The position numbers and the translations under genes are program-made. Positions 1 through 53,729 of a stretch of DNA of 53,729 nucleotides are shown piece after piece. How positions within the stretch are numbered: position 1 is the first letter of the stretch; the number at the start of each line of letters is the position of its first letter. This DNA comes from an uncultured bacterium (lineage in GTDB: Bacteria; Muiribacteriota; UBA9980), in the NCBI GenBank assembly GCA_964436235.1, contig CAYTCW010000008.1, positions 2,006 through 55,734 of the forward strand. The letters are read 5' to 3'. A model generated the notes under the pieces. It did no database searches and was not told the DNA's origin. It saw only the letters and a list, made by a program, of their open reading frames with translations.

Positions 1-217
1 GTGTGTTCGCGTAAACTTCCGTTGTAGCCGCGCCGATTGCGCTATTCATCTGCGCTGTGGTCGAATACTGCGATAAATTTGCTTCAAAAGTGTCGTCGAT
101 TTCGTCTTTCGTATAAACTCCGCCGTAAATTTGATCGGGCGATAGCAAACCGCCCTGTGCAAACGCGGCAGTCGCGAAAAGTAAAACTATTAATAAACTT
201 AATGCTATTTTTTTCAT
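1..217 (-). CDS. Exported protein, N-terminal part only (gene runs off the left edge)
   Basis: Minus-strand ATG at 217. My translation is MKKIALSLLIVLLFATAAFAQGGLLSPDQIYGGVYTKDEIDDTFEANLSQYSTTAQMNSAIGAATTEVYANT with no stop before the edge. It has a classic signal peptide. It is absent from the ORF track because it is truncated. Confidence 0.5.
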   Translation of the reverse strand, partial: MKKIALSLLIVLLFATAAFAQGGLLSPDQIYGGVYTKDEIDDTFEANLSQYSTTAQMNSAIGAATTEVYANT

Positions 218-232
218 TCTCGGCATTCCCCC

Positions 233-481
233 TTATTTATTGCTGATGATAATTATTTCGTCCGTGCTGTTTATGGCGTCCGCAAACTCGACTCGCGTTT
301 TTCCTGCCTCTACACTGGCCGTAAAAAGCTTGCGCGGCTGCATGGCGCGATTACGATATAGCACACTGGCCGTCATATCGTAAATTTTACTGAATTCCCA
401 TATCTTGTTATCGCTGATATAAGTGCCCTCGTCTTCGTCGGCCTTTGGAATATTAACCGGCGGATAGACCGCTAATCTCAT
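233..481 (-). CDS. Hypothetical protein (82 aa)
   Basis: ORF with SD AAGGGGG 6-7 nt upstream of the ATG; co-oriented with the tail fibre genes. Confidence 0.5.
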   Translation of the reverse strand: MRLAVYPPVNIPKADEDEGTYISDNKIWEFSKIYDMTASVLYRNRAMQPRKLFTASVEAGKTRVEFADAINSTDEIIIISNK

Positions 482-518
482 CTTATTTCCCCCTTTATAT
501 TTTTATAAGAAAAAAAAA

Positions 519-845
519 TTATGCTTCTTCTATGCCATAAAGCGTGATTATGGTTTCGGCCGATCCTGCGTCAACCATGCCGGCGAATACTTCTTCAGCC
601 GCCAGGACAATTTTAGTATCGCCCAGCGAAGCATACCCCTTCGCCGCTATTTCCTGCTCGGGTATAATAGTATTAGCCGCCGCTGTACCATGAGCCGCCA
701 GAGATACTTTACGCGCCGTGCTCGCGTTTGTGTTCGCTATCCATATTTCCGTTATCTGCGTTTTAGTTCCCGCCGGAGCCGTATAAACCGCCGTCATCGA
801 ATTAGTTAAAGCCGCCTGTGCTAATTTTTTCGCTGTTCTCGCCAT
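519..845 (-). CDS. Hypothetical virion-module protein (108 aa)
   Basis: ORF with SD GGGAGGAA upstream; tightly packed after the preceding gene (stop at 847). Confidence 0.5.
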   Translation of the reverse strand: MARTAKKLAQAALTNSMTAVYTAPAGTKTQITEIWIANTNASTARKVSLAAHGTAAANTIIPEQEIAAKGYASLGDTKIVLAAEEVFAGMVDAGSAETIITLYGIEEA

Positions 846-846
846 G

Positions 847-1266
847 TTATATCATTCCTCCCATGCTTATTGTCATTTTATCTTCGTTATTCATTCCGCC
901 GTCGGTTATGCCGTACCCTGCCAGTGTCGTAGGTTTGCCGCTTATCGCCGCGAAAGGCATATCGGCCCTATAAACGGCATAACCGGCCGCCTCGCTTAAC
1001 TTTGTATCGTCGATTACGAGATACATCGTTTGAGTATCGAGCTGTCTTACCGTGTCGCCCTGCTGGACGGTTTCAACGGTCAGCGCGTAACGCGCCGTTT
1101 GATTCGCCACGTCAACAAGCCGTTTAACCGCTTTAGGCGGCAAAACGCTGTCGGGTAATACGCCCGCCGTAATGTTTGCCGCGTTCGTCGTATCGACGTT
1201 TTTTACATTACCGAGTCCCACGCCTTCTTTAGACGGCGGCGGCGTTAATAAAATTCCCTGCTTCAT
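847..1266 (-). CDS. Small tail-fibre-like protein
   Basis: The C-terminal half (..LPPKAVKRLVDVANQTARY..ISGKPTTLAGYGITDG..ISMGGMI) is paralogous to the C-terminus of ORF 1309..2277. It carries a GYGITD-type fibre motif. Confidence 0.6.
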   Translation of the reverse strand: MKQGILLTPPPSKEGVGLGNVKNVDTTNAANITAGVLPDSVLPPKAVKRLVDVANQTARYALTVETVQQGDTVRQLDTQTMYLVIDDTKLSEAAGYAVYRADMPFAAISGKPTTLAGYGITDGGMNNEDKMTISMGGMI

Positions 1267-1308
1267 TATCCACGCTCCTTTTTAACTTAAATTTAAACTA
1301 ATTATTTA

Positions 1309-2277
1309 TTAGATCATGGCCCCCATGCTTATTAACATTTGAAGTTCGTTTAAAGCCGCTGTATTGATTCCGTCTGTTATGCCGAACCCGCTTATAGTAG
1401 AAGGTTTGTCGGTTATATTCGTCCATGCGATCGATGACGCGCTTCCGGCGGTATATGGCATATAACCATCGCTTGAATCTAACTGCGTGTCATCAACCAC
1501 AAAAAATAAATAACCTGTGTCGTTCTCTTTTACGGTGTCGCCATTGACTACCGTTGCCGTAGTTAACAAAAAGCGAGCGGTTTCGTCGGCCACCACAACA
1601 AGTTTTTCAATCGCCGCCGCGGGTAATCTATCAAGTGGAATAATCCCGCTCGCTAAATTGCTCGCGTTCGTACAGTCAACATTCGGCACATTACCAAGGC
1701 CAACATCGGCTTTGGTTACGCTGTGAGGATTACCCGTAGTCGCCGATATATGGTTCTGGATATTCGCGTTTGCCGCTTCGTATGTTCCACTATGATTATG
1801 ATCTCCGGCCGCTACCGTACCGGAAGTGCTCCCCACGCTTTTTGTCGCCGAATCGCCGAGCCCAAGATTGCCACGTGCCGTTTCAGCATTATTAAGGTCC
1901 GATAAATTGGACGCTATTTTAAGCTGTGCGTCATTCGAAACGCTGTCGAGTCCGACATCTGATTTAGTAACGCCATGCGGATTTCCCGTCACTGCCGTTA
2001 CGTGCGATTGAATGTTAGCGTTTGCCGGCTCGTAAGTTCCTGAATGATTGTGATTTCCTGCCGCCGCCTGATTCGCGCCCGTACCGATTGTATGATGAAG
2101 CGCCGTAGTTGCGCTGTCAGTGTCCGGCGTGCCGTGGCTATCACTTTGATTATGCGTGTGCGAGCTGGCCGCTTTACCTTCAACCTCTTCTTTTAAAGCG
2201 ACGAAATTAGCTCTTATCACGCTCGGCGCGACCGATAAAACTTCATTGTCCGCCGGTTTATTTGCGTCGTATGCCAT
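1309..2277 (-). CDS. Tail fibre protein
   Basis: N-terminus MAYDANKPADNEV..IRANF resembles that of ORF 2701..3564. There is an internal duplication (HNHSGTYE[PA]ANANIQ.H..[AV]TGNPH.VTK.DVGL). The C-terminus carries GFGITDG. Confidence 0.7.
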   Translation of the reverse strand: MAYDANKPADNEVLSVAPSVIRANFVALKEEVEGKAASSHTHNQSDSHGTPDTDSATTALHHTIGTGANQAAAGNHNHSGTYEPANANIQSHVTAVTGNPHGVTKSDVGLDSVSNDAQLKIASNLSDLNNAETARGNLGLGDSATKSVGSTSGTVAAGDHNHSGTYEAANANIQNHISATTGNPHSVTKADVGLGNVPNVDCTNASNLASGIIPLDRLPAAAIEKLVVVADETARFLLTTATVVNGDTVKENDTGYLFFVVDDTQLDSSDGYMPYTAGSASSIAWTNITDKPSTISGFGITDGINTAALNELQMLISMGAMI

Positions 2278-2301
2278 TGTTTTTCACCCCGTTTTTATAA
2301 A

Positions 2302-2697
2302 TTAATTTTGCGGTTTCGTCGGCCAGTCAGGATTATAAGGATTGCAATTTTCCGGAAAATCGCGCAAAAGTTGACGATATATTTTCCAGACCGCTCTTTG
2401 CTCACTCGTTAAAGGCGAATCCGGCATCTGTGTCCAGTCTGTTTCCTTTAAAAGTTCATTGCGTTTATATCTTATACCTGTTAAGCATTCAGCGCGAGTG
2501 GGCGCGGGCGGAAGAGTCTCGACAATCTTTAGCGTTTCTCGATTTACTTTTCGTGCCTGCTGATTCGAGACGGCGTCCTGCCATTCTTTTTCCGTAATGG
2601 CGATATTCGGCGTCGGGATCTTATCGCCGTGGATCTCGTCGGCGTAAAAGCCGAGGATTTTTCCTGTGTTTTCTTCGTAATGTGTGTAGTATTGCAT
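2302..2697 (-). CDS. Tail fibre assembly chaperone
   Basis: The C-terminal motif IRYKRNELLKETDWTQMPDSPL..VWKIYRQLLRDFPE is typical of Caudovirales tail-fibre assembly proteins. The gene lies between two fibre genes. Confidence 0.65.
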   Translation of the reverse strand: MQYYTHYEENTGKILGFYADEIHGDKIPTPNIAITEKEWQDAVSNQQARKVNRETLKIVETLPPAPTRAECLTGIRYKRNELLKETDWTQMPDSPLTSEQRAVWKIYRQLLRDFPENCNPYNPDWPTKPQN

Positions 2698-2700
2698 TGC

Positions 2701-3564
2701 TCACCATCCTATTGCAATGTAAGATATGTTATCCTGGTTATTATTTGGATTATATAAATAACCGCCATTTAGGACAAAACTGCCACAAGCCGCAGGAGCG
2801 TAAGTCGGCGAACTCGCCTGTAATGTTGGTATCACTACCGCTATAGCGTTCGGAAAAGCGATCGGCCAATTTTCCCAAAGAGCCACACCCGCATTAACGC
2901 TCACTACGCCCCACTGTATAATTATTCCGTCAGCAAATTTTTTATATCCATTAAACGCGCCTTTTGAATTTGCTTCGCCGGTGTGCGACGTATGGATGGC
3001 CGATGCAAAATTAGACGGAGCATTGCCCTGTAAATAGCTCGCATTATTTGCGTTGGAGGCGTATGAAGCGTTTGGGACTACCCCGGTTAATGCTATTGTT
3101 AACGAGCGCATACCGGCATTTCCCACTATTGAAATATTAGCGCCTTCGATAAAAGTTATAAAATCCTGTTTGCTTAAAGCGTATATATTCGGGCCGCCAG
3201 GGCTTTTATAAATTGTGCCGAAAGCGTTCTGATTAACCTCCGCACCGAGCGCTATGCCGTCAAGTTTGATTTTATCCGTGTTAGACATAAAACCGTTATC
3301 AGACGATGACGCCGCGTTGTGAGAATGGACGGCCCCGGCGAATGCCGAGGCGTCGCTACCGTCAAGTTTATCCGCGTTTAAATTAGTGCAAAGCGTGCCG
3401 TTATTGATCGGTATATTATTACTGTTATTTCCCGGCGCGCGCCCCTTTAGCGTACCCGCATCAACGATCTGTCCAGTCCGCAAAGCCTCGGTGTTATCTC
3501 GTATCACGCCCGGACCGTCGGAGATATAATCATCATCCGCCGGCCGAGCTCCATCATAAGCCAT
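2701..3564 (-). CDS. Tail fibre protein
   Basis: N-terminus MAYDGARPADDDY..IRDNTEAL is shared with ORF 1309..2277. LNADKLDGSDASAFA fibre motif; C-terminal GIIIQWG-type knob motif. Confidence 0.7.
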   Translation of the reverse strand: MAYDGARPADDDYISDGPGVIRDNTEALRTGQIVDAGTLKGRAPGNNSNNIPINNGTLCTNLNADKLDGSDASAFAGAVHSHNAASSSDNGFMSNTDKIKLDGIALGAEVNQNAFGTIYKSPGGPNIYALSKQDFITFIEGANISIVGNAGMRSLTIALTGVVPNASYASNANNASYLQGNAPSNFASAIHTSHTGEANSKGAFNGYKKFADGIIIQWGVVSVNAGVALWENWPIAFPNAIAVVIPTLQASSPTYAPAACGSFVLNGGYLYNPNNNQDNISYIAIGW

Positions 3565-3584
3565 AAATTACCCCCTTGTTTAAA

Positions 3585-6500
3585 TTAATATCCGCGGGCA
3601 ATCCATAGGATCTGTCCGCCCACATCATTACCGCCTGAATCGAATACTTTTACCGTAAAATTGCTTAAATCTGGCTCACCGTTTAATTCGGCTCTGTTGC
3701 CGAGCGTAGTAGCCATGGCAACCACCGAAGGCACCGCGTAAAAAGTATAACCGTAATTAATTGTCGAACCGCCGACGGCAACCGTTTGATTTCCGTTTTT
3801 TATCATATCCGGTACGTCAACGTTAAGCTCGAATTGATTAACTTCCGGAGTTTTTCCGGGGCTGTCGGTAGCCAATTCCGCTTTAAATTGAATATATCGA
3901 AAAGTAGTTTGGAACGCCACGAACGGCAACCATTCCGGCCAGCCGTAACTTTCCGCCACTGGATCGTAATATGTACTGGTACGATAAAACAATCTTGCCG
4001 AAGTGCCGGCCGTAAATAAAACGCTCGTCGTAAAATTAGCGGTTATATTCGCGGTCAAAACTTTACCTACGTCCATTACGCCAGTCGTATAATCGCCTGA
4101 ATCATAATGCCATGTTGAATCCGAAAAACGTCGTGAAGGATAATCCGCAAAAGTTCCCGCAATATTCGAAAAATCACCGGTTACGCTATCAAGTTTCAAA
4201 ACATTCGAGCCGCCGATATCCGAAAACTTCGTGGTATCGTATTCGCTGAATTGCCCGCCGAGCGTCGAATATTTGAAAGCCGAAGCGCCGAAAACTGTAT
4301 CGTTATGCGTTCCCGTCGGATCATCGATCTCGTCATAAGTTAATATTACGTTACGCGGCAATAAGTTAGCGATCACCACGAATGCTTTAGCTTCCGCGTC
4401 AGAGTATTTTCCGGCGCGGTTAACGGCTTTTATCATAAAGTGTCGAAGCGTTTCTTTTTCGGCTAAAAACTGATAAGCCGGTAATGTTACGCCCGACACT
4501 ATGAGCGAGCCAGTATCCCACGTTATGCCCTCTCGTATTTCACAATGCGCGAAATCGACATCGGTGACTTTATTCCATGTCAGCAGGATATTTTCGCCGT
4601 TCTGGACGGCTTTAAATCCGGTTACGTTCGAAGGTTCGACCGTAGCCGAATAAAAATATGAAACTTCGTCGCTTTCAAAGAGCGCGGTATTTCTTGCCCT
4701 TATCATTAAATGATAAACTTCCGTGTCCGGTATAGCCCAGGTGACGCGCGTTTCTTTTGTTTTGATGATTAACGCCGAATCTTCCCAGCTTACGCCCCAG
4801 CGCAATTCGTACTCGAGTAAATCGAGATCAGCGATACCGGTCCATGTTATATTTGCCTTTGTTCTATCAGCGGGATCTGTAACGGCTGTTAAATTAGTCG
4901 GCGCGCTCGGATTCATCGAAAATAACGCGCTGAAAGAAGAAGCTGTTACGCTGTATTTTCCCGCTTTGCTTACCGCTTTAATCCACCATTTATAAGTCGA
5001 TTCAAGGCTTATTGTTACGTCGTAAAAAGTGCCGGCGACATTAGCCGAAACCAAGGTTCCGCCTGCCCATGTTTCACCCTGCCTGATTTCGTAATGGTCT
5101 GTATCGCGTTCAGGCGTGGCGTTCCAGGTAAGTCTTACCTTGCTTTTTGTGTCGCTAAACTGAGCGCCTTTGAAGCCGCTAATATTCGACGGTTCGATTG
5201 TAAAAGTGCCTGCCACATTTAAGGTTGACGAATAATAACCCGCCACGTTTTTGGCACGAATCATAAAATTATACGAGCCGCTTGCGCTTATAATATGAGT
5301 TATGCTCGCTTCTTTCACAATTCCGACGAGCGCTCCGGAGGTCCAATCCTGGCCGAGCCTCACTTCGTATCCGCTAACGTCGGCATCGGCCACGGCATCC
5401 CATGATATAACCAACCGCGTGCGATCGTTTAAATCCTGGGTTATTACGCCGTTAACCGGAGCGCTGCTCGAAAAATTAAACTGCCCGTCGGCGCCCGCTT
5501 CCGTAACCGAATATTTGCCGCCTATTGTTACGGCTTTTATCCAAAACCGATGAAATCCGCTCGTCGGTAGCGAGTAAACGAAAGATGTAGCCTTTGTATG
5601 CTGAATGACAGCGCTATCGAGCCACGAATCGCCGCGGCGCACTTCGTAATATGATAAATCCACTTCGGTTAATGCGTTCCATGAAAGAAGCACTTTCGTA
5701 CGATCGTAAGGGTCTGCGCTTGCCGTAAAGCCTGTTATATCTGAAGGCTCTACCGTTATACTTACGCTCGCCGTTGCCGGATTAGTTGAAAGATTGCCTG
5801 AAGTGTCCACCGAATATACCGTAAAATTATAAGTACGAGTCGCCGAAGCCTGAAAGTTAAATTTAGTGTCCGTGAGATAGTTCGAAACGCTTACGCCGTT
5901 TTCTTTTACCAGATAACCCCTTAAATCAACATTGGTTACGCCGGTCCATTCGAGCGTTATCTTTCGCTTATCGTTCGGGTCCTGCGTAATGGTTAAGCCG
6001 GTAACGTCGTTCGGCGGCAAGTCTTTTCCTGTTACATAACAGGGCGCGGACAAAACGCCGGGCGAAAGCGTACCTATTTCGTTGAGTGTGCATATTTTTA
6101 TAACGTATGTTTCAAGGGCCTTTACTCCCGATATTGTTATGGCCGTTTCGTTCGTTTCGCCCCATTTAAGCCAGTTAACGCCATTATCACGGCTATAAAA
6201 CACATGATAATTTTGTACTTGCCGGTTGCGCGGCGCCGTCCAGGACACATATAAAACCGAAACGATAGTTCCGTCTTTTTGCGCATAGGTTTCCTGTCCG
6301 ATTTGTATATTTGATACATCGATATAAGGCGTTAAGGCGCTGTAATTTATATCAGGAACGTCCGTCGCCTCATCGTAAACGGCCGCCACATATTCAAGAG
6401 CGGTTATACGCCGCGTCATATCGGTTGCACGCGTGATATTAGCTACTCTGAAAGGTTTGGCCTCGACATTAAGCTCGCCCAGCGTATAAACGTCATGCTT

Positions 6501-9035
6501 CGCCGGCGCCGATGCGAAATCCGTCGTAACCGTTACCGTTGCCGTCGTTGTTTCCTGCGCGAATTGCACGAGCATTTTTTGAACTATGACATCGGTAGCG
6601 CTCAGCCTTACCATTATCGAATAATCGGTAGCCGCGGCGAAAGTTATTTCACGATCTAAAGTTAAAATGCGGCCGTTAACATTTATTATGCGCCCGCCGA
6701 AGCCCCACTGTGGTACGTCATGTTGAACGAGAATAACGTCGCCTACCTGGCACGCGATCGCGTCAACCCCGGCTTCAAAAGAAACGGTCCGCGTAAGGTA
6801 TTTATTGAGACGGAGCCTGTATTTCGCTTCTTTATAAGCCTGAGCGAAATCCGTTATGCCGTCGAGAGTTATTTGTGTCGGATGTTTCACCTTTGTTTCG
6901 TTGTCGTAGTTTTCACCGTAAACGGTTATAACCTCGCGTTCGTAATTTTTATCTTTATTGTTGAAGGTTACTTCGAGTGAATTTGCCCGGTCTTTCATCG
7001 GCAAAAATTCTTCACGGAAAGTATCTTTAATGATATTTCCAACCGTAAAAAGTTGAACCGGATCGCTCGGATTATCACAGATCGCGCCGAAGCGGGTTCC
7101 TCTTAAAATAACTTTGCCGCGGCCGCAGTTTTCCATTTCGCGTAATGCTGTCCAGATATCCGTTGCCTTTTCAACGTAATAGTTCACTTTTAAACTTTTT
7201 GAATCGCAAAAATCGGCCCAATCACTGAAATCTTGATAGATCATTTTTTCTTTTGGCGCGCCGAAAACTGCCGTTTCATTGACTGAGCTTGTAAAGTTAT
7301 AAAGTAATTTAGCTCGATGTATCATATCGTAAGCGGCCCACGCTGGATTATCCGCCGCCTTTAATTGATATGCGTTAGCCGTAGGATTAAAAACGCGAAC
7401 CGTGCTTCTGGTGGCCGTGCATGTAATATTCGGCATCGTCCCGGAAAGCTGGCCGGTAGCGAGCGCCTTTAAACCGATTAAGGCTTTGCCGGGTCTCACA
7501 AAATCGTCATATATAATCGATGATAACTGCGTCCAGAATACGCGCGTAATATCGCGAATTGTAGTTCCGCTTCTGTATGTGCATCTTACACGAACGTCGT
7601 ATTGAGCCATAGCAACATTATCAACGCGATAACTGCGTCTAACGGCCGATGTGCTCGCCGAGCTTATGGTTACGCTCGTCTGCGCGCCTATTGTTACCGT
7701 AAAAACATAGCCGACGGTGCAAAAGTACATCGAACTGATATCAAAACCTATTAAATTATTGGAGTAATGCGTTCCGAAAACCGCGTCAGGTTTTGCGCCT
7801 GAAACGGAACCGAATACGCTGAATTTTTTCGCATAACTTGAAGGCGCGTTGAGATAGCCTTGCGCTCCGCTTTGCGCTTCGGTGCATGTGATCGTCCACA
7901 CTTCGGCAACGGCGTTATTACCGGCCGAAATATTATAAATAGGACCCGTTCCAGAATAAGCGGCCCCGTTTTGAGTCATCGAATCTATTTTCAGACCGCC
8001 GGTGAAAAAATTCGACCATAAATACTGTACTTCGGGATCGAGGCTCGTTCTTCTATATTCGGCTTCGAGCGTAACGCTTGCGGCCGTCGTACTGCCGTCT
8101 TCTTCAACGTGATACAGCCCGTTCGGGAATGTAAATTCTATTTCGAGACCGTTCGCTGAATTGCCGTCTAATTGATGTTCATACCACTGCACGCCGGGTT
8201 CTATTTCATAGGATAAAGGCTGATCGGCGTAAGTGTCGGTAAAATTTAAAACATTCGACCTATCGAATCCGGTCTGGTTATTCGTTCCGAGCCGATAGTC
8301 ATAACTTACATCCATGAAATTAGCGATAGGATTATCGTTAATTCTGATGTTCCCTATGCTATCGATCGGCCCGTCACCAACACACAAAATTAGGTTTAAA
8401 TATTGCTTTTCGCCGTCTGAGCTTATGTGTTGCGACAAAACAACAAGCGCGGGTTTAACCGTGCCATAAATCAAACCGAGCGAATGACCCTGACCCTGTA
8501 AAAGATAGCCAGGGTTCCAGCTATACGCGACGGACTGCTGCGGTATATCCATTTCGGGTTTCGGAGTCATGCGGCTGATAAGCATACCGCCCACCCACAT
8601 AACAGCGAGTGCCGCGAGATATCCGGCCCAGCTCCAGGCACCGACACCGAGAGCGCCCGCGCCGAAAAAAGCTCCGCCAGACACCATAGAACCTACGCCC
8701 ATTGAGACAACCGAAAGCGCGATGCCGGCAATAAGCGCCAGAGTATTTTTTCCGCCGCTATTTCCGCCGCCTCTAACCGCTGGCGCCATAGCGATATAAG
8801 AACCGGCCTTTACCGGCAGTCCCATATTTTCAACGACATGACCGTTCATGCTAAGCACTATTTCATTATCGTTATTTTCGATGCCGGTATAACCTTCTTT
8901 ACGGGCGTAATCGGCAACCGTGGCGCCGGGTATATATTCAATTTGTTTAATTTCACGTTCTGAATGATTAAAAGGATTATTGACCTTTATGAAAGTAACT
9001 TTAGGTTTCTGGTTTGGATTCTGGTTTATGTTCAT
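3585..9035 (-). CDS. Host-specificity / central tail fibre protein (lambda J-like) with an N-terminal lambda gpI-like domain fused
   Basis: 1816 aa, located downstream of the M/L/K homologues. The N-terminal ~160 aa have a GGGNSGGKN motif followed by a hydrophobic Gly/Ala-rich segment, as in gpI. The C-terminal half contains tandem FN3-like repeats. Confidence 0.85.
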   Translation of the reverse strand: MNINQNPNQKPKVTFIKVNNPFNHSEREIKQIEYIPGATVADYARKEGYTGIENNDNEIVLSMNGHVVENMGLPVKAGSYIAMAPAVRGGGNSGGKNTLALIAGIALSVVSMGVGSMVSGGAFFGAGALGVGAWSWAGYLAALAVMWVGGMLISRMTPKPEMDIPQQSVAYSWNPGYLLQGQGHSLGLIYGTVKPALVVLSQHISSDGEKQYLNLILCVGDGPIDSIGNIRINDNPIANFMDVSYDYRLGTNNQTGFDRSNVLNFTDTYADQPLSYEIEPGVQWYEHQLDGNSANGLEIEFTFPNGLYHVEEDGSTTAASVTLEAEYRRTSLDPEVQYLWSNFFTGGLKIDSMTQNGAAYSGTGPIYNISAGNNAVAEVWTITCTEAQSGAQGYLNAPSSYAKKFSVFGSVSGAKPDAVFGTHYSNNLIGFDISSMYFCTVGYVFTVTIGAQTSVTISSASTSAVRRSYRVDNVAMAQYDVRVRCTYRSGTTIRDITRVFWTQLSSIIYDDFVRPGKALIGLKALATGQLSGTMPNITCTATRSTVRVFNPTANAYQLKAADNPAWAAYDMIHRAKLLYNFTSSVNETAVFGAPKEKMIYQDFSDWADFCDSKSLKVNYYVEKATDIWTALREMENCGRGKVILRGTRFGAICDNPSDPVQLFTVGNIIKDTFREEFLPMKDRANSLEVTFNNKDKNYEREVITVYGENYDNETKVKHPTQITLDGITDFAQAYKEAKYRLRLNKYLTRTVSFEAGVDAIACQVGDVILVQHDVPQWGFGGRIINVNGRILTLDREITFAAATDYSIMVRLSATDVIVQKMLVQFAQETTTATVTVTTDFASAPAKHDVYTLGELNVEAKPFRVANITRATDMTRRITALEYVAAVYDEATDVPDINYSALTPYIDVSNIQIGQETYAQKDGTIVSVLYVSWTAPRNRQVQNYHVFYSRDNGVNWLKWGETNETAITISGVKALETYVIKICTLNEIGTLSPGVLSAPCYVTGKDLPPNDVTGLTITQDPNDKRKITLEWTGVTNVDLRGYLVKENGVSVSNYLTDTKFNFQASATRTYNFTVYSVDTSGNLSTNPATASVSITVEPSDITGFTASADPYDRTKVLLSWNALTEVDLSYYEVRRGDSWLDSAVIQHTKATSFVYSLPTSGFHRFWIKAVTIGGKYSVTEAGADGQFNFSSSAPVNGVITQDLNDRTRLVISWDAVADADVSGYEVRLGQDWTSGALVGIVKEASITHIISASGSYNFMIRAKNVAGYYSSTLNVAGTFTIEPSNISGFKGAQFSDTKSKVRLTWNATPERDTDHYEIRQGETWAGGTLVSANVAGTFYDVTISLESTYKWWIKAVSKAGKYSVTASSFSALFSMNPSAPTNLTAVTDPADRTKANITWTGIADLDLLEYELRWGVSWEDSALIIKTKETRVTWAIPDTEVYHLMIRARNTALFESDEVSYFYSATVEPSNVTGFKAVQNGENILLTWNKVTDVDFAHCEIREGITWDTGSLIVSGVTLPAYQFLAEKETLRHFMIKAVNRAGKYSDAEAKAFVVIANLLPRNVILTYDEIDDPTGTHNDTVFGASAFKYSTLGGQFSEYDTTKFSDIGGSNVLKLDSVTGDFSNIAGTFADYPSRRFSDSTWHYDSGDYTTGVMDVGKVLTANITANFTTSVLFTAGTSARLFYRTSTYYDPVAESYGWPEWLPFVAFQTTFRYIQFKAELATDSPGKTPEVNQFELNVDVPDMIKNGNQTVAVGGSTINYGYTFYAVPSVVAMATTLGNRAELNGEPDLSNFTVKVFDSGGNDVGGQILWIARGY
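4478..6083 (-). repeat. Tandem array of about six FN3-like ~90-aa domains inside the J-like gene
   Basis: Recurrent blocks of the form EPS[ND][IV][TS]GF...[LI][ST]W..[VAT]...D...YE[IV]R.G ... Y.[FW].I[KR]A.[NT] between about residues 985 and 1520. Confidence 0.6.
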
Positions 9036-9456
9036 TTCTCAAAGCCTCCGGCCCTGGTATATAATAACCCTCGATTATTCTCCGCCACGCGGGCGAGTCA
9101 ATGCGATCTATATTCACGCCTACTTTTTGCCTGGTATGAATGAAACGGCCCGCGCCGATATAAACGCCCACATGATTACATAAAACGCCGGTATTAAAAC
9201 GAATAACTACCAGCGCGGGACATGGTATATCTTTGCCGCCGTCGTTATCAATTCGAAGCCATAGCGGCCGTTCATCCGTCATTTTAGAATCTATTCGGCT
9301 CGATTCCGTACAGCCGATTTTATAATCCGGAAGGCTCACACCGTGTCTCCGGAAGACCTCGAGCGCGAGCCCCCAGCAATCGAAACCGGTCGTTTTATCA
9401 CGGCCGCCGTCAACGAATGGAACGCCTATAAGATCGTTTAAATTACAATTACACAT
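9001..9456 (-). CDS. Tail tip protein K-like, NlpC/P60 family
   Basis: FDCWGL (catalytic Cys) and NHVGVYIG..FIHT (His) motifs. I prefer the internal ATG at 9456 (MCNCNL..), which overlaps the upstream stop as ATGTGTAA, over the track start at 9513. Confidence 0.8.
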   Translation of the reverse strand: MCNCNLNDLIGVPFVDGGRDKTTGFDCWGLALEVFRRHGVSLPDYKIGCTESSRIDSKMTDERPLWLRIDNDGGKDIPCPALVVIRFNTGVLCNHVGVYIGAGRFIHTRQKVGVNIDRIDSPAWRRIIEGYYIPGPEALRNEHKPESKPET

Positions 9457-10069
9457 ATAAACCGCCTGGTATTGAAGGCTCGCCGCCGTAGCGGGCTGAA
9501 TTGTTGCGTTCACGGCATTGCAAAAGCGTTTTCTGGCACGCCGGATAAGCCGCTTTTGTGGCCGCGCTTACGCCGCACTCGATACCGCCATATTCAAACG
9601 GGCAGAAGTTTTTAAGCATTCTTTTTTCAGGCCGCCGGGCCATGAGCGGATAGCCCGCGCCGAGCGAAAAAGTTACCCAGTTCGCGTCGGCGGAGCTGTC
9701 AGTTATTTCGAAGGTTTCCTCAAGTTCAGCCGTGGCCGAAGCGAGATTTTTAGAATGAACGACAAAAAGCGTCACCGTTGCGCCCACTCCGCCGTTGCCC
9801 TGTTCGAGATAATATTGAATTATCCTGGTCACGTTTGAAACGCGGATTGTGATCGACGGCAATTCGCCTTTACTGTCTTCCGTCACATCGTCTAAATCGA
9901 ACGGGAACGGCGTCCACGTTTGAGCGCGCCATGTTATTTCGTCGGTATTGCGTACAAGCCGTAAAGTTATCGCCGGAGTCGTTAAAACGATTTCAAGCAA
10001 AACCAGAAAAGCGCCGTCAGTGGCAATTTTATTCTTTTCGATAATCGCCGCGGCTGATAAACTTAACAT
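9449..10069 (-). CDS. Minor tail protein L-like
   Basis: Sits between the M-like and K-like genes. C-terminal Cys cluster FCPFEYGGIECGV..CQKTLLQC, as in lambda gpL-type proteins. Confidence 0.7.
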   Translation of the reverse strand: MLSLSAAAIIEKNKIATDGAFLVLLEIVLTTPAITLRLVRNTDEITWRAQTWTPFPFDLDDVTEDSKGELPSITIRVSNVTRIIQYYLEQGNGGVGATVTLFVVHSKNLASATAELEETFEITDSSADANWVTFSLGAGYPLMARRPEKRMLKNFCPFEYGGIECGVSAATKAAYPACQKTLLQCRERNNSARYGGEPSIPGGLYV

Positions 10070-10099
10070 GAGGTTTCACCTTCTTTATTTTTATTTAGT

Positions 10100-10441
10100 T
10101 TAAACTTCGCGAATCGAGATTTGCACCTGATAATAGCCAGAGTCGATAAGTTCGACTGTCGGCGGGGCGGTAAAACGATATTCGCTCGTAACGCTGGTTA
10201 ACGGATGCGTCCAATTGAACGAAAGCGCGCCACCCGAAGTCGTGGTGACAAAAAAAGTTTCGAGCGACGCCCAATCGGTCGAACTCATGCGAGACCATTT
10301 AAGCAAATACCCATTACGGCGGCGCGTAAACCGATTCCGCGTCTGCTCGACGCCGCTTTCAAACTGCGAGCGTATTACGCTGTCTTCAAAAGTGTATTCA
10401 AGCGGGTAACGCGGAGCCGCTATCGTTGGAAAATTTGCCAT
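10100..10441 (-). CDS. Minor tail protein M-like (distal tail)
   Basis: 113 aa, immediately downstream of the tape measure gene. Assignment is by position. Confidence 0.55.
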   Translation of the reverse strand: MANFPTIAAPRYPLEYTFEDSVIRSQFESGVEQTRNRFTRRRNGYLLKWSRMSSTDWASLETFFVTTTSGGALSFNWTHPLTSVTSEYRFTAPPTVELIDSGYYQVQISIREV

Positions 10442-10444
10442 TTG

Positions 10445-13400
10445 TTACCCCCTCGCTCCGGCCATAACCGTTCTCATGCCGCCGATGTTGCGCGTGTATG
10501 CGTCTAAAACAACACCGACGATATAACGCTGACCGTCAAACTTCGTTTCTTGCTTAACCTCGGCTTTAACGCCGAGATTGTTTTGTACATTGACTATTAC
10601 CGTGGGCGCTGAGTTTGATGCACTTTTAAGCGCATGATTCGGCACGATCGTACCGCTTGCGGACGGCACGAATAACTCCGGGCCGCGCTCGCCGACGATA
10701 TAAGGCCGGCCAGCATAAACAGGGCCGCCATCGGCTCTAAAACCGAAAAGACTTGTTATCGCGCTTAAAAATCCGCCGCCGGAACTGCTTTCTTGCCCGC
10801 CGCCGCCAAGAATGCTCGATATGATTTTTTGAGAAAATGCGTTTGCCAGAGCGCTTGAAATAGCTCTAACGATACCCTGCAAAAAGCTTTTAACATAATC
10901 GCCTAAGCTTTTTAATTGCCCGGTCATTGCGTCGAAGAAGAACTCCTGAAAAGAACTTTGCATTGACATTGCGGTTTGACGGCCTACTTCCTGCATATTA
11001 CGCGCCCAGGTGCCGAAAGAATCGGAAGTTTGTTTTAACCCCGACATAAAACCTTCGAGGCCGCTCAACGGCGTGTTTTGTATGCTTTTTTCCGTTTCGG
11101 CAAGCTGTTTTCTTAATTCGTAGCGTTCCGCAAAAGATTTTCGTTCATCGGCAAACTGCTCTTGCAAATATTTTTTCTTGTTTTCCAGTTCTTTTCTGTT
11201 CAGCCGGTCGATTTCTTCCTGTGTTTTAAGGTTTAGATCGAGTTCGAGCTGGTTATACTCAATACGCATGTTGTATTTTTCAATCTCAGCCTGGCGTTCT
11301 TTATCGTCGCGTTCTTTTTTAGCCTGGCTGATTTTAAGGCCGACTTCGTTTTCGACGGCGATTCGCGCCTGCATATCAGTAACCGGGTCGCCAGTTCCGA
11401 GCGCTTTAAGCCGCGCTTCTTTTTCTTTTTCGATACCGGCGACGGCGATCTGGAATTCGGCTTCGGCCTGAGCCTTTTTGTCATCGCGCATTTTCGCCAT
11501 GATTAAATTCGTATCGTTTCTCATGCCGGTCCAGGCATCACGCCAGGCGCGCTTGATAGGTTCCGTCATTATGTTCTGATATTCGCCGATCTTCGCTTCC
11601 AGCGCCGATGTGTCGAGGCCTTCCATTTTGCCTTTCCCGACAAGCTCGCGCTGCATTTTATCGATTTCATCATTTATTTTGGACATGCCGAGCTGATACG
11701 ACGATCCGGTTTCAGATATGATCTTCTGGTTCAAGTCATTAAAAGCGTCCTGGATGCGATTGGCGAGTTTGAAAGTTTTATTTTCTGCAGCGCTTCCACC
11801 ATTTTTTTCATTGGGATAAATAAGTGGAGATTTGATATTATTAAAAACTTTTTCACCTTTTTCATTATTTTTACCTGTTTCAGACATACTATCAAGAAAT
11901 TTCGAAAACGGCGAATTAGCAATTTGTGATTTTTCAATTTCAGTTTTTAATTGTGTTAGATGTCCGCTAACATATTGTTTTCCAAAATTATAGGCTGTTT
12001 TAATGACATTACTATCAGGAAGTTTCTGGAATTCATTTGCATAGTCTTTTTTGATATTTTCTTTTTTGCTTTCAGTTGGTCTGGGAATTTCAAGCGGAGT
12101 AAATTTTATTCCTATGTATTTGAACATATCTAATCTGCTAAAAGCATCTTGGATTGAATTTACCATTTCGTATATTTTTATTTTTATATGCTCTGTAGTT
12201 TTTTCAAAAACCGTATATATATTGGCGCCAAGGTCAATAAAAAAATTTTTAATTCCGTTGTATGCCCACAAACCGATATCATATATTTTTACAAAAGCTT
12301 CCGTTACCGAGTCTAAGCTGGCAAGGACAATATTAAACGCGCCAGCCAGAATATTACCATTTCCCCATGCTTGAAGCTCAATTTTAATTTTTTCAAAAAA
12401 AGGATAAATAAAGTTAAAAATACCGGCAATTTTTGTTTTAATTGATTCTGGGATCATGTTTTCAAAAGCTTTTTTAAATCCCGATTTTTCCATTATTTCT
12501 ACAAATTTATCCGACCAATTAACAACTTCATTGAGTATTGATTTTAATCCTGAAAATACAGTTTCACCGGTTTTACCGATAATTTGAGAAAAATTATCTT
12601 TAATGTTGCTCATGATGCCATAAAAAGTTTTAGATTGTTTAGCCATCATATCTTTATATCTTGCGCCAAAACCGTCAATTAAAGCGTCAATAACTTTATT
12701 TATTTCCATGCCTGAATCTTGAACTTGTTTAATGGACATTTTAAATTTATCTCGAAATATTTCCTCGATTGGAAGCCCAAGATTGGTAAGAGGCCGTGTG
12801 TCCTCTATTACAACTTTTCCAGCACCCCGCATCTGCCCAAGCTGCGTTACAATAGTTTTTAGCTCTGGCGCTCCTTTTCCTATGCCTGCTGTTGCATCGC
12901 CGATTTTTCTAAGGTCCGGCAATATTTTTTGAGCACTCCAGCCAAAAGCAAGCATAATTCGAGATGTTTCTTCAAGGTCTTCATATTCAAAAGGTGTTAT
13001 ACGTGCCTCGGTTTTTAATTTTCGTATAAAATAATCAGCAGCTTCCGCTGATTTAAAAAAATTAGTAAAACTTATTTTCGATTGTTCCATACGTGCATTA
13101 AAACCAATCAAGGCATTACCTAAAGAATCAAAAGATGTCGATAGTCCGGCGATAGCCAGCTGAGCAGTGCCAAAAGCCAAAGCTTGTTTGACTACACTGG
13201 AAAATGCACCTGCTAAACCTTTAGCGGATGCCTTAACTTTGTCGAATGCCGAAGATAATGTTTTCTGAAAATTAAGGCCTTTTTTTGCGGTATTATCCAA
13301 CGATTGATTTAAGGAGTTTAGGCCGGATATTTGAATTTGCTTGTTTTTTTCAGCCAATGCCATTTGGGATTTATACCATTCGTTGACTTTCATCGTAACG

Positions 13401-13921
13401 CGCGGATCATTATCATCAAGAGACAATGCTTTTATCTTGGCGTCGCGCTCTCGCGCAAGCGCTGTAACGACAATTTTATATTCAGCTTCTGCCAGAGCTT
13501 TTTTATCACCTAATATTTTGGCATTAGTGAGCGCGGTTTGATTGACTAAATCTTCATTAGCCTCTTTCATGGCTTGACGCGCTGGTTCAAGCATCAGGCG
13601 TGAATATTCGTTGAGCGAAGGCATTACTTTTGAAACATCGATATTTGCGTCTTTGGCTAAAGAAATAAGCAAATTTTTAGTTTTTGAAATTTCTGAATTT
13701 AAGTCTTTAAACTTATTTTCAAAGCCTCCAGACGACATTTTTCCTATCGATTTATTTAAGCCTTCAAAAGCATTTTTAAAATCATTAGTAGCTGCCACTG
13801 ATTCAGACATTGTTTTTAAAGCTGAACCGCCTACATCTTTCAAAGTAGATGAGACCTTTTTAAGAGATGAAGAAGCGTCATCGACTGCTTTGATTACAAT
13901 TTCTATATTTTGATTTGCCAT
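10445..13921 (-). CDS. Tail tape measure protein
   Basis: 1158 aa, highly alpha-helical/coiled-coil, downstream of the G/GT chaperones. C-terminal GGPVYAGRPYIVGERGPELFVP motif. Confidence 0.9.
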   Translation of the reverse strand: MANQNIEIVIKAVDDASSSLKKVSSTLKDVGGSALKTMSESVAATNDFKNAFEGLNKSIGKMSSGGFENKFKDLNSEISKTKNLLISLAKDANIDVSKVMPSLNEYSRLMLEPARQAMKEANEDLVNQTALTNAKILGDKKALAEAEYKIVVTALARERDAKIKALSLDDNDPRVTMKVNEWYKSQMALAEKNKQIQISGLNSLNQSLDNTAKKGLNFQKTLSSAFDKVKASAKGLAGAFSSVVKQALAFGTAQLAIAGLSTSFDSLGNALIGFNARMEQSKISFTNFFKSAEAADYFIRKLKTEARITPFEYEDLEETSRIMLAFGWSAQKILPDLRKIGDATAGIGKGAPELKTIVTQLGQMRGAGKVVIEDTRPLTNLGLPIEEIFRDKFKMSIKQVQDSGMEINKVIDALIDGFGARYKDMMAKQSKTFYGIMSNIKDNFSQIIGKTGETVFSGLKSILNEVVNWSDKFVEIMEKSGFKKAFENMIPESIKTKIAGIFNFIYPFFEKIKIELQAWGNGNILAGAFNIVLASLDSVTEAFVKIYDIGLWAYNGIKNFFIDLGANIYTVFEKTTEHIKIKIYEMVNSIQDAFSRLDMFKYIGIKFTPLEIPRPTESKKENIKKDYANEFQKLPDSNVIKTAYNFGKQYVSGHLTQLKTEIEKSQIANSPFSKFLDSMSETGKNNEKGEKVFNNIKSPLIYPNEKNGGSAAENKTFKLANRIQDAFNDLNQKIISETGSSYQLGMSKINDEIDKMQRELVGKGKMEGLDTSALEAKIGEYQNIMTEPIKRAWRDAWTGMRNDTNLIMAKMRDDKKAQAEAEFQIAVAGIEKEKEARLKALGTGDPVTDMQARIAVENEVGLKISQAKKERDDKERQAEIEKYNMRIEYNQLELDLNLKTQEEIDRLNRKELENKKKYLQEQFADERKSFAERYELRKQLAETEKSIQNTPLSGLEGFMSGLKQTSDSFGTWARNMQEVGRQTAMSMQSSFQEFFFDAMTGQLKSLGDYVKSFLQGIVRAISSALANAFSQKIISSILGGGGQESSSGGGFLSAITSLFGFRADGGPVYAGRPYIVGERGPELFVPSASGTIVPNHALKSASNSAPTVIVNVQNNLGVKAEVKQETKFDGQRYIVGVVLDAYTRNIGGMRTVMAGARG

Positions 13922-14272
13922 TTAAACACCTTCTCTCTTTTGGGAATTTGAAATTACCGCCCATTCGACGGCCTGAAGTACCTTTAATTTTTCGTGATCT
14001 ATCTGTATTTCAAGAATTTCGGCGATCTTAAAAACTGCGTTATAATCCAGACCGATTGTGTCGCCCATAGCGCTTATTTTCCATTGTGTAGCCGAAGCGC
14101 GGAGCAATTCATAAACTTCAAAATTGCCTTTATCCAGAACCGGCGGATTATGTTCGCACCCTTCGCATGGCGTTTTTCGTTTTGTCCGGATGAAATGGGG
14201 ACGGCACATTTTCGAGCAATATTCGGCTCTTTTGGCGTCCGTCTCCATTATCCAGACCTTGGTTAGTTTTTT
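13922..14272 (-). CDS. T-extension of tail assembly chaperone GT, reached by a -1 frameshift from ORF 14263..14577
   Basis: This ORF is in the -1 frame relative to G and overlaps its 3' end. It has no convincing start of its own. The slippery heptamer sits directly before the G stop. Confidence 0.7.
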   Translation of the reverse strand, partial: KKLTKVWIMETDAKRAEYCSKMCRPHFIRTKRKTPCEGCEHNPPVLDKGNFEVYELLRASATQWKISAMGDTIGLDYNAVFKIAEILEIQIDHEKLKVLQAVEWAVISNSQKREGV

Positions 14273-14577
14273 ATTGATTCGGGGCCGTAATACGCGCGTC
14301 TGCACGTATCAGCCGCAAGCTCGCTAAGTTGATAAAATTCGAGTTTATCGGTTTCTTCCGCTAAATCACTGTAAATATTGTCGATTATCCAGTCAACCAT
14401 TTCAACTAACTTAGCCGGATTATCTTTATTTTCTGAATTAACTGCATAATCAAGCCCTGCGTCACGAAAAGCCTTTATTTGAGGGCGCGTCATTGGCCTG
14501 ACTTCCATCGGGTGATATGATTTTTCTTTTTCCACATTATCATTAACTGTTGTTTCATTTGCGTTTTCATTACTCAT
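14263..14577 (-). CDS. Tail assembly chaperone G
   Basis: 104 aa, acidic, between the tail tube and tape measure genes. It ends in the slippery heptamer. Confidence 0.75.
   Translation of the reverse strand: MSNENANETTVNDNVEKEKSYHPMEVRPMTRPQIKAFRDAGLDYAVNSENKDNPAKLVEMVDWIIDNIYSDLAEETDKLEFYQLSELAADTCRRAYYGPESIKN
14266..14272 (-). promoter_or_regulatory. Programmed -1 ribosomal frameshift site A AAA AAC (G/GT)
   Basis: The minus-strand sequence ATA AAA AAC TAA ends the G ORF. A slip to AAA AAA C continues as LTKVWIMETD.. in ORF 13922..14305. Confidence 0.75.
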
Positions 14578-14593
14578 TTGTTTTTACACTCCT

Positions 14594-14625
14594 TAAAAAA
14601 TAAGGCCCGAATCGCTCCGGGCCTT
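14594..14625 (-). terminator. Intrinsic terminator or attenuator downstream of the tail tube gene and the mini-array
   Basis: 8-bp GC-rich stem aaggcccg/cgggcctt (14602-14625), followed on the minus strand by ATTTTTT. Confidence 0.6.
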
Positions 14626-14658
14626 TAGTTAACGTTCTTTTTTTTGCTATACTTACTT

Positions 14659-14756
14659 AGACCTGATTAAAAGGGATTAAAACGCTTCGAATATTTCGGC
14701 CTGGAACGTGTTCACGCGGTCATTCGAAAAAGACCTGATTTAAAAGGGATTAAAAC
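14659..14756. CRISPR. Mini-CRISPR array: repeat (14659-14683), 47-nt spacer (14684-14730), repeat (14731-14756)
   Basis: Repeat 1 is AGACCTGATTAAAAGGGATTAAAAC and repeat 2 is AGACCTGATTTAAAAGGGATTAAAAC (1-nt indel). A third copy lies at 43105. The first 39 nt of the spacer match the phage's own tail gene at 15150-15188 in 32/39 positions, and 6 of the 7 mismatches are at codon third positions. Confidence 0.75.
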
Positions 14757-16078
14757 TAAAACGAAGCTACGTCGTTAACGAGCGTTACAATAGCCGCGCT
14801 CGCGCCCGCGTCATCACCGAAATAAGCCCTGTAATTCAGGTCAACCATGACACCGGCTGGACCGCTTATCGCCGGGCTCGAGCAGTCGAATAAAACTTCG
14901 TTGAATTTGAAACTTAACGATTTATTCGCGCCCGATGTAAACTTCAATTCAATCGACGTTTCCGTCGCGTTTGCGCCCTTATCGATTAATGAAGTGTCGG
15001 TGAATAAGGTTTTAAGCGTACCGCCAAAAGTGAAAACGCCTTCGGGGATGTCGCCGCGCTCGCCGCCGCCCCCGATGACGTACTGGTTGCCGTCTAAATT
15101 CGAGCCGAAGTTGATTTCGCCCGAACTTATAATGCCGCTCGATACGCCGGCTTCAAATATTTCAGCCTGAAAAGCGTTTACACGGTCAATAACGACCTCA
15201 ACGGCGCTGGAGTCGTATTCGGAATCGCTTATCGCTTCTTTCGCACCGATAATGTCCATGCTTGCCACGAGTTCGCCTTCATCGCCGAAAGGTAGTTTAA
15301 ACGAACCGATTTTGCACCCGTTGTAAAGGAAATATTTGTCGATATCGGTGAAGCCTTTTTCCAATACTAACGACGGCTGGGCGTCAGTTACTTTGAAAAC
15401 GTGCGAGTATTTATCAACGCCTGCCGTGGCCGTAGCCGCCGCCGCGTGGCACTTCATAAACGACGCGCCGGATATATCCGTGCCCGATGAAGCAGCCGAC
15501 AAAGCCGACACGCTCGATGCCGCGCCGGTAGTACCTGATGTTATTTTAAAATTTGTAGTTCCGGCTTGCCAGGCAACCGTCGCGAGCGTAAAACCGCCGC
15601 TTCCGACGGCTCTGATTTTAGCCTGTATCGCCGCCGCAACGCCCGCCATGTCGGACGCGCCCGAAAGGTCTATACTTGTTATACTCTGTTCGGAGCCGTT
15701 AATCGTAACTTTAAACGAGCCGTCGCTTATCGCTGTCCACGTCCCGAGCGTGTCGGTTACGCCCGTTGCACCCGTTAAATAACCGGCTATTCTCTGGTCG
15801 GTAGTGTCAGGCGCGCCGAAAATGGCCTTCATCCAGTAACCGATTGAACGGTAACACAACGGTACCGTTAACGCGCCGTCAACTGCGGTTCTGCCTATTG
15901 CCGGCTGGATAGGATTGCGGCCGCCGCGAATCGTAGCCGGATCGATAAGATTTCTTGTCTTTTTTAATTCGAACGTATTGAAAGGCATTATTTTGCCAGC
16001 CTTCGGGCTCGGATTAGCTTTAAAAGTAGTTTCGTAATCCATCACCAGAGCTGATAATGCACCCTTTGCCTGTGGCAT
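14756..16078 (-). CDS. Major tail (tube) protein, probably with an inserted or decorating domain
   Basis: 440 aa, sitting directly upstream of the G/GT chaperones. Followed by a terminator. Strong SD. Confidence 0.65.
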   Translation of the reverse strand: MPQAKGALSALVMDYETTFKANPSPKAGKIMPFNTFELKKTRNLIDPATIRGGRNPIQPAIGRTAVDGALTVPLCYRSIGYWMKAIFGAPDTTDQRIAGYLTGATGVTDTLGTWTAISDGSFKVTINGSEQSITSIDLSGASDMAGVAAAIQAKIRAVGSGGFTLATVAWQAGTTNFKITSGTTGAASSVSALSAASSGTDISGASFMKCHAAAATATAGVDKYSHVFKVTDAQPSLVLEKGFTDIDKYFLYNGCKIGSFKLPFGDEGELVASMDIIGAKEAISDSEYDSSAVEVVIDRVNAFQAEIFEAGVSSGIISSGEINFGSNLDGNQYVIGGGGERGDIPEGVFTFGGTLKTLFTDTSLIDKGANATETSIELKFTSGANKSLSFKFNEVLFDCSSPAISGPAGVMVDLNYRAYFGDDAGASAAIVTLVNDVASF

Positions 16079-16118
16079 AGTTATTCCCCCTCGTTTTATT
16101 ATTTATTCATTTATTTTT

Positions 16119-16568
16119 TTATAAAGTGCGCTTTGACCATTCGATACGAACGGCCTTTTTAGATCCGATTAGCGGCCTCATTGCGTCTAAGTCGCCCATG
16201 GTTTCATCGATTTCAACGTATATTATGTCAGCGCCGAGTATTGAGCTTTCTACGGTATGCGCCCATTGAGTAAGAGCGGCATTGAAAGCGTCCTCGAGCG
16301 CCGATAGTTTTTGATAACCGTCGGCCGGGTCCTTTTCGTCGGAGCGCTCGTAACAAAAGGCCATTATTTCGACCGTTCCGTCGCCGCCCTTGATTAATTT
16401 TTCTTTTGTTTCGCGGTCCCTTGCCAGGAAGATCGCGCCACCTTCCGTAACCTCTTTAATCATGTTATTTGGATTGATTGCGCCGAGTTTTACGGTTACT
16501 CCCGTCAGCGCGGGCTGTGCGACTAAAAAATCGCGCAGGCTGATTAATGCGTCGTACCAGACAGCCAT
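16119..16568 (-). CDS. Tail completion / tail terminator protein (by position)
   Basis: 149 aa, immediately upstream of the tail tube gene. Its ATGA overlaps the stop of the upstream gene. Confidence 0.45.
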   Translation of the reverse strand: MAVWYDALISLRDFLVAQPALTGVTVKLGAINPNNMIKEVTEGGAIFLARDRETKEKLIKGGDGTVEIMAFCYERSDEKDPADGYQKLSALEDAFNAALTQWAHTVESSILGADIIYVEIDETMGDLDAMRPLIGSKKAVRIEWSKRTL

Positions 16569-16570
16569 GA

Positions 16571-16969
16571 TTAACCCCTCCCCAGCGTTATTTTTCCGAT
16601 CGACGCGGGCGAAACCGTTGAAACTCCGGTTAGCGTTTCAAGGCTCATTTGCGGTTTCAACTCGTTCAATTCGTCTTTGAAAAGTTTTATTTTTGACGCC
16701 CATTTATCGGTAGGTTCCTGTCCCATAAAAGCGGCGTCAGAAGATCCGGCTTTTTGTTTACATTTTTCATAGCAGACGAAAGCTATGAGAAGCCGTTTGA
16801 CTTTGTAAGGCAACGGATCGGGCACATCGGCAAGCGTTATGCCTACCGATACGCATAAATCCTCAAGAAAAGCGTCGGCCGCGTCTAAATCCGCCTGGAT
16901 AACTCCTGAACTTACAAGCTCGTCGGTCACATCTGCTAATATTAGCAATGATGTAGGTTCTTCGGGCAT
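16571..16969 (-). CDS. Head-tail joining (neck) protein (by position)
   Basis: 132 aa, acidic N-terminus, tightly packed in the neck gene cluster. Confidence 0.45.
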   Translation of the reverse strand: MPEEPTSLLILADVTDELVSSGVIQADLDAADAFLEDLCVSVGITLADVPDPLPYKVKRLLIAFVCYEKCKQKAGSSDAAFMGQEPTDKWASKIKLFKDELNELKPQMSLETLTGVSTVSPASIGKITLGRG

Positions 16970-16970
16970 T

Positions 16971-17504
16971 TTAAATCCGTCCTTTCCATCTGCTTAATTC
17001 GCCGAGTGCTTTATTAATGTGCCTGTCAAATATGTCATTAATGTTGGCCGTTTCGTTTTCGGCGGCTTTATAGATGAACGGGTCCGGCTTTGTTCCGGGA
17101 TGCCAGACATGTTTAGCAAAAAAGTTAAATCTACCGTCACCGCTCTGCCAACGCAAGGCCTTTTTCTTAACCGGCGCAATGCCGTGAGGCCGAGTGCCTT
17201 CGTGGACAAAAACACCGTAAGAAGTATCAGCCGTTAAACGAAATTTATCACTACTAACCACCCCCGCCGAATTATCAAGCCATACACGACCAACCGGCGG
17301 CCATTGACTAACTATTTCATAGTTTATTGAGTCTTCGAGTGCTGTAGTTCTTGACCTGAAACTATGTTCACGGCGCGCTCTACGCTGAACAGCTATTAAT
17401 GACTGCTTTAATGCCTTTCGCATAGCGTCTTTAGTCGCTTTGGGCGCAGTTTCAAAAGCCGCCAGTAATTCTTTTAAGCGCTTTATTTCAACTTTCAATT
17501 GCAT
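16971..17504 (-). CDS. HK97 gp10-like head-tail joining protein
   Basis: N-terminal ..LKELLAAFETAPKATKDAMRKAL.. and VFVHEGTRPH motif, typical of the gp10 family. Confidence 0.6.
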   Translation of the reverse strand: MQLKVEIKRLKELLAAFETAPKATKDAMRKALKQSLIAVQRRARREHSFRSRTTALEDSINYEIVSQWPPVGRVWLDNSAGVVSSDKFRLTADTSYGVFVHEGTRPHGIAPVKKKALRWQSGDGRFNFFAKHVWHPGTKPDPFIYKAAENETANINDIFDRHINKALGELSRWKGRI

Positions 17505-17554
17505 ATCATCACCGCCAATTAAAAAGGCGAGCCGAGGCCCGCCTTGTTTTAGTT

Positions 17555-17761
17555 TTATTTCTTTTTTCTGCCTGTGTTTTTTTCTTTTGTTTCCGGTTCT
17601 TCCGGATGATTTTCCGCCGGCTTTTCTTTTTCGAAAACTTCCGGTTTTATTTGGTCCGGTTCCGGCGCCGGTTTAGGTTTTATATTTTTATTCGGCTCTA
17701 ATTCAAGCCGCTGTTTTTCCATTACCCGGCGGGCCTGCTGGAATCCTGTTATATCTCCCAT
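17555..17761 (-). CDS. Hypothetical Lys/Pro/Glu-rich small protein
   Basis: 68-aa ORF in the operon; low-complexity composition. Confidence 0.35.
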   Translation of the reverse strand: MGDITGFQQARRVMEKQRLELEPNKNIKPKPAPEPDQIKPEVFEKEKPAENHPEEPETKEKNTGRKKK

Positions 17762-18727
17762 TTAATCCTCCTGAGGCGCTGTTACAGTAATTGTGGTTGT
17801 GGCATTCGCGCTGTTAACCGTTCCGTCGTTTACGACCGTATAAATAACCCTGTTAGTCGTATCGATTTCAGAGGTCTCGGCGTTATAAAATTTAATGAGC
17901 TGTGCCGCCGCTTTATATTCGGCTATGGTTGCATGTCCTGTCAAAGTAACCGTTATAGCGCCGGGCGTCGCGGTGTCGTTTACAACCGCGAATGTGCCGA
18001 GTAGGTCAACCTCGGCCGTTAACAGAACGTCGCTCGTTTTTGCATTCGACAAAAGCATTGTAAGCGATTCCATGTAAGTATCGTCGGGATCTACAATATT
18101 ACATTCCGTCGATGCTACTGCAATTTCGGTAGAGCCGCCCTCATAAGCGGTTTCATAATCTAAGGTTGCAGGGCCGCCCATGTAAAGCGCGGGCGCGTCA
18201 TTTACGGCGGTTATAACTACCGAAGTAGTGCAAATATTACTATTATCATTGCCGTTGCTGACATAAATAGTTACCTCGCGAGTCGTCGTGTCGGGATTGT
18301 CGGACGAATTGGTATATTTCACGTTCTGCAACATTGTTTTATAAGTCGCAAAACTCGCATTACCGGTTGTGGTCAATGTATAAATACCGGTGCCGCTTGT
18401 AACCGCTGGTGTAAAAAGTGAATTTACTCCCGAATAATCGAGACTGTCGCCTGTTTTAGCGTTCGTGATATTAAAAACCGCATATTTTAACTGTGCTGGT
18501 GATGTCGCGGTAATGTTAACATCCGTGTCGGCGAGTATTACCGCCGAACCGTTTTCGGTAAAGGTTACTTCATACCCCGTACCGGCGCCGGATGTGTCCA
18601 GATCTAAAACCGGAATACGCCGGTCGCGGTTAAAAGATGTTAAATCAACGCTTTTGGCATATAAAAAGCCGAAAAGCGTAAGTCCAACAAATATAGCGAT
18701 CAGCATTATCGATAATATTTTTTTCAT
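17762..18727 (-). CDS. Ig/cadherin-like repeat protein with an N-terminal signal or anchor (possible head decoration protein)
   Basis: N-terminus MKKILSIMLIAIFVGLTLFGFLYA. Two similar beta-rich repeats and a VNDAP motif. SD GGAGGAG. Located just after the capsid gene. Confidence 0.5.
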   Translation of the reverse strand: MKKILSIMLIAIFVGLTLFGFLYAKSVDLTSFNRDRRIPVLDLDTSGAGTGYEVTFTENGSAVILADTDVNITATSPAQLKYAVFNITNAKTGDSLDYSGVNSLFTPAVTSGTGIYTLTTTGNASFATYKTMLQNVKYTNSSDNPDTTTREVTIYVSNGNDNSNICTTSVVITAVNDAPALYMGGPATLDYETAYEGGSTEIAVASTECNIVDPDDTYMESLTMLLSNAKTSDVLLTAEVDLLGTFAVVNDTATPGAITVTLTGHATIAEYKAAAQLIKFYNAETSEIDTTNRVIYTVVNDGTVNSANATTTITVTAPQED

Positions 18728-18744
18728 TTCTTTAACTCCTCCGC

Positions 18745-18778
18745 ATTAAAACAGAGCGAGCTCGAAAGCCCGCCCTGT
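18745..18778 (-). terminator. Intrinsic terminator after the major capsid gene
   Basis: 11-bp stem including two G.U pairs (acagggcgggc/gctcgctctgt on the minus strand), followed by TTTTAAT. Confidence 0.55.
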
Positions 18779-18809
18779 ATTTTAGTTTAATCGTTAATTA
18801 TTGCCGCGA

Positions 18810-19847
18810 CTACGCTTTAAGTTTGTGATAAAACTTAACGATACGCACAGCTTTAGGCTCGTAAACGAGCTGCCATGAAGTACCTGTCGCGAGAACGTCG
18901 TTAGTCGGAAATTCTTCTTCGCCAAGGTCGGGCGCAGTCCATTTAACGCCGCGCGGGTGAAGAATCATGGTTTTTCTGTTCACGAGCACGTCTTCGCCTT
19001 TCAACGAATCGCGGCCGACTTCCACGGGTACGACGCCTTTATATTTGCCCGTGCCAAGTGCGATAGCGCCCTGACCGAAAATATACGAAACGTATTTACC
19101 GGTATCGGGTACGGGGCATTTATCGTTAACTATAACGCGTTTGCCCATGAAAAATTCGAGATCGGGCGATCCGTCCGATGGCTTAACCGTGGCGATAAGG
19201 TTCTGTTTCACTAACGACGCGCGGGTCGCGGAGTGTATCATAACGCCGGTAAGCAGTTCCTGTGCGTCGCCCATTAGAGCCAGCGCATCCACGAATGAGT
19301 TAGCGGTGAAGCACGCCGCGTCGTTCGATTCGCCGGTGATATCGTGTACTTTATCCGCCATTGTGGCCGCGCCGAAAACGCCCTCGAGTATTTTGAGAAG
19401 CGTGAGCTGTAAATCGCGCGCCCAGAAGCCGCCGACGAGTGAAGCTATAGCCGCCATCGGGTCAGCGCCCGCGAGCAGACCGGCCAGATCGTTAGTGGAC
19501 CATGCTTTGCCGCGTGCGAGCAGTACGGCCACATCGGAGCCGGTAGTGATTTTGCCCGGAGTCAACGCGCGGTCGTCGTGAAGCACTTCAGATTCACCGG
19601 TAAGGTCTTTGAAATAGGGCATTGCTATAGTGCGGCCGCCGCCATTCGCCAGCTTGTCGAATTCGGCCGTATTTTCGATAATGCCCGACGCCACGAGGTT
19701 CGACTGTTCCATTGTTTTCTGAATGGAATAATCGCTGAATTTTTCGGGGATTATGATATCCGAAATTTTTGTAGTGTCCGCGCGGCATACGCTCGGAAGC
19801 ACCATAACGAGAATTGAAACTATGGATAAAATAAGAGCTAAAAACAT
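18810..19847 (-). CDS. Major capsid protein, SPP1 gp13-like
   Basis: TKISDIIIPEKFSDY..GGGRTIAMPYFKDL..GKAWSTNDLA..MIHSATRASLVKQNLI..HPRGVKW..VRIVKFYHKLKA matches the SPP1 gp13 family pattern as I recall it. SD AGGAGG lies 8 nt before the ATG at 19847. Confidence 0.85.
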   Translation of the reverse strand: MFLALILSIVSILVMVLPSVCRADTTKISDIIIPEKFSDYSIQKTMEQSNLVASGIIENTAEFDKLANGGGRTIAMPYFKDLTGESEVLHDDRALTPGKITTGSDVAVLLARGKAWSTNDLAGLLAGADPMAAIASLVGGFWARDLQLTLLKILEGVFGAATMADKVHDITGESNDAACFTANSFVDALALMGDAQELLTGVMIHSATRASLVKQNLIATVKPSDGSPDLEFFMGKRVIVNDKCPVPDTGKYVSYIFGQGAIALGTGKYKGVVPVEVGRDSLKGEDVLVNRKTMILHPRGVKWTAPDLGEEEFPTNDVLATGTSWQLVYEPKAVRIVKFYHKLKA

Positions 19848-19900
19848 TTTAATTCCTCCTGATTTTAATTTGATTTTTTTTGTTTGTTGTTAAAAGCCTG

Positions 19901-20638
19901 TTATTGCTTTTCGTTTTTGGCTATTGAGGCTAATTTAGCCGCTTTTTCCGGCTCTTTCTTTTCGAGTATCATTTGCTGTGTGAGGTTGAAACTCTTTTTG
20001 GAGTAAGGATTCGGTTCAGAGTTACCGCTGCCGCTCGATGAACCGGCGCCAGGCGGCGTGTTATTTCTTACCGCCCATGGATTGGCGTCAAGCCAGCTTT
20101 TTACGCCTTCCTCGAAAGGAAGTTCTTCGTCTCCGTTTTTGAAAATAATCTTTTCGTCATCCGTTACCGCGATTTTTTCCAGAATTAGTTTTGATATTTC
20201 TTCCGGTTTAACTGTGTCTTTAAGCGCCGCCATGGCTTTGTTAATTTTTAACTGTTGAATTCTCTTGGCTTCGCTTGCCTGGGCTTTTTCTTCGCTTTCT
20301 TTCAGCTTTGCTTCGAGCTTTTTAAGCTGATTTTCGAACTTTGAAACGTCGCTCGGTTTGGTGCCTGATTTCCGTAAAGCGGTTAATTCAGATAACGCGC
20401 CGTCAAGGTCGTCATCTTCTTTTAGCTCGAGTGTTTCGACGATTTTTTTGTAACGGGTTTCGAGTTCGCGGGCTTTTTCACCTTCCGTCTTAGCTTTCGT
20501 GCGATATCCGGCGGCCTCGTCATTTCTGGCCTTGAATTCTGCCTTTAACACTGTTGCCATTTCGGGACCGTTTTCGATAAGCGGTTTGCCCTCCGCGTCT
20601 TTTTTTTCGAGTAAAGCGTAAATTTCCTGTAATGTCAT
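19901..20638 (-). CDS. Scaffolding protein
   Basis: 245 aa, charged coiled-coil, directly upstream of the capsid gene. Confidence 0.7.
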   Translation of the reverse strand: MTLQEIYALLEKKDAEGKPLIENGPEMATVLKAEFKARNDEAAGYRTKAKTEGEKARELETRYKKIVETLELKEDDDLDGALSELTALRKSGTKPSDVSKFENQLKKLEAKLKESEEKAQASEAKRIQQLKINKAMAALKDTVKPEEISKLILEKIAVTDDEKIIFKNGDEELPFEEGVKSWLDANPWAVRNNTPPGAGSSSGSGNSEPNPYSKKSFNLTQQMILEKKEPEKAAKLASIAKNEKQ

Positions 20639-20698
20639 TTGGGTAACTTCCTTTCGCCTTCAAGGCTATTTATAATTTTGCGCGTCAAGCGCGGGTTT

Positions 20699-21100
20699 TT
20701 ACTTTATAAATTTAATTAATTCTGGATTATCGCGTATTACCTGAAGCATACCTTTCGCGATCTCGTTAACTAATTTTTCCATCTGATCGTTATCCTGTGG
20801 CAATAAATCTTTTATGTCGCGCTCCTGAGCGATAGCGTGAACGATCTCGTGCATAAGCGTTACTTTCTGGTTTGGAAGCGAAACATCGGCGTTTGCAATT
20901 TCAATCTCTGATGTAACGTAATCGATCGCGCCGAACACCAACCGGCCGTTAAGGAATACCTTTTCTTTCGATATGATTTTATAATCTACGTTATCAACTT
21001 TTACGCTCCCGGGCATAATAGAAAGGAACCCTGAAAGCGCTTCTTTCATTTGTTCCTGGTTAACTGTTTTTTCGTAAAATTCGGGTTTTTGAAATTTCAT
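20699..21100 (-). CDS. Small HExxH (putative zinc metallopeptidase-like) protein
   Basis: 133 aa with the motif VTLMHEIVHAI. A partial paralogue lies at the right window edge (53547..53729). Confidence 0.5.
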   Translation of the reverse strand: MKFQKPEFYEKTVNQEQMKEALSGFLSIMPGSVKVDNVDYKIISKEKVFLNGRLVFGAIDYVTSEIEIANADVSLPNQKVTLMHEIVHAIAQERDIKDLLPQDNDQMEKLVNEIAKGMLQVIRDNPELIKFIK

Positions 21101-22287
21101 TATGCTGTTCCTTTCGTTTTAAAATCCGATCGAGCCAGACGAGGATTCGGATCGCTATGTCCTTTCCAATTGTTTAAAATATCCTGCCAGCCATTACCGC
21201 GCTTAAAAGCCTCGTTACCTTTATATCCCATAAGCGCGTCGCGTTCGCCTTCGGTTAATGATTTCAAGTATTTTTCGCCGCTTGAATCTATTTTATCGTT
21301 TCGTTTCAGGCCATCAAATTCGCCGTCAATGACTTCCGATAAATTACACATGCAATGCGGATGAGCTGGATGCGGCGGCATTTTATCTTTTGGATAAGTA
21401 CCGCGCCCAAGTCCGTATAAATCTGCATTAGCGTGAAAGTCGCAAATATCATATACCGGATGACGGCTTGATAAATCCCAACGATAGCCAACTACATCCG
21501 AATCGTCATAAGTTTGAGCATAAAAACCGTCGCTCCATGCGCGCGATATTTCCGTCCTGGCTATCCGCTCCGAATAATAACGCGCCACTTCGTTTGTAGC
21601 AACATAAATCGATTTGTTAATGGCTTTCTGGTTGAGATCTTCGGCGGCTCTTACTAATTGAGAATACGCGGCTTTTAGTGCCTTGGTGGGCGCGCCGTTA
21701 CCTGCCAGAGCTTCAATGTTTGCTTTAGCCTCGGCGAGTCTTTTTATAAGCTCCGGGTCTTTAACTGTCCGGGCCGCCCGCGCCGCGTCGATCAGTTCGT
21801 TAAGATACTTCGGCAATTCACCCGGCTTTAACTTGCCGCCGTAACCATAACCGTCGTAAAGATCGCGCGCGAGTTTAACTACAGTTGCGCCTTCTTTCAT
21901 ACTGGCCTTAATGGTCTGCGTTATTTTTTCTCTTATTATTGGTTTAAAGCCATAAAGCCGAGTCGATAAATTTGTTTTATCACCCGTCCACGGCATAGAA
22001 TTGAGCTTGCTGATTATATTTATCTTTGCTGTCGGTATTATGATTTTAGCATCGATGCCAAAACCTATCGCGGCCGCTTCAAAAAGTTTTTCGTTTAAAA
22101 CATCATGATTTTTCTTAAAAAAATCACTTTCTTTTAAAACCGTCGCTACTGCTTTTTCAACCGTTAATTGGCCTTTATTAATAAGGGCAATGACGCGATT
22201 AGCGACCTTCATAGCTAACTTTTGATATTCTTTCGAATACCCTGCCGTCAGCCGGCTAATCGCGTTCAAAGTTTGTTTTTTATTCAT
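21100..22287 (-). CDS. Head morphogenesis protein, SPP1 gp7 / Mu F-like
   Basis: C-terminal motif RWDLSSRHPVYDICDFHANADLYGLGRGTYPKDKMPPHPAHPHCMCNL. Located after the portal gene. Confidence 0.8.
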   Translation of the reverse strand: MNKKQTLNAISRLTAGYSKEYQKLAMKVANRVIALINKGQLTVEKAVATVLKESDFFKKNHDVLNEKLFEAAAIGFGIDAKIIIPTAKINIISKLNSMPWTGDKTNLSTRLYGFKPIIREKITQTIKASMKEGATVVKLARDLYDGYGYGGKLKPGELPKYLNELIDAARAARTVKDPELIKRLAEAKANIEALAGNGAPTKALKAAYSQLVRAAEDLNQKAINKSIYVATNEVARYYSERIARTEISRAWSDGFYAQTYDDSDVVGYRWDLSSRHPVYDICDFHANADLYGLGRGTYPKDKMPPHPAHPHCMCNLSEVIDGEFDGLKRNDKIDSSGEKYLKSLTEGERDALMGYKGNEAFKRGNGWQDILNNWKGHSDPNPRLARSDFKTKGTA

Positions 22288-22305
22288 ACTCGCCCTTTAA
22301 ACTTC

Positions 22306-23682
22306 TTATTCTTCGCTTTCCGACTCCGTTTCGTCGTCGTTATATACTTTTTCAGCGTTTATTTTATCGATAGCCATTTGCTCGGCCTCTGCCAGTATAT
22401 CTTTTTTAGTTTTGTCGTCAACGCCGGGAGCATAAGCCGTCAAGACCTTCTGGACGACCACTTTATCAAAAGCCGCTCCAAGTCTTAATGTTTGAGCCTT
22501 GAGCGCGTTATCGAGTTCGGCCGTCACGTCGGTTACCGAAAAATCGTTTGGATAGGTGACGGAATAATTGATCGCCTGATTCGTCCAGAAGGAGTATAGC
22601 ATTACGACTTCCGCTTCGGCGTACTGGCATTGAAACGCAAAATCCGAAAGCGTATTATTAAGGCTTTCGTAATCCCACTGTTTAGCTTTGCCGCTTAACG
22701 CTTCTTTAACGCCGGTAACATTACTGGTTCCGGCCATACGATATATTTCCGCGATAAGCATATCAATTTCGGAAATTATCATGTTTGCCGGTTCCGGCGA
22801 TGGCGCGATAAATGCCGGCGCGAAGTGAGATTTTTCACCATCAAAACCAATCGCGTTGTTTACGCCGATCGTCAGATCGACCGGCTGCGTACTCGGATAG
22901 GTAAAAAGTGAAAACGCTTGACCTATTAATATCTCATCGAGCCATGAACAACGGTTGAATAACTGTTTATTAGTTTTTGCAATTGACATAAATTCCGACT
23001 GCGGCAATAAATTAGTAGGCACGTCAACGCTCGCCTTGAATTGAACGATCGGAACGCGCCCGATAGGATTATCACCGCGATCTATTATATCGCCGCCGTC
23101 GTTTTGCAACTGCCATTCATAGGGCGTCCAGACGCGCGTATTCATTTTAGTTGAATCTTGCTCGTCAGGCTCGATGTATGAGAAATAAAGCAATTTCCCT
23201 GTTTTTGTGATGTAATATTCCTTAACCGCCGCCGGATCGATTAAAAAGCAGTAAGGAAACGCGCGTTCTTCTATAACGGCGGCCTTCGTTAGCGGCTGTT
23301 CTTTCGGTGTATCGATAGCGATAAAAATACAGCCTTTTAATTTAGCGAGCGTCGCCGCGTATTTTATAAAGCGCTCTAACGGAGTATTGCCGCCGTCAAC
23401 GTCTTTTAAAAACTGCTGATAAACGGCCTCGTTACTGCCGGTATCACGCACGGCCGCTTTGCGAAAAATAGGATTTACGTGAGCGTTAACAAGCGGTTTT
23501 GTGTAGTTCAAATAATAAGCCAATTTTTGGCGCCGCTGGTACTTCGCTAAAACTTCGCGCTCATGCTGTATCAAGTAGCTGGCGTCGTTGAAACCGCCGG
23601 AGCCATAAAAAGCATGTTCGAGAAGCGGATAATCGTTTTCGGACGTTGCCGTAACGACTTTAAATGTATTTTCCGGTGGCAT
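22306..23682 (-). CDS. Portal protein
   Basis: 458 aa, between TerL and the gp7-like gene, with an acidic C-terminal tail. The call rests mainly on synteny. Confidence 0.7.
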   Translation of the reverse strand: MPPENTFKVVTATSENDYPLLEHAFYGSGGFNDASYLIQHEREVLAKYQRRQKLAYYLNYTKPLVNAHVNPIFRKAAVRDTGSNEAVYQQFLKDVDGGNTPLERFIKYAATLAKLKGCIFIAIDTPKEQPLTKAAVIEERAFPYCFLIDPAAVKEYYITKTGKLLYFSYIEPDEQDSTKMNTRVWTPYEWQLQNDGGDIIDRGDNPIGRVPIVQFKASVDVPTNLLPQSEFMSIAKTNKQLFNRCSWLDEILIGQAFSLFTYPSTQPVDLTIGVNNAIGFDGEKSHFAPAFIAPSPEPANMIISEIDMLIAEIYRMAGTSNVTGVKEALSGKAKQWDYESLNNTLSDFAFQCQYAEAEVVMLYSFWTNQAINYSVTYPNDFSVTDVTAELDNALKAQTLRLGAAFDKVVVQKVLTAYAPGVDDKTKKDILAEAEQMAIDKINAEKVYNDDETESESEE

Positions 23683-23700
23683 GTTTATCAGTCCTTTATG

Positions 23701-25122
23701 TTAAAAATTAATTATTCCGACCCATGGAAGCGCTCTGTTTGATATATTTGTGAGCGCCTGCGACATAGCATCGACTTGATCGTCGTTAGCGCCATTCGGA
23801 AACGACGCACATTCATCGACAAATTCGTTAATCCACGGTTTTACGAGCGGAGCCGGTAAAAATACATTACCGCTTTCACATTCGGGCGTTACCGCTTGTG
23901 CTCTGACTACTTTACCGCCTTCGGGTTTGACCTCGATTAACCCGACGATCTTTCTTTTGAGTGTCGATATAACCGCCGGTCCGTTTGCCTTATCCTCGAC
24001 TAATTTTCTTTTAGCCGCCGGATATCTGGCCGACAGGGAAATGATAGCCTGGACAGATGCCGGAAAGTCCATTCGGGCGCGAACCTGATCGATAAGATAA
24101 CGGTCCGCGCCGAGTACGCCCCAGACCTGACCGACTACAAAATCCGAATCGCTCGTTTCCTTAAAAGCGAAATCCCACGATTGCAGTATTTCATCGAACT
24201 TTGCCGGCAAAACGGTGTAATATTTCCACCAGGTGCGCTTGAATATCTGGCCGTCTTCTGCGGCGGGTTTCTGTTGATATAAAGCCGCCCATAACCGCGA
24301 GCCGATAGCCCGCTTGGTATTTTCGTATTCTGACGGCGGAAAGCGTTCGGGCCACAGATATTCGCCGGGCTTGCGTTTTAACGAATCGTTTTGCTCGGCG
24401 ACGGCGGGCAAGTTTATAACTTCCCATTCTTCGCCGTTGCCTGCTTTAGCTTCGCTTAACAATTTACCGGCGAGATCGTCTTCGTGCCATCTGGTCATTA
24501 CGATGACAATAGAGCCGCCCGGAGCCAATCGAGTGCGTGCGGTTGATAAGTACCAATCCCACACGTTTTTTCGTATGGTTTCACTTGCGGCATCCTGCCA
24601 GTTCTTAAACGCATCGTCTATAATCAAACAGTTCGCGCCACGGCCGGTTATCGGCCCCCCGACGCCCGCGGCCATTAAACCGCCTCGAGCGCCTTCGAGA
24701 CCCCAGCGGCCCACAGCCGAACTATCACGAGCGATTTCGACATTAAAAAGCGAAGCGTGTTCGCGTAAAGTATTTCTTGCGATGCGCGAAAAATCAAGCG
24801 CGAGATCAGCGCTATACGACGATATAATGATTTCTTTTTCAGGATTCCGGCCGAGATACCAGGCAGGAAACTTTTTGGAAACTACTTCAGATTTGCCGTG
24901 TCGTGGCGGAAGAAAGACCATGAGCCTTTTTATTTCGCCGCGCTCAACCGCTTCGAGCTTTTGACACAATAAATCCAGATGTTTAGCATCGCGCCATGTG
25001 CCGCGCCCATCGTATAGCAAAAAACTTTTAAGACGGCGTTTAGCCTTTTCCCGTGCTATCATCTCCGGAGTTACAAGACTTAATACGGCTTGATATTTCT
25101 TCGAGTTTTTCAAGTTCTTCAT
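23701..25122 (-). CDS. terL: Terminase large subunit
   Basis: Walker A-like PPRHGKSEV, Walker B CLIIDDAF, and the C-terminal nuclease motif GANDDQVDAMSQAL. Confidence 0.9.
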   Translation of the reverse strand: MKNLKNSKKYQAVLSLVTPEMIAREKAKRRLKSFLLYDGRGTWRDAKHLDLLCQKLEAVERGEIKRLMVFLPPRHGKSEVVSKKFPAWYLGRNPEKEIIISSYSADLALDFSRIARNTLREHASLFNVEIARDSSAVGRWGLEGARGGLMAAGVGGPITGRGANCLIIDDAFKNWQDAASETIRKNVWDWYLSTARTRLAPGGSIVIVMTRWHEDDLAGKLLSEAKAGNGEEWEVINLPAVAEQNDSLKRKPGEYLWPERFPPSEYENTKRAIGSRLWAALYQQKPAAEDGQIFKRTWWKYYTVLPAKFDEILQSWDFAFKETSDSDFVVGQVWGVLGADRYLIDQVRARMDFPASVQAIISLSARYPAAKRKLVEDKANGPAVISTLKRKIVGLIEVKPEGGKVVRAQAVTPECESGNVFLPAPLVKPWINEFVDECASFPNGANDDQVDAMSQALTNISNRALPWVGIINF

Positions 25123-25591
25123 CGGTCAATCCCGACAAGTCAATATCTGTGTTCTTGACTTCTATCGGGCCTCCGTTCTTGCCTGTTAGTTCGGTTTCAC
25201 GTTTCTCTCTCCACTTATCAGGTTGGCGGTTTTTGAGCCAGAAGATCTGGGCCGTAGTGTTAGGCAGAGCATATTTTTTTACCGCCATAACAAAACCGTC
25301 TTTTGTTAAAACTTCTTCAGTATATTCAAAACCCAGTGCGTTACGGAGCAGGGCACCGACGACCTGGTTGTCAACGACCTCTTTGTTTTCCTTTAGGGCC
25401 GTCATCAATGCCGGATAGAGACGTTTCCAGTAAGTGAATGTCGTCTGGCCAATATTTAACTTTTTGCACATTTCAAGCTCGGTAAGACCGTCACGGGCAT
25501 AGGCTTTTACTCGTTCGAGTATTTCTTCGTTATATTTTCCCTTTCTTCCGGGTTTGCTTTTGATTGTTTTTTTCTTTGTCACGGCTCTCAC
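25040..25591 (-). CDS. terS: Terminase small subunit
   Basis: N-terminal HTH (GLTELEMCKKLNIGQTTFTYW) and ..AQIFWLKNRQPDKWREKRE. Overlaps the terL start. GTG start. Confidence 0.7.
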   Translation of the reverse strand: MRAVTKKKTIKSKPGRKGKYNEEILERVKAYARDGLTELEMCKKLNIGQTTFTYWKRLYPALMTALKENKEVVDNQVVGALLRNALGFEYTEEVLTKDGFVMAVKKYALPNTTAQIFWLKNRQPDKWREKRETELTGKNGGPIEVKNTDIDLSGLTDEELEKLEEISSRIKSCNSGDDSTGKG

Positions 25592-25611
25592 CGCCTTTCG
25601 TTAAAATAATA

Positions 25612-25688
25612 TGAGCGCGTACTGGATTCGCACCAGTGCTGAAACCGTGTGGGTTATACGGCCCGCCTTGCTAACTCGGCCAACGCGC
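25612..25688 (-). tRNA. tRNA-like element with a non-canonical anticodon arm and T-loop (possible pseudo-tRNA)
   Basis: Minus-strand fold: acceptor GGCGCGT/ACGCGCT, TG, D-arm GCC-GAGTTAGCAA-GGC, T-arm ACTGG-TGCGAAT-CCAGT. The anticodon stem GCCGT/ACGGT closes a 9-nt loop ATAACCCAC. T-loop position 55 is G. Confidence 0.35.
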
Positions 25689-25691
25689 CCG

Positions 25692-25722
25692 CAAAAGAAA
25701 AGCCCCGACATGTACGCCGGGG
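25692..25722 (-). terminator. Intrinsic terminator
   Basis: Minus strand: GCCCCGGCGTACATGTCGGGGC followed by TTTTCTTTT. Confidence 0.6.
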
Positions 25723-25825
25723 CCTTCTGTTACGAATGTTCACCATGTGTTCGTTGCATTACTGATCCATGATACTATAATAACACATCCAAACGGCTAA
25801 AAAGTCTAAGACTTTTTTTATTTTT

Positions 25826-26314
25826 CTAAATTATTTTTATTATGTGAAGTTCGGCGGCGACCATACCCGCGAAATTAATAATACCGTCCAGCCAATTATA
25901 ATACGTTGCTTTGTCGATTCCGATTTCCATGTAAGTAGCTTCAGGCCTTTCTTTTTTTACATATCGCCATTTAATTAAATCAGCCGCAAGCGGGCATGTG
26001 CCTTCTGTGAATTTACGCTGTGTCCTTTCGATGACCTTCAGCCAGCGTTCCGGCCATTCTATGAGCTCAGCTTTTTTTTGTCCTGGTGTGATTTCAACTT
26101 CAATGGTAACGCTCGGTATATCGGCTAATTGCATGCCGCGCCAGCCGACGGGATCGCCTGTTCTATTGGTAGGGCTCGCGCCTATGTTTTCATGCATGCC
26201 GCCGTTAGCTTTGATAATTTTTTCGCGTTCAAGTTCGACGGCTTTCAGTATTTTATCGCGATAAAAGAACCGTTTTTCAATAGTTTTTCGAGTTTCGCGT
26301 GAAAGAATTTCCAA
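25826..26314 (-). CDS. Late-gene transcriptional activator, ArpU/RinA-like (sigma region-4-like HTH)
   Basis: 162 aa, immediately upstream of the packaging genes. C-terminal ..EATYMEIGIDKATYYNWLDGII.. HTH. TTG start. Confidence 0.5.
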   Translation of the reverse strand: MEILSRETRKTIEKRFFYRDKILKAVELEREKIIKANGGMHENIGASPTNRTGDPVGWRGMQLADIPSVTIEVEITPGQKKAELIEWPERWLKVIERTQRKFTEGTCPLAADLIKWRYVKKERPEATYMEIGIDKATYYNWLDGIINFAGMVAAELHIIKII

Positions 26315-26336
26315 AAGTACACAACCCCTTTCTTAC

Positions 26337-26756
26337 TTATAACCTTGTGATAGTTATTTCCAGACGTGGTATCTCATCGTAATATTTAGCCGTGCCGTCG
26401 TAGCTGACGATCTGCGAGTCATCGACGAAAACGAGCTTGTTTAAACTGTCCTCGCATAGCCAGATGATATTTTTGATATCGGGACGCGATATAGGTCTGA
26501 TGATTCCGGACAGCGCGGCGTCTCGTTTTTTAAAAGACCACGAAATCGGTATTTCACGATATTCGATAACGGCCAGGTTGATAGGTCCGGACCATCTCGG
26601 CCATTGCCCGTGAAGCGCTTCAAGTGCGGCGGCCTGTATTCGGTGCTTATATTCGGCCGTATTCGGGCGGTCAAAAAACTTTACGAATCTTCCTTGCGAA
26701 TTGACTCCGGGCCTTTCCTGCGGCTGTGCCTTCCCGTGTACTGTAAACCTGAGCAT
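26337..26756 (-). CDS. rusA: RusA-family Holliday junction resolvase
   Basis: FTVHGKAQPQERP.. and RPDIKNIIWLCEDSLNKLVFVDDSQIV motifs. I prefer the internal ATG at 26756 with SD AAGGGTG. Confidence 0.8.
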   Translation of the reverse strand: MLRFTVHGKAQPQERPGVNSQGRFVKFFDRPNTAEYKHRIQAAALEALHGQWPRWSGPINLAVIEYREIPISWSFKKRDAALSGIIRPISRPDIKNIIWLCEDSLNKLVFVDDSQIVSYDGTAKYYDEIPRLEITITRL

Positions 26757-26855
26757 AACGTTCACCCTTTCGATATTGGCGGAGCCGGACGGGCGCAAAC
26801 CGTCAAGATGTACACATCCTCGCCTTTAGCTTGCATTACGGCCCCATAGTCTTTA

Positions 26856-27002
26856 TTATCTTTCGTAATTTATTGCCCGAGCTATATCACGCAAATAGGG
26901 ATTGTCTTTCATTTCGCGTTTAAACTGTTCAAGATCGAGCGAGTCAAAATATAATTTTAGTGTTTGAACGAGGCCATGAGAGTTAATTTGAACTTGCGTC
27001 AT
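26856..27002 (-). CDS. Hypothetical small protein (48 aa, below the ORF-track cutoff)
   Basis: My translation is MTQVQINSHGLVQTLKLYFDSLDLEQFKREMKDNPYLRDIARAINYER. It fills a gap in the operon. Confidence 0.3.
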   Translation of the reverse strand: MTQVQINSHGLVQTLKLYFDSLDLEQFKREMKDNPYLRDIARAINYER

Positions 27003-27006
27003 AAAA

Positions 27007-27744
27007 TCAATCCTCCCTTTTTATTGACCGTTCCGCTTCAAAGTGTCCGTTCGGATAGCGCTTCCGGAGTTTGTCGATATTGGCTTTTGCGATATCCTCG
27101 AACGGCATGTCGAGAGCGTAGGAAGCGAGCGAAAGATACCACGCGATATCCCCCAGTTCTTTCGCCAGCTTGTCCTTGTCGAGCTGATGCCCCTGGTATA
27201 AATATTTCTTTACGATATCCGCGAACTCGCCGGCCTCGCCGTTGAGCCCGAGCGCCGCGTTCGTCAGACAGTCGCGCCAGTTAAGTTTATCGGTGTTCGC
27301 GGTTTTGAGTGCTTCCTGTTGGTATTCTCGAAAATTCATAATTTTAAAGTGCTCCTTTTTAATTATTTTTGCCCGTTTCGGCAGTTGATGTGTCTGCGCT
27401 TCGGTGTTGACGCATATATCGACGTGACGCCCACGGACGCTTTTCCCGACGTCGCACGCCAGAAATTTAATATCCGGAAATTCTTTCAGGTAGAAGATCG
27501 TTCCCGATTTTATGATCCGTGGGTCGGTTGCGGCGCTCACATAAGAGCCGTCGTATTTTTGCAGAGTGCGGAGCGGCCGGCCGTAGCGATCGTTAGGGCC
27601 GCCCTCGATGCGTGCCTGGTGTTTGGATTTATAGCCGCCCGGAAAATAGCCGGTGATTTTTACGTCGAGCGCCCAGGCGGCTGAAAGGTTAAGAAGAAAT
27701 AGAAGAAGCGTTATTAGCGCCATTGATGCTGTCCGTCTGTGCAT
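27007..27744 (-). CDS. Single ORF joining a signal-peptide 3D-domain (lytic-transglycosylase-like) segment to a MazG-like NTP pyrophosphohydrolase; possible internal start at 27339
   Basis: The N-terminus has signal peptide ..LLLFLLNLSAAWA, then ITGYFPGG..ATDPRIIKSGT..ACDVG..GRHVDI. The C-terminus reads MNFREYQQEAL..GEAGEFADIVKK..ELGDIAWYL..NIDKLRKRY. No stop lies between the two parts. Confidence 0.6.
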   Translation of the reverse strand: MHRRTASMALITLLLFLLNLSAAWALDVKITGYFPGGYKSKHQARIEGGPNDRYGRPLRTLQKYDGSYVSAATDPRIIKSGTIFYLKEFPDIKFLACDVGKSVRGRHVDICVNTEAQTHQLPKRAKIIKKEHFKIMNFREYQQEALKTANTDKLNWRDCLTNAALGLNGEAGEFADIVKKYLYQGHQLDKDKLAKELGDIAWYLSLASYALDMPFEDIAKANIDKLRKRYPNGHFEAERSIKRED

Positions 27745-27892
27745 CTTTAGTTTCGACCTCCATTCCTTTTACAATTGTACATTTTGTTTTTTTTATTAGT
27801 TTCAACTTGTGACCTTTCTCAAGTTCGATTTTGTATTCGGGCTCACCATCTCCGATTTTGCATATGAACATTGGCGAAGTTTTTCTATTCAT
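27689..27892 (-). CDS. Hypothetical protein (67 aa)
   Basis: ORF in the operon with an 8-nt overlap on the upstream gene. Its 3' end overlaps the 27744 start. Confidence 0.35.
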   Translation of the reverse strand: MNRKTSPMFICKIGDGEPEYKIELEKGHKLKLIKKTKCTIVKGMEVETKDAQTDSINGANNASSISS

Positions 27893-28091
27893 CGCGGGCC
27901 TCCTGTTTTACTTCAATATGTTCAAGAACTTCAAATACAGAATGTCCGCTGCCTTTCCCAAGCTCGCGAGGCTTCAATGCTTTTTCTTGCTCCGGCGTAA
28001 GTTCAATTTCAACCACGCGATGCGAAAGTGCCTCATTTGGATTTAAGGCCAACAAAAGATGGCTATTATTGAAAATACATTGTAATTTCAT
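27885..28091 (-). CDS. Hypothetical protein (68 aa)
   Basis: Internal ATG at 28091 preceded by SD GAGGAGGAG. Its ATGA overlaps the upstream stop. Confidence 0.45.
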   Translation of the reverse strand: MKLQCIFNNSHLLLALNPNEALSHRVVEIELTPEQEKALKPRELGKGSGHSVFEVLEHIEVKQEARDE

Positions 28092-28492
28092 TTCTCCTCC
28101 TCGCTTTCTCTGCGCTGGCCGTGAGAACAGAAAGATAATGGACACATATCGCCATGTCCATCCTTGTTGATTGATTTGCGGCACCATTCTTTAAAATCGC
28201 ACTCCCCGCACCTTACGACGTCTGGCCTCTTTTCCAGCTCGGCTTTGATGCGGGCGATTTCGCGTTGAAAATCTTCATAGTTTTTATCAACCATTGGCAT
28301 AATAGTGGCTTGATATCTGTTAATTATGTTAAACTGGTCTTGTATTATTTTTTCTTTTTTTTCAATCTCTGCGGCCATGCGCTCGGCGGCTAAAATTATT
28401 TGGCGCCGAACTTCAACAAGTTCTTCATCATTGTAAAAATTTGTGCCGATCTCTTCCGCGAAATTCTTTATGATCTCAAGGTTATTGTTCAC
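28088..28492 (-). CDS. Hypothetical protein with a coiled coil and a C-terminal Cys cluster
   Basis: 134-aa ORF containing ..RCGECDFKEWC.. Confidence 0.45.
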   Translation of the reverse strand: MNNNLEIIKNFAEEIGTNFYNDEELVEVRRQIILAAERMAAEIEKKEKIIQDQFNIINRYQATIMPMVDKNYEDFQREIARIKAELEKRPDVVRCGECDFKEWCRKSINKDGHGDMCPLSFCSHGQRRESEEEK

Positions 28493-28689
28493 TAAGCCCT
28501 CCCTTCAAATTCCTTAAAACAGAAGTCTCCCGGGTACGTCTGCGCCCGGTAGGCAGGGCATACGCCCCTTTTTCCAGCCTGTATATCGTTGCGCCATTTT
28601 CGACATTTATCGCAAGTGGTCACCGGATTTTCGACTACTCGCATAATCCAGTCAACCATTTTTTCTGTGTTTTCTTGTAGGTCTGTCAA
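28492..28689 (-). CDS. Hypothetical Cys-containing small protein
   Basis: 65-aa ORF, tightly coupled to the downstream gene. Confidence 0.4.
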   Translation of the reverse strand: MTDLQENTEKMVDWIMRVVENPVTTCDKCRKWRNDIQAGKRGVCPAYRAQTYPGDFCFKEFEGRA

Positions 28690-28742
28690 AATAAAATCCC
28701 CTGTCCTTTCTTTTTATTTCTGTTTTATTGGCATTTCTCACC

Positions 28743-28997
28743 TCACGCCGATTTCAGGTAGTCATCTACGCCCTTCCTGGCGATTCCCTCTACATAGTTA
28801 CGTTCGACATATTTAACCCATTCAGCGTAAACTATGTATAAGCGGCGCTCGAGTTTAACGAAAAGTTCTTTGTTTTTGCCTTTCGAGTGCCAGACGCGCA
28901 GCGTTTTCTGCGTGTACGGTATGCCGTATTTTTCGAGCAAGTCGTCACGAAAGACGGGTATTAACTTCAAAAGGCCGATATTATTGTTATTTTCCAT
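28743..28997 (-). CDS. Hypothetical protein (possible DNA-binding)
   Basis: 84-aa ORF following ssb. Confidence 0.4.
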   Translation of the reverse strand: MENNNNIGLLKLIPVFRDDLLEKYGIPYTQKTLRVWHSKGKNKELFVKLERRLYIVYAEWVKYVERNYVEGIARKGVDDYLKSA

Positions 28998-29010
28998 ACT
29001 TTTCTCCTTT

Positions 29011-29442
29011 TTAGAACGGAACGCCGTCGGGATCGTCTGTTGCAGGTTGATAATTTGAATTCTGGCCGGCGTAGGGGTCGGCGGGTCCGGGGTCGTGTGA
29101 CTGATTATTGTTTTTCGAATCGAGAAAGATAAGGTTAACGGCTACTATTTCAGTAACTTTCTTTTCCTGCCCGTCTTTGCCCTCGTATTTGCGGTTAGTT
29201 ATCCGGCCTTCGACGTGTATTTTAGAGCCTTTTTTGAGATAATTGCCGGCCACTTCGCCGAGTTTATCCCAGCATATTATTTTGTGCCAGGTCGTGTATT
29301 CCTTGCGGTCTTCACCCTTACCGGCGTATTCGGACGTAGCCAGATCGAGCGTTGTAACTGTTCGGCCCGTTTGTGTAGCGGCTACCTTAGGATCGTGGCC
29401 GAGACGGCCGAGAAGAAAAACCTTGTTGTAAGAATTAGACAT
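29011..29442 (-). CDS. ssb: Single-stranded DNA-binding protein
   Basis: OB-fold pattern NKVFLLGRLGHDPK...TTWHKIICWDKLGE..YLKKGSKIHVEGRI, with an acidic tail DDPDGVPF. Confidence 0.9.
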   Translation of the reverse strand: MSNSYNKVFLLGRLGHDPKVAATQTGRTVTTLDLATSEYAGKGEDRKEYTTWHKIICWDKLGEVAGNYLKKGSKIHVEGRITNRKYEGKDGQEKKVTEIVAVNLIFLDSKNNNQSHDPGPADPYAGQNSNYQPATDDPDGVPF

Positions 29443-29519
29443 ATTTAACCTCCAAAAGTTAAAATTTAATTTAAGGCGTTTTAAGGCCGGTTAGTTTAAT
29501 TGAACGACTCAAACATCGT

Positions 29520-30188
29520 TCAAGCGGTTTTAAGTTCGTCAGACGCGAGCGGGTGAATTTCTGAAGCGGAATTTTTATTGTCTTTAATCTTTGAATTCAT
29601 GTCCATCGAATTTGAAACCTTTTCGATGAGTTTAAAAGTGGCGCTGTTGCCGCCGGTAATTCGCTTAACTGCGTTTTCTTCGGTTTTGCGCTTCGAATAA
29701 CCGTTATAGTTTTTATAAAAATATGCGCGAGTCGCGGCTACGTTCTCGTCGGTGCAGATGGAAAGCCAGCCGATCGAGGAAACGGCATCGTAAACTGCCG
29801 GATTGCTATATTCTTCGAGTTTCGGCGGGTTCATGTAGCCGTGCGAGTGGATGAAGTCGTTAACTTCGTGCCATGCCTCTTCGACCGAAGGCGGAGCGTC
29901 AGGATCTGCCGGCATGAATTTTTTGATTTGGTTTAAAATGTCCTGCGGACCGGGTTGGTCCTTGCGCTCGTTGAAGTATTTATAGATCGCTGCCTGGACG
30001 GCTTCGAAAGGATACGGATTCAGATATGTCATCCAGGTATCGATCATAAAATCGTAAAGTTCTTCGTCACTCGGAAGGATCACCCGCGGGTTGATGGTTG
30101 ATATCATAAACAGTATTTTTTTCATTTCGGACCTTTTCATTCTCTTCTTCCTGCCTTTCCTTTTCTTCTTCTTTACGGATCGATTCAA
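29520..30188 (-). CDS. Replication-associated protein (possible helicase-loader/organiser partner); start uncertain
   Basis: The track start overlaps the upstream gene by ~120 nt. Internal ATGs at 30140, 30125 and 30110 are alternatives. Confidence 0.45.
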   Translation of the reverse strand: MNRSVKKKKRKGRKKRMKRSEMKKILFMISTINPRVILPSDEELYDFMIDTWMTYLNPYPFEAVQAAIYKYFNERKDQPGPQDILNQIKKFMPADPDAPPSVEEAWHEVNDFIHSHGYMNPPKLEEYSNPAVYDAVSSIGWLSICTDENVAATRAYFYKNYNGYSKRKTEENAVKRITGGNSATFKLIEKVSNSMDMNSKIKDNKNSASEIHPLASDELKTA

Positions 30189-31155
30189 GCATCATGCGTT
30201 GGCGTTGGTCGTAAAAATTGCCGGTATTCGGTTTCTGATTATGGAACGGATGATCGGTTTTAATGCGGGGTTTGTTGTCATATGCGCCTTCAAGGATTCG
30301 CAGAAATTTTTCTTCGTCGAGAAGCCAGCTGAAGTTACAACGCCCCCAGTTGCCTTCGGTGGTCAGACACAAGAAGTCGCTTTCTCTGGCCTTCTGAAAT
30401 ACGGTTTTCAAATTTTCAATTCCGTGTTTTATGAGAAGGGCGCTAATCTTTCGCCGGCGGTTTTCGTTTTTCAATGCATGAGGTAACCGTCCGTGGGTAA
30501 TCTCGTTATAGAGATCGAATACTTCGTCGATCTGTTTTGAGGTTAAACGTTTTCTTTCGCCTTGAACCTCACCCCCGGAAAAGTTATCCACATCATCATT
30601 GCCGTCGAATCTGCCAAGATTCGACATAGATGATGTGTTACTGTTACTGTTATTGTTATCTGTTACTGTTACTGTTACTGTTACTGGTTTCGAAACGGTT
30701 TCGGAACCCTTGGCTAACCCTTTCGTAACGGTTTCGAAACGGTTCCGCAACCCTTCCGCAAGGGTTACAAACTTATCGTCTTTACTGCGTTCTAATATAT
30801 TTGCAAGGTCGGCCAATAGAAGTGTGTCGGGTAATTCGTTCAAAACTTCTATCGCCGATTTTACCTGATTCGGATTTTCGGGTGCCTGGTATTTAAAAAA
30901 GTTTTTGATGAAGATTAACTCAAGGTCAAAATCATACTTGACGCGATTGGCCTTTATCAGCTCTTTGAGCGCCTTTTCAAACCTTTGAGGGGTCCATTGA
31001 AGATGATAGCACGCAAAGGCCGAGGGAAGGTGAAAAAGCCCGACAATATTACGTTGTGGCGTGGTTAATATGTATAAAAAAAGTATTCGGGCATCCTCGG
31101 TCATTTTTCTGACCATCGGGTCAATCCAAAACTTATCTTCGATTCTCGAATACAT
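30067..31155 (-). CDS. Replication initiator / replisome-organiser-like protein (paralogue 2)
   Basis: The N-terminal ~90 aa are paralogous to ORF 31157..31735 (..ILFLYILTTPQRNIVGLFHLP.. versus ..IAFMYLLTSPHSNIAGFYVLP..). An iteron array is embedded at mid-gene. Confidence 0.55.
   Translation of the reverse strand: MYSRIEDKFWIDPMVRKMTEDARILFLYILTTPQRNIVGLFHLPSAFACYHLQWTPQRFEKALKELIKANRVKYDFDLELIFIKNFFKYQAPENPNQVKSAIEVLNELPDTLLLADLANILERSKDDKFVTLAEGLRNRFETVTKGLAKGSETVSKPVTVTVTVTDNNNSNSNTSSMSNLGRFDGNDDVDNFSGGEVQGERKRLTSKQIDEVFDLYNEITHGRLPHALKNENRRRKISALLIKHGIENLKTVFQKARESDFLCLTTEGNWGRCNFSWLLDEEKFLRILEGAYDNKPRIKTDHPFHNQKPNTGNFYDQRQRMMLESIRKEEEKERQEEENEKVRNEKNTVYDINHQPAGDPSE
30637..30685. repeat. 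Imperfect hexanucleotide microsatellite (GTTACT)n, about 8 units
   Basis: gttactgttactgttattgttatc-t-gttactgttactgttactgttact. It encodes the VTVTVTVTDNNNSNSN linker on the minus strand. Confidence 0.8.
30692..30768. repeat. Iteron array: 7 contiguous 11-bp units (candidate ori)
   Basis: gaaacggtttc ggaacccttgg ctaaccctttc gtaacggtttc gaaacggttcc gcaacccttcc gcaagggttac. Confidence 0.75.
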
Positions 31156-31156
31156 G

Positions 31157-31735
31157 TTATTCCCGCCCTTTTTTTTGTATTTTTCCCCGTTTTATCTGGC
31201 TTTTGGAACCCTTCGGCAAGGGTTCCGAAAGGGTTCCGCAACCCTTGTTTAACCCTTTCGTAACGGTTTCGGAAGGGTTCCGCAACGGTTCCGTAACGGT
31301 TTCTACCCTATTAAAATCAGGGGTTAACGATTTAATGTTTTCAAGATACACTTTTGTCTGTTCGGTCAAAAATTCTTTTATCAGTTCGTAAAATTCTTTC
31401 ATAAGGTAAGTCGAAGGCATTTCCTTCAAGAGATTAACAATCCCTTTTAATTGGTTTGCTCCGCCGACAGGATTGTTTTTTAAATGGTCCATAACGAGAA
31501 CGACTTTTTTATGAGCATCGCGTTTAATAAACCAGTGAGATTCGAGCTCGCTCAAAATTTCATCGCAAACCTTAGGCGTCCAGTTAAGATCGTAGGCCAT
31601 ATATTCGAGCGGCAGAACATAGAAACCGGCTATGTTTGAATGAGGCGAGGTCAAAAGATACATAAAAGCGATAACGCCTTCTTTCGATAACTTACGAAGC
31701 CGTTCATCGTGCCAGATATTAGCGTTTATATTCAT
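31157..31735 (-). CDS. Replication initiator / replisome-organiser-like protein (paralogue 1)
   Basis: I prefer the ATG at 31735 (MNINANIWHD..) with SD AAGGAAG. An iteron array is embedded near the 3' end. Confidence 0.55.
   Translation of the reverse strand: MNINANIWHDERLRKLSKEGVIAFMYLLTSPHSNIAGFYVLPLEYMAYDLNWTPKVCDEILSELESHWFIKRDAHKKVVLVMDHLKNNPVGGANQLKGIVNLLKEMPSTYLMKEFYELIKEFLTEQTKVYLENIKSLTPDFNRVETVTEPLRNPSETVTKGLNKGCGTLSEPLPKGSKSQIKRGKIQKKGRE
31205..31303. repeat. Iteron array: 9 contiguous 11-bp units (candidate ori)
   Basis: ggaacccttcg gcaagggttcc gaaagggttcc gcaacccttgt ttaaccctttc gtaacggtttc ggaagggttcc gcaacggttcc gtaacggtttc. Confidence 0.75.
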
Positions 31736-31791
31736 AGGTTCGCTTCCTTTCTTGAAGCCCGGCGGCAATGTCACCGCCGGGCGTTTTATTA

Positions 31792-33531
31792 CTAAGCCGC
31801 TTCGGCTTCCTGTGATTGATCTATTTGAGCTAACGGGTTATTTATAAGCGATAGGTTGTAACTGCGCTTGATTTGAGCATTGCCGCGTACCTTCGACGGG
31901 AAGGCGGCCTCGAGTCCGATAAGAATACTTGTGACTGTCGGGAATTCCTCGTCGAGGATCCTGATAAGCGACTGCATATATGGAACATAAACGCTTTCCA
32001 TGTCATCAACGACGATGAAGTTATAGCCGCTCAGTTTAGCGATCGCGAGCTGAAGCGCGATACCGCAGAGAATCCGTTCGGAGGTCGAGAGCATGCCGGG
32101 CGTTTTTCCGTTGATTCTGATGTTGGCCAGATCTCCGCCGGCCGCTTCAATCACGAATCCGAAAGTCTTCGATACTTCGTTAACCATGTCGAAAAGACCT
32201 TCGCTGTTTCCAGAGACGATTTTTTCTTTAAGGTCTTTTTCAAGAAACGCAATATAACGATCGTAGCGCTTCGAATTAGCTTCGAGGGTCATTACTTCCT
32301 CGGCGAGTGCTTTCGCCTTCGCCTGTGCCTCGCCGCGGCGTTTTATATCGACCATAGCGATATTAATTCCGTCGAGCTGTACGCGCAATTCGTTCATGCC
32401 CTTCATGGCTTCCAGATTACGGCGTTCGACTTCGGCCTTTGCGGCGTCATATTTCTCGTTTTGTTCTTCAATCAGGCGGTTAAGTTCATCGAGCTGTTCC
32501 TGGCGGGACGCTTTATATTGAGCGAATGCCGCCGTATCTTCCGCGCTGAGTTTTTCCCATTCGGCCCGAAGCGCTGCTGTTTCATTGTTAAGTTTCATAA
32601 CGTATTCAGCGAGCGCCGGTTCATTGCATGTGATTTTACCCTGACTTAGGGGGCACTTGCCTTCGTGTTTGTTATAAGCGGTTATCGTTGATTTGTGCGC
32701 GGTGCCTATGGCCGCAGTTTCGGCGAGCCGGCGGGCGTGTTTCGGTTTAAAATCGCCGAGCTCGATAGTTTTTTTCTTGTCCATAAGTTCGAGCCAGCGG
32801 GCCGAGCGCTCCGGAAATTTTTCGGGTTCATAAGCCATTTTCAGCTTAGCTTCGAGTATCTGTTTATCGTTCTCGAGTTTTTCGATCGAACGGTCATTGA
32901 TGACGGTCCGTTCCTTCATAGCACTGTTTATGATCTCGATTTCGGATTTGGCGCGTTCGAGCTGCTTGTTTACCGTGTGCCTTATCTGCCGGAAGTTTTC
33001 GGCCGTGGCTTTTATGTTTGATGCACGCAGGCCTTCGAAGTCTTTAGCTTCTTCACTACTGATTCCATATTTTACGACATCTATCAGCTCGTCTCCGGAG
33101 AAATAGTTCATCAGGAGATCTGCCTGTTCTTTGGCCGTGAGTTCGAAAAAGTTTGAGTTGTCGCAGAGCATCTGAATGACGTTGCGTTTGTATCCAAACT
33201 CGGCGAGCCCGTCCTTTTCTTTAGTGCGGCCGACCTCGAGCTTAACGCCGTTTAGTCTTAATTTATGCGGCTTCGGTTCGCGCTCGATGCTGTGCGTCAG
33301 GCCTTCGAAAGTCGTTATCACGGCCGTTGAGCATTTCGCGCCGTCGGCTAAGCGGATTATTTCTTCAACTTCTTTTTTATCAGGCGTAGCGGTGAGCGCG
33401 TATCTGATCGCCTGTTTAACGCTCGATTTTCCGCAGTGGTTCGCACCGGTGATGATGTTAATGCCAGGCTGGAATTCAAAACTTTTGTCTTCGTACCCCA
33501 TGAAATCTTTTACTATGAGTTTATTTATCAT
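31792..33531 (-). CDS. SMC/RecF/SbcC-like AAA ATPase (recombination module)
   Basis: Walker A ITGANHCGKSS, a long coiled coil, and Walker B NFIVVDDMES. I prefer the ATG at 33531 with SD AAAGGTGA. Confidence 0.7.
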   Translation of the reverse strand: MINKLIVKDFMGYEDKSFEFQPGINIITGANHCGKSSVKQAIRYALTATPDKKEVEEIIRLADGAKCSTAVITTFEGLTHSIEREPKPHKLRLNGVKLEVGRTKEKDGLAEFGYKRNVIQMLCDNSNFFELTAKEQADLLMNYFSGDELIDVVKYGISSEEAKDFEGLRASNIKATAENFRQIRHTVNKQLERAKSEIEIINSAMKERTVINDRSIEKLENDKQILEAKLKMAYEPEKFPERSARWLELMDKKKTIELGDFKPKHARRLAETAAIGTAHKSTITAYNKHEGKCPLSQGKITCNEPALAEYVMKLNNETAALRAEWEKLSAEDTAAFAQYKASRQEQLDELNRLIEEQNEKYDAAKAEVERRNLEAMKGMNELRVQLDGINIAMVDIKRRGEAQAKAKALAEEVMTLEANSKRYDRYIAFLEKDLKEKIVSGNSEGLFDMVNEVSKTFGFVIEAAGGDLANIRINGKTPGMLSTSERILCGIALQLAIAKLSGYNFIVVDDMESVYVPYMQSLIRILDEEFPTVTSILIGLEAAFPSKVRGNAQIKRSYNLSLINNPLAQIDQSQEAEAA

Positions 33532-33793
33532 TCGATTCACCTTTCTTTTTAAATCCGTCACACTCCGCAACGTTATCGTTTCCAAGGCCACATCCAAAAG
33601 TAATATTTTTAGCGGAGCATGTAGGAAATTCTTGAATGCATGCTTCACAAAGATGAGTTTCTTTCATGTATTTTTCCAACGCTTCTTTGTATTTTTCTTC
33701 GCCTTCTGGTAAACACCACCCGCTGGGTTCGTCGTCAAATCCGCAGCACTGATGCCAGCCGTATTCTTCCGGTAATGGTTTTTTATTTTTCAT
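33521..33793 (-). CDS. Cys-rich hypothetical protein
   Basis: 90-aa ORF with several cysteines (CC, C.P, CEAC, C, C, C). Confidence 0.4.
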   Translation of the reverse strand: MKNKKPLPEEYGWHQCCGFDDEPSGWCLPEGEEKYKEALEKYMKETHLCEACIQEFPTCSAKNITFGCGLGNDNVAECDGFKKKGESNDK

Positions 33794-33803
33794 TTAACGC
33801 TCC

Positions 33804-35000
33804 TTAAAACGGCGCTTTTTCGCCGGTTGTCGCTGTTGTTTCGGTTTGAGCAGCCGCGGCCGCTTTGGGTTTGTTTTCTGGCGCCGGTTTTTGTTTCATT
33901 CCGTCAATTTCATCAACGATTTTTCTAAGATCGCCGTCGTGTTTTATGATGATCGGAGTGAAGTCGGCGGGAGCCAATCGCTTAACCATTATTATAGTTT
34001 TAAGCGGGTGACTTTTAGCCAGGAGCGCTTCGATTCGTTCGTTCGTCCATTCGTTCGTTTCGGGTTCGCTTGTTTGGGGTTCGGCCGCGCCTTCGGTTTC
34101 GTCTGCCTTCGCGGGGCCTTCGAGCAACGCCGCGGGCTGATTTTCGTCCATAAGCGCGGGAACTTCGAACATATCCGGCGCGATTTCTTTTTTAATTTTT
34201 TCATCGGTTTCGAGTTCTTTAGCAAATTCGATTGATTTCGGAGCGTATTTAAGCAGCGCTTTCAAAACCGTCTTTTTCGCCATACCGATAAAATTGTTTA
34301 CCCAGGCGCATTTATCGCCGCCAACCCATTCGCCTTTATCGGCGTTCCAGAGGTCGGAATATTTCTTAGCGTGCGCGGTGATCTTCGAAACCGGCCAGAC
34401 CTGAAAGTCGAAACCGCCGTTTTTAGTGTGATATACGGCGTAAATATGAGTAAGTTCGCCGCGGTCTTCCGTTTCACATGGCCTGTGTTCAAGATCGCGT
34501 TTAAGACCGAGTTTGTAATAAAAACTGTCGTTCGAATAAACTTCTTCGCAGTAGAGATCGAGATAACTGCCGGAACGATAAGCCAGATCAATAATACCCT
34601 GATAACCGAGCTGGAACTGTGCTAACTTTATTTTAATCCATTGGCCGTTTGGCATTTTAATGCTTTTTTTTCTCGGGATAAGATATGCCTGGCCGAGCGG
34701 AGTATTAAGTTCAACGCCGAGTTGGGCGCCGGTCATTATTCCCGCCAGAAGGCTGTCGCGTTCACATTCAAGCAACTCCGGATTAATCTTTATGGCCGTG
34801 AGAGCGATACGCGCTACGCGGTCCGGGCTGACGTGCTTAGGAACCGCTTTCGAGATCGAGGGGACCATTTCTTTTATGAAATCGTTTATTGTTTTGTTAG
34901 GTTTAATCGTCGGAGCGGTTGCCGAAGCGTTTCCCGCCGCCGCCTGTGCCTTATTCATTAACGCCGTGTTATTTCCGTTTACGTTCGCCATATTTATCAC
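33804..35000 (-). CDS. recT: RecT-family single-strand annealing protein
   Basis: ..ALTAIKINPELLECE..SLLAGIMTGAQLGVELN..QAYLIPR..AQFQLGYQGIIDLAYRSG.. The start is either GTG at 35000 or ATG at 34991. Confidence 0.85.
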   Translation of the reverse strand: MINMANVNGNNTALMNKAQAAAGNASATAPTIKPNKTINDFIKEMVPSISKAVPKHVSPDRVARIALTAIKINPELLECERDSLLAGIMTGAQLGVELNTPLGQAYLIPRKKSIKMPNGQWIKIKLAQFQLGYQGIIDLAYRSGSYLDLYCEEVYSNDSFYYKLGLKRDLEHRPCETEDRGELTHIYAVYHTKNGGFDFQVWPVSKITAHAKKYSDLWNADKGEWVGGDKCAWVNNFIGMAKKTVLKALLKYAPKSIEFAKELETDEKIKKEIAPDMFEVPALMDENQPAALLEGPAKADETEGAAEPQTSEPETNEWTNERIEALLAKSHPLKTIIMVKRLAPADFTPIIIKHDGDLRKIVDEIDGMKQKPAPENKPKAAAAAQTETTATTGEKAPF

Positions 35001-35950
35001 TACTCCTTTATTTTTACTGAAAATTTTCTGTAAGGTTTCGCCGGTTCCAGATACGAATCGAAAAGTATTGGATGATCTTCGGCGAATTTTTTCTCGTTGA
35101 ATTTCGGTTTCGGGTTCACCTGGGACCAGATAACTTCCTGTTTGCCGTCCTGTGATTTAGCGCGTTCGTTTTCACCGAGCCAGGCGCATATTGCAACCTG
35201 AATTCTTTCAACGCGCTTATCTGCGTCTTTCGAAACTATCTTCGCGCCTTCGTATTTTTCGACGAGTCCGGCTATATCTTCCGGAAGCACAGCCGAAACG
35301 CCGTTCGATGTGGGATAGAGTTTTTTCAGAACGTCCGCGTTAAGCTCGCAATCGGGCATTACCTTATTTTGACAGCAGTACCAGAACTTCTGTTCCGCGT
35401 CGATCAGCGCCAGGATAAATTCGTCGTTGCGCGGAATGTATTTGTGGATGAAATGATTACCGTTGATCAGCGCCGCAATATACCAGCCTTCATATCCGGT
35501 CACGGCCATGTAGTGCTGACACTGTGCGTAATAAGTGTCGGGGATTTCGTCGTCGTCCCATTCCTGCGCTTTTCTAAGAGATACGTTTTTACACTCGAGA
35601 CCGCGTCTTTCACCCGCGATTAAGCGGTCAACGTTAGCCAGCATAAAAGAAAACTGCGGATGCTGAAGCAGGGCGTCGCAAGTCTGAATTTTAATTCCCG
35701 TAAGCAATTCGAAACGATTCGCGATAACGGGTTCGAGAATATTTCCCCATTCAGCAGGTTCGCCGACGGGCTCGGGTTCGGCCTGTCCGGTTTTTTCAAG
35801 CCACAATGCCACGGGGTTTTTATATTTATTAACTCCAAGGATCGTGCCGGCGTCACTGCCGCCGATTCCTTTTTTGCGTTCATCGAGCCATTGCTGATGT
35901 GTCATTAGCTTAGTGTCCGCTAAAACTATTGAATTCATATATTTTTTCAC
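35000..35950 (-). CDS. YqaJ-like (lambda Exo-type) recombination exonuclease
   Basis: ..RKKGIGGSDAGTILGVNKYKNPVALWLEKTG..GNILEP..ANVDRLI..GLECKN.. Adjacent to recT. Confidence 0.85.
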   Translation of the reverse strand: MKKYMNSIVLADTKLMTHQQWLDERKKGIGGSDAGTILGVNKYKNPVALWLEKTGQAEPEPVGEPAEWGNILEPVIANRFELLTGIKIQTCDALLQHPQFSFMLANVDRLIAGERRGLECKNVSLRKAQEWDDDEIPDTYYAQCQHYMAVTGYEGWYIAALINGNHFIHKYIPRNDEFILALIDAEQKFWYCCQNKVMPDCELNADVLKKLYPTSNGVSAVLPEDIAGLVEKYEGAKIVSKDADKRVERIQVAICAWLGENERAKSQDGKQEVIWSQVNPKPKFNEKKFAEDHPILFDSYLEPAKPYRKFSVKIKE

Positions 35951-35956
35951 TCCTTA

Positions 35957-35985
35957 TTGACTTTTACATGCTTTCGTGTTATATT
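35957..35985 (+). promoter_or_regulatory. Near-consensus sigma70-type promoter on the plus strand (antisense unit A)
   Basis: TTGACT, 17 nt, TATATT, with TG at -15/-14. Confidence 0.45.
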
Positions 35986-36007
35986 TCTGGTACGATGTAT
36001 TTTATTT

Positions 36008-36032
36008 GGCCGCTCTCTGGCGGCTTTTTTTT
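36008..36032 (+). terminator. Plus-strand intrinsic terminator ~20 nt downstream of promoter A
   Basis: gccgc-tctctg-gcggc followed by eight T residues. Confidence 0.5.
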
Positions 36033-36906
36033 ATGCGGCAAAAAGTTTTCGTTGGGGTTCTTCCGTACGATGCGCTAATCTAATATGGCTCATTACCGTT
36101 TGCTTGCCGTGGTCGTTATAGACAAACGCCGCAACTTCACGGTTGCTATATTGCGATTTAGATAATATCCATTTTCCATAAGGTGTAACGCGCGGATCGC
36201 CGTTTTTTAGTTCTTCGCCTTTCAATCCAAGTTTGTTTGATATGCGTCCGATCATGTTGGCTGATATCTCGATTCCTTCTTTTTTGAGTTCCCGTGATAT
36301 CTGCTCCGCCGTATATTCCGGGCCTTCGATTTGTGGCAACGCGATGATCTTTTGTCCGATCATGATTTCGGTTGCGTGACTGATCATCGATTGAACCGAT
36401 TCAGGAGCGAGGCACGATCTAAATTTCTCCGCCGTTTCCATGAGAAATTTTGCCTGTCTGGTAATTGCGTTCTTCAGGCGAGCGTCAGCGTTTTTGTTTT
36501 TAATTTCGGATTCTAACCTGTCCTGCGGAGATTTCGAAGCGTGACCGAGTTGGCCGGCGGCGTATGCCTGGACGAGATGAGCGACGGCGACTTTGTATTG
36601 GACGGCGCGCGGTTGTCTGGACTCCATAACGATTAATTGAAAACCGATAGGGTCGTAAACTTTCGTGTCGTAGCGCTTGTTGTCAGTAGCCCTCAGTTTG
36701 ACGGTAACTGAAAACTCACTAATATGCTGATTTCTTTCAAGTATATTATCAATGGCTTTTTGCGAATCTGCGTATCCCAGCCACTCGCCGATTGCCTTTC
36801 TGGTAAAATAAGGTTTGCCATTAATTTCTACCGATTCCGATAACTGAATTTCCTGATACTCAAAAGGGACTAAATTAGTCGTTTGATTTTTCATTACGTT
36901 CACCAT
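36031..36906 (-). CDS. Antirepressor-like protein (Bro-N/ORF6N-type N-terminal domain)
   Basis: N-terminus ..LVPFEYQEIQLSESVEINGKPYFTRKAIGEWLGYADSQKAID.. First large gene of the early leftward operon. Confidence 0.6.
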   Translation of the reverse strand: MVNVMKNQTTNLVPFEYQEIQLSESVEINGKPYFTRKAIGEWLGYADSQKAIDNILERNQHISEFSVTVKLRATDNKRYDTKVYDPIGFQLIVMESRQPRAVQYKVAVAHLVQAYAAGQLGHASKSPQDRLESEIKNKNADARLKNAITRQAKFLMETAEKFRSCLAPESVQSMISHATEIMIGQKIIALPQIEGPEYTAEQISRELKKEGIEISANMIGRISNKLGLKGEELKNGDPRVTPYGKWILSKSQYSNREVAAFVYNDHGKQTVMSHIRLAHRTEEPQRKLFAA

Positions 36907-36912
36907 TCCTTT

Positions 36913-37182
36913 TTATTTAATTTCCGTTAGCGGTTCGAACTCCGCCAGATAAGCATCGATGTCCTTGAGATTTTTTTGATATTCCTCTTTAGATTTTGCA
37001 TTTGCCGCTATTTCGTATATTTGAAGCCAACCCATCACGCGCGTAATTAATACGATTTTATTTTTACCATCTTTGATCGTATTAAAAGGCGACGACTCTA
37101 ATTCACGAAGGTCATCGTTAATTTTGTGTTTTATCATTTCTGCGGTACCTTGCAATTCTTGAATTACTGGTTTGTAGTTCAA
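36913..37182 (-). CDS. Hypothetical protein (89 aa)
   Basis: ORF in the early operon. Confidence 0.4.
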   Translation of the reverse strand: MNYKPVIQELQGTAEMIKHKINDDLRELESSPFNTIKDGKNKIVLITRVMGWLQIYEIAANAKSKEEYQKNLKDIDAYLAEFEPLTEIK

Positions 37183-37344
37183 TTAAATTTCACCATCCTT
37201 AAAATTAAAATTTATTCCATCCTGTAAACTTATGCCCGACGATTACGGGCCGAGTCTTCGGGTCGATTTTCGGTTTCATGGCTCACCTTCCTTTTTAATT
37301 GGTATTTTGCTATGCTTATCAAAAACTATCTGTGAGGGTTGATT

Positions 37345-37833
37345 ATGGATGAAACTACCAAATTACTTATCACCGTTACGATTCCGTCTTTAATTTCGTG
37401 TTCCATTACTTTAATTACTCTGTTTTTAAAGAGCAAATGGGATGAAAAAAACCTCCATTTATCTTTTAAATCGAAATACAAAGAAATCGTTCTCAAACAG
37501 CAAATCGAATATTACGAAAAGTTTATGCTTGCAAGTTGGATTTTGTTTGTTAAAATATCCGAATTCTTATACGATACTCATGAAGACGTTAATGAATTAA
37601 TAGCGCATCATAAAACTCTTGTAACGTCTGTTACGATGCACCAACATATTTTTCCCGAAACAGTAAAAAACAAAATGATCGACTACCAAAATGCAATTCA
37701 AAAAGCATTAGATTTTTCAGTTGCGTGCAAAAGACCTATAGAATTAGATAAAATTGAAGCGCTTCTGAATGTATTAGACGAGTCAAGAACGCGAGTTATA
37801 GATTCGATAAAATCGAGTTTATTTGTCGAGTGA
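37345..37833 (+). CDS. Membrane-anchored hypothetical protein (moron)
   Basis: ATG at 37345 with SD GAGGG. N-terminal TM segment LLITVTIPSLISCSITLITLFL. AT-rich and on the opposite strand to its neighbours. Confidence 0.5.
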   Translation: MDETTKLLITVTIPSLISCSITLITLFLKSKWDEKNLHLSFKSKYKEIVLKQQIEYYEKFMLASWILFVKISEFLYDTHEDVNELIAHHKTLVTSVTMHQHIFPETVKNKMIDYQNAIQKALDFSVACKRPIELDKIEALLNVLDESRTRVIDSIKSSLFVE

Positions 37834-38112
37834 TTTATTATAAATAAGTTGATAAATTTTTTCGCCTTTTTCATTGGTTAATATTGCCGTTTTGCTTTGC
37901 AATGGTTGCAGAAGAAAAAATGAAAGTATTGTAGAGAACGTTGTAACAAACAAAACAATAATGAAATTTTCTAAATTAAAAAAAGACGAAGAATTTATTT
38001 TCGGTTCATGTTTGTTTCGGTTTTTTAAAGCGTTTTTAAGCATGACTTTTACCAAGAGATGATAAGGTTCGTGTCCCGGCCATAGTGGTTCGTCTTCGTT
38101 TATTTCACTCAT
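37819..38112 (-). CDS. Membrane hypothetical protein
   Basis: SD GGAAGGAGG. TM segment FIIVLFVTTFSTILSFFLL. Its 3' end overlaps the 3' end of the convergent gene 37345..37833 by 15 nt. Confidence 0.45.
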   Translation of the reverse strand: MSEINEDEPLWPGHEPYHLLVKVMLKNALKNRNKHEPKINSSSFFNLENFIIVLFVTTFSTILSFFLLQPLQSKTAILTNEKGEKIYQLIYNKSLDK

Positions 38113-38152
38113 TTCTTTTCGGCCTCCTTCCCAATCTTACCTTTCTTTTTTA

Positions 38153-38181
38153 TTGACTTATCCCTTAAATCTTGATATAAT
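38153..38181 (+). promoter_or_regulatory. Near-consensus sigma70-type promoter on the plus strand (antisense unit B)
   Basis: TTGACT, 17 nt, TATAAT. Confidence 0.45.
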
Positions 38182-38190
38182 TAAGTCATA

Positions 38191-38230
38191 GGTCGCGAAC
38201 GTTTAAACGTATCGCGGCTTTTTATTTTTT
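38191..38230 (+). terminator. Plus-strand intrinsic terminator ~10 nt downstream of promoter B
   Basis: The hairpin ggtcgcga-ACGTTTAAACGT-atcgcggc has a palindromic inner part and is followed by TTTTTATTTTTT. Confidence 0.5.
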
Positions 38231-38425
38231 AAGTTCAGCCGGCCAGATTTTGTTTTCCGGCTCCTTGAGAATTTTGGCGATCATCGGCCTTACGTTGCGG
38301 CCTGGATATATGCCGTTAGCGATTTTATGTATCCAGTTCATACTCAGGCCGGTTTGCCGGGCGATTTCCTTAATGGTTATGTCTTTTTCAAGCAGGAGCT
38401 TGTAAAAGGCGATGTTTTTTTTCAC
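38222..38425 (-). CDS. Cro-like HTH regulator
   Basis: 67 aa with the HTH ITIKEIARQTGLSMNWIHKIANG. GTG start with SD GAGGTGA. Divergent from the CI-like gene. Confidence 0.65.
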   Translation of the reverse strand: MKKNIAFYKLLLEKDITIKEIARQTGLSMNWIHKIANGIYPGRNVRPMIAKILKEPENKIWPAELKK

Positions 38426-38533
38426 GGTGTCACCTCGCTTTGGGTTTATTATGATGGTGGTTATTTAGTTTTCAATGACGCTATGCGGTTGTTAAAATGT
38501 TTTATTGTTACTATGTTTTAATTTTAAACTATT

Positions 38534-38562
38534 CGTTTAAAAAAGTCAAGAGTTTTTAAACG
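38534..38562. promoter_or_regulatory. Perfect 10-bp inverted repeat (candidate operator or 5'-UTR hairpin)
   Basis: cgtttaaaaa-agtcaagag-tttttaaacg, ending 13 nt upstream of the ATG at 38576. Confidence 0.5.
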
Positions 38563-38575
38563 AAAAATTGAAATT

Positions 38576-38902
38576 ATGTTAAATTTTTCTGAAATACTCG
38601 AAAAGATAAAAGAAATCAAAGGATTCAAGAGTGATAGTGATATTGCCTTGGCTTTGAATATGTCACCGCAAGCTCTATTTAACTATAGAAAACGCGGCAC
38701 CATTCCAGCAGAACAAATTTTAACGTTTTGTTTAAACGAGGATATTTCATCTGACTGGCTTCTTCTTGGCCGCGCCTCCACGCCGCCATCGCCCGCCGTT
38801 GACCGTATAACCCGCTGGCTTAAAGAGCACCCGGACGATGCCGAGGCTATCCTTAAGATCATCGAGGGCCGCGAAGCCATGGAGCGGTTGAAAAAGGGTT
38901 AA
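38576..38902 (+). CDS. CI-like repressor (phage CI N-terminal HTH type), paralogue 1
   Basis: ..KSDSDIALALNMSPQALFNYRKRGTIPAEQILTFC..ISSDWLLLGR. Divergent from the Cro-like gene. No SD. Confidence 0.7.
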   Translation: MLNFSEILEKIKEIKGFKSDSDIALALNMSPQALFNYRKRGTIPAEQILTFCLNEDISSDWLLLGRASTPPSPAVDRITRWLKEHPDDAEAILKIIEGREAMERLKKG

Positions 38903-38934
38903 AGTTGTGATAGAATATAACTGAGGTGATAGTT

Positions 38935-39126
38935 ATGACGTTTGCATCCATCGTTGACGAGACCAGTAAATTGAAGCTTGACGATCTTGAAGTTCTCATC
39001 GACATTCTGAAGAACCGCGCCCGCGAGAAACGCCGCGAGCAGATTTACCGCGCCGCTCTTAAAGGCAGAGCCGATAGGAAAGCCGGTAAGAAGTTTAAGA
39101 CGCTTGACGACCTGAAGAAGATATAA
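38935..39126 (+). CDS. Type II antitoxin (addiction-module component)
   Basis: 63 aa from the ATG at 38935, with SD GAGGTGA. Its stop overlaps the toxin start (TAATG). Confidence 0.6.
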   Translation: MTFASIVDETSKLKLDDLEVLIDILKNRAREKRREQIYRAALKGRADRKAGKKFKTLDDLKKI

Positions 39127-39398
39127 TGCCGAAAATTTCTGCTTACGACTCATTTTCACGTTGCTTTAAGAAGTTTCTGGCTCAGCATCCGAACCTTAAA
39201 AAGAAGATTCTTGAAAGGCTCGAACTGCTCCGGGATAACCCTTATGCGCCCGCGCTTCGTTTTCATAAGTTGACCGGCCGCCTTGAAGATTTTTACGCAA
39301 TTACGATTGATTACGATACTCGAATAGTCATTGACCCTGATTTTGATAACGATACTTTTTATCTGGTTGATATAGGCTCTAATGACGAAGTTTATTGA
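39126..39398 (+). CDS. RelE/ParE-superfamily toxin
   Basis: 90 aa; ..LLRDNPYAPALRFHKLTGRLEDFYAITIDYDTRIV..YLVDIGSNDEVY. Confidence 0.75.
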   Translation: MPKISAYDSFSRCFKKFLAQHPNLKKKILERLELLRDNPYAPALRFHKLTGRLEDFYAITIDYDTRIVIDPDFDNDTFYLVDIGSNDEVY

Positions 39399-39404
39399 TT
39401 TCTG

Positions 39405-39806
39405 TTATTCTTCGTAATTTAATCCGTAATTGTTACGCAGCACATTTCGAGTGAATTCCCCGCCGATGACATCGCGGAGTGCGTATATAAGTTCCGGCGT
39501 TAATGTTGGAAGCGGCGGAGCCATTGAAGGAAATTCCTCGGCCTGATTTTCAAGATCTTCGAATGCTTTCTGGATTACTTCGCTTTCTTCTTGTTGATGA
39601 TAAACTTCTTCATCGGCCTTAGTCAGGGCTAATTTTCCGTATTTTTCGAAAAACGGCGTCGGATCGTACATACCGGCCGGGCATTTGCCCGCCACTTTTT
39701 CTTTTTGAACGGGTTTTATTTTGTGCTCCCAGGCGAAGTAATAAAGAGTTTTATATTTTTTCCCCGTTATTTTGCTGATCTCTTTTAAAGTCATTAATTC
39801 TTCCAT
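39405..39806 (-). CDS. HTH-containing hypothetical protein
   Basis: I prefer the ATG at 39806 (MEELMTLKEISKITGKKYKTLYYF..) with SD GGAAGGTGA. The track start at 40010 adds a low-complexity 68-aa extension. Confidence 0.5.
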   Translation of the reverse strand: MEELMTLKEISKITGKKYKTLYYFAWEHKIKPVQKEKVAGKCPAGMYDPTPFFEKYGKLALTKADEEVYHQQEESEVIQKAFEDLENQAEEFPSMAPPLPTLTPELIYALRDVIGGEFTRNVLRNNYGLNYEE

Positions 39807-40070
39807 TAAATGTTCACCTTCCTTTTCGGTTATCCGATCCGTTTTGATATTTTCTTGAATGCGTCCACTAATTTCAGCTTGTCCCGGTCGATCATCGCCT
39901 GTTCGATTACCTTCAACCACATTCCCATTTCTTCCCTGCTCATTCTGTAATTCCTCCTTTTTGCGTTTGCCGATTTGTTTAAGATGATAAAGCCTGATGT
40001 TTAAACTCATGCGGGCGGCCTTCCTTTATTTGATTAATTTTGCTATTATTCGGGTTGGAAAAATAAATTT

Positions 40071-40298
40071 TTAAAGATGTCTGCCGCATTTTTCGCAGTA
40101 TCGTAAATGATCTGCAGATATTTTTTTTTCTTCATCGTTAGCTTCATAACCGCAAGTCGAGCATTGATATTTCAATGGTACTTTTTTAGTTATAGGGCTT
40201 TCGAATTTTTCACCGCAGTATAAGCAATATCGCGGTATTTCGTTTGAATTATACATTAAATACGGGGCTGAACATTTACTACATATTAAATTACCCAT
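40071..40298 (-). CDS. Double zinc-ribbon protein
   Basis: Four CxxC pairs: CSKC, CLYC, CSTC, CEKC. Confidence 0.55.
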   Translation of the reverse strand: MGNLICSKCSAPYLMYNSNEIPRYCLYCGEKFESPITKKVPLKYQCSTCGYEANDEEKKISADHLRYCEKCGRHL

Positions 40299-40317
40299 TC
40301 CTATTCTCTCCTTTCGT

Positions 40318-40533
40318 TTAATGCTTCACCGTTGCCGTAGGTTCGTTTTCGCTTAACCATAAAAGGTCATAAGATACCTTGAGTGCTTTGGCTATTCTTT
40401 CGCGGATTTCATAACCGGGCGCATGGCCGTTAACCACCGTGCTCAGGTGGTTCGGCGAGACGTTCGCCATTTTCGCCAGTTCGGCCATGCTGATGTTACG
40501 ATCGATGAGAATTTTCTTAAGAATCTTGTTCAC
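40318..40533 (-). CDS. XRE-family HTH regulator (second Cro-like)
   Basis: ISMAELAKMANVSPNHLSTVVNG. Similar in layout to ORF 38222..38425 (..G..PG...R..IAK.LK). Confidence 0.7.
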   Translation of the reverse strand: MNKILKKILIDRNISMAELAKMANVSPNHLSTVVNGHAPGYEIRERIAKALKVSYDLLWLSENEPTATVKH

Positions 40534-40634
40534 GGGTCACCTCCTTAAAGCGGGCCGCGCCGTATAACCTTTCGAAGCATGTTTCGCACTATGGCTACTG
40601 GATCTAATCGGTTATAAAGCGCGGCTTTATTTAT

Positions 40635-40663
40635 TTGACATTGCTATTTAATTGTGTTATAAT
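40635..40663 (+). promoter_or_regulatory. Perfect consensus sigma70 promoter
   Basis: TTGACA, 17 nt, TATAAT, with TGT immediately upstream of -10. Confidence 0.6.
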
Positions 40664-40799
40664 ATGTTTAATTATTGTTTTTCTTTTCTAAAAGCGTACT
40701 TTCTTTTTTTCACGACGTACATTTTTATTATTGGTAGTTTGCGATTGGCCCTCGTTGAGGGTTTTTCGCGTTTTTATTTTAATTAAAGGTGATGAAAGT

Positions 40800-41036
40800 A
40801 TGAGTAAAAAAGGGTTAAAACAATATTCTTTTTGTCTGGAATGCGGACAAAGCTATTATCTGGTTGATTATGACGCTAAATTTTGCGGTTCTTGCGGTAA
40901 ATCACTTTCTACTCATTGCCCGAATCAAAAATGTGGCCGTGAAATTATTGTACCTGACAAGCATTGTGTTTATTGTGGCTATAGAATGATTAAAGATACA
41001 GCAAAATGTACGACGTTTAGAGCCGATTTCGTTTAA
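40800..41036 (+). CDS. Double zinc-ribbon protein
   Basis: ATG at 40800 with SD AAAGGTGA. Motifs CLEC..FCGSCG..CPNQKCG..CVYCG. Paralogous layout to ORF 41708..41941. Confidence 0.6.
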   Translation: MSKKGLKQYSFCLECGQSYYLVDYDAKFCGSCGKSLSTHCPNQKCGREIIVPDKHCVYCGYRMIKDTAKCTTFRADFV

Positions 41037-41037
41037 G

Positions 41038-41283
41038 TTATGTTTTTAATTCTAAATCGCATAAACTGATGTAGGGTTCTTTTGCAATTATTGCGTCGCG
41101 AAGTTTAAAAGCTGCCGATTTTAAATTTTCGGCTGAAGGAAATATAACTATATGAGTTTCTTTGCCGTCGTTAATTAACATTCTATATTGCGGTTCGGAA
41201 TCAGCTTTTAAACATTCGCAATTAATTGAAATCATTTTAGCGATAGTGGCTCGACCATTGTGATCGTTGAATGAAATATACAT
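41038..41283 (-). CDS. Hypothetical protein (81 aa)
   Basis: ATG at 41283 with SD AAGGAGG. Confidence 0.45.
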   Translation of the reverse strand: MYISFNDHNGRATIAKMISINCECLKADSEPQYRMLINDGKETHIVIFPSAENLKSAAFKLRDAIIAKEPYISLCDLELKT

Positions 41284-41311
41284 AAAAAAACCTCCTTGGT
41301 GTGGGAAGAAG

Positions 41312-41569
41312 TTACTCGATCCGGTCGAGGTCAAGAAGAGCTGAAGAAAAACGATAACCCATTATTTGCGGGCCGGACGTGGCCGAAAAACCAGAATAAG
41401 AAAGAAACTCGGCAATTTTAACGAAGGCCTTTTGAGCAAGTTCGCTGTTGGCGAAGTCTAAAGAGTAGGTATCTTTGCTCGTAGAAAGCATAATGCTTGA
41501 TTTGTCGATCCAAAACTGATAGATGTTGTTAACGTTGAAAATGGTTTCTTTAAATTTGATAAATTTCAT
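41312..41569 (-). CDS. Hypothetical protein (85 aa)
   Basis: SD AGGAGG upstream of the ATG. Confidence 0.45.
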   Translation of the reverse strand: MKFIKFKETIFNVNNIYQFWIDKSSIMLSTSKDTYSLDFANSELAQKAFVKIAEFLSYSGFSATSGPQIMGYRFSSALLDLDRIE

Positions 41570-41594
41570 GGTTACCTCCTGTATTGAATTTAAG

Positions 41595-41674
41595 GGCGAA
41601 CGGCCGGATTCGAACCAGCATGTCGTCGGAGTGGTATTCCTTCGTGTTGGCTCTACCGATTGAGCTACGTTCGC
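41595..41674 (-). tRNA. tRNA-like gene with canonical acceptor, D and T arms but an aberrant, over-long anticodon region
   Basis: Minus-strand fold: GCGAACG-TA-GCTC-AATCGGTA-GAGC...GCTGG-TTCGAAT-CCGGC-CGTTCGC-C. There are 30 nt between the D and T arms. The best loop is GGA-ATACCAC-TCC. No CCA is encoded. Confidence 0.5.
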
Positions 41675-41707
41675 CGGGGTTAAATTATTAAGAAAGAAGG
41701 GATATTA

Positions 41708-41941
41708 ATGGTAAGTGCTGTAGATTTCGCACAAAATCATAAAAATTCTGAAGATATTAAACTTGCGATATGTCCGAGTTGTGATAAAGGTGTTTATCCG
41801 TTAGATTCTCAATACAAATTTTGTGGCTATTGCGGAAAAGAATTATCATTAAAATGCCCTAAAGAAACTTGCGGTCAACCTCATTATAATCCCAAACACT
41901 ATTATTGTGTAAATTGTGGCACGAAGGTTAGAGCAATTTAG
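41708..41941 (+). CDS. Double zinc-ribbon protein
   Basis: CPSC..FCGYCG..CPKETCG..CVNCG, with SD GAAGGGA. Confidence 0.6.
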   Translation: MVSAVDFAQNHKNSEDIKLAICPSCDKGVYPLDSQYKFCGYCGKELSLKCPKETCGQPHYNPKHYYCVNCGTKVRAI

Positions 41942-41974
41942 GCTAACGGAACCTGGTCAAACCAAACGTAATTT

Positions 41975-42142
41975 TTAAACATCGAGAGGAAGGCCGCAAT
42001 CGCAGTTCTTTTTTTCACTGTTAGTAATCGTCAGCCGTTCATATGTCCTGCCGCAATGTTTGCATTTGATTTGCGTTTGAACGCGAATATAAAAAGTTAA
42101 AGTTTGTAAAAACTCGGTAAGGGCTTTTAAAAACGCGTGCAT
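41975..42142 (-). CDS. Small zinc-ribbon protein (55 aa, below the ORF-track cutoff)
   Basis: My translation is MHAFLKALTEFLQTLTFYIRVQTQIKCKHCGRTYERLTITNSEKKNCDCGLPLDV. Perfect SD AAGGAGGTGA. Divergent from CI-like paralogue 2. Confidence 0.45.
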   Translation of the reverse strand: MHAFLKALTEFLQTLTFYIRVQTQIKCKHCGRTYERLTITNSEKKNCDCGLPLDV

Positions 42143-42334
42143 GATTCACCTCCTTCGTTTGGTGGTGGTTGTTATTGAAAGTATTTAGTTTTCAAAGGTC
42201 GCAAAGTGCGGCTGGGGTTAATCGGTTTTTGATTAAGTTAGTTGTTAATTCGTGAAGCTCTTATGTTTATTATAACAAGTTTATGGAATAAAGTCAATAC
42301 TTTTTGAAATAATTTAAAAAGTTTTAGGAATATT

Positions 42335-42610
42335 ATGCGCAAAATCATTGAAATAATTGAGATTTTGAGAGAAAACAAATCTTTAAAATCTGAAACACAA
42401 GTTGCAAAAATATTGGGCATGACTCAGCAGGCGTTAGCGCATCATAAGTTAAGAGGTTCTTATCCTTATGAGCAATTAGCCGCTTTCTGCGAGCGGGAGG
42501 GCGTTTCGCTGGACTGGCTCCTACTCGGCCGCGAGCCAGAGAAGCCCGCCGCCGAATCCGACCTCGAGCGCCGGATCACGGAGCTTGAAAAAATAATTAA
42601 AAAGAAGTAG
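42335..42610 (+). CDS. CI-like HTH regulator, paralogue 2
   Basis: MRKIIEIIEILRENKSLKSETQVAKILGMTQQALAHHKLRGSYPYEQLAAFCEREGVSLDWLLLGR, followed by a C-terminal helical tail. Confidence 0.65.
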   Translation: MRKIIEIIEILRENKSLKSETQVAKILGMTQQALAHHKLRGSYPYEQLAAFCEREGVSLDWLLLGREPEKPAAESDLERRITELEKIIKKK

Positions 42611-42633
42611 AATAATAATAAAGAGGCTTAATA

Positions 42634-42831
42634 ATGCCGAGAAAAATTAGAGAGTTAATAACCGATCTGGAACGGGCCGGTTTCGTAAACCACGGCGGGA
42701 AAGGCAGCCACCGTAAATTTGTTTATCAAAAAACAAAAACGATTGTAATTATTTCAGGAAATAACGGTGACGATGCTAAAATATATCAAGAGAAAAAAGT
42801 TAAAGAGGCTATTGAGGAGGCAACTAAATGA
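42634..42831 (+). CDS. hicA: HicA toxin
   Basis: MPRKIRELITDLERAGFVNHGGKGSHRKF.. Confidence 0.85.
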   Translation: MPRKIRELITDLERAGFVNHGGKGSHRKFVYQKTKTIVIISGNNGDDAKIYQEKKVKEAIEEATK

Positions 42832-43067
42832 AATTGTGCGACAAATATATTAAAATAGTCGAATGGTCCGACGAAGACAACTGTTATATAGGCACATGCC
42901 CTGAGCTGTTTTACGGCGGCTGTCACGGCGACGATCCTAAAGCTGTTTTCGCCGAGCTGTGCGAAATTATCGAAGAAGTCGCTGAAATTTATGAAAAAAA
43001 CGGCAATCTGCTTCCAAAGCCCATGACCAGCGATAACATAATTAATATTCTGAAAAAGGCCGCCTGA
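42828..43067 (+). CDS. hicB: HicB antitoxin (N-terminal domain type)
   Basis: ..IVEWSDEDNCYIGTCPELFYGGCHGDDPKAVFAEL..LPKP. There is a 4-nt overlap with hicA. Confidence 0.75.
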   Translation: MKLCDKYIKIVEWSDEDNCYIGTCPELFYGGCHGDDPKAVFAELCEIIEEVAEIYEKNGNLLPKPMTSDNIINILKKAA

Positions 43068-43104
43068 GAAGTATTGCACAATGGCCTCGCGTAATTTATA
43101 ACAT

Positions 43105-43130
43105 AGACCTGATTTAAAAGGGATTAAGAC
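43105..43130. CRISPR. Solitary CRISPR repeat unit (third copy of the 14.7-kb repeat)
   Basis: AGACCTGATTTAAAAGGGATTAAGAC matches repeat 2 of the mini-array in 25/26 positions. It is intergenic, between hicB and CI-like paralogue 3. Confidence 0.65.
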
Positions 43131-43280
43131 ATATTAAGTTGTCAACGAAACGCAACGGCTGTGCTATGGCTAAAGCGTGTTAAGTAGTTTAACGGGTTGT
43201 TAAGTTGTTAATTTTATTGTAACAAATTTTCGTCTATAAGTCAAGACAAAAAGTTGTTATTTTTAAAAATATTTTTATTT

Positions 43281-43553
43281 ATGCGTAAAATAGTTGAAAT
43301 CATTGAGATAATAAGACAACATAAAAATTTAAAAAGCGAAGCGCAAGTCGCGGCGGCTATTAACATGAGCCAGCAAGCGTTAAACAAGCATAAAATTCGC
43401 GGTAGCTATCCCTATGACCAGTTAATAGCCTTTTGCGAAGACGAAAGTTTATCATTCGATTGGCTCGTAATTGGCCGTGAACCGGCCGATAAAGAAAAAG
43501 AGATCGACGAGCTGCGGAAGCTTTTAAAGTCGGTCGAGAAAAAATTGAAATAG
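43281..43553 (+). CDS. CI-like HTH regulator, paralogue 3
   Basis: ATG at 43281: MRKIVEIIEIIRQHKNLKSEAQVAAAINMSQQALNKHKIRGSYPYDQLIAFCEDESLSFDWLVIGR.. Confidence 0.65.
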   Translation: MRKIVEIIEIIRQHKNLKSEAQVAAAINMSQQALNKHKIRGSYPYDQLIAFCEDESLSFDWLVIGREPADKEKEIDELRKLLKSVEKKLK

Positions 43554-43566
43554 TAATGGAGTAAAA

Positions 43567-44241
43567 ATGCTGAAGTGGTTAACGATATTGCTTTCGGCCA
43601 TTTTCTTAATATTTGGTCCTGCATGCGCCGCGGCTGAAATAGATAGCAAACTTTCGAAAGTTGAAAAATATTTTTTTAATTATGGTATAGATCTGTCAAA
43701 ACTAACAACCGAAGAGGTTAAGACCTTATTTGAAGTACCAAAACAGTTCGGCAAAGCCGAAACCGGCGAACTTAATATTAATGACGCAAAGCAATTCGAA
43801 GCCAATCTCAACGCTCTTCACGAATATCTATCTAAAGGATCTAAAATAGAATTTCATTTTAAAGAATTGGAATTCAATTCCTGGTTAAATTATAGAGGGT
43901 TAATATTAATCGATAAACAAAAAGAAATTAAATATATAAAATTTGAATTTGAACCGTCGGTAATAAAAATGTTGATCGCACTTAAAATCAGGGATATTAA
44001 TGTTTATTGCTTGTTGGTGGCCAGTCCTCAAATAAATAGCGAAACCGAAACATTAGATTTAAACTGTAAATATTACATTGGAAATTATGAAATTTCTAAT
44101 AGCGACGGTCTTTTTTATAAACTCTTAAATTATCAATCAAAAATTTCTTTGAATAATTTGAAATTCGGCAATAACGCTTTTCAATTATTGAAAATGGCAA
44201 TGTTAAAAGAAAAACTTGTAATAGAAATTAAAGAAAAATAA
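43567..44241 (+). CDS. Secreted hypothetical protein
   Basis: Signal peptide MLKWLTILLSAIFLIFGPACAAAE. AT-rich. Confidence 0.5.
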   Translation: MLKWLTILLSAIFLIFGPACAAAEIDSKLSKVEKYFFNYGIDLSKLTTEEVKTLFEVPKQFGKAETGELNINDAKQFEANLNALHEYLSKGSKIEFHFKELEFNSWLNYRGLILIDKQKEIKYIKFEFEPSVIKMLIALKIRDINVYCLLVASPQINSETETLDLNCKYYIGNYEISNSDGLFYKLLNYQSKISLNNLKFGNNAFQLLKMAMLKEKLVIEIKEK

Positions 44242-44251
44242 CGGAGGAACC

Positions 44252-44689
44252 ATGTTAAAACGTTTATTAATAATAGTTTTGGGTGTATTTTTATTTATAG
44301 GAACCGCATCGGCGGCAGAAACTCAAGAAGTAAATACCGTTTTACCGATTACGACAGAAATTGAATTATACGACGTAAAGGCCATAATGAGTAAAGGTTC
44401 ATACAGCACACCAACGCCGGGCGTAAGTTTTAAACTTAAAAATAACGGAAAAGATACAATAGAAGACGTTGAAGTGGTAATATTTTTTAAAGACAAAGAC
44501 GGCAAAATAATTCACGAAGAAAGCTATAATCCGCTAAGAAAAATCTTTACAACTCCGCAAAAACTTTTAAAGCCTGGATATATATGGCAAATCGAAAGAG
44601 AAAAGTTTTACCTGGCGCCGAGCGTACCTACCGAATGGAAAGAAGGCGCAGTAGAGGGAAAAATAATAAACATAGTCAAGAAAAAATAA
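44252..44689 (+). CDS. Secreted hypothetical protein
   Basis: Signal peptide MLKRLLIIVLGVFLFIGTASAAE. SD GGAGGAA. Confidence 0.5.
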   Translation: MLKRLLIIVLGVFLFIGTASAAETQEVNTVLPITTEIELYDVKAIMSKGSYSTPTPGVSFKLKNNGKDTIEDVEVVIFFKDKDGKIIHEESYNPLRKIFTTPQKLLKPGYIWQIEREKFYLAPSVPTEWKEGAVEGKIINIVKKK

Positions 44690-44752
44690 AACAGGCACGG
44701 AGGCGCAAGTTAAATATGCTTTTTACACATTGCAATCAAACCGAGAACGGGC

Positions 44753-44782
44753 TTGACATTTTCAAGTTAGTTGTGCTATAAT
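44753..44782 (+). promoter_or_regulatory. Near-consensus sigma70 promoter
   Basis: TTGACA, 18 nt, TATAAT, with TGC immediately upstream of -10. Confidence 0.55.
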
Positions 44783-44812
44783 GTTAATGAAAATAAAGAC
44801 GAGGAGGCCATT

Positions 44813-45019
44813 ATGACGCATACAAGAACTTTTTATTTATTTAACGAGCCTTCTTTTTTCAGTGGAATGTCTCGCACCATGGATATTGGCGGAACCTTTA
44901 ATTCTTATAATAATTCTAAAACACCTGAAGAAGCAGATATACGCGCCTTACAACTCGATTGGCTCTGCGTAGGCGACGATCTCGTTTATGCCATCAATAA
45001 AGGTAAAGAATCGGAATGA
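44813..45019 (+). CDS. Hypothetical small protein (68 aa)
   Basis: ATG at 44813 with SD GAGGAGG. Its stop overlaps the start of the next gene (ATGA). Confidence 0.5.
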   Translation: MTHTRTFYLFNEPSFFSGMSRTMDIGGTFNSYNNSKTPEEADIRALQLDWLCVGDDLVYAINKGKESE

Positions 45020-45453
45020 CTAACAAAAGCCCTATTTTGAAAGACAAAAACAAACCACATTTAATTCAGCAACAATCTGCTTTTTATCACGGGCCGATTC
45101 CGCCCCCTGAAATTTTACAGCGATTTGAGCTTATTCAACCCGGATTCGCCGATCGTATTTTAAAAATGGCAGAAACCCAGGCGGCTCATCGTCAACACCT
45201 TGAAAAATCTGTTATAGAATCGGACATTTCGCTGGCGCATAAAGGGTCTCTTTTTGGTTTTTTAATCGGCCTTGCAGGTATGGTTACCGCCGCATATTTT
45301 GCTCATCTCGGCCACCCCGGCTACGCCACTTTATTTGGTGGCACTACTTTAGGCGGTCTAATCAGTATTTTTGTTTATGGTAAAAAAATGCAAAAACAGC
45401 AACTTGAACAAAAACAAGCCGAAGCAGTCGTGCCTTCAAAGATTAATCAATAA
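45016..45453 (+). CDS. DUF2335-like membrane protein
   Basis: YHGPIPPPEILQRFELIQPGFADRILKMAETQAAHRQHLE, followed by two TM helices. Confidence 0.6.
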   Translation: MTNKSPILKDKNKPHLIQQQSAFYHGPIPPPEILQRFELIQPGFADRILKMAETQAAHRQHLEKSVIESDISLAHKGSLFGFLIGLAGMVTAAYFAHLGHPGYATLFGGTTLGGLISIFVYGKKMQKQQLEQKQAEAVVPSKINQ

Positions 45454-45465
45454 AAAAATATAAAA

Positions 45466-45774
45466 TTGTCAACGATTGAAATCACACAGCCCCGAGTTCG
45501 AACGCGGGGAGTAGAGCCAACAATTTTATTAATTCACGGCTGGCGCTTTTTCTTTTACTCCAACGAAGGAAGCGAGCCGATTCATGTTCATTGCCAGAAA
45601 GGCGACATGGAATGTAAATACTGGTTGAACGTCGATTTTATTGACATCGAGGAAGATTATTCGTATAATATGGGGCCGAAGGACAAACGCGATGTAAGAA
45701 AGATCATATTTGCATATTTCGAATTTATAGAAACTCAATGGAATAAATTTCAGGAGGAACGCCGCCATGAATAA
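45466..45774 (+). CDS. DUF4160-like protein
   Basis: ..GWRFFFYSNEGSEPIHVHCQKGDMECKYWL.. TTG start with no clear SD. Confidence 0.5.
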   Translation: MSTIEITQPRVRTRGVEPTILLIHGWRFFFYSNEGSEPIHVHCQKGDMECKYWLNVDFIDIEEDYSYNMGPKDKRDVRKIIFAYFEFIETQWNKFQEERRHE

Positions 45775-46021
45775 ACGCCATGAAATTACTGACTTGAAAA
45801 TTGAAAACGAAAGCCTGATAATCACGATAGACGGCCAAACCAGAGAGTTTAAACTTGAAGATGTTTCGAAAAGGCTTGCTGGCGCATCCACCGTTGAACG
45901 CTCAAACGTCGTTATATCGCCTTCCGGTTACGGTCTTCACTGGCCGCTGATCGACGAAGATATTTCAATCGACGCACTGCTCGGAATTTCTCATAAGTCT
46001 AAACTCAATAAGGCCGCCTGA
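45767..46021 (+). CDS. DUF2442-like protein
   Basis: ..ITDLKIENESLIITIDGQTREFKL..ISPSGYGLHWPLIDEDISIDALLG. 8-nt overlap with the DUF4160-like gene. Confidence 0.55.
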   Translation: MNKRHEITDLKIENESLIITIDGQTREFKLEDVSKRLAGASTVERSNVVISPSGYGLHWPLIDEDISIDALLGISHKSKLNKAA

Positions 46022-46092
46022 TGTGTTCGAGCGCGGGGAGTAAAGAAATCCATGCTCGTCAGCAACTACTAAAGAAAATAGGAGTCGTACAA

Positions 46093-46320
46093 ATGTCGAA
46101 ATGCCAATATTTACAAATAAATAGTGAATTCAGTATATGCGAAATTCTCTCTCGACTCCCACTCGGATTGGGAGCTGCAGATGAATGTTTTTATAATGAT
46201 CGTAAACTCTATGACGGCATGAATAATTGTGAATTAAGAAAAAAGGGATATAAGTGTACGGCCGAAGAAGCAGAAAATTTTCTAAACAACATTGAAAAAA
46301 ATAATAAAAAAACAGATTAA
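46093..46320 (+). CDS. Hypothetical Cys-containing small protein
   Basis: ATG at 46093 with SD AGGAG. Confidence 0.4.
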   Translation: MSKCQYLQINSEFSICEILSRLPLGLGAADECFYNDRKLYDGMNNCELRKKGYKCTAEEAENFLNNIEKNNKKTD

Positions 46321-46338
46321 AATAAGCGGAGACAAGTA

Positions 46339-46662
46339 ATGAGTGGATGGGAACAAATTTATAATGATAACTCAAATCTATTTAATGATTGTAACAAAGT
46401 ATCATTTGGGTTTATATTAAAAACTAAAACGGGAGATAGCATTTCGATAAAACTTGTAAAAGATAATAAACGTTTTTTCGCCTTCTCAAGCCATTATCCT
46501 AAAGCACCGGATTCAGGAAAAGAATATAAACCAGGCATAAACTTTGGTAGTACTGCTGATGAAGCATTTGAAAATTTACTAAAGGCTTGGAGGCTTTATT
46601 GTATTTCAGACGATCCCACAAAAATAAAATGGATTGAAAATAATTCGTTTGATTTTTTATGA
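46339..46662 (+). CDS. Hypothetical protein (107 aa)
   Basis: ORF with SD GGAG. AT-rich. Confidence 0.4.
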   Translation: MSGWEQIYNDNSNLFNDCNKVSFGFILKTKTGDSISIKLVKDNKRFFAFSSHYPKAPDSGKEYKPGINFGSTADEAFENLLKAWRLYCISDDPTKIKWIENNSFDFL

Positions 46663-46861
46663 ATAGCGCGATCGGCAGACACGAGGGAGGCGGGGAAGCG
46701 GCGGGAACTTGACAATGATCGTAAATAGTAATATAGTCTGGCGGTATCGCATATAATCGAAGGCAATAATAAAATTTCGAAAGAATAAATTATGTTAATT
46801 GAAGAAAAAGTTTTTTTTAAAAATATAATGACGCTTTAATTTATATACATAAAATTTCCCC

Positions 46862-46890
46862 TTGACAAACGCTACTACTAAATATATAAT
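46862..46890 (+). promoter_or_regulatory. Perfect consensus sigma70 promoter upstream of the methylase/ATPase pair
   Basis: TTGACA, 17 nt, TATAAT, 30 nt upstream of the ATG at 46920 (SD AAGGAGG). Confidence 0.6.
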
Positions 46891-46919
46891 TAAATATATT
46901 TTATATTCAAGGAGGCGCC

Positions 46920-47771
46920 ATGCCCAGAACTCCCAGCCCTTTACGATATCCGGGCGGCAAAACAGTTTACGCATCGATGATATCAGAAATAATCCAGGAA
47001 AATAATTTATCGGGCTGTTCCTATGCAGAGCCTTTTGCGGGTGGGGCCGGCGCTGCCATTACGCTATTGTTAAACAATCAAGTCAAAGATATTTGGTTAA
47101 ATGATTTCGACTATTCCATTTATGCTTTTTGGTATTCGATTTTAAAAAGAACAGATGAATTTATTCAAAAAATTATTTTTACCCCTATTACAATCAGTGA
47201 ATGGAAAAAGCAAAAAGCAATATATACCAATAAAAGCGTTAAAAAAGATATACTTTCAATTGGCTTTGCAACTTTTTATCTTAACCGATGCAATCGAGCC
47301 GGAATTTTATTGGCCAACCCCATTGGTGGCATTAACCAAACCGGTAAAGATCAAATTGACGCCAGATTTAAAAAAGAAGTATTAATTTCTAAAATCAAAA
47401 AAATTGCACAGCAAAAAAGTCGGATACATTTATTTAATCTCGACGCGATTGATTTTATTGACGTTATTAAAAAAGAAACATCAAAAATCATGGTCTATTT
47501 TGACCCTCCTTATTATAAAAAGGGAGAATTATTATATTTAAATTTTTATCGTCACAACGATCATAAAAAACTTTCAAAAAAAATCATTAATTCTAAATTA
47601 ACGTGGTTACTTTCTTATGATGACCATCCCGAAATAGTTGATCTGTATAACAAATTTCCGGTTTACAAAAGAAGATTACATTACTCAGTGTCTAATTCAT
47701 CTTGGGCTCAAGAATTAATAATTAGCAACCTAAATATTCCCAAAAATTTAAGAGGTCAAAATGCCAGTTAA
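46920..47771 (+). CDS. Dam-family (D12 class) N6-adenine DNA methyltransferase
   Basis: SPLRYPGGK, EPFAGGAG, NRCNRAG, and YFDPPYY (DPPY catalytic motif). Confidence 0.85.
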   Translation: MPRTPSPLRYPGGKTVYASMISEIIQENNLSGCSYAEPFAGGAGAAITLLLNNQVKDIWLNDFDYSIYAFWYSILKRTDEFIQKIIFTPITISEWKKQKAIYTNKSVKKDILSIGFATFYLNRCNRAGILLANPIGGINQTGKDQIDARFKKEVLISKIKKIAQQKSRIHLFNLDAIDFIDVIKKETSKIMVYFDPPYYKKGELLYLNFYRHNDHKKLSKKIINSKLTWLLSYDDHPEIVDLYNKFPVYKRRLHYSVSNSSWAQELIISNLNIPKNLRGQNAS

Positions 47772-49482
47772 CGAAGGAATAAAAGTTACAAAAATTAAAA
47801 TTGATAAATTTCGCAGATTCGAAAATATTGAATTTGAAATAGGCAAAAATATCACTCTAATTTCAGGTCAAAATGGTACTTCAAAATCTACATTATTGGG
47901 CATGCTCGCTCAACCTTTTTCGTTTGGAGTAATTCAAGGCGAAAAAGCACGCAAACCCGACAATTCAAAATATACAAGTAATTATCACGGTATTAATTTG
48001 GCCGAAAAAATTGATTTAGCGGAAAAACCTTTTGCATATGATTGTGAAGATGTTTTTCGCTTATCGACTACTCACGATTCGATTCAAAAAAACTATGTTT
48101 ACAAACTATACTTATCAGGTAATTGTATCGAACCCGACATTATAAAAAATGGACTTTTAATCCGGACTCAAGCGCGACCCAAAAAACGCAATGAAAAAGT
48201 TGCACGTATTCGATTTGTAACCAGTCCTGGTTCAAAATCAAGTAGCGGAGCCGGAGAAGGCAATTTCCCGCATCCTGTAATTTATTTTGGGTTAAATCGT
48301 CATTGGCCAATGGCGCTTTTAAAAAAAGTTACAGTGGAGCTTCATCAAGGAATGGACAAACAAGATGAAGAATGGTTTACTGAAAAATATAAAGATATTT
48401 TACTCCTAAATCAAGAGCAACATCGGCTTGAACAAATAAAAACCGATTTTGGAGCAAAAAAAAATTTGCTTAGTGCTGCCGGTTGCGATTATGATGGTGA
48501 AAGTTTATCTGCTGGGCAAGATAACCTTGGTCAAATTTTAGCCGCCGTTCTTTCTTTCAAGCGCCTTAAGAAAGATTTGGGACAAAAATATCAAGGTGGG
48601 CTAATTTTAATTGACGAAATCGATTCGACGTTACATGCTTGGGCCCAAATTCGTTTATTTGAATTATTATCCGAAGTTTCTAAAGAGTATCAATTGCAAA
48701 TTGTCGCTACAACACACTCGATGTTTTTGCTTAAACATGCTTTTCAGTCAAGTTTAAGAAAAGATGTGAAAGTAATATATTTAAAAAGAGAAGATAACGG
48801 CATTGTTGATAGTGGTTTTAGTTCGTTTGAAGAAATAGAAAATAACTTAACGGTTCAGTTCAAACCCAAAATCCCCAAAACCGTTTCAAAGATTTCATAT
48901 ATTTTTGAAGATAACATAACAAAAGAAATGTTTTTTGGAATTATCGGCAATTCGCTTAACAAATATTTTAAACTTCATACGTTAAAATCTATAAGTGCCT
49001 GTACGTTAGCGAGTATTGCATACCTTAAAGTACCAGAGTTCAAAAATGTTTTAATGGTTGTCGATGGAGATGTAAGATCTAAAATGCCTAAAAACATTGA
49101 AAATTTAATTATCTTGCCTGGAAATCATAGACCAGAAACGCTATTATATCTTTGTCTTAGAGACTTAAAAGATTCAGATCAATTTTGGAAGAATTCTAAT
49201 TTTACCGGCTATTCAAAACAAGCTGTTATTGGCACATATCAATCACAGCTTGATAAGGCGGATTTAGATTCTGATGTGGATAAACCCAAATTTAAAGCTT
49301 GGTATGATAAACATAGAAAATGTTGGGGAATTAAAAGTAACATCGCTTTTCAAAAATGGGCCGAAATCAATAAAAACGAATGTAAACAATTTTGTAAATC
49401 GTTTTTTGAAATTCTCAATAAAATATTACATGGTCGCATTTCAAAAGCCGAATACGATAAAATTTTTAAAAAATATTCATAA
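47761..49482 (+). CDS. ABC-type (OLD/AAA_15-21-like) ATPase with a C-terminal Toprim-like region
   Basis: Walker A GQNGTSKST, signature LSAGQ, Walker B LILIDEIDSTLH, H-loop VATTHS. The C-terminus has IFEDN ... VVDGDVR ... LPGNHRPE. The start overlaps the methylase stop by 11 nt. Confidence 0.7.
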   Translation: MPVNEGIKVTKIKIDKFRRFENIEFEIGKNITLISGQNGTSKSTLLGMLAQPFSFGVIQGEKARKPDNSKYTSNYHGINLAEKIDLAEKPFAYDCEDVFRLSTTHDSIQKNYVYKLYLSGNCIEPDIIKNGLLIRTQARPKKRNEKVARIRFVTSPGSKSSSGAGEGNFPHPVIYFGLNRHWPMALLKKVTVELHQGMDKQDEEWFTEKYKDILLLNQEQHRLEQIKTDFGAKKNLLSAAGCDYDGESLSAGQDNLGQILAAVLSFKRLKKDLGQKYQGGLILIDEIDSTLHAWAQIRLFELLSEVSKEYQLQIVATTHSMFLLKHAFQSSLRKDVKVIYLKREDNGIVDSGFSSFEEIENNLTVQFKPKIPKTVSKISYIFEDNITKEMFFGIIGNSLNKYFKLHTLKSISACTLASIAYLKVPEFKNVLMVVDGDVRSKMPKNIENLIILPGNHRPETLLYLCLRDLKDSDQFWKNSNFTGYSKQAVIGTYQSQLDKADLDSDVDKPKFKAWYDKHRKCWGIKSNIAFQKWAEINKNECKQFCKSFFEILNKILHGRISKAEYDKIFKKYS

Positions 49483-49514
49483 AAATGGGTTTCCCCTTCT
49501 CAGCGTGGCTTTTT

Positions 49515-50332
49515 TTATTTACTCACCCTCCCCGCAGTAATCTCGCAGTATTCCGGACTCAACTCCGCGGCGAGCCACGGCCGACCGAGATACTCGGCAA
49601 CCTCTGCGACAGTCCCAGAGCCGCAGAAGGCGTCGAATACAATCGACTCCGGCCCGGAATACCCCTTGATTATGGTCTCGATGAGCCCGACCGGCTTCTG
49701 CGTCGGGTGAGCCGTGCGCTCCGCCCGCGGCATCGAAGACTTGTTCGGAAAGTAAAGACCGACACCGGCCAGCGCGTTCCTTTGTTCTCAGTGGCTATTT
49801 TGTTTTTCGGCGTGCAATGCTGTTGTGCCTGGTACTGAGTAAGCTTCGCCTGGCTCGCGCCGGACTTAACCTTCACATGATACGGCGCGCCGGCCGTCAT
49901 GATGTCCTTGCGGTTAAACGGCAGAAGGCTCACGCGCTTGAGTTCCTGCTTATGGAAGGCGTATATTATTTCGTGCTTCGAAGCCGGCTTAACGGCGCCG
50001 AACGCCGGGACGAAATTCGGCTTAACCCATATATATTCGAACTTCCTTTTAAACCCTGCTCTTAATGCCTCGTGCGCCATCTCGACCGTGCCGACCAGGA
50101 AGAACCAGCCGTTATCTTTTAATATGCGTTTAAACTCGACGAAGATCGCTCGGAAGTCAAGATCTGTCTTATCGAAGTCGAGGTTAGTGGTCAGCCAGGG
50201 TGGATCTGTCACGATCAGGCTGATCGTCTTATCTGGGATTGCCTTCATGAGCTCTATGCAGTCGGCGTTATAGAGCTCGCCGAGCTGGGTTTTAAAATAC
50301 GGGGTAAATTTTGAACGTACACTTTCGAACAT
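49515..50332 (-). pseudogene. Beta-class N4/N6 DNA methyltransferase interrupted by a frameshift
   Basis: ORF 49670..50332 carries LIVTDPPW (motif IV). A second frame, open from ~49780, reads ..ALAGVGLYFPNKSSMPRAERTAHPTQKPVGL..VFDAFCGSGT (motif I). The frame change lies near 49760-49790. Confidence 0.75.
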
Positions 50333-50480
50333 TTGAATTTTCCTTTCTTTTAATTGATTTTAACCTTTAAGTCTGATTTCGTTTACTTTCATTTGACTTC
50401 TATATTTAAATGTGTTAATATATAATCGAGAGTAGAAAGTATAATCAAATTAGTGTTTTAAGGTATAAGGAGAGAAAACT

Positions 50481-50717
50481 ATGCTTGAAACTGAATTTAA
50501 TTATTTTAAAGCTCATCAAGATGAACTGGTAAAAAAATATAATAATAAAATTTTAATTATTCGCGGGAACGAAGTTGTAGGAACTTTTAATAATAATAAA
50601 GAAGCCTATAATTTTGGAACCCAAAATTTTGGTTTGGGTAATTTCATGCTCCAAAAATGCATCCCAGGACCTGAAGCATATACTGTAACTATTTCTTCCA
50701 ATGTGGTGAAATTTTAA
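50481..50717 (+). CDS. DUF5678-like small protein
   Basis: 78 aa; ..FKAHQDELVKKYNNKILIIRGNEVVGTFNNNKEAYNFG.. SD AAGGAGAG. Its stop shares one nt with the next start (TAATG). Confidence 0.5.
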   Translation: MLETEFNYFKAHQDELVKKYNNKILIIRGNEVVGTFNNNKEAYNFGTQNFGLGNFMLQKCIPGPEAYTVTISSNVVKF

Positions 50718-51322
50718 TGATTGTTCCGCCAAGAGTTCATGCATTTAGATTAGAATACCCAGGCTTAACTAATAGAATTATTACTGATCTTCATATTTTT
50801 CAGGCTTTCGATCCTGACGATCATCCTAAAGGCCCACCAACACCACCAATAAAAGTAAAAGCATTGTGGGATACTGGCGCTACAAGTAGCGTAATTACAA
50901 AAGAGACCGCCCAAAAATTGTGTCTTATTCCTATTAACACCGTTAACGTCAATCATGCTGGTGGTACAAGCCCAGCTAATGCTTATATGGTTAATGTTTA
51001 TTTGCCTAACAATGTTGGAGTTCCAATGCTTCAAGTCATAGAGTGCCCAGGAACTGACGATTCCTTTGGCGCCATTATAGGCATGGATATTATTTGTCGT
51101 GGAGATTTTTCAATAACAAACACTGAAGGTAAAACGTGTGTAAATTTTTGCTTGCCTGCGATGCATAATTACAATTTTGTTAATGAGTTGAAAGAAATTG
51201 GTACGCTAAAACCAGAGGCCCATCCTAAAATTGGTCGTAACGATCTTTGCCCATGTGGCAAATTAAATTCTGAAGGACGACGTTTGAAATATAAACGTTG
51301 TTGTGGAAAAACGAATATGTAA
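50717..51322 (+). CDS. Retropepsin-like (clan AA) aspartic protease with a C-terminal SEC-C motif
   Basis: WDTGATSSVI (catalytic DTGA), GAIIGMDII, and C-terminal CPCGKLNSEGRRLKYKRCCG. Confidence 0.7.
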   Translation: MIVPPRVHAFRLEYPGLTNRIITDLHIFQAFDPDDHPKGPPTPPIKVKALWDTGATSSVITKETAQKLCLIPINTVNVNHAGGTSPANAYMVNVYLPNNVGVPMLQVIECPGTDDSFGAIIGMDIICRGDFSITNTEGKTCVNFCLPAMHNYNFVNELKEIGTLKPEAHPKIGRNDLCPCGKLNSEGRRLKYKRCCGKTNM

Positions 51323-51359
51323 TTGTCAAAGCATCGCAACCAAGCAAGTAAAAAGAAAA

Positions 51360-51402
51360 ACCGCCGCGAATCTCTTAATTGAGATCAGCGGCGGTTTCGT
51401 TT
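51360..51402 (+). terminator. Intrinsic terminator (A-tract upstream, so possibly bidirectional)
   Basis: accgccgc..(inner atctc/gagat)..gcggcggt followed by TTCGTTT. Confidence 0.6.
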
Positions 51403-51576
51403 GAAACGGAGACTGACTTTTTCTGTGTGGCCATGTCTGCCATGGCTATTTTTATTTTTTAATACCTTTTCCAGAGTATATAAAATATATGATTATCATA
51501 TATTCGTTATATATAGTTTCAAGTCTGTTTTTGACCATCTTATGTGGTGGCCTATTTTGCGAGTTGGCCACTCGTT

Positions 51577-51723
51577 TTATTCTTTTGTTTCTACATCCAG
51601 ATAAATATTACTTCCGATAGGGTAATCAATATTTGGAATACTGCAGATAAGACCGTCGGGAAATTTTATCCTTGTAATTCGGCCGCGTCGTTCTATAACC
51701 TGAGCGATGTATTTTTTTTTCAT
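51577..51723 (-). CDS. Hypothetical small protein (48 aa, below the ORF-track cutoff)
   Basis: My translation is MKKKYIAQVIERRGRITRIKFPDGLICSIPNIDYPIGSNIYLDVETKE. SD AAAGGTGA. Confidence 0.35.
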   Translation of the reverse strand: MKKKYIAQVIERRGRITRIKFPDGLICSIPNIDYPIGSNIYLDVETKE

Positions 51724-51933
51724 ATTTTCACCTTTAACCTTTTGTGTTTTTCTTTTCTATGGCCTCGCGTCGCGACCGCCGGCCTTTCTGTTTCTCGAAA
51801 ATATTTTCGAACTTTATACGCCTATTATAACATGCTAAAAAAATTAAGTCAAGCTGTGGATAACTTTTGAAAACAGTATTAGTTATTATCACTTTCAGGC
51901 TTTAACCTCTGTGTTAATCGGCCTAAAAAATCT

Positions 51934-51966
51934 TAAGAAAAAATTCCGCCTACAGACAAGCGGAAT
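51934..51966 (-). terminator. Intrinsic terminator downstream of the integrase gene
   Basis: Minus strand: ATTCCGC-ttgtctgta-GCGGAAT followed by TTTTTTCTT. Confidence 0.6.
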
Positions 51967-52051
51967 ATAAAAATATTAGCTTTCGATGAAATTCGAACGC
52001 CCCTGTTTTTAACATGGCCGTCGGTGTGGCCAAACTTATTTTTCGGTTGAA

Positions 52052-53209
52052 CTATGCGAGTTTAATTATTTTGGGATCGTTTTCATCATATTTGTCGGAT
52101 AAAATTTTATCGACTACCGCCGCGCCGTTTCGGACGGTTTGAGGAAATAAATGCGCATAACGTTGCGTCGTCTTGAAATCTTTGTGCGTCAAAAGACGCT
52201 GTAGCGTATATTGATCGACCTCGCCGCTCGATGCGAGCATCGATGCGAACTGATGGCGCAGATCGTGGCAGCGGAACTTTACCGGAATGCCGACGGCTAC
52301 TTTGATAGATGCCCAGCGACGACCTATGTTATTCTTTCGCTGGCCATCATCTCCCGGAAAAACGATCTCATTATCCGTTTTTTTGTTTTGGTGCTGGCGT
52401 TGAAGTGCTTGAAATGCGCCCTCATTAAGATAAATAAACTGGTCCTTGCCGCCTTTAGGATCACGCAGGCGAATTATACGGTCGTTAAAATTAACATCGG
52501 CAAAGTCGAGCTTCAGCGCTTCGCCTAAGCGGCAGCCGGTGAAGATCAAGAACGTCAAAAGGTTGGCTGTGGTCCGATGCTGGTATATTTCAAGGTATTT
52601 CAGCAGCTCTTGAATTTTTTCGATCGGCAGTACGTTCAAAACTTCGTTATTGATTTTCGGTTTTTTGACCTTATGACATGGATTTTCGCCGGCGTAGATT
52701 CCAAGGCGGTGAGCATAATTGAACAGCAGACCCAGCTGATCGACGATATTTTTAATAGCCTTCGGGCTGTATGGCTGATGATAGCGCGTTTCGGTGCCCT
52801 TCAGCTCGATCATCATTTTTTCGATATGGAAGGGCGCTATAGCCTTTAGCGGCTTACTTCCGAACCTGTCGCGCAGGGTTTTATTGTAGCGCGTTTCTTC
52901 GCGGCGCCAGGCTTTGCCATGTGCCTTGTAGCCCTTCAGGTATTCTTCCCAGACTTCGTTCAGGGTAGGGTCTGTCTGGCGTGAGTCTTTATAGGTACCC
53001 TCAATGAGCTTCGTTTTTATTTTGGCTTCGAGCTCGCGGACAAGCGTTATATTTCCGGTAACAATTTTTGATACGGATTTTCTATTATACATAACCTGGA
53101 CCCGAAAGTCTTTATTTTTGATATCCATGACTTTTTCGCATCTCGGACATTTTTTAGCGTCGAGATCGAAAGCGATACGGCATTTTCGGCAATATAAACG
53201 AATAGACAT
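52052..53209 (-). CDS. int: Tyrosine recombinase / phage integrase with an N-terminal zinc ribbon
   Basis: CRKC..CPRC at the N-terminus. TGCRLGEAL (Arg), HDLRHQFAS (HxxR) and QRYAHL (Tyr). SD GAGGAAGG. Confidence 0.9.
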   Translation of the reverse strand: MSIRLYCRKCRIAFDLDAKKCPRCEKVMDIKNKDFRVQVMYNRKSVSKIVTGNITLVRELEAKIKTKLIEGTYKDSRQTDPTLNEVWEEYLKGYKAHGKAWRREETRYNKTLRDRFGSKPLKAIAPFHIEKMMIELKGTETRYHQPYSPKAIKNIVDQLGLLFNYAHRLGIYAGENPCHKVKKPKINNEVLNVLPIEKIQELLKYLEIYQHRTTANLLTFLIFTGCRLGEALKLDFADVNFNDRIIRLRDPKGGKDQFIYLNEGAFQALQRQHQNKKTDNEIVFPGDDGQRKNNIGRRWASIKVAVGIPVKFRCHDLRHQFASMLASSGEVDQYTLQRLLTHKDFKTTQRYAHLFPQTVRNGAAVVDKILSDKYDENDPKIIKLA

Positions 53210-53360
53210 TTACCTTCCTCACATTGCGTTAAATTTGCGTTAAATTCTCGCCGGGCATCAATGGATTTTTATGTCCGTCAATTTAACTCAAAAGTATTAT
53301 AAAACAAAAATAAATAGAAGTCAATGGCAATCCGTTATAATGCGTTTAACTCAAATTTAA

Positions 53361-53384
53361 CGGGTTCAAGTCCCGCTCTCCGCA
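53361..53384 (+). other. att core: 3' end of a class-II (Leu-like) tRNA, comprising T-arm, acceptor strand and discriminator
   Basis: CGGG-TTCAAGT-CCCG-C-TCTCCGC-A. No matching 5' half (GCGGAGA..) occurs within ~150 nt upstream. It lies 150 nt from the int start and is followed by a terminator. Confidence 0.55.
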
Positions 53385-53390
53385 TAATAT

Positions 53391-53432
53391 AAAACTCCTG
53401 AAATCGCAAGGTTTCGGGAGTTTTATATTATT
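53391..53432 (+). terminator. Intrinsic terminator following the tRNA 3' fragment
   Basis: 13-bp stem aaaactcctgaaa/tttcgggagtttt (one G.U pair), loop tcgcaagg, then ATATTATT. Confidence 0.6.
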
Positions 53433-53546
53433 ACTGACGTATAATTAACGTATAATCGCCGCCATTGCGAATATCTCGATGTTGCCGATATCCGGAGCGA
53501 ACGCCAAAAGTATAAACAGGACAAAAAAAGCGGCTGTTATCGAATG

Positions 53547-53729
53547 TTATAGAACTAAATTATAATATCCGCGAAAACTTTGTTTAATTTCCGGCCCAGG
53601 CCGCGTTTTCCAGATTATATCGCGTTCCTGAGTGATAGCGTGAACGATCTCGTGCATAAGCGTTACTTTCTGGTTTGGAAGCGAAACATCGGCGTTTGCA
53701 ATTTCAATCTCTGATGTAACGTAATCGAT
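53547..53729 (-). CDS. Partial paralogue of the HExxH protein 20699..21100 (C-terminal part; gene runs off the right edge)
   Basis: Minus-strand translation is ..IDYVTSEIEIANADVSLPNQKVTLMHEIVHAITQERDIIWKTRPGPEIKQSFRGYYNLVL*. The stretch 53634-53729 is identical to 20831-20926. Confidence 0.6.
   Translation of the reverse strand: MDYVTSEIEIANADVSLPNQKVTLMHEIVHAITQERDIIWKTRPGPEIKQSFRGYYNLVL

Follow-up and report, generated by a model that had tools for sequence, protein, structure and literature searches.

What is the short repeat-spacer-repeat element that lies behind the tail-tube gene of a temperate phage, and against which genome would its spacer be directed? The element is found in the stretch of DNA analysed in this study (53,729 nt, hereafter the window), which represents a temperate siphophage with integrase, RecT/YqaJ, TerL, capsid, tube and tape-measure genes. 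A sequence-only reading had proposed a phage-borne mini-CRISPR array dependent on host Cas proteins, with two options for strand and type. Typical targets of viral mini-arrays are neighbouring genes in closely related viruses, the carrier copy being mutated (PMC6858448, PMC11656645, PMC7099407); virus-borne mini-arrays were reported by Faure et al. 2019, as cited in PMC11656645, and those of SPV1/SPV2 by Medvedeva et al. 2019 (PMC6858448). From the sequence comparisons described below, we consider it probable that the locus is a virus-borne mini-CRISPR array with type III, Cas6-processed repeats in a cas-less temperate siphophage, used against a related phage.

The phage itself offers no Cas machinery. 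A Pfam scan of the 66 window ORFs, with its full list of families, yielded no Cas domain, and tblastn with 15 host Cas proteins against the window gave nothing below E = 0.03, in agreement with the earlier statement that cas genes are missing from the window. The tail-tube gene shows synteny with tape-measure and chaperone genes. An exact-protein look-up of the tube protein returned no record, and its 90% protein cluster contains only the window protein and that of a sister phage, L188, from run SRR27710297. Named homologues of the integrase (34-45% identical) are from Desulfobacterota, and its relatives in P0104 (L189, L190) are located on phage contigs without host flanks.

Table 1 Positions of the mini-array, its surroundings and related elements in the window
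Feature	Position	Strand	Description
Intrinsic terminator of the tail-tube transcript	14602-14625	-	Stem of 10 bp (6 GC pairs) with a T-run behind it
Extended -10-like element	14645-14653	+	TGCTATACT; putative promoter of the crRNA strand, start at about the first base of R1
R1	14659-14683	+	25-nt repeat, 5′-truncated; profile E = 5e-5
Spacer	14684-14722	+	39 nt, antisense to the tail-tube mRNA
R2	14723-14756	+	About 34 nt: degenerate 5′ part TTCGAAAA plus conserved 26-nt core
Tail-tube stop codon	14756-14758	-	TAG; last base common to R2
Tail-tube gene	14756-16078	-	440 aa; Phage_tube_2 with DUF3383-type insertion (PF18906, PF11863); 3′ UTR holds the array
Own diverged protospacer copy	15150-15188	-	Inside the tail-tube gene; 32/39 to the spacer
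hicA/hicB toxin-antitoxin pair	42634-43067	+	ORFs; HicA_toxin match; directly upstream of R3
R3	43094-43130	+	Full-length 37-nt solitary repeat with tag ATTAAGAC; core 43105-43130, ends AAGAC

The two near-identical direct repeats of 25 and 26 nt described before were present (Table 1), the core of R2 (14731-14756) having one T more than R1. Of the 47-nt unique segment that had been placed between them, the first 39 nt form the true spacer. The last 8 nt (TTCGAAAA) look like the 5′ part of R2, because the profile envelope of R2 spans 14723-14756 (E = 1e-6), a sub-threshold Rfam CRISPR-DR8 match (28.8 bits) covers the same interval, and TTCGAAAA shows 6/9 identity with the 5′ part of a 35-nt host repeat family. 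The homology of the spacer to the tube gene begins exactly at the R1/spacer border and stops at nt 39, and this length lies within the 35-45-nt spacer range of the same related host repeat family.

As proposed, the array is enclosed by the tube stop codon, which overlaps R2 by one base, and the intrinsic terminator, and the late mRNA therefore carries the array in antisense. The terminator sequence is identical in L188, and in the more distant relative L106 a terminator is located directly 3′ of the tube gene. A leader is missing from the mini-array. The extended -10 motif claimed upstream of R1 was present in the sequence; it was not called as a promoter by a simple consensus promoter scan because a -35 box is missing. 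The same motif is kept in L188 upstream of the single repeat found there; TGCTATACT is listed here as a putative promoter of the crRNA strand.

For the search of the whole window, a repeat profile HMM was built from 43 distinct host repeat sequences. It matched exactly R1, R2 and R3, the next best match having an E-value of at least 1.1. Weaker repeat-like sites at 40807 and 51456 were rejected as chance matches, CCTGATT being absent upstream. The third copy reported about 28 kb away, at 43105, turned out to be part of a full-length repeat. R3 has the same orientation as hicB and starts 27 nt downstream of its stop codon; hicB was assigned by its position and its overlap with hicA, and hicAB is probably the transcription unit that carries R3. 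A spacer-like guide composed of R3 and the following 40 nt was also considered and rejected, as these 40 nt match nothing else in the window. Both R3 and the single repeat of L188 are stand-alone viral copies resembling host repeats, as is characteristic of solitary repeats.

Are these repeats genuine CRISPR repeats? In the search for arrays with this repeat and typing of their cas genes, suggested earlier, the repeat core was found at 103 genome loci and 76 metagenome loci, and many of these loci hold arrays in which the repeat recurs about every 70 nt. The phage repeats match the conserved 3′ 25 nt of 35-37-nt repeats that occur in hundreds of such arrays. Of the repeat, R1 retains no more than the part that host repeats have in common, namely a short CCU/AGG hairpin, which was seen in the repeat fold, followed by the 8-nt tag ATTAAAAC; in host repeats, a CCCU/AGGG hairpin is followed by the 8-nt end ATTAAGAC. 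The tag ATTAAAAC is shared by R1 and R2, and R3 has ATTAAGAC like nearly all host repeats. The resemblance to cellular repeats is seen at the family level, with 24/25 identical positions between R1 and the 3′ part of an L052 repeat variant, 32/37 between R3 and an L052 repeat in a nearly full-length alignment, and profile E-values from 5e-5 to 8.5e-10 (R3).

Host arrays adjoin cas1-cas2, cas6, cas10/csm or cmr genes and genes of CARF effectors (csm6, card1, csx1). Examples are L034 with cmr2-cmr3 and RAMP genes, L023 with csx1, cas6, NE0113, cas1 and cas2 near the array, and L191 with a complete cas6-cas10/csm1-csm2-RAMP-cas1-cas2-array-card1-csm6 locus. Given these neighbours, the phage repeats are, as judged from the sequences, genuine CRISPR repeats of type III and not of type II-C. 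The host arrays follow cas1-cas2 on the same strand in the orientation ending ATTAAGAC and have a degenerate terminal repeat at their distal end. By this direction, the plus strand of the window is the crRNA strand and the crRNA would be antisense to the tail-tube mRNA. Thereby, the plus-strand option of the sequence-only reading, with a Cas6 handle, type III assignment and a crRNA complementary to its target mRNA, was borne out.

Rfam gave nothing at threshold on genuine host arrays, and thus does not cover the family. In IMG/VR, the repeat had only two chance matches inside coding sequence and no other virus carrying it. Single-copy matches in the Desulfobacterota loci L014, L027 and L102 were rejected as a conserved intergenic element and are not arrays. 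For the Cas1 of the 35-nt repeat family, the nearest relatives are in Desulfovibrionaceae, and its locus, the best-characterised related one, has a GC content of 61% vs 43% in the phage.

The origin of the spacer was analysed by comparison with the tube genes of the window and of L188. The reported match to the own gene was reproduced: spacer nt 1-39 are identical to the own copy at 32 positions (next best window site, 23; best of 300 query shuffles, 26), and the spacer positions that differ are 6, 15, 21, 24, 26, 30 and 33. The exchanges are G/A (four times), C/A, T/C and C/T, and six of these seven affect codon position 3 (wobble). The own copy lies within the most diverged patch of the tube gene vs L188. 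A diversity-generating retroelement was rejected as the source of this copy, as no reverse-transcriptase domain was found in the window, the mismatches are not adenine-specific and the copy is flanked by CRISPR repeats.

The spacer encodes DRVNTFQAEIFE vs DRVNAFQAEIFE in the own gene. The tube gene of L188 has 94% DNA identity to that of the window, the proteins being 98% identical, and the L188 protein carries DRVNTFQAEIFEA, exactly the peptide of the spacer. The L188 protospacer matches the spacer at 35/39 positions with nt 1-23 exact, and its mismatches at spacer positions 24, 27, 33 and 39 are all wobble and all synonymous. The presence of the sister's amino-acid variant in the spacer speaks for a foreign origin, and at the sequence level these comparisons support the earlier suggestion that a related phage's orthologous tail-tube gene was the source of the spacer. 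For the protospacer expected in such an orthologue, L188 gave the best match recorded; an exact 39/39 protospacer was not found, and a codon-degenerate pattern had no match in IMG/VR and JGI metagenomes. The distant relatives L106, L107, L108 and L110 (tube protein 56% identical) contain neither repeat nor protospacer. When about 1,400 unique spacers of retrieved host arrays were compared with the window, L188 and two relatives, no match (14-18 nt) rose above the chance level. Complementarity of the target flank to the tag is 1/8 in L188 and 2/8 in the own gene.

The window phage and L188 are collinear with 93-94% identity. At the array site, L188 has a single repeat identical to R1, and the difference between both phages is one clean 73-nt spacer-plus-repeat unit, the flanks of which are identical except for one mismatch on each side. 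In this, the locus behaves as an array does, by gain or loss of a whole unit. Because R2 has a host-like 5′ part and R1 is without it, the unit more likely came from a host array, by recombination via the conserved 25-nt core of the repeat.

Transcription, processing, loading and interference of the array would proceed as follows. In the lysogen, the plus strand would be transcribed from the promoter-like element just upstream of R1, and host Cas6 would cut within R1 and R2, 8 nt before their 3′ ends. The resulting crRNA, consisting of the tag ATTAAAAC and the 39-nt spacer, would be loaded into a host Csm or Cmr complex. During infection by a closely related heteroimmune phage, the crRNA would pair with the tube mRNA made by this phage; the target flank being unpaired with the tag, Cas10 would be activated, and effectors of the Csm6, Card1 or Csx1 kind would block the infection via cyclic oligoadenylate, i.e. 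superinfection exclusion. Self-targeting would be lowered by the seven of 39 positions at which the own tube gene differs. Type III complexes tolerate mismatches, and every-sixth guide positions are unpaired in them. Since three of the seven own-gene mismatches fall on such positions, self-targeting of the carrier may still occur.

Several observations count against this main reading. Some Cas6 enzymes require the 5′ third of the repeat, and this part is absent from R1. The tag ATTAAAAC of R1 and R2 is unlike the near-universal host ATTAAGAC, the promoter is an extended -10 only, uncalled by the scan, and the GC content of the best-characterised related locus differs from that of the phage. 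Also, the 39/39 protospacer was not found and the host spacers were without a phage match.

As to how a spacer nearly matching an own gene could be kept, one tentative and rather unlikely proposal is that the antisense position of the array acts as a safety switch, the single repeat of L188 being an empty landing pad. The own late mRNA would carry the perfect complement of the crRNA including the anti-tag, and during lytic growth this 'self' RNA would bind or sponge crRNA-loaded type III complexes without activation of Cas10. Convergent transcription would also stop crRNA synthesis.

Among other explanations, a role of the repeats at both loci as RNA anti-CRISPR decoys survives best, although we consider it unlikely. 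The repeats would mimic host repeats and bind Cas6 and Csm/Cmr subunits, thereby lowering type III immunity against the phage, and the spacer would be a passenger acquired when a solitary repeat recombined with a host array. This would fit L188, which has only a solitary repeat at the array site behind the same promoter-like element, as well as the second solitary repeat R3 in the window and the retention in the phage copies of just the repeat module conserved across host lineages. According to PMC10651486, solitary repeats directly behind promoters inhibit CRISPR types I-F, I-E, I-C and V-A; the validated cases given there include no type III repeat decoy. Moreover, a passenger spacer is not expected to encode the exact peptide of the sister phage and yet to differ from the carrier gene, a pattern that could in turn be given by selection against self-matching passengers. 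Decoy and exclusion functions are compatible with each other.

The unit could also be a neutral scar, i.e. a host-array unit that entered by recombination, is neither expressed nor used and will disappear again through deletion between the repeats, an event that may already have taken place in L188. Of the two recorded genomes of this phage, one is without the unit, and the missing leader, the weak promoter, the truncated R1 and the non-canonical tag would agree with this reading. We nevertheless regard it as quite improbable: neither the repeat core nor the tag nor the spacer/repeat borders are disrupted, the promoter-like element is at the right distance and kept in both phages, a second full-length repeat is kept 28 kb away in the same phage, and the pattern is that of validated viral mini-arrays (PMC6858448).

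Self-regulation, in which the crRNA pairs imperfectly (32/39) with the own tube mRNA and late expression is thereby tuned or gated through host type III complexes, is very improbable. The first 14 nt of the spacer do pair with the own gene except at position 6, which is unpaired in type III complexes, and partial-match crRNA-like regulators occur in other CRISPR types (bioRxiv 10.1101/2023.03.03.530964, 10.1101/2024.10.29.618823). However, the spacer fits the sister phage better than the own gene and contains the sister's amino-acid variant, pointing to a foreign origin; Cas10 activation on the own late mRNA would harm the phage, and L188 manages without the spacer. A minus-strand crRNA with a truncated type II-C repeat pairing with a tracrRNA, the other option of the sequence-only reading, has to be abandoned with near certainty, as it was favoured only by a resemblance of GTTTTAATCCCTTTTAAAT to the Campylobacter jejuni repeat, whereas every examined cas-flanked array with this repeat runs the opposite way beside cas6, cas10, csm/cmr and CARF genes without any cas9, and neither an anti-repeat nor an inverted copy of the repeat was found in the window.

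With superinfection exclusion as the preferred function, the locus can be compared to known systems. Viral mini-arrays are recognised by one or two spacers in a viral genome without cas genes, and the window contains one spacer and no cas genes. As in the mini-arrays of PMC6858448 and PMC11656645, the carrier is a non-lytic or temperate virus, host-type repeats enclose the intergenic spacer, the latter matches an array-near gene of a close relative while the carrier copy is point-mutated, and sister viruses differ in array content. The window array is thus a further example of the known viral mini-arrays and solitary repeats, as had been proposed. It differs from them in that its repeats are from bacterial type III-A/III-B loci, its first repeat is a 25-nt core directly behind a -10 element with no leader, and the array is antisense in the 3′ UTR of the gene whose orthologue would be targeted; its best recorded target matches at 35/39 and not at 100%.

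R3 and the L188 repeat resemble the Racrs of Camara-Wilpert et al. 2023 (PMC10651486) as stand-alone copies in prophage intergenic regions, the L188 repeat being directly behind a promoter-like element. The validated Racrs of that source are of types I-F, I-E, I-C and V-A, whereas the repeats of the window and L188 are type III; also unlike Racrs, one solitary-repeat site recurs as a one-spacer array in a sister phage, linking both classes. Chromosomal III-A (Csm) and III-B (Cmr) arrays (L034, L052, L191 and others) share the 3′ 25 nt with hairpin and tag, the spacer length range and the strand logic with the phage copies. In the phage, in contrast, there is one spacer only, cas genes are not adjacent, the tag of R1/R2 is a variant (AAAAC), and the 5′ third is missing from the repeat or degenerate. 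Cracr units (bioRxiv 10.1101/2024.10.29.618823) are likewise phage-encoded repeat-spacer units and load into host Cas proteins; they target host cas or toxin promoters by partial matches, whereas the window spacer matches a phage structural gene.

Reports of mini-arrays and solitary repeats in viruses go back to 2019, and few natural cases show their origin or involve type III. The window and L188 present, at the sequence level, a case of viruses borrowing host CRISPR against related viruses with type III repeats. As a pair differing by one unit, with a spacer aimed at the sister's allele, they provide a natural experiment for CRISPR-based interphage exclusion, and could show whether solitary repeats serve as spacer landing pads. 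If they do, arrays would arise by recombination with host arrays, and the solitary-repeat and mini-array classes would be linked. If a 25-nt core behind a promoter suffices, a minimal Cas6/effector substrate would be defined for a widespread repeat family. With a mismatch-tolerant type III system and only 7/39 differences, the locus raises the question of how the virus avoids self-targeting; if the safety switch is true, the prophage could keep a spacer nearly matching its own gene.

When one genome per prokaryotic species was scanned, a core motif of the window's repeats, GATT(N)AAAAGGGATTAARAC, turned up at 103 loci, many of them carrying 4 to 67 copies with a ~70-nt period; a metagenome scan contributed 76 further loci. 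Array-bearing taxa included Thiothrix, Competibacteraceae, Rhodoferax, Halothiobacillus, Thiorhodospira, Methylothermaceae and other MAGs. The full-length host repeat comprises 36-37 nt (for example GTTTGAAACGTAGACCTGATTAAAAAGGGATTAAGAC in the chromosomal array of locus L052). Comparison of the host arrays revealed a lineage-variable stretch of the initial 12 nt and a nearly invariant stretch of the final 25 nt, part of which was preset by the search pattern, while its GCCCT stretch was left free in the genome scan. The phage repeated unit corresponds only to this conserved 3' module: R1, the first repeat of the window array, matches one L052 repeat variant at 24/25 positions, and the solitary copy R3 with its upstream bases (43094-43130) matches the L052 repeat at 32/37.

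Pfam analysis of the array neighbours identified cas1, cas2, cas6, Csx1-type CARF, NE0113, Card1, SAVED and a B116-like protein. At locus L034, cas10/cmr2-cmr3-RAMPs directly adjoin the array. A second, related repeat family has 35-nt repeats (GTGGAAATAGACCTGATTCTCAAAGGGATTAAGAC) and spacers of 35-45 nt; its locus L191 is a complete III-A system with the order cas6, NE0113, cas10/csm1, csm2, RAMPs, array, cas1, cas2, cas2, array, card1, csm6. Judged from repeat sequence and these neighbours, the phage repeats are real CRISPR repeats of type III; their identity as CRISPR repeats, proposed in the sequence-only reading, is thereby borne out by arrays beside cas genes. Sub-threshold matches of Rfam CRISPR-DR8 on the phage were regarded as mere resemblance, because Rfam gave nothing above threshold on these host arrays either. 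Two metagenome contigs of the 35-nt family (L153, L124) showed an unusually heterogeneous array structure, gaps of 0.5-2 kb breaking up the arrays and the loop varying in many of the repeats (CTC, CAT, CGT, TGA, TGC). Three Desulfobacterota MAGs share a conserved single-copy intergenic element, AATTATAYRGAGGGAAGATTAAAAAGGGATTAARACGARATTAAAATCC (L014 ~3550-3569, L027 ~4273-4292, L102 ~3307-3326), which includes the repeat 3' half and lies outside any array.

Features of the mini-array locus and related elements in the window
Feature	Position	Strand	Remarks
Intrinsic terminator	14625-14602	-	downstream of tube gene
Extended -10 element, putative promoter	14645-14653	+	TGCTATACT, upstream of R1
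R1	14659-14683	+	AGACCTGATTAAAAGGGATTAAAAC; 25 nt, 5'-truncated
Segment between R1 and R2 core			47 nt; first 39 nt = spacer homologous to tube gene
Spacer as re-read	14684-14722	+	39 nt
R2 as re-read	14723-14756	+	about 34 nt
R2 core	14731-14756	+	AGACCTGATTTAAAAGGGATTAAAAC; final base within TAG stop of tube gene
Tail-tube gene	14756-16078	-	440 aa; stop TAG
R3 core (third copy)	43105-43130	+	ends AAGAC
Integrase	52052-53209		

In the window, two near-identical 25/26-nt repeats, a third copy, the terminator and the stop codon abutting R2 were all located where they had initially been described. A profile HMM built from 43 distinct host repeats matched exactly three sites, R3 (E = 8.5e-10), R2 (1e-6, envelope 14723-14756) and R1 (5e-5), while the best site beyond these had E >= 1.1. 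Of the 47-nt spacer proposed at first, the first 39 nt stand, and the terminal 8 nt (TTCGAAAA) are read, with modest confidence, as the 5' part of R2. The gene homology stops before TTCGAAAA, its translation would disrupt a conserved VVI motif, and it lengthens both the profile and the covariance-model matches of R2. It also agrees with the 5' part of the 35-nt host repeat family at 6/9 positions, ungapped, a match with random odds of ~5-10%, several consensus sequences being possible. Because TTCGAAAA leaves the gene homology and resembles the repeat 5' part, the array is described as R1 (25 nt), spacer (39 nt) and R2 (~34 nt). A 7-nt inverted repeat, TTCGAAT/ATTCGAA (14686-14692 and 14722-14728), which includes the palindrome TTCGAA, brackets the spacer. 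In the predicted fold of the array transcript its arms make up the principal stem; this inverted repeat may have arisen by chance or may reflect how the unit was acquired.

The homology of the spacer to the window's own tube gene starts at the first base past R1 and comprises 32/39 identities with 15150-15188, compared to 23 for the runner-up site across the whole window and a top score of 26 among 300 shuffled queries. The third-position bias reported earlier was reproduced, with six of the seven mismatches at codon position 3 (peptides DRVNTFQAEIFE for the spacer and DRVNAFQAEIFE for the gene). The 440-aa gene is a tail-tube gene, having Phage_tube_2 with a DUF3383-type insertion in Pfam and a distant likeness to annotated tube proteins, and being followed by chaperone and tape-measure genes.

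The closest tube homologue in a first protein search was just 56% identical, and the phages with this protein had neither repeat nor protospacer, their terminator following directly after the tube gene. The 90% cluster of the window's tube protein contained one other member, P0099 (98% identical), which has DRVNTFQAEIFEA, exactly the peptide of the spacer. Its contig L188 (Logan SRR27710297), a sister phage, aligns collinearly with the window (93-94% DNA identity), the tape-measure gene being the exception. This sole strongly diverged block (window 10955-13947, 1,158 aa; L188 12023-14366, 926 aa) is of low GC in the window (0.35 in the 12001-14000 bin), and this suggests a module swap. The L188 protospacer and the spacer share 35/39 positions: 1-23 are identical, and the mismatches fall at the wobble positions 24, 27, 33 and 39. 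This supports the predicted origin of the spacer from the tube orthologue of a related phage; an exact (39/39) protospacer was not found in IMG/VR, the JGI metagenomes or the 90% protein cluster. Among the three alleles the pattern is mosaic, with L188 agreeing with the spacer but not the window at five bases, the window with the spacer but not L188 at two, and two bases being unique to the spacer; therefore, the donor was a third, unsampled allele nearer to L188. The tube genes of window and L188 differ at 75 of 1,323 nt, and the protospacer sits in their most diverged patch, with seven of these differences (top 8.4% of 39-nt windows), which is suggestive, though no proof, of selection on the site.

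Where the window has its array, L188 shows the same terminator, TGCTATACT element and downstream sequence, with only one repeat, identical to R1, so that the window carries a clean 73-nt insertion of one spacer-plus-repeat unit; gain and loss both fit this comparison of two genomes. We infer that an assembly collapse is unlikely, because common assembly k-mers exceed the repeats in length and an indel distinguishes the repeats. An extra T and a 5' part resembling that of host repeats are present in R2 and missing from R1, a pattern that duplication of a resident repeat by Cas1-Cas2 would not explain well. Recombination with a host array via the 25-nt core would fit R2 better, and has likewise been proposed for leaderless phage mini-arrays (PMC6858448).

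At all host loci examined, the array comes after cas2 and shares its strand; the repeats end in ATTAAGAC, and a degenerate terminal repeat closes the distal end. Thus, the plus strand of the window is taken as the crRNA strand. The 8-nt tags are ATTAAAAC in R1 and R2 and ATTAAGAC in R3, preceded by a 3-4-bp CCU/AGG hairpin. Of the two orientations initially considered, the plus-strand option with a Cas6 handle and type III targeting is favoured by the cas2 direction and the cas10/cmr neighbours, while the minus-strand type II-C option fell away, no cas9 being seen at any cas-flanked array locus examined. Transcription from TGCTATACT, which a promoter scan left uncalled because it has no -35 box, would begin near the first base of R1, and the plus-strand crRNA would be antisense to the tube mRNA. 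Type III targeting needs such a crRNA antisense to the target mRNA.

Best supported is the interpretation familiar from other viral mini-arrays, crRNA-guided use of host type III systems against close relatives: the prophage would express a crRNA from the mini-array, and the host type III machinery would take it up and act on closely related phages upon transcription of their tube gene. The protospacer flank is complementary to the tag at 1/8 positions in L188 and 2/8 in the own gene, so a paired target would count as non-self. Type III systems leave each sixth guide position unpaired, tolerate several mismatches and trim mature guides at the 3' end. By these general rules, L188 would be left with one to three effective mismatches, each at a distal position, and the own gene with three or four (at 15, 21, 26 and 33), which favours targeting of the sister phage, self-targeting still being conceivable. 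The carrier's late mRNA crosses the array in antisense and therefore contains a perfect site with anti-tag; speculatively, this could be a safety device. Rival to targeting of relatives, the repeats might serve as a Racr-like RNA decoy, for which the solitary repeat copies speak; the array might be a neutral recombination scar, or regulate the phage's own late genes.

The carrier is a temperate siphophage with, besides the integrase, CI-type repressors, RecT/YqaJ, TerL, capsid, tube, tape-measure and distal tail genes. The absence of cas genes was upheld by Pfam on 66 ORFs (complete list of 25 families, Cas domains absent) and by tblastn of 15 host Cas proteins against the window (no match). 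Named integrase homologues were distant and from Desulfobacterota; Cas1 of the 35-nt repeat family was nearest to Desulfovibrionaceae, with a locus GC of 61% versus 43% in the phage. No match to the phage was found among ~1,400 host spacers, and in IMG/VR this repeat occurred in no other virus.

Several further observations concern the prophage. The final 115 nt of the window (53615-53729), just past the integrase and a tRNA-3'-end-like sequence (GGGTTCAAGTCCCGCTCTCCGCA, ~53365-53390), repeat 20812-20926, a stretch inside a head-module gene (20699-21100), at 97.4% identity and with the orientation kept. Either a fragment of a second, adjacent related prophage or an assembly join could account for this; the former, if real, would place related phages on a single host chromosome. 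Two paralogous CI-type repressor genes (42335-42610, 43281-43553) with similar operator-like GTTAAGTTGTTAA motifs upstream flank a hicA/hicB pair and R3 (42335-43553), as if a duplicated immunity region had received a cassette insertion. A D12 adenine methyltransferase (46920-47771), an AAA_15/AAA_21 ATPase (47761-49482) matching PADLOC PtuA, GajA and AbiLi-type models, and a small ORF may form a prophage-borne defence cassette (46920-49838). The tRNA tools disagreed, ARAGORN calling only a tRNA-Gly (anticodon acc; 25612-25690, minus strand) and Rfam only a tRNA at 41595-41674 (minus strand).

Virus-borne mini-arrays and solitary repeats are a published class (PMC6858448, PMC7099407, PMC11656645, PMC10651486). 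By its sequence features the window array matches this class, in agreement with its initial placement: like the published mini-arrays, it has repeats of a family known from cellular CRISPR arrays and a temperate carrier that encodes no cas genes, its spacer nearly matches the neighbouring gene in a close relative, and the carrier has a mutated copy of that gene. What sets this array apart is that its repeats are of type III, its first repeat is minimal, it lies antisense within a late 3' UTR, and the same locus occurs with a single repeat in a sister phage.

Follow-up and report, generated by a model that had tools for sequence, protein, structure and literature searches.

A solitary type III-associated CRISPR repeat unit beside a CI-like regulator gene of a temperate phage

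Results

Gene content around the repeat unit

The window, by which we mean the whole 53.7 kb stretch of DNA analysed, carries a temperate siphovirus-like phage with genes for a terminase, a tape measure protein, RecT/YqaJ, SSB, RusA and an integrase. Its low-GC accessory island holds three CI-like HTH genes, each accompanied by a divergent partner gene, as well as several toxin-antitoxin pairs including hicAB, methylases and a PD-Lambda-5-like gene. No Cas family was present among the matches listed for the window (the best 25 Pfam/PADLOC families, 75 ORFs). The sequence of interest lies in this island, between hicB and the third CI-like gene, with the following features:

42634-42831, plus strand: hicA (HicA_toxin, 2.6e-11)
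42828-43067, plus strand: hicB (relatives are named HicB-family by their sources)
43095-43130, plus strand: full-length 36-nt repeat unit, as aligned by the host-derived covariance model
43105-43130, plus strand: conserved core of the solitary unit, with the hairpin CCT 43108-43110 / AGG 43119-43121
between 43122 and 43123, plus strand: expected Cas6 cut in the solitary unit (predicted)
43123-43130, plus strand: 8-nt crRNA tag ATTAAGAC, identical to that of host repeats
43131-43280: conserved regulatory block of the CI-like module, common to window modules 1 and 2 and to the related loci L060-L064
43281-43553, plus strand: CI-like HTH paralogue 3, downstream of the solitary unit (Pfam Phage_CI_repr, 3.4e-5)

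The ATG of CI-like paralogue 3 at 43281 was fixed by alignment with paralogue 2, to which the protein is 64% identical; identity to relatives elsewhere ranges from 58 to 91%. A search of IMG/VR with a CI-like profile returned no relatives, and megablast of 30000-53729 against a phage collection gave no match. No exact database record was found for the hicB and tail tube proteins of the window, and the relatives of hicB (72-81% identity) carry no repeat downstream.

A genuine and solitary CRISPR repeat unit

The 26-mer AGACCTGATTTAAAAGGGATTAAGAC occupies 43105-43130 on the plus strand. At a tolerance of 3 mismatches, the window contains one other match, 14731-14756 (plus strand, 1 mismatch), while 0.00 such matches were expected in shuffled sequence. 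A third copy of the repeat in the window, with a 1-nt deletion, lies at 14659-14683. The whole window was searched, with filters off, using a covariance model built solely from 17 host repeat variants. Three matches were obtained, all on the plus strand, and the others lie more than 28 kb from the solitary unit:

43095-43130, plus strand: solitary unit, 48.9 bits, E 1.8e-8, model positions 1-36, top match in the window
14722-14756, plus strand: second repeat of the mini-array (R2), 42.2 bits, E 4.9e-7
14649-14683, plus strand: first repeat of the mini-array (R1), 25.2 bits, E 0.0023
51632-51653: next-best match to the model, 10.6 bits, E 3.4

Under this host-only model, the solitary unit outscores both repeats of the phage's own mini-array. 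Its hairpin, with a 3-bp stem as in the Methylothermaceae repeat, has a predicted energy of -3.0 kcal/mol. The 5' 10-12 nt of the 36-nt unit are diverged, with about 7/12 positions agreeing with the variable part of the consensus, and this diverged part includes a -10-like TATAAC. Folding of 43100-43285 was not significant (z = -0.51), and the CCU/AGG hairpin of the repeat was seen in both the MFE and the centroid structures of this segment. Rfam returned no CRISPR family in the window at the gathering threshold; a sub-threshold match to CRISPR-DR8 on the minus strand reached 23.5 bits versus a gathering score of 39.

No second repeat was detected in 43131-43280, where the best local alignment of four repeat versions scored 14 against a window-wide null mean of 14-15. 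A degenerate repeat suspected by eye at about 43171-43208 was rejected, its local alignment not being above chance. We conclude that 43105-43130 is a genuine solitary CRISPR repeat unit, that is, a lone repeat on a mobile element with no adjacent cas genes, resembling the repeats of real CRISPR-Cas systems in both sequence and hairpin. It is not a mini-array, which has at least two repeats around a spacer, an arrangement found in this phage at 14659-14756.

The first-pass annotation of this DNA had described a 25/26 match to the mini-array repeat, no second repeat within 100 nt and a distance of about 150 nt to CI-like paralogue 3. Each of these held: the match is that at 14731-14756, the gene starts 150 nt 3' of the unit, and no repeat was found in those 150 nt by local alignment or the covariance model. 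The gap after the hicB stop at 43067 is 37 nt, not the 38 nt given there. The weak hairpin and U tract that it had noted downstream found no support, since the fold was not significant and no plus-strand terminator was called in 42200-43700, and hence none between hicB and the unit.

The repeat family is associated with type III systems

A scan for the 20-nt core of the repeat, covering one genome per species, gave 37 stretches, about 25 of which are arrays with a period near 70 nt. Genomic arrays occur in several Thiothrix species, Thiorhodospira sibirica, a Methylothermaceae MAG, Ottowia, a betaproteobacterium and gammaproteobacterial MAGs, and plasmid arrays (n = 3) in Methylocaldum szegediense, Thiothrix lacustris and Arcobacter cloacae. 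The family is widespread in Thiotrichales, Methylococcales and other groups, and isolated matches to the 20-mer were also seen in genomes of Flavobacteriia and Bacillota. Matches in Ca. Thiothrix singaporensis that looked solitary proved to be repeats split by an IS4/Tn5-type insertion. The existence of a counterpart in cellular CRISPR loci, on which the first-pass interpretation had been made to depend, is amply documented by these roughly 25 genomes and three plasmids.

Repeats of the family are 36-37 nt long and their spacers mostly 33-35 nt, with a modal length of 34 nt. Among the 17 distinct host variants, positions 1-12 are variable and positions 13-36 near-invariant, and the solitary unit is an exact copy of the near-invariant part, which comprises the hairpin and the 8-nt tag. 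The unit is identical over 23 nt to Thiothrix-type repeats and over 25 nt to the Methylothermaceae repeat. The AGACCTG version of the stem seen in the unit recurs in Methylocaldum and Arcobacter repeats, and the stem covaries, CCT/AGG being replaced by CCC/GGG in Arcobacter.

The type III genes that flank its arrays associate the repeat family with type III, and specifically with III-B in loci where an effector gene was seen. The array flank in T. caldifontis (L013) encodes Cmr6 (TIGR01898, 5.5e-19) and a TIGR02221 Csx1-like protein; the T. moscowensis L009 and L006 array flanks encode a Csm6-family ring nuclease (TIGR02584), with TIGR02221 also present in L006; and the T. fructosivorans flank (L032) encodes a TIGR03986 type III RAMP (3.7e-90). 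Cas1 and Cas2 flank the arrays in L038 and L006, and a reverse transcriptase, Cas1 and Cas2 (RT-Cas1-Cas2) adjoin the array of Arcobacter pACLO. No complete type III effector operon was seen within the 8-kb array loci.

The order in the host loci is cas genes, leader and array, with a degenerate last repeat at the distal end. As the arrays follow the cas genes and the leader and the degenerate repeat comes last, the crRNA sense of the host repeats ends ...GGGATTAAGAC. Read in this sense, the repeat closes with a short hairpin, CC(C)T/AGG(G), followed directly by an 8-nt tag of the ATTGAAAC class. The solitary unit and both mini-array repeats lie in crRNA sense on the plus strand, and the unit carries the Cas6-type hairpin and 8-nt tag of a type III crRNA precursor in the sense of the host arrays. 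The array-repeat ending ..AGACCTGATTTAAAAGGGATTAARAC may help to identify the host. A comparison of 269 spacers from array-bearing hosts with the window gave just 12-16-mer matches.

A mini-array of the same family with a tube-gene spacer

The same phage bears a mini-array of this repeat family directly beside its tail tube gene:

14659-14756, plus strand: mini-array, composed of R1 14659-14683 (5'-truncated), spacer 14684-14721 and R2 14722-14756
14756-16078, minus strand: tail tube gene (Pfam Phage_tube_2)

The spacer matches the phage's own tube gene at 15150-15188 over 31/38 positions, whereas no shuffled query exceeded 25. Of the seven mismatches, six are changes at codon position 3, and the two versions encode peptides that are alike except for a single residue. 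These near-synonymous mismatches to the phage's own gene indicate that the spacer derives from the tube gene of a related phage. Type III systems target RNA, so that a guide must complement the mRNA, and the crRNA sense of the spacer is indeed complementary to the tube mRNA, which lends independent support to the plus-strand sense of the repeats. The truncation of R1 falls where that of the solitary unit does, which suggests that the hairpin and the tag form a sufficient working unit for this phage. Relatives of the tube gene (51-56% identity) have no mini-array at this position, and IMG/VR gave 0 matches to degenerate, codon-aware patterns made from the mini-array spacer or from the stretch that follows the solitary unit.

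A repeat slot at the edge of the CI-like block

The solitary unit abuts the 5' edge of the 150-nt conserved block, and the block homology among the three CI-like modules of the window begins exactly at the last base of the unit. The equivalent junctions of the window and its relatives are occupied as follows:

L060 (CI-like protein 91% identical), 409-440: GTCGCGCCTTTTATAGGCGCGTGGGTTGAAAC, ending exactly at the block start and lying 4 nt from a minus-strand tRNA-Trp
L062/L063 (CI-like protein 60% identical), 2824-2855: variant TTCGCGCCTTGTATAGGCGCGTAGGTTGAAAC, abutting the block
L064 first module, 444-475: repeat-like unit with a CCCT/AGGG hairpin and the tag ATTGAAAC
Window CI-like module 2, 42174-42181, plus strand: ATTGAAAG alone
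L061, L064 second module and window module 1: nothing at the 5' edge of the block

The units of L060, L062 and L063 are all solitary. The L060/L062 repeat resembles the canonical I-C repeat, GTCGCGCCCCGCACGGGCGCGTGGATTGAAAC; it is a real CRISPR repeat, forming an 8-repeat array with a period of 65-66 nt in IMG/VR contig L095, and it is found solitary in other viral contigs. For the repeat-like unit of L064, a 16-mer scan gave only coincidental matches and the type III model scored 8.2 bits. The ATTGAAAG of module 2 aligns with the tag of this L064 unit, with the flanking AACCACCA..GGAGGTG in common, and is probably what is left of the tag of a repeat unit since lost. At least two verified CRISPR repeat families occupy one junction, in one orientation, beside a conserved HTH module, in a comparison set of four related loci that are mostly short contigs and of which two share the ancestry of their I-C unit. 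Lone repeats of different CRISPR types at one spot point to a deliberate RNA device that would manipulate host CRISPR immunity.

The sequence that follows the tag is also conserved. The post-tag stretch at 43131-43164 on the plus strand, whose 34 nt would form a type III guide, is identical in the repeat-less blocks of L061 and L064, which come from different sequencing runs (a 34-nt identical run, 38/40 overall). The 8 nt before the block in L061/L064 are TCTGGGGT, a 2/8 match to the tag. Within the window, 43131-43164 has no match elsewhere beyond chance, and hence no self-target.

Solitary full-length copies of the type III family were found in three further IMG/VR contigs, at 38-44 bits. 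In one of them, L053, a sense terminator-like hairpin lies 6 nt after the solitary repeat, and in L064, L053 and L059 a gene on the opposite strand starts about 12-40 nt from the repeat. A scan of IMG/VR with the 20-mer gave 0 matches; with a looser pattern, 5/8 matches appeared coincidental, lying inside long ORFs. The sole match in a 24-mer scan of JGI metagenomes was the Methylothermaceae host contig. Searches of IMG/VR, JGI metagenomes and GTDB genomes yielded no close relative bearing the same solitary unit.

Promoters on the two strands

Consensus scans are the basis of all statements on transcription below. Near the repeat, the strongest promoter-like site is on the minus strand:

43244-43216, minus strand: sigma-70-like promoter TTGACT-17-TACAAT with an upstream TG (10/12 consensus matches), reading leftward across the block and on into the repeat, which it crosses in antisense

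This promoter is kept in L060 (10/12, likewise with the TG), L062 (11/12) and L064 (12/12), where it is likewise the strongest promoter-like site near the repeat, and the leader between promoter and repeat measures 63-78 nt. On the plus strand, no site was found in 42857-43105, and the nearest useful promoter-like sequence is 42585-42613, 490 nt upstream of the unit; a weak TTGCAC-17-TATAAC upstream in sense, noted by eye, is without the conserved final T. Nor was a plus-strand promoter found upstream of the repeat in L060, L062 and L064, where the neighbouring gene or tRNA is encoded on the opposite strand. The sense promoter within about 250 bp upstream that has been used to select RNA anti-CRISPRs (Racrs; PMC10651486) thus appears to be missing from the solitary unit. 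Sense expression may be possible through read-through from hicAB, and antisense expression is the better supported of the two by these predictions.

Discussion

Our analysis identifies a solitary repeat of a type III-associated family, in crRNA sense, at the edge of a conserved regulatory block in a temperate phage. We give an even chance to the explanation that it acts as a crRNA mimic: its sense transcript would be processed by host Cas6, enter type III complexes and serve there as a Racr-like decoy and possibly as a guide; we infer transcription of the unit, Cas6 cutting, loading and the effect on immunity. The unit would be transcribed from the plus strand through hicAB read-through and as the 5' portion of the RNA bearing CI-like paralogue 3. 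Host Cas6 would bind the CCU/AGG hairpin and cut 8 nt short of the repeat end, and the 3' product, starting with the authentic tag AUUAAGAC, would enter type III effector complexes while host nucleases trim its 3' end. Type III crRNAs mature by such 3' trimming, and only the 5' tag is needed, with no downstream repeat. By occupying Cas6 and effector complexes, the phage RNA would dilute host guides as a Racr does. Because the body of this RNA is the conserved leader sequence of the family, it could also aim the effector at the early minus-strand leader RNA of repeat-less relatives, with the phage's own leader marked as self through full complementarity to the tag.

Some observations speak against the crRNA mimic. 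Use of the same CRISPR family in the mini-array fits poorly with strong inhibition, and the sole strong conserved promoter nearby reads the repeat in antisense. The scans gave no sense promoter close to the unit or to the repeats of L060, L062 and L064, and the closest hicB relatives have no repeat. A need of Cas6 for the missing 5' part of the repeat may also count against it, and against the predicted cleavage of the shortened unit. As a function common to the whole slot, inhibition is favoured by the sequences of the I-C versions, since in the relatives examined no TTC PAM precedes the block.

The direction of the conserved promoter gives rise to an explanation that we consider unlikely, though credible, in which transcription from 43244-43216 yields a leader joined to the complement of the repeat, and this anti-repeat RNA pairs with host pre-crRNA and depletes mature crRNAs. 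Pairing would extend over 23-26 nt in the window and 32 nt for the I-C versions, and is proposed to block Cas6/Cas5 processing or to trigger dsRNA cleavage. Such an RNA would be consistent with the finding that the strongest nearby promoter in each related locus with a repeat (10-12/12) has the repeat in antisense at a similar leader distance. The flanking genes are also suggestive: in L060 the tRNA-Trp follows 4 nt after the anti-repeat, so that an RNase P cut would free the leader and anti-repeat RNA, and in L064, L053 and L059 the repeat complement would fall in the 5' UTR of the opposite-strand gene. However, the shared orientation may have been inherited from a common ancestor without selection, the promoters are called from consensus matches alone, and the L053 repeat has a sense terminator directly after it. 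In the window, nothing recognisable follows the anti-repeat, and the RNA would run antisense into hicB. That the minus-strand RNA, made from an early-type promoter, is functional, with the slot a swap-in site for the complement of the host's repeat (type III here, I-C in L060/L062), seems to us quite unlikely; if true, it would amount to inhibition of class 1 systems by an antisense RNA anti-CRISPR. Such a mechanism is absent from PMC10651486, PMC11656645 and bioRxiv 2024.10.29.618823, and this want of precedent counts against it.

A single-repeat guide, which overlaps the crRNA mimic in its early steps, appears doubtful. The tag and the following 34-40 nt of the block would aim type III complexes at the leader RNA of repeat-less relatives, providing superinfection exclusion that would complement the CI-like repressors and the mini-array. 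The 34 nt correspond to the modal host spacer length and are identical in L061/L064, where the anti-tag position is non-matching (2/8); the conserved minus-strand promoter would supply the complementary target RNA; the mini-array likewise targets a relative's gene in the mRNA-complementary sense; and the sufficiency of the 5' tag, with 3' ends trimmed by host nucleases, would suit a guide with one repeat. By contrast, the supposed guide is a homologous regulatory block whose identity is expected without any targeting role, the missing TTC PAM in relatives of the I-C slots (L060, L062) favours inhibition, and the leader RNA of the resident phage itself would be cleaved too. It is very unlikely, in our view, that the unit is an inert relic or recombination scar, either a mini-array collapsed by repeat-repeat recombination with loss of its spacer or a passenger of the hicAB cassette. 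The unit does sit at a rearrangement junction, because the homology of the three CI-like modules starts at its 3' end; the 8-nt remnant of module 2 shows that slot units decay; L061 and the second module of L064 manage without a unit; and no close relative with the same unit turned up in IMG/VR, JGI metagenomes or GTDB genomes. Against this stand a perfect core that outscores both mini-array repeats, the occupation of this junction in relatives by no fewer than two verified CRISPR families with a common orientation, and the recurrence of solitary family copies in three unrelated viral contigs.

Overall, the three readings proposed in the first-pass annotation were borne out in part. A solitary-repeat RNA anti-CRISPR is now the leading class, supported by the faithful core, the solitary state, the temperate phage and the slot repeats of relatives. 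An array remnant is an improbable alternative, weakened by the perfect core, the recurrent slot repeats and the three viral contigs with solitary copies. The third, a tracr-like anti-repeat in the plus-strand hicAB 3' UTR, was contradicted, because the unit lies in crRNA sense on the plus strand relative to the host arrays, and we assign it a vanishingly small chance. It is a formal possibility alone, apart from the sub-threshold CRISPR-DR8 match on the minus strand; the cas genes adjoining the arrays are type III, there is no scaffold structure (fold z -0.51), and there is no terminator. To our knowledge, type III systems use Cas6 and have no tracrRNA. With the tracrRNAs of type II and V-B, the locus has repeat complementarity in common for a minus-strand transcript alone, and it differs from them in CRISPR type, strand and the lack of a scaffold.

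In kind, the solitary unit belongs with the viral solitary repeat units and Racr candidates that have already been described. Racrs are solitary repeat units of phages, shown for I-C, I-E, I-F and V-A systems (RacrIF1, RacrIC1, RacrIE and RacrVA; Camara-Wilpert et al. 2023, PMC10651486), and viral solitary repeat units have been catalogued for all CRISPR types except VI, none having been tested for type III (PMC10651486). Like a Racr, the unit is a lone phage repeat without adjacent cas genes, near-identical in sequence and hairpin to cellular repeats and located in an accessory, anti-defence type region beside a small HTH gene. Unlike a Racr, it belongs to a type III family, has no clear sense promoter within 250 bp and shares its phage with a targeting mini-array of the same family; in addition, a type III lone repeat should give a loadable crRNA and not an aberrant Cas7 filament.

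Other known systems resemble the locus in part. Viral mini-arrays target related viruses, as in Saccharolobus SPV1/SPV2 (PMC11656645), and the solitary unit shares with the phage's own mini-array (14659-14756) its repeat family, and with viral mini-arrays a following sequence that matches relatives; it has, however, only one repeat, and this sequence is homologous regulatory DNA rather than an acquired spacer. As in acr-aca operons, a variable, host-type-specific element lies upstream of a conserved HTH gene with operator-like repeats, and CI-like paralogue 3 is possibly an Aca-like regulator, although here the variable element is an RNA motif and the HTH protein is of the phage CI type. No promoter uniting the repeat and the HTH gene in an acr-aca-like operon was found by consensus scan. 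Similar to Cracr (bioRxiv 10.1101/2024.10.29.618823) and CreA/CreR (10.1101/2023.03.03.530964), the unit combines a repeat handle with a non-canonical 'spacer' and could reprogram Cas; Cracr and CreA are described for V-A and type I systems, where they match promoters of cas or toxin genes, whereas the solitary unit is of type III. Its post-repeat sequence had no match longer than 12 nt in 387 kb of loci including the cas flanks of array-bearing hosts.

Several properties take the locus beyond a routine example of its class, namely its type III context, the presence in the same phage of a targeting mini-array with repeats of this family, the slot with exchangeable repeats beside a conserved HTH gene and the conserved antisense promoter. 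As a candidate for type III it offers a specific predicted cut site, 43122/43123, and comparisons are built in, with the phage's own mini-array as an internal, the I-C-type relatives as a natural and the repeat-less relatives as a negative comparison. The repeat slot could anchor genomic searches for RNA anti-CRISPRs of any type, and the locus lends itself directly to testing which of the two strands of a phage repeat unit is active.

Repeat units at the CI-like module junction

In the window, three CI-like modules are paralogues of one another, and a conserved, predicted promoter faces outward from each. A small divergent gene accompanies modules 1 and 2, encoding an HTH protein in the former and a zinc ribbon protein in the latter. 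Tandem GTTGTTAA motifs lie at the start site of the module promoter and may be operators.

38222-38902, CI-like module 1
41975-42610, CI-like module 2
43131-43553, CI-like module 3

We observed that the junction holding the type III repeat of the window, at the 5' edge of the conserved block upstream of the CI-like gene, is the site of a solitary I-C-type repeat in three relatives of the module (L060, L062 and L063). A fourth relative, L064, has a candidate repeat-like unit there.

L060 409-440, solitary I-C-type repeat
L062 and L063 2824-2855, solitary I-C-type repeat
L064 444-475, candidate repeat-like unit

In L060, a tRNA-Trp gene lies on the opposite strand, 4 nt from the repeat. In L063, the segment TGCGCGTGGATTTAAAC (1735-1751), some 1.1 kb upstream of the solitary repeat verified there, closely resembles the 3' half of the canonical I-C repeat and may be a second, degenerate repeat unit. 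At the equivalent junction of window module 2, ATTGAAAG, the canonical crRNA tag sequence, stands alone (42174-42181); judged by comparison with the L064 sequence, it is apparently what is left of a repeat unit that has been lost.

Mini-array at the tail tube gene

The same repeat family as that of the solitary unit forms a mini-array flanked by the stop codon of the tube gene and a terminator on the minus strand (14625-14602).

14659-14756, mini-array

Its spacer matches the tail tube gene of the phage itself (15150-15188) at 31 of 38 positions as a synonymous-site variant, with six of the seven mismatches at codon position 3, and is oriented such that the crRNA would pair with the tube mRNA. 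Read by eye, an extended -10 TGCTATACT lies directly upstream of the first repeat.

Accessory island and defence locus

GC content is 0.36-0.39 in the accessory island (36000-51000) and 0.38 in the region of the mini-array and the end of the tape-measure gene (12000-15000), below the 0.45-0.48 of the remainder of the phage. A D12-class adenine methylase precedes an AAA protein of 573 aa with a match to PADLOC PD-Lambda-5_B (1.2e-108); together they are a defence system borne by the prophage.

46920-49482, adenine methylase, then AAA protein
41595-41674 (-), tRNA, 42.5 bits with Rfam, no ARAGORN call
25612-25690 (-), tRNA-Gly(acc), 79 nt, ARAGORN call, absent from the Rfam result

Type III-family repeats on other replicons

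In two loci of Ca. Thiothrix singaporensis (CP059265; L001 and L007), an IS4/Tn5-family insertion sequence, with a 442-aa transposase and a target duplication of GATTTAAAAG, sits inside the CRISPR repeat loop in at least three places, splitting the arrays and thus yielding fragments that resemble solitary truncated repeats. Solitary full-length repeats of the type III family occur on three unrelated IMG/VR viral contigs, and cas-less arrays of it on two small plasmids, which also carry phage-like genes (siphovirus Gp157 family, recombinases).

L053 6494-6530, solitary repeat
L056 1483-1518, solitary repeat
L059 4793-4829, solitary repeat
L045 11297-11475, three-repeat array, T. lacustris plasmid pThlacMK1_1
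L044 5290-6393, 16-repeat array, Methylocaldum szegediense plasmid

In both L053 and L059, the start of a gene on the opposite strand lies 12-24 nt from the repeat, and a terminator-like hairpin follows the L053 repeat on the sense strand. The type III-family CRISPR system is repeatedly borrowed by mobile elements of the plasmid hosts, T. lacustris and M. szegediense.

Follow-up and report, generated by a model that had tools for sequence, protein, structure and literature searches.

A prophage-borne cassette pairing a PD-lambda-5-type adenine methylase with an OLD-like ATPase: a candidate restriction-modification-like defence in an uncultured bacterium

Closest described systems

The pairing of a D12 methylase with an ABC-type ATPase has been catalogued in P2-like prophages of E. 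coli, where 166 occurrences of MethyltransfD12 with AAA_15/AAA_21 were labelled an "RM-like system" (Rousset et al. 2022, Table S5, row 18). Among 5,426 complete genomes of E. coli, 85 carry one E. coli variant of this cassette. A search of the literature returned neither a test of the E. coli cassette nor a name for it, and no experimentally tested member of its ATPase family.

Mrr restricts methylated DNA. Cloning of PD-lambda-5, a validated broad-range defence system of E. coli, required a strain deleted for the mrr-containing region (Vassallo et al. 2022; PMC9519451), and these two facts together suggest that the PD-lambda-5 methylase is active in vivo. Component A of PD-lambda-5 is a ParB/HEPN protein, and the protection that the system confers is strongest against T-even phages.

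The OLD family is divided into classes by neighbouring genes: class 1 has no partner, class 2 (GajA) a UvrD-type helicase and class 3 a retron reverse transcriptase, and class 4 is the split AriA/AriB pair. The active site of these enzymes is built from an E, DxD, E and K inventory, in which the second-metal glutamate and the catalytic lysine of Bp OLD are E508 and K562 (PMC6755086). An OLD-family Toprim effector can be a tRNase and not a DNase, as described for PARIS (PMC11464382), and P2 Old has been reported as an abortive tRNase (bioRxiv 10.64898/2026.07.10.737580).

Layout of the cassette and its prophage setting

The window, a stretch of 53,729 nucleotides from an uncultured Muiribacteriota bacterium, encodes tail fibre J, tape measure, major head, portal and terminase proteins, a RecT-like protein and an integrase, and the element carrying the cassette is a lambda-J-type siphovirus-like prophage. 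The cassette, with a GC content of 31-32%, is about 2.5 kb away from the integrase gene and belongs to an AT-rich block on the plus strand, and its E. coli homologues are found in the P2 gpA-portal hotspot or at the integrase-proximal end of a prophage. This genomic context, a prophage accessory block here and hotspots in E. coli, is typical of defence genes. The features are as follows.

46819 to 49486, plus strand: mobile cassette (promoter, methylase gene and ATPase gene), delimited by 90% identity to locus L005 in blastn
46862 to 46890, plus strand: predicted sigma-70-type promoter, TTGACA-17-TATAAT, 12 of 12 consensus positions (promoter scan and direct reading)
46909 to 46915, plus strand: Shine-Dalgarno sequence AAGGAGG, 4 nt 5' of the methylase ATG (sequence reading; AAGGAAG in L005)
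46920 to 47771, plus strand: D12-class methylase gene, 283 aa (open reading frame, Pfam, PADLOC, PHROG)
47750 to 47755, plus strand: Shine-Dalgarno sequence AAGAGG, 5 nt 5' of the ATPase ATG and within the end of the methylase gene (sequence reading)
47761 to 49482, plus strand: ATPase gene, 573 aa (open reading frame, Pfam)
47761 to 48795, plus strand: OLD-clade ABC ATPase head, residues 1 to about 345 (Pfam AAA_15, AAA_21, SMC_N)
48856 to 49482, plus strand: C-terminal putative effector domain, residues 366-573 (invariant columns, AlphaFold2 model, spacing compared with P2 Old)

The closest relative of the window copy (90-91%) was found in bacterium UBP16_UBA6123 at locus L005, whose similarity to the window by blastn covered exactly 46819-49486, with none immediately beyond. 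The promoter hexamers and their spacing are invariant between the two copies; the letters of the spacer and the upstream DNA have diverged. The cassette moves as a single unit that brings its own conserved promoter. The first-pass annotation had described a perfect consensus promoter ahead of two overlapping genes, and the scan recovered the promoter as the sole 12/12 match in the region covered, with both open reading frames in place and an overlap of 11 nt (47761-47771) between them.

The same annotation read the overlap as translational coupling. The overlap is real in the window, but the family as a whole does not conserve it: among loci with the methylase gene first, only the window and L005 have overlapping genes, the others having 18-109 nt between matched stretches, a figure measured on the ends of tblastn high-scoring pairs and not on gene ends. 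A claim of contrasting base composition stood for the cassette itself, put at about 32% GC and found at 25-39% in 200-bp windows and about 31-34% in 1-kb windows, but had been overdrawn for its surroundings. The structural genes lie at about 43-53%, mostly 45-50% and not a flat 50%, and the abutting gene peaks at 55-60% (200-bp windows) and not at 67%. AT-richness is common to the whole 37-51 kb accessory block and extends beyond the cassette alone.

The methylase

The first gene encodes a D12-class (alpha-group) N6-adenine DNA methyltransferase (Pfam MethyltransfD12, 9.5e-20; PHROG 56, DNA methyltransferase) that contains the motifs YPGGK, EPFAGGAG (SAM binding) and DPPY (catalytic). The FxGxG-type EPFAGGAG motif together with DPPY is what would be expected of the catalytic methyltransferase in a type II restriction-modification (R-M) system. 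In PADLOC the protein matched PD-Lambda-5_B (PDLC04018) at 1.2e-108, with residues 1-273 aligned to positions 1-273 of the 291 in the model, and MTase_II at 3e-87. E. coli methylases encoded next to either this ATPase family or PD-Lambda-5_A share 43-45% identity with it, and in that species a single methylase family is found beside one or the other. On these profile matches the protein is assigned to the PD-Lambda-5_B family.

The partner is a different protein from component A of PD-lambda-5. The two cassettes share a methylase family and a two-gene, prophage-borne organization, and both types occur in one E. coli P2 hotspot, whereas component A is a ParB/HEPN protein and the window partner is an ABC ATPase. 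PD-Lambda-5_A was absent from the 25 best of the 115 PADLOC families that matched the ATPase, and BLASTP found no similarity between the ATPase and true PD-Lambda-5_A. Because the ParB/HEPN component is missing, an identification of the window cassette as PD-lambda-5 was rejected in spite of the match of its methylase.

The ATPase head

The N-terminal part of the second protein carries Walker A (G36-T44), a Q-loop (Q51), the signature motif (S250-Q253), Walker B (D285-E286) and an H-loop (H319), all of them invariant in 37 homologues. Walker A and the signature motif are set apart by an insertion, likewise conserved, of about 190 aa. All of the motifs quoted in the first-pass annotation are present in the two proteins, including PGGK (as part of YPGGK) and DPPY in the methylase and the series from GQNGTSKST through LPGNHRPE in the ATPase. 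Its reading of a complete ABC/OLD-type head was borne out by profile and structure comparison. The head aligned with the N-terminal half of P2 Old over 282 columns in hhalign (probability 94%, E 1.3e-7), and the top Foldseek matches of the ATPase were the OLD nuclease of Thermus scotoductus (6p74, the best, E 2.9e-10), retron PtuA and GajA. The head therefore has the N-terminal ATPase of the OLD family with intact Walker A and B, signature and H-loop motifs. PADLOC 2.0 contains no model for this ATPase; the classification of ABC ATPases by Krishnan et al. 2020 may cover the clade.

The C-terminal domain and the Toprim question

The C-terminal domain contains the invariant residues E383, D384, D435-G-D437 and P453-G454, along with E459 and K512, which are invariant or nearly so. 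Its AlphaFold2 model (pLDDT 88, pTM 0.85) is predicted to form a four-strand alpha/beta unit, in the order beta-alpha-beta-alpha-beta-alpha-beta, followed by a helical bundle; in the model, E383 and D384 come directly after beta-1 and DGD directly after beta-3, and E459 and K512 lie in helices past beta-4. Spacing is close to that of P2 Old, with 64 aa from the H-loop to the glutamate (66 in P2 Old) and 52 aa from the glutamate to DxD (55 in P2 Old). An ATPase-anchored alignment at low stringency set DGD on the DCD of P2 Old, with low confidence, and E459 and K512 may correspond, by residue order alone, to E508 and K562 of Bp OLD.

The first-pass annotation had likened this region to Toprim or DUF4435 nuclease domains and proposed a fold comparison as the check. 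The comparison did not confirm the fold, and neither did the profile methods. Foldseek returned no significant match for the AlphaFold model of the domain in the PDB (best E 0.14) or BFVD, a profile of the domain had no match among PDB sequences, and hhalign gave a probability of 0.2% for its alignment against a 30-sequence alignment of the P2 Old C terminus. Residues 340-573 alone had no match in Pfam or PADLOC, and no PADLOC family matched the middle part of the protein either. DUF4435 had no Pfam match in the whole protein, the C-terminal domain or 51 relatives, and a census of weak Pfam matches in the 51 relatives contained a single OLD-like_TOPRIM_1 match, at E 0.015, amid noise. The best Foldseek matches of the C-terminal model, weak ones at E 0.05 or worse, were to FEN- and DHH-type nucleases.

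A search of 1.84 billion representatives with the C-terminal profile, aimed at bridging architectures, gave 549 clusters. Among the 150 of these clusters that were listed, most proteins were 460-625 aa long and carried the domain C-terminally, the rest being shorter and probably fragments. The resemblance to Toprim is therefore best described as a putative one of motif order and spacing, an interpretation without statistical support. A metal-dependent nuclease, serving as effector of the cassette, is nevertheless the likeliest identity of the domain.

Linkage of the two genes across genomes

The first-pass annotation took the two genes to be functionally paired, and a survey of co-occurrence agrees. 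A methylase homologue directly adjoins the ATPase gene in 58 of 65 related loci (4/4 phage records, 37/43 genome loci and 17/18 IMG/VR contigs), and these paired loci span Enterobacteria, Vibrio, Streptococcus, Collinsella, Selenomonas, candidate phyla and others, at varied insertion sites. Arrangement was scored in 59 loci, namely the paired loci that were long enough, three E. coli loci and the window: the methylase gene comes first in 20 and the ATPase gene in 37, and the two genes are convergent in 2. Divergence of the methylase proteins is correlated with that of the ATPase proteins (Mantel p = 0.001). Four distant and shorter ATPase homologues (L033, L035, L036 and L044) stand without a methylase, so the ATPase does not universally depend on one. 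Taken together, the survey supports the view that methylase and ATPase form a conserved functional pair and have not been brought together by chance.

Relation to the E. coli cassette and to other named systems

The first-pass annotation did not recognise this pairing as a named system, but the methylase falls in a PADLOC family and the exact pair is already listed in Table S5 of Rousset et al. (2022). The published ATPase sequence from that study matches the protein of E. coli locus L070 over the stretches compared. The window ATPase is 26% identical to the L070 ATPase (E 2e-32, residues 9-525 of 573), in an alignment that takes in the FxED, DGD and LPGxxxPE motifs, and the methylases of the two loci are 43% identical (E 2e-78). 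All three defining features of the "RM-like system" were found in the window: adjacent genes with the same Pfam domains, homology of both proteins and a place in a prophage accessory region. L070 also has the methylase gene ahead of the ATPase gene. The window copy differs in being very divergent, in coming from an uncultured lineage, in lying near an integrase gene and not in the P2 hotspot, and in having overlapping genes. The window cassette thus adds a new member to a group of cassettes already catalogued but not yet characterised, and the pairing itself is not new.

The OLD-family nucleases (P2 Old, the T. scotoductus enzyme, GajA and retron-associated proteins) share with the window protein an N-terminal OLD-clade ATPase and a C-terminal acidic domain in one polypeptide, the E, DxD, E and K residues in the same order with similar spacing, and carriage as prophage exclusion genes. 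The C-terminal domain of the window protein, however, lacks OLD-like_TOPRIM and any significant profile or fold similarity to theirs, whereas all but one N-terminal fragment of the P2 Old homologues listed carry OLD-like_TOPRIM in precomputed Pfam lists. The conserved neighbour of the window family, a D12 methylase, fits none of the four OLD classes, and no helicase or reverse transcriptase gene lies within 46819-49486.

PARIS likewise combines an OLD-type ABC ATPase sensor with a putative Toprim-like effector and is often borne by phages or satellites, but it consists of a split ATPase and DUF4435 protein (or a fusion with DUF4435) and has no methylase. Membership was rejected on the lack of DUF4435 in the protein, its C-terminal domain and the 51 relatives, and PADLOC AriA matches were weak and confined to the ATPase part. 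Gabija was rejected as well; no helicase adjoins the gene, and the PADLOC GajA match (4e-11) is weak and covers the ATPase part only. The first-pass annotation had already noted the absence of a UvrD-like partner and of a separate AriB, and both absences hold. The similarity of the window protein to Gabija, PARIS, MADS and Septu is that of a generic ATPase head, and none of these identities was retained.

PrrC, RloC and AbiL (RloA-RloB) combine ABC-like ATPases with a nuclease, are linked to DNA-modification genes and act as an abortive-infection back-up to R-M. They sit in complete type I R-M loci with HEPN or RloB, whereas the window has only a type II-like methylase, and the PADLOC AbiLi similarity of its ATPase is weak and restricted to the ATPase part. 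Type II and type III R-M systems resemble the cassette in placing an adenine methylase beside a putative nuclease in a mobile unit, with the methylase gene first in the window clade. They differ in that the window has no PD-(D/E)XK, HNH, PLD or GIY-YIG fold and no SF2 helicase Res subunit, its ATPase being of the ABC type.

Proposed function and alternatives

We consider it probable that the cassette is a two-gene, R-M-like anti-phage defence carried as a moron of a temperate phage, in which a PD-lambda-5 methylase is joined to a different effector; most likely it would protect its host from other phages. The methylase, of the PD-lambda-5 'B' family and predicted to be active, would place an m6A mark on resident DNA, that of both host and prophage. 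The OLD-clade ATPase would act as an ATP-driven sensor or switch, licensing the fused nuclease when DNA without the methyl mark enters the cell, and the acidic C-terminal domain (E383, DxD at 435-437, E459 and K512) would be the putative metal-dependent nuclease that serves as effector. Methylation would then protect self, and the substrate of the effector would be DNA rather than tRNA. Such R-M-like logic, suggested in the first-pass annotation, is the most economical reading and is favoured by conservation of the pair; counted against it are the negative searches for a nuclease fold in the C-terminal domain, the weak OLD-like_TOPRIM_1 match notwithstanding, the solitary ATPase homologues and the tRNase activity of some OLD-family effectors. 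Classical R-M rarely stops T-even phages, and PD-lambda-5 performs best against them, so that an account in terms of plain restriction of DNA lacking the mark may fall short.

An abortive-infection guard, which would compact R-M and Abi into one cassette ("RM + Abi"), is doubtful but has several points in its favour. The ATPase protein would be a sentinel like PARIS, PrrC or P2 Old, held inactive by the methylase or monitoring it or its methylation, and phage interference would lead to cleavage of tRNA or another RNA and to arrest of the infected cell, in place of an attack on phage DNA. HEPN domains, such as that of PD-lambda-5 component A, are as a rule RNases; the sensor of PARIS is an OLD-clade ABC ATPase, P2 Old is the reported abortive tRNase, and some ATPase homologues are solitary, with no methylase beside them. 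Neither a substrate nor a trigger can be read from sequence, however, the cassette has no separate restriction enzyme to back up, and self-marking would account equally well or better for how closely methylase and ATPase are inherited together.

We think it unlikely that the two proteins form a type III-like complex, which would be an ATP-dependent R-M enzyme of an architecturally new class, in which the methylase recognises the target sequence and the ATPase-nuclease, lacking intrinsic DNA specificity, must bind the methylase to function. By Pfam, and by Foldseek on the C-terminal model, the ATPase protein has no recognised restriction-endonuclease or DNA-recognition fold, the genes are tightly adjacent and overlap in the window clade, and the service of one methylase chassis to two unrelated effectors is easier to understand with recognition assigned to the methylase. 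Yet the physical interaction is putative, the ATPase head has a conserved insertion (about 190 aa) that could bind DNA in its own right, and gene order and spacing are variable.

It is very improbable that two independent morons share an insertion hotspot, with an orphan methylase shielding the phage genome from host restriction next to a stand-alone OLD-like exclusion protein, since chance co-location, despite the accumulation of unrelated cargo in prophage hotspots, the frequency of orphan D12 methylases in prophages (PMC4659465) and the few solitary ATPase homologues, cannot explain an adjacency that spans many taxa, varied insertion sites and three arrangements (58/65 loci) with co-divergence of the two proteins, and it was rejected on these linkage statistics.

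Returning to the R-M-like defence, it is possible, and we put it forward tentatively, that the cassette represents methylation-linked immunity of a new architectural class, in which a methylase chassis of the PD-lambda-5 type marks self, and perhaps recognises DNA, for interchangeable effectors, here an OLD-like ATPase with a nuclease that is either diverged from Toprim or entirely new. If this is true, the family would add a fifth, methylase-partnered class to the OLD enzymes, as an ATP-dependent restriction enzyme or as a methylation-sensing abortive tRNase. One methylase family with two unrelated effectors, a ParB/HEPN protein and an OLD-like ATPase, lets one compare, as in a natural experiment, how different killing modules are coupled to a methyl mark. 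The cassette also bears on the question of DNA versus tRNA as the target of OLD-type enzymes, to which the E. coli homologues (JJ1886, E110019) offer a direct route, and it is widespread in prophages, from Enterobacteria, Vibrio, Streptococcus, Collinsella and Selenomonas to several candidate phyla.

Genetic context and organization of the cassette

The window is the genome of a temperate tailed phage and carries genes for tail fibre J, the tape measure and portal proteins, the major head protein, the large terminase, an integrase and a RecT-like protein. Within it, the methylase-ATPase cassette belongs to an accessory block on the plus strand, which also contains a DUF4160/DUF2442 pair and genes for a DUF2335 protein and an aspartyl-protease/SEC-C protein.

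Features of the cassette and its surroundings
31792-33648, minus: second ABC/SMC-type ATPase, 618 aa (SMC_N, AAA_23)
33804-35000, minus: RecT-like annealing protein, adjoining the 618-aa ATPase
45016-45453: DUF2335 membrane protein, just ahead of the next pair
45466-46021, plus: overlapping DUF4160 and DUF2442 genes, a small two-gene module about 1 kb upstream of the cassette
46709-46737, plus: near-consensus promoter TTGACA-17-TATAGT (11/12), preceding the 12/12 promoter by 150 bp
46862-46890, plus: sigma-70 consensus promoter TTGACA-17-TATAAT (12/12, promoter scan)
46909-46915, plus: Shine-Dalgarno sequence of the methylase gene, AAGGAGG
46920-47771, plus: methylase ORF (gene 1), 283 aa
47750-47755, plus: Shine-Dalgarno sequence of the ATPase gene, AAGAGG
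47761-49482, plus: ATPase ORF (gene 2), 573 aa
49515-50332, minus: N6_N4-class DNA methylase gene in two ORFs (220 and 72 aa)
50717-51322, plus: 201-aa protein, between the cassette and the integrase gene
52052-53209: integrase

The first-pass annotation had described two overlapping genes behind a perfect promoter, and every motif that it quoted was found in the sequence. The two ORFs share a strand and overlap by 11 nt (gene 2 starts at 47761, gene 1 ends at 47771), and a scan of 4.2 kb gave no perfect promoter match other than the 12/12 one. The module is AT-rich as described (about 31 to 34% GC in 1-kb windows), but the structural genes are mostly 45 to 50% GC rather than about 50%, and the abutting gene is 55 to 60% in 200-bp windows, not about 67%. 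AT-richness covers the whole block from 37 to 51 kb, beyond the cassette alone.

The abutting gene is the N6_N4-class methylase gene, which meets the 31% GC cassette convergently and is apparently broken by a frameshift. The 201-aa protein combines an aspartyl protease domain of retropepsin-like type, with a DTGA motif, and a SEC-C-like CPCG...CCG motif at its C terminus. The 618-aa ATPase, which has only head motifs in common with the cassette ATPase, probably forms a phage recombination module with the RecT-like protein.

Linkage of methylase and ATPase across genomes and phages

The closest relative of the cassette, a locus in bacterium UBP16_UBA6123, is 90% identical in nucleotide sequence over exactly 46819-49486. 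The confinement of identity to this span sets the limits of a mobile cassette of which the promoter is part; the hexamers and spacing of the promoter are invariant in the relative, while the flanking DNA has diverged. The 11/12 promoter lies within a 136-bp segment (46684-46818) in place of which the relative has about 1.2 kb with extra small ORFs; the N6_N4-class methylase gene is not in common with it.

Three sets of loci were collected with the ATPase as the query: four phage records opened of seven matching (Vibrio phage ValB1MD-2, Citrobacter phage phiNP and two Streptococcus prophages), 43 genome loci from one-genome-per-species contigs, and 18 IMG/VR viral contigs. With the window methylase as query, tblastn placed a homologue immediately next to the ATPase in 4/4 phage records, 37/43 genome loci and 17/18 viral contigs, or 58 of 65 loci overall; of the seven exceptions, three are truncated by the end of a contig. 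Methylase and ATPase divergence are correlated (Mantel p = 0.001). These linkage data rule out the chance co-location of two morons and show the pair noted earlier to be real and conserved. Gene order varies: among 59 paired loci (the window, three E. coli loci and those survey loci whose matches were long enough), 20 are methylase first, 37 are ATPase first and 2 are convergent. Among methylase-first loci, the genes overlap only in the window and in the UBP16_UBA6123 relative, with 18 to 109 nt separating the matched stretches (HSP ends) elsewhere, and the translational coupling proposed earlier is thus not a family trait.

The four truly solitary ATPase homologues, with no D12 methylase adjacent, are shorter (about 490 aa) and come from Sulfurovaceae and candidate-phyla-radiation bacteria. 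One of them, in a Peribacteria locus (L036, 4060-5983), immediately follows a gene pair for an NgoPII restriction enzyme and a C5 methylase.

An OLD-like ATPase head and an acidic C-terminal domain

Gene 2 encodes a complete ABC ATPase head (Pfam AAA_15, AAA_21 and SMC_N). Its top PADLOC match is partial (ATPase-Toprim_I-B, 1.4e-19, residues 278-454), PD-Lambda-5_A is absent among the 25 PADLOC matches listed, and PHROG 3940, of unknown function, matches over the full length (4e-99). The OLD-like character assigned to the head from the sequence holds up: in Foldseek, a full-length AlphaFold2 model (pLDDT 83) has its best PDB match in the Thermus scotoductus OLD nuclease (E 2.9e-10) and its next ones in retron PtuA and GajA, with low TM-scores and the ATPase head dominant, and the N-terminal halves of the ATPase and P2 Old align with an hhalign probability of 94%. 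Metagenomes contain more than 700 full-length homologues (about 560 to 575 aa), none with a Pfam annotation in the C-terminal third. An alignment of 37 homologues shows invariant ATPase motifs (K42, Q51, S250-Q253, D285-E286 and H319) and invariant C-terminal residues (E383, D384, D435-G-D437, P453-G454, E459 and K512).

The arrangement of these C-terminal residues resembles that of Toprim domains. The AlphaFold2 model of residues 366-573 is confident (pLDDT 88, pTM 0.85) and consists of strand-helix repeats with a total of four strands and, after them, a helical bundle. E383/D384 directly follow beta-1 and D435-G-D437 directly follows beta-3, the positions at which the Toprim Glu and DxD are defined (PMC6755086). 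The Glu, DxD, E459 and K512 parallel E400, D455/D457, E508 and K562 of Burkholderia pseudomallei OLD, and the spacings approach those of P2 Old (H-loop to Glu, 64 aa versus 66 aa; Glu to DxD, 52 aa versus 55 aa). Motif order and spacing are Toprim-like, but the Toprim/DUF4435 resemblance noted in the first-pass annotation found no statistical support. The domain had no Pfam or PADLOC match, and its profile had none among PDB sequences; the best Foldseek E values were 0.14 (PDB) and 0.055 (BFVD), and the 50 top matches listed for each library include no Toprim protein; and alignment with the P2 Old C-terminal region gave an hhalign probability of 0.2%. One of 51 diverse relatives weakly matched OLD-like_TOPRIM_1 (E 0.015). 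The profile retrieved 549 clusters from 1.84 billion representatives; most of the 150 listed have the architecture of the cassette ATPase and the remainder are shorter, probably fragments, so no bridging family emerged. We conclude that the domain is either a strongly diverged Toprim-like domain or a novel acidic alpha/beta domain; our own judgment leans modestly toward Toprim ancestry, and a nuclease function is plausible.

One methylase family with two unrelated partners

Gene 1 encodes a D12-class adenine methyltransferase (Pfam, 9.5e-20) that matches PADLOC PD-Lambda-5_B over its full length (1.2e-108) and a PADLOC type II methylase model (3e-87). PD-lambda-5, described as "ParB/HEPN, methyltransferase," confers broad protection (Vassallo et al. 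2022) and has the methylase alone in common with the window cassette.

A phiNP-type ATPase-methylase pair occurs in 85 of 5,426 complete E. coli genomes, and in JJ1886 it immediately follows a prophage integrase. More distant methylase relatives in E. coli occupy four contexts.

Contexts of methylase relatives in E. coli
Strain L65: beside an ATPase homologue, adjoining the integrase at icd
E110019 (L070, 3650-6210): beside an ATPase homologue in the P2 gpA-portal hotspot, methylase first
NCTC9008: beside a true PD-Lambda-5_A (PADLOC 5e-168) in the P2 gpA-portal hotspot
O121 strain, lambdoid-type prophage: convergent with PD-Lambda-5_A (PADLOC 4e-74)

The methylases in these contexts all match PD-Lambda-5_B (1e-114 to 1e-124), and the window methylase shares 43% identity with an E. 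coli methylase that has the ATPase as its partner and 45% with one that has ParB, indicating that one methylase family serves two unrelated effectors. The gpA-portal hotspot of E. coli P2-like prophages holds either PD-Lambda-5_A with the methylase (L068, 2078-4537) or the methylase with the OLD-like ATPase (L070). ParBc+DNA_methylase+hypothetical and DUF262+DNA_methylase+HEPN cassettes also occur in the P2 hotspot (Rousset et al. 2022, Table S5), and a wider theme of a methylase with a swappable effector is suggested.

Proposed function and relation to earlier descriptions

The analysis shows which domains the two proteins have, that their motifs are conserved, that the genes are linked and reside in hotspots, and that the methylase family also serves a validated system. 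The best-supported model of the cassette is R-M-like defence. The methylase would mark resident DNA, and the OLD-clade ATPase would sense or translocate and then license a C-terminal metal-dependent nuclease to act on unmarked invaders; in this model, the substrate, the nuclease activity and the protective role of methylation are inferred. A serious rival is an abortive-infection guard with tRNA cleavage like that of PARIS, PrrC or P2 Old, which fits both the "RM+Abi" remark of Vassallo and the strength of PD-lambda-5 against T-even phages. The second serious rival is a Type III-like complex whose recognition function comes from the methylase.

The first-pass annotation did not recognize the pairing as a named system. 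It is indeed unnamed and apparently untested, but it was already catalogued as "MethyltransfD12 | AAA_15/AAA_21" (166 occurrences, "RM-like system") among P2 hotspot systems (Rousset et al. 2022, Table S5, row 18). In the stretches compared, the ATPase sequence printed there matches the E110019 protein, which aligns with residues 9-525 of the window ATPase (26% identity, E 2e-32), including the FTEDEE, ILDGD and LPGEKAPE motifs. The main text of Rousset et al. does not discuss or test the cassette, and we found no later characterization or name for the pair in the literature. The putative type II methylase M.Eco1886ORF14565P of JJ1886 (E. coli ST131 methylome paper, PMC4659465) may be the methylase of the JJ1886 pair. 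The copy in the window, which comes from an uncultured lineage, adds a distant new member. As far as we found, two results are absent from the literature examined: how widely the linkage extends over phyla and phages, and the exchange of a ParB/HEPN for an OLD-like ATPase effector on the PD-lambda-5 methylase chassis. Both can be tested in E. coli.
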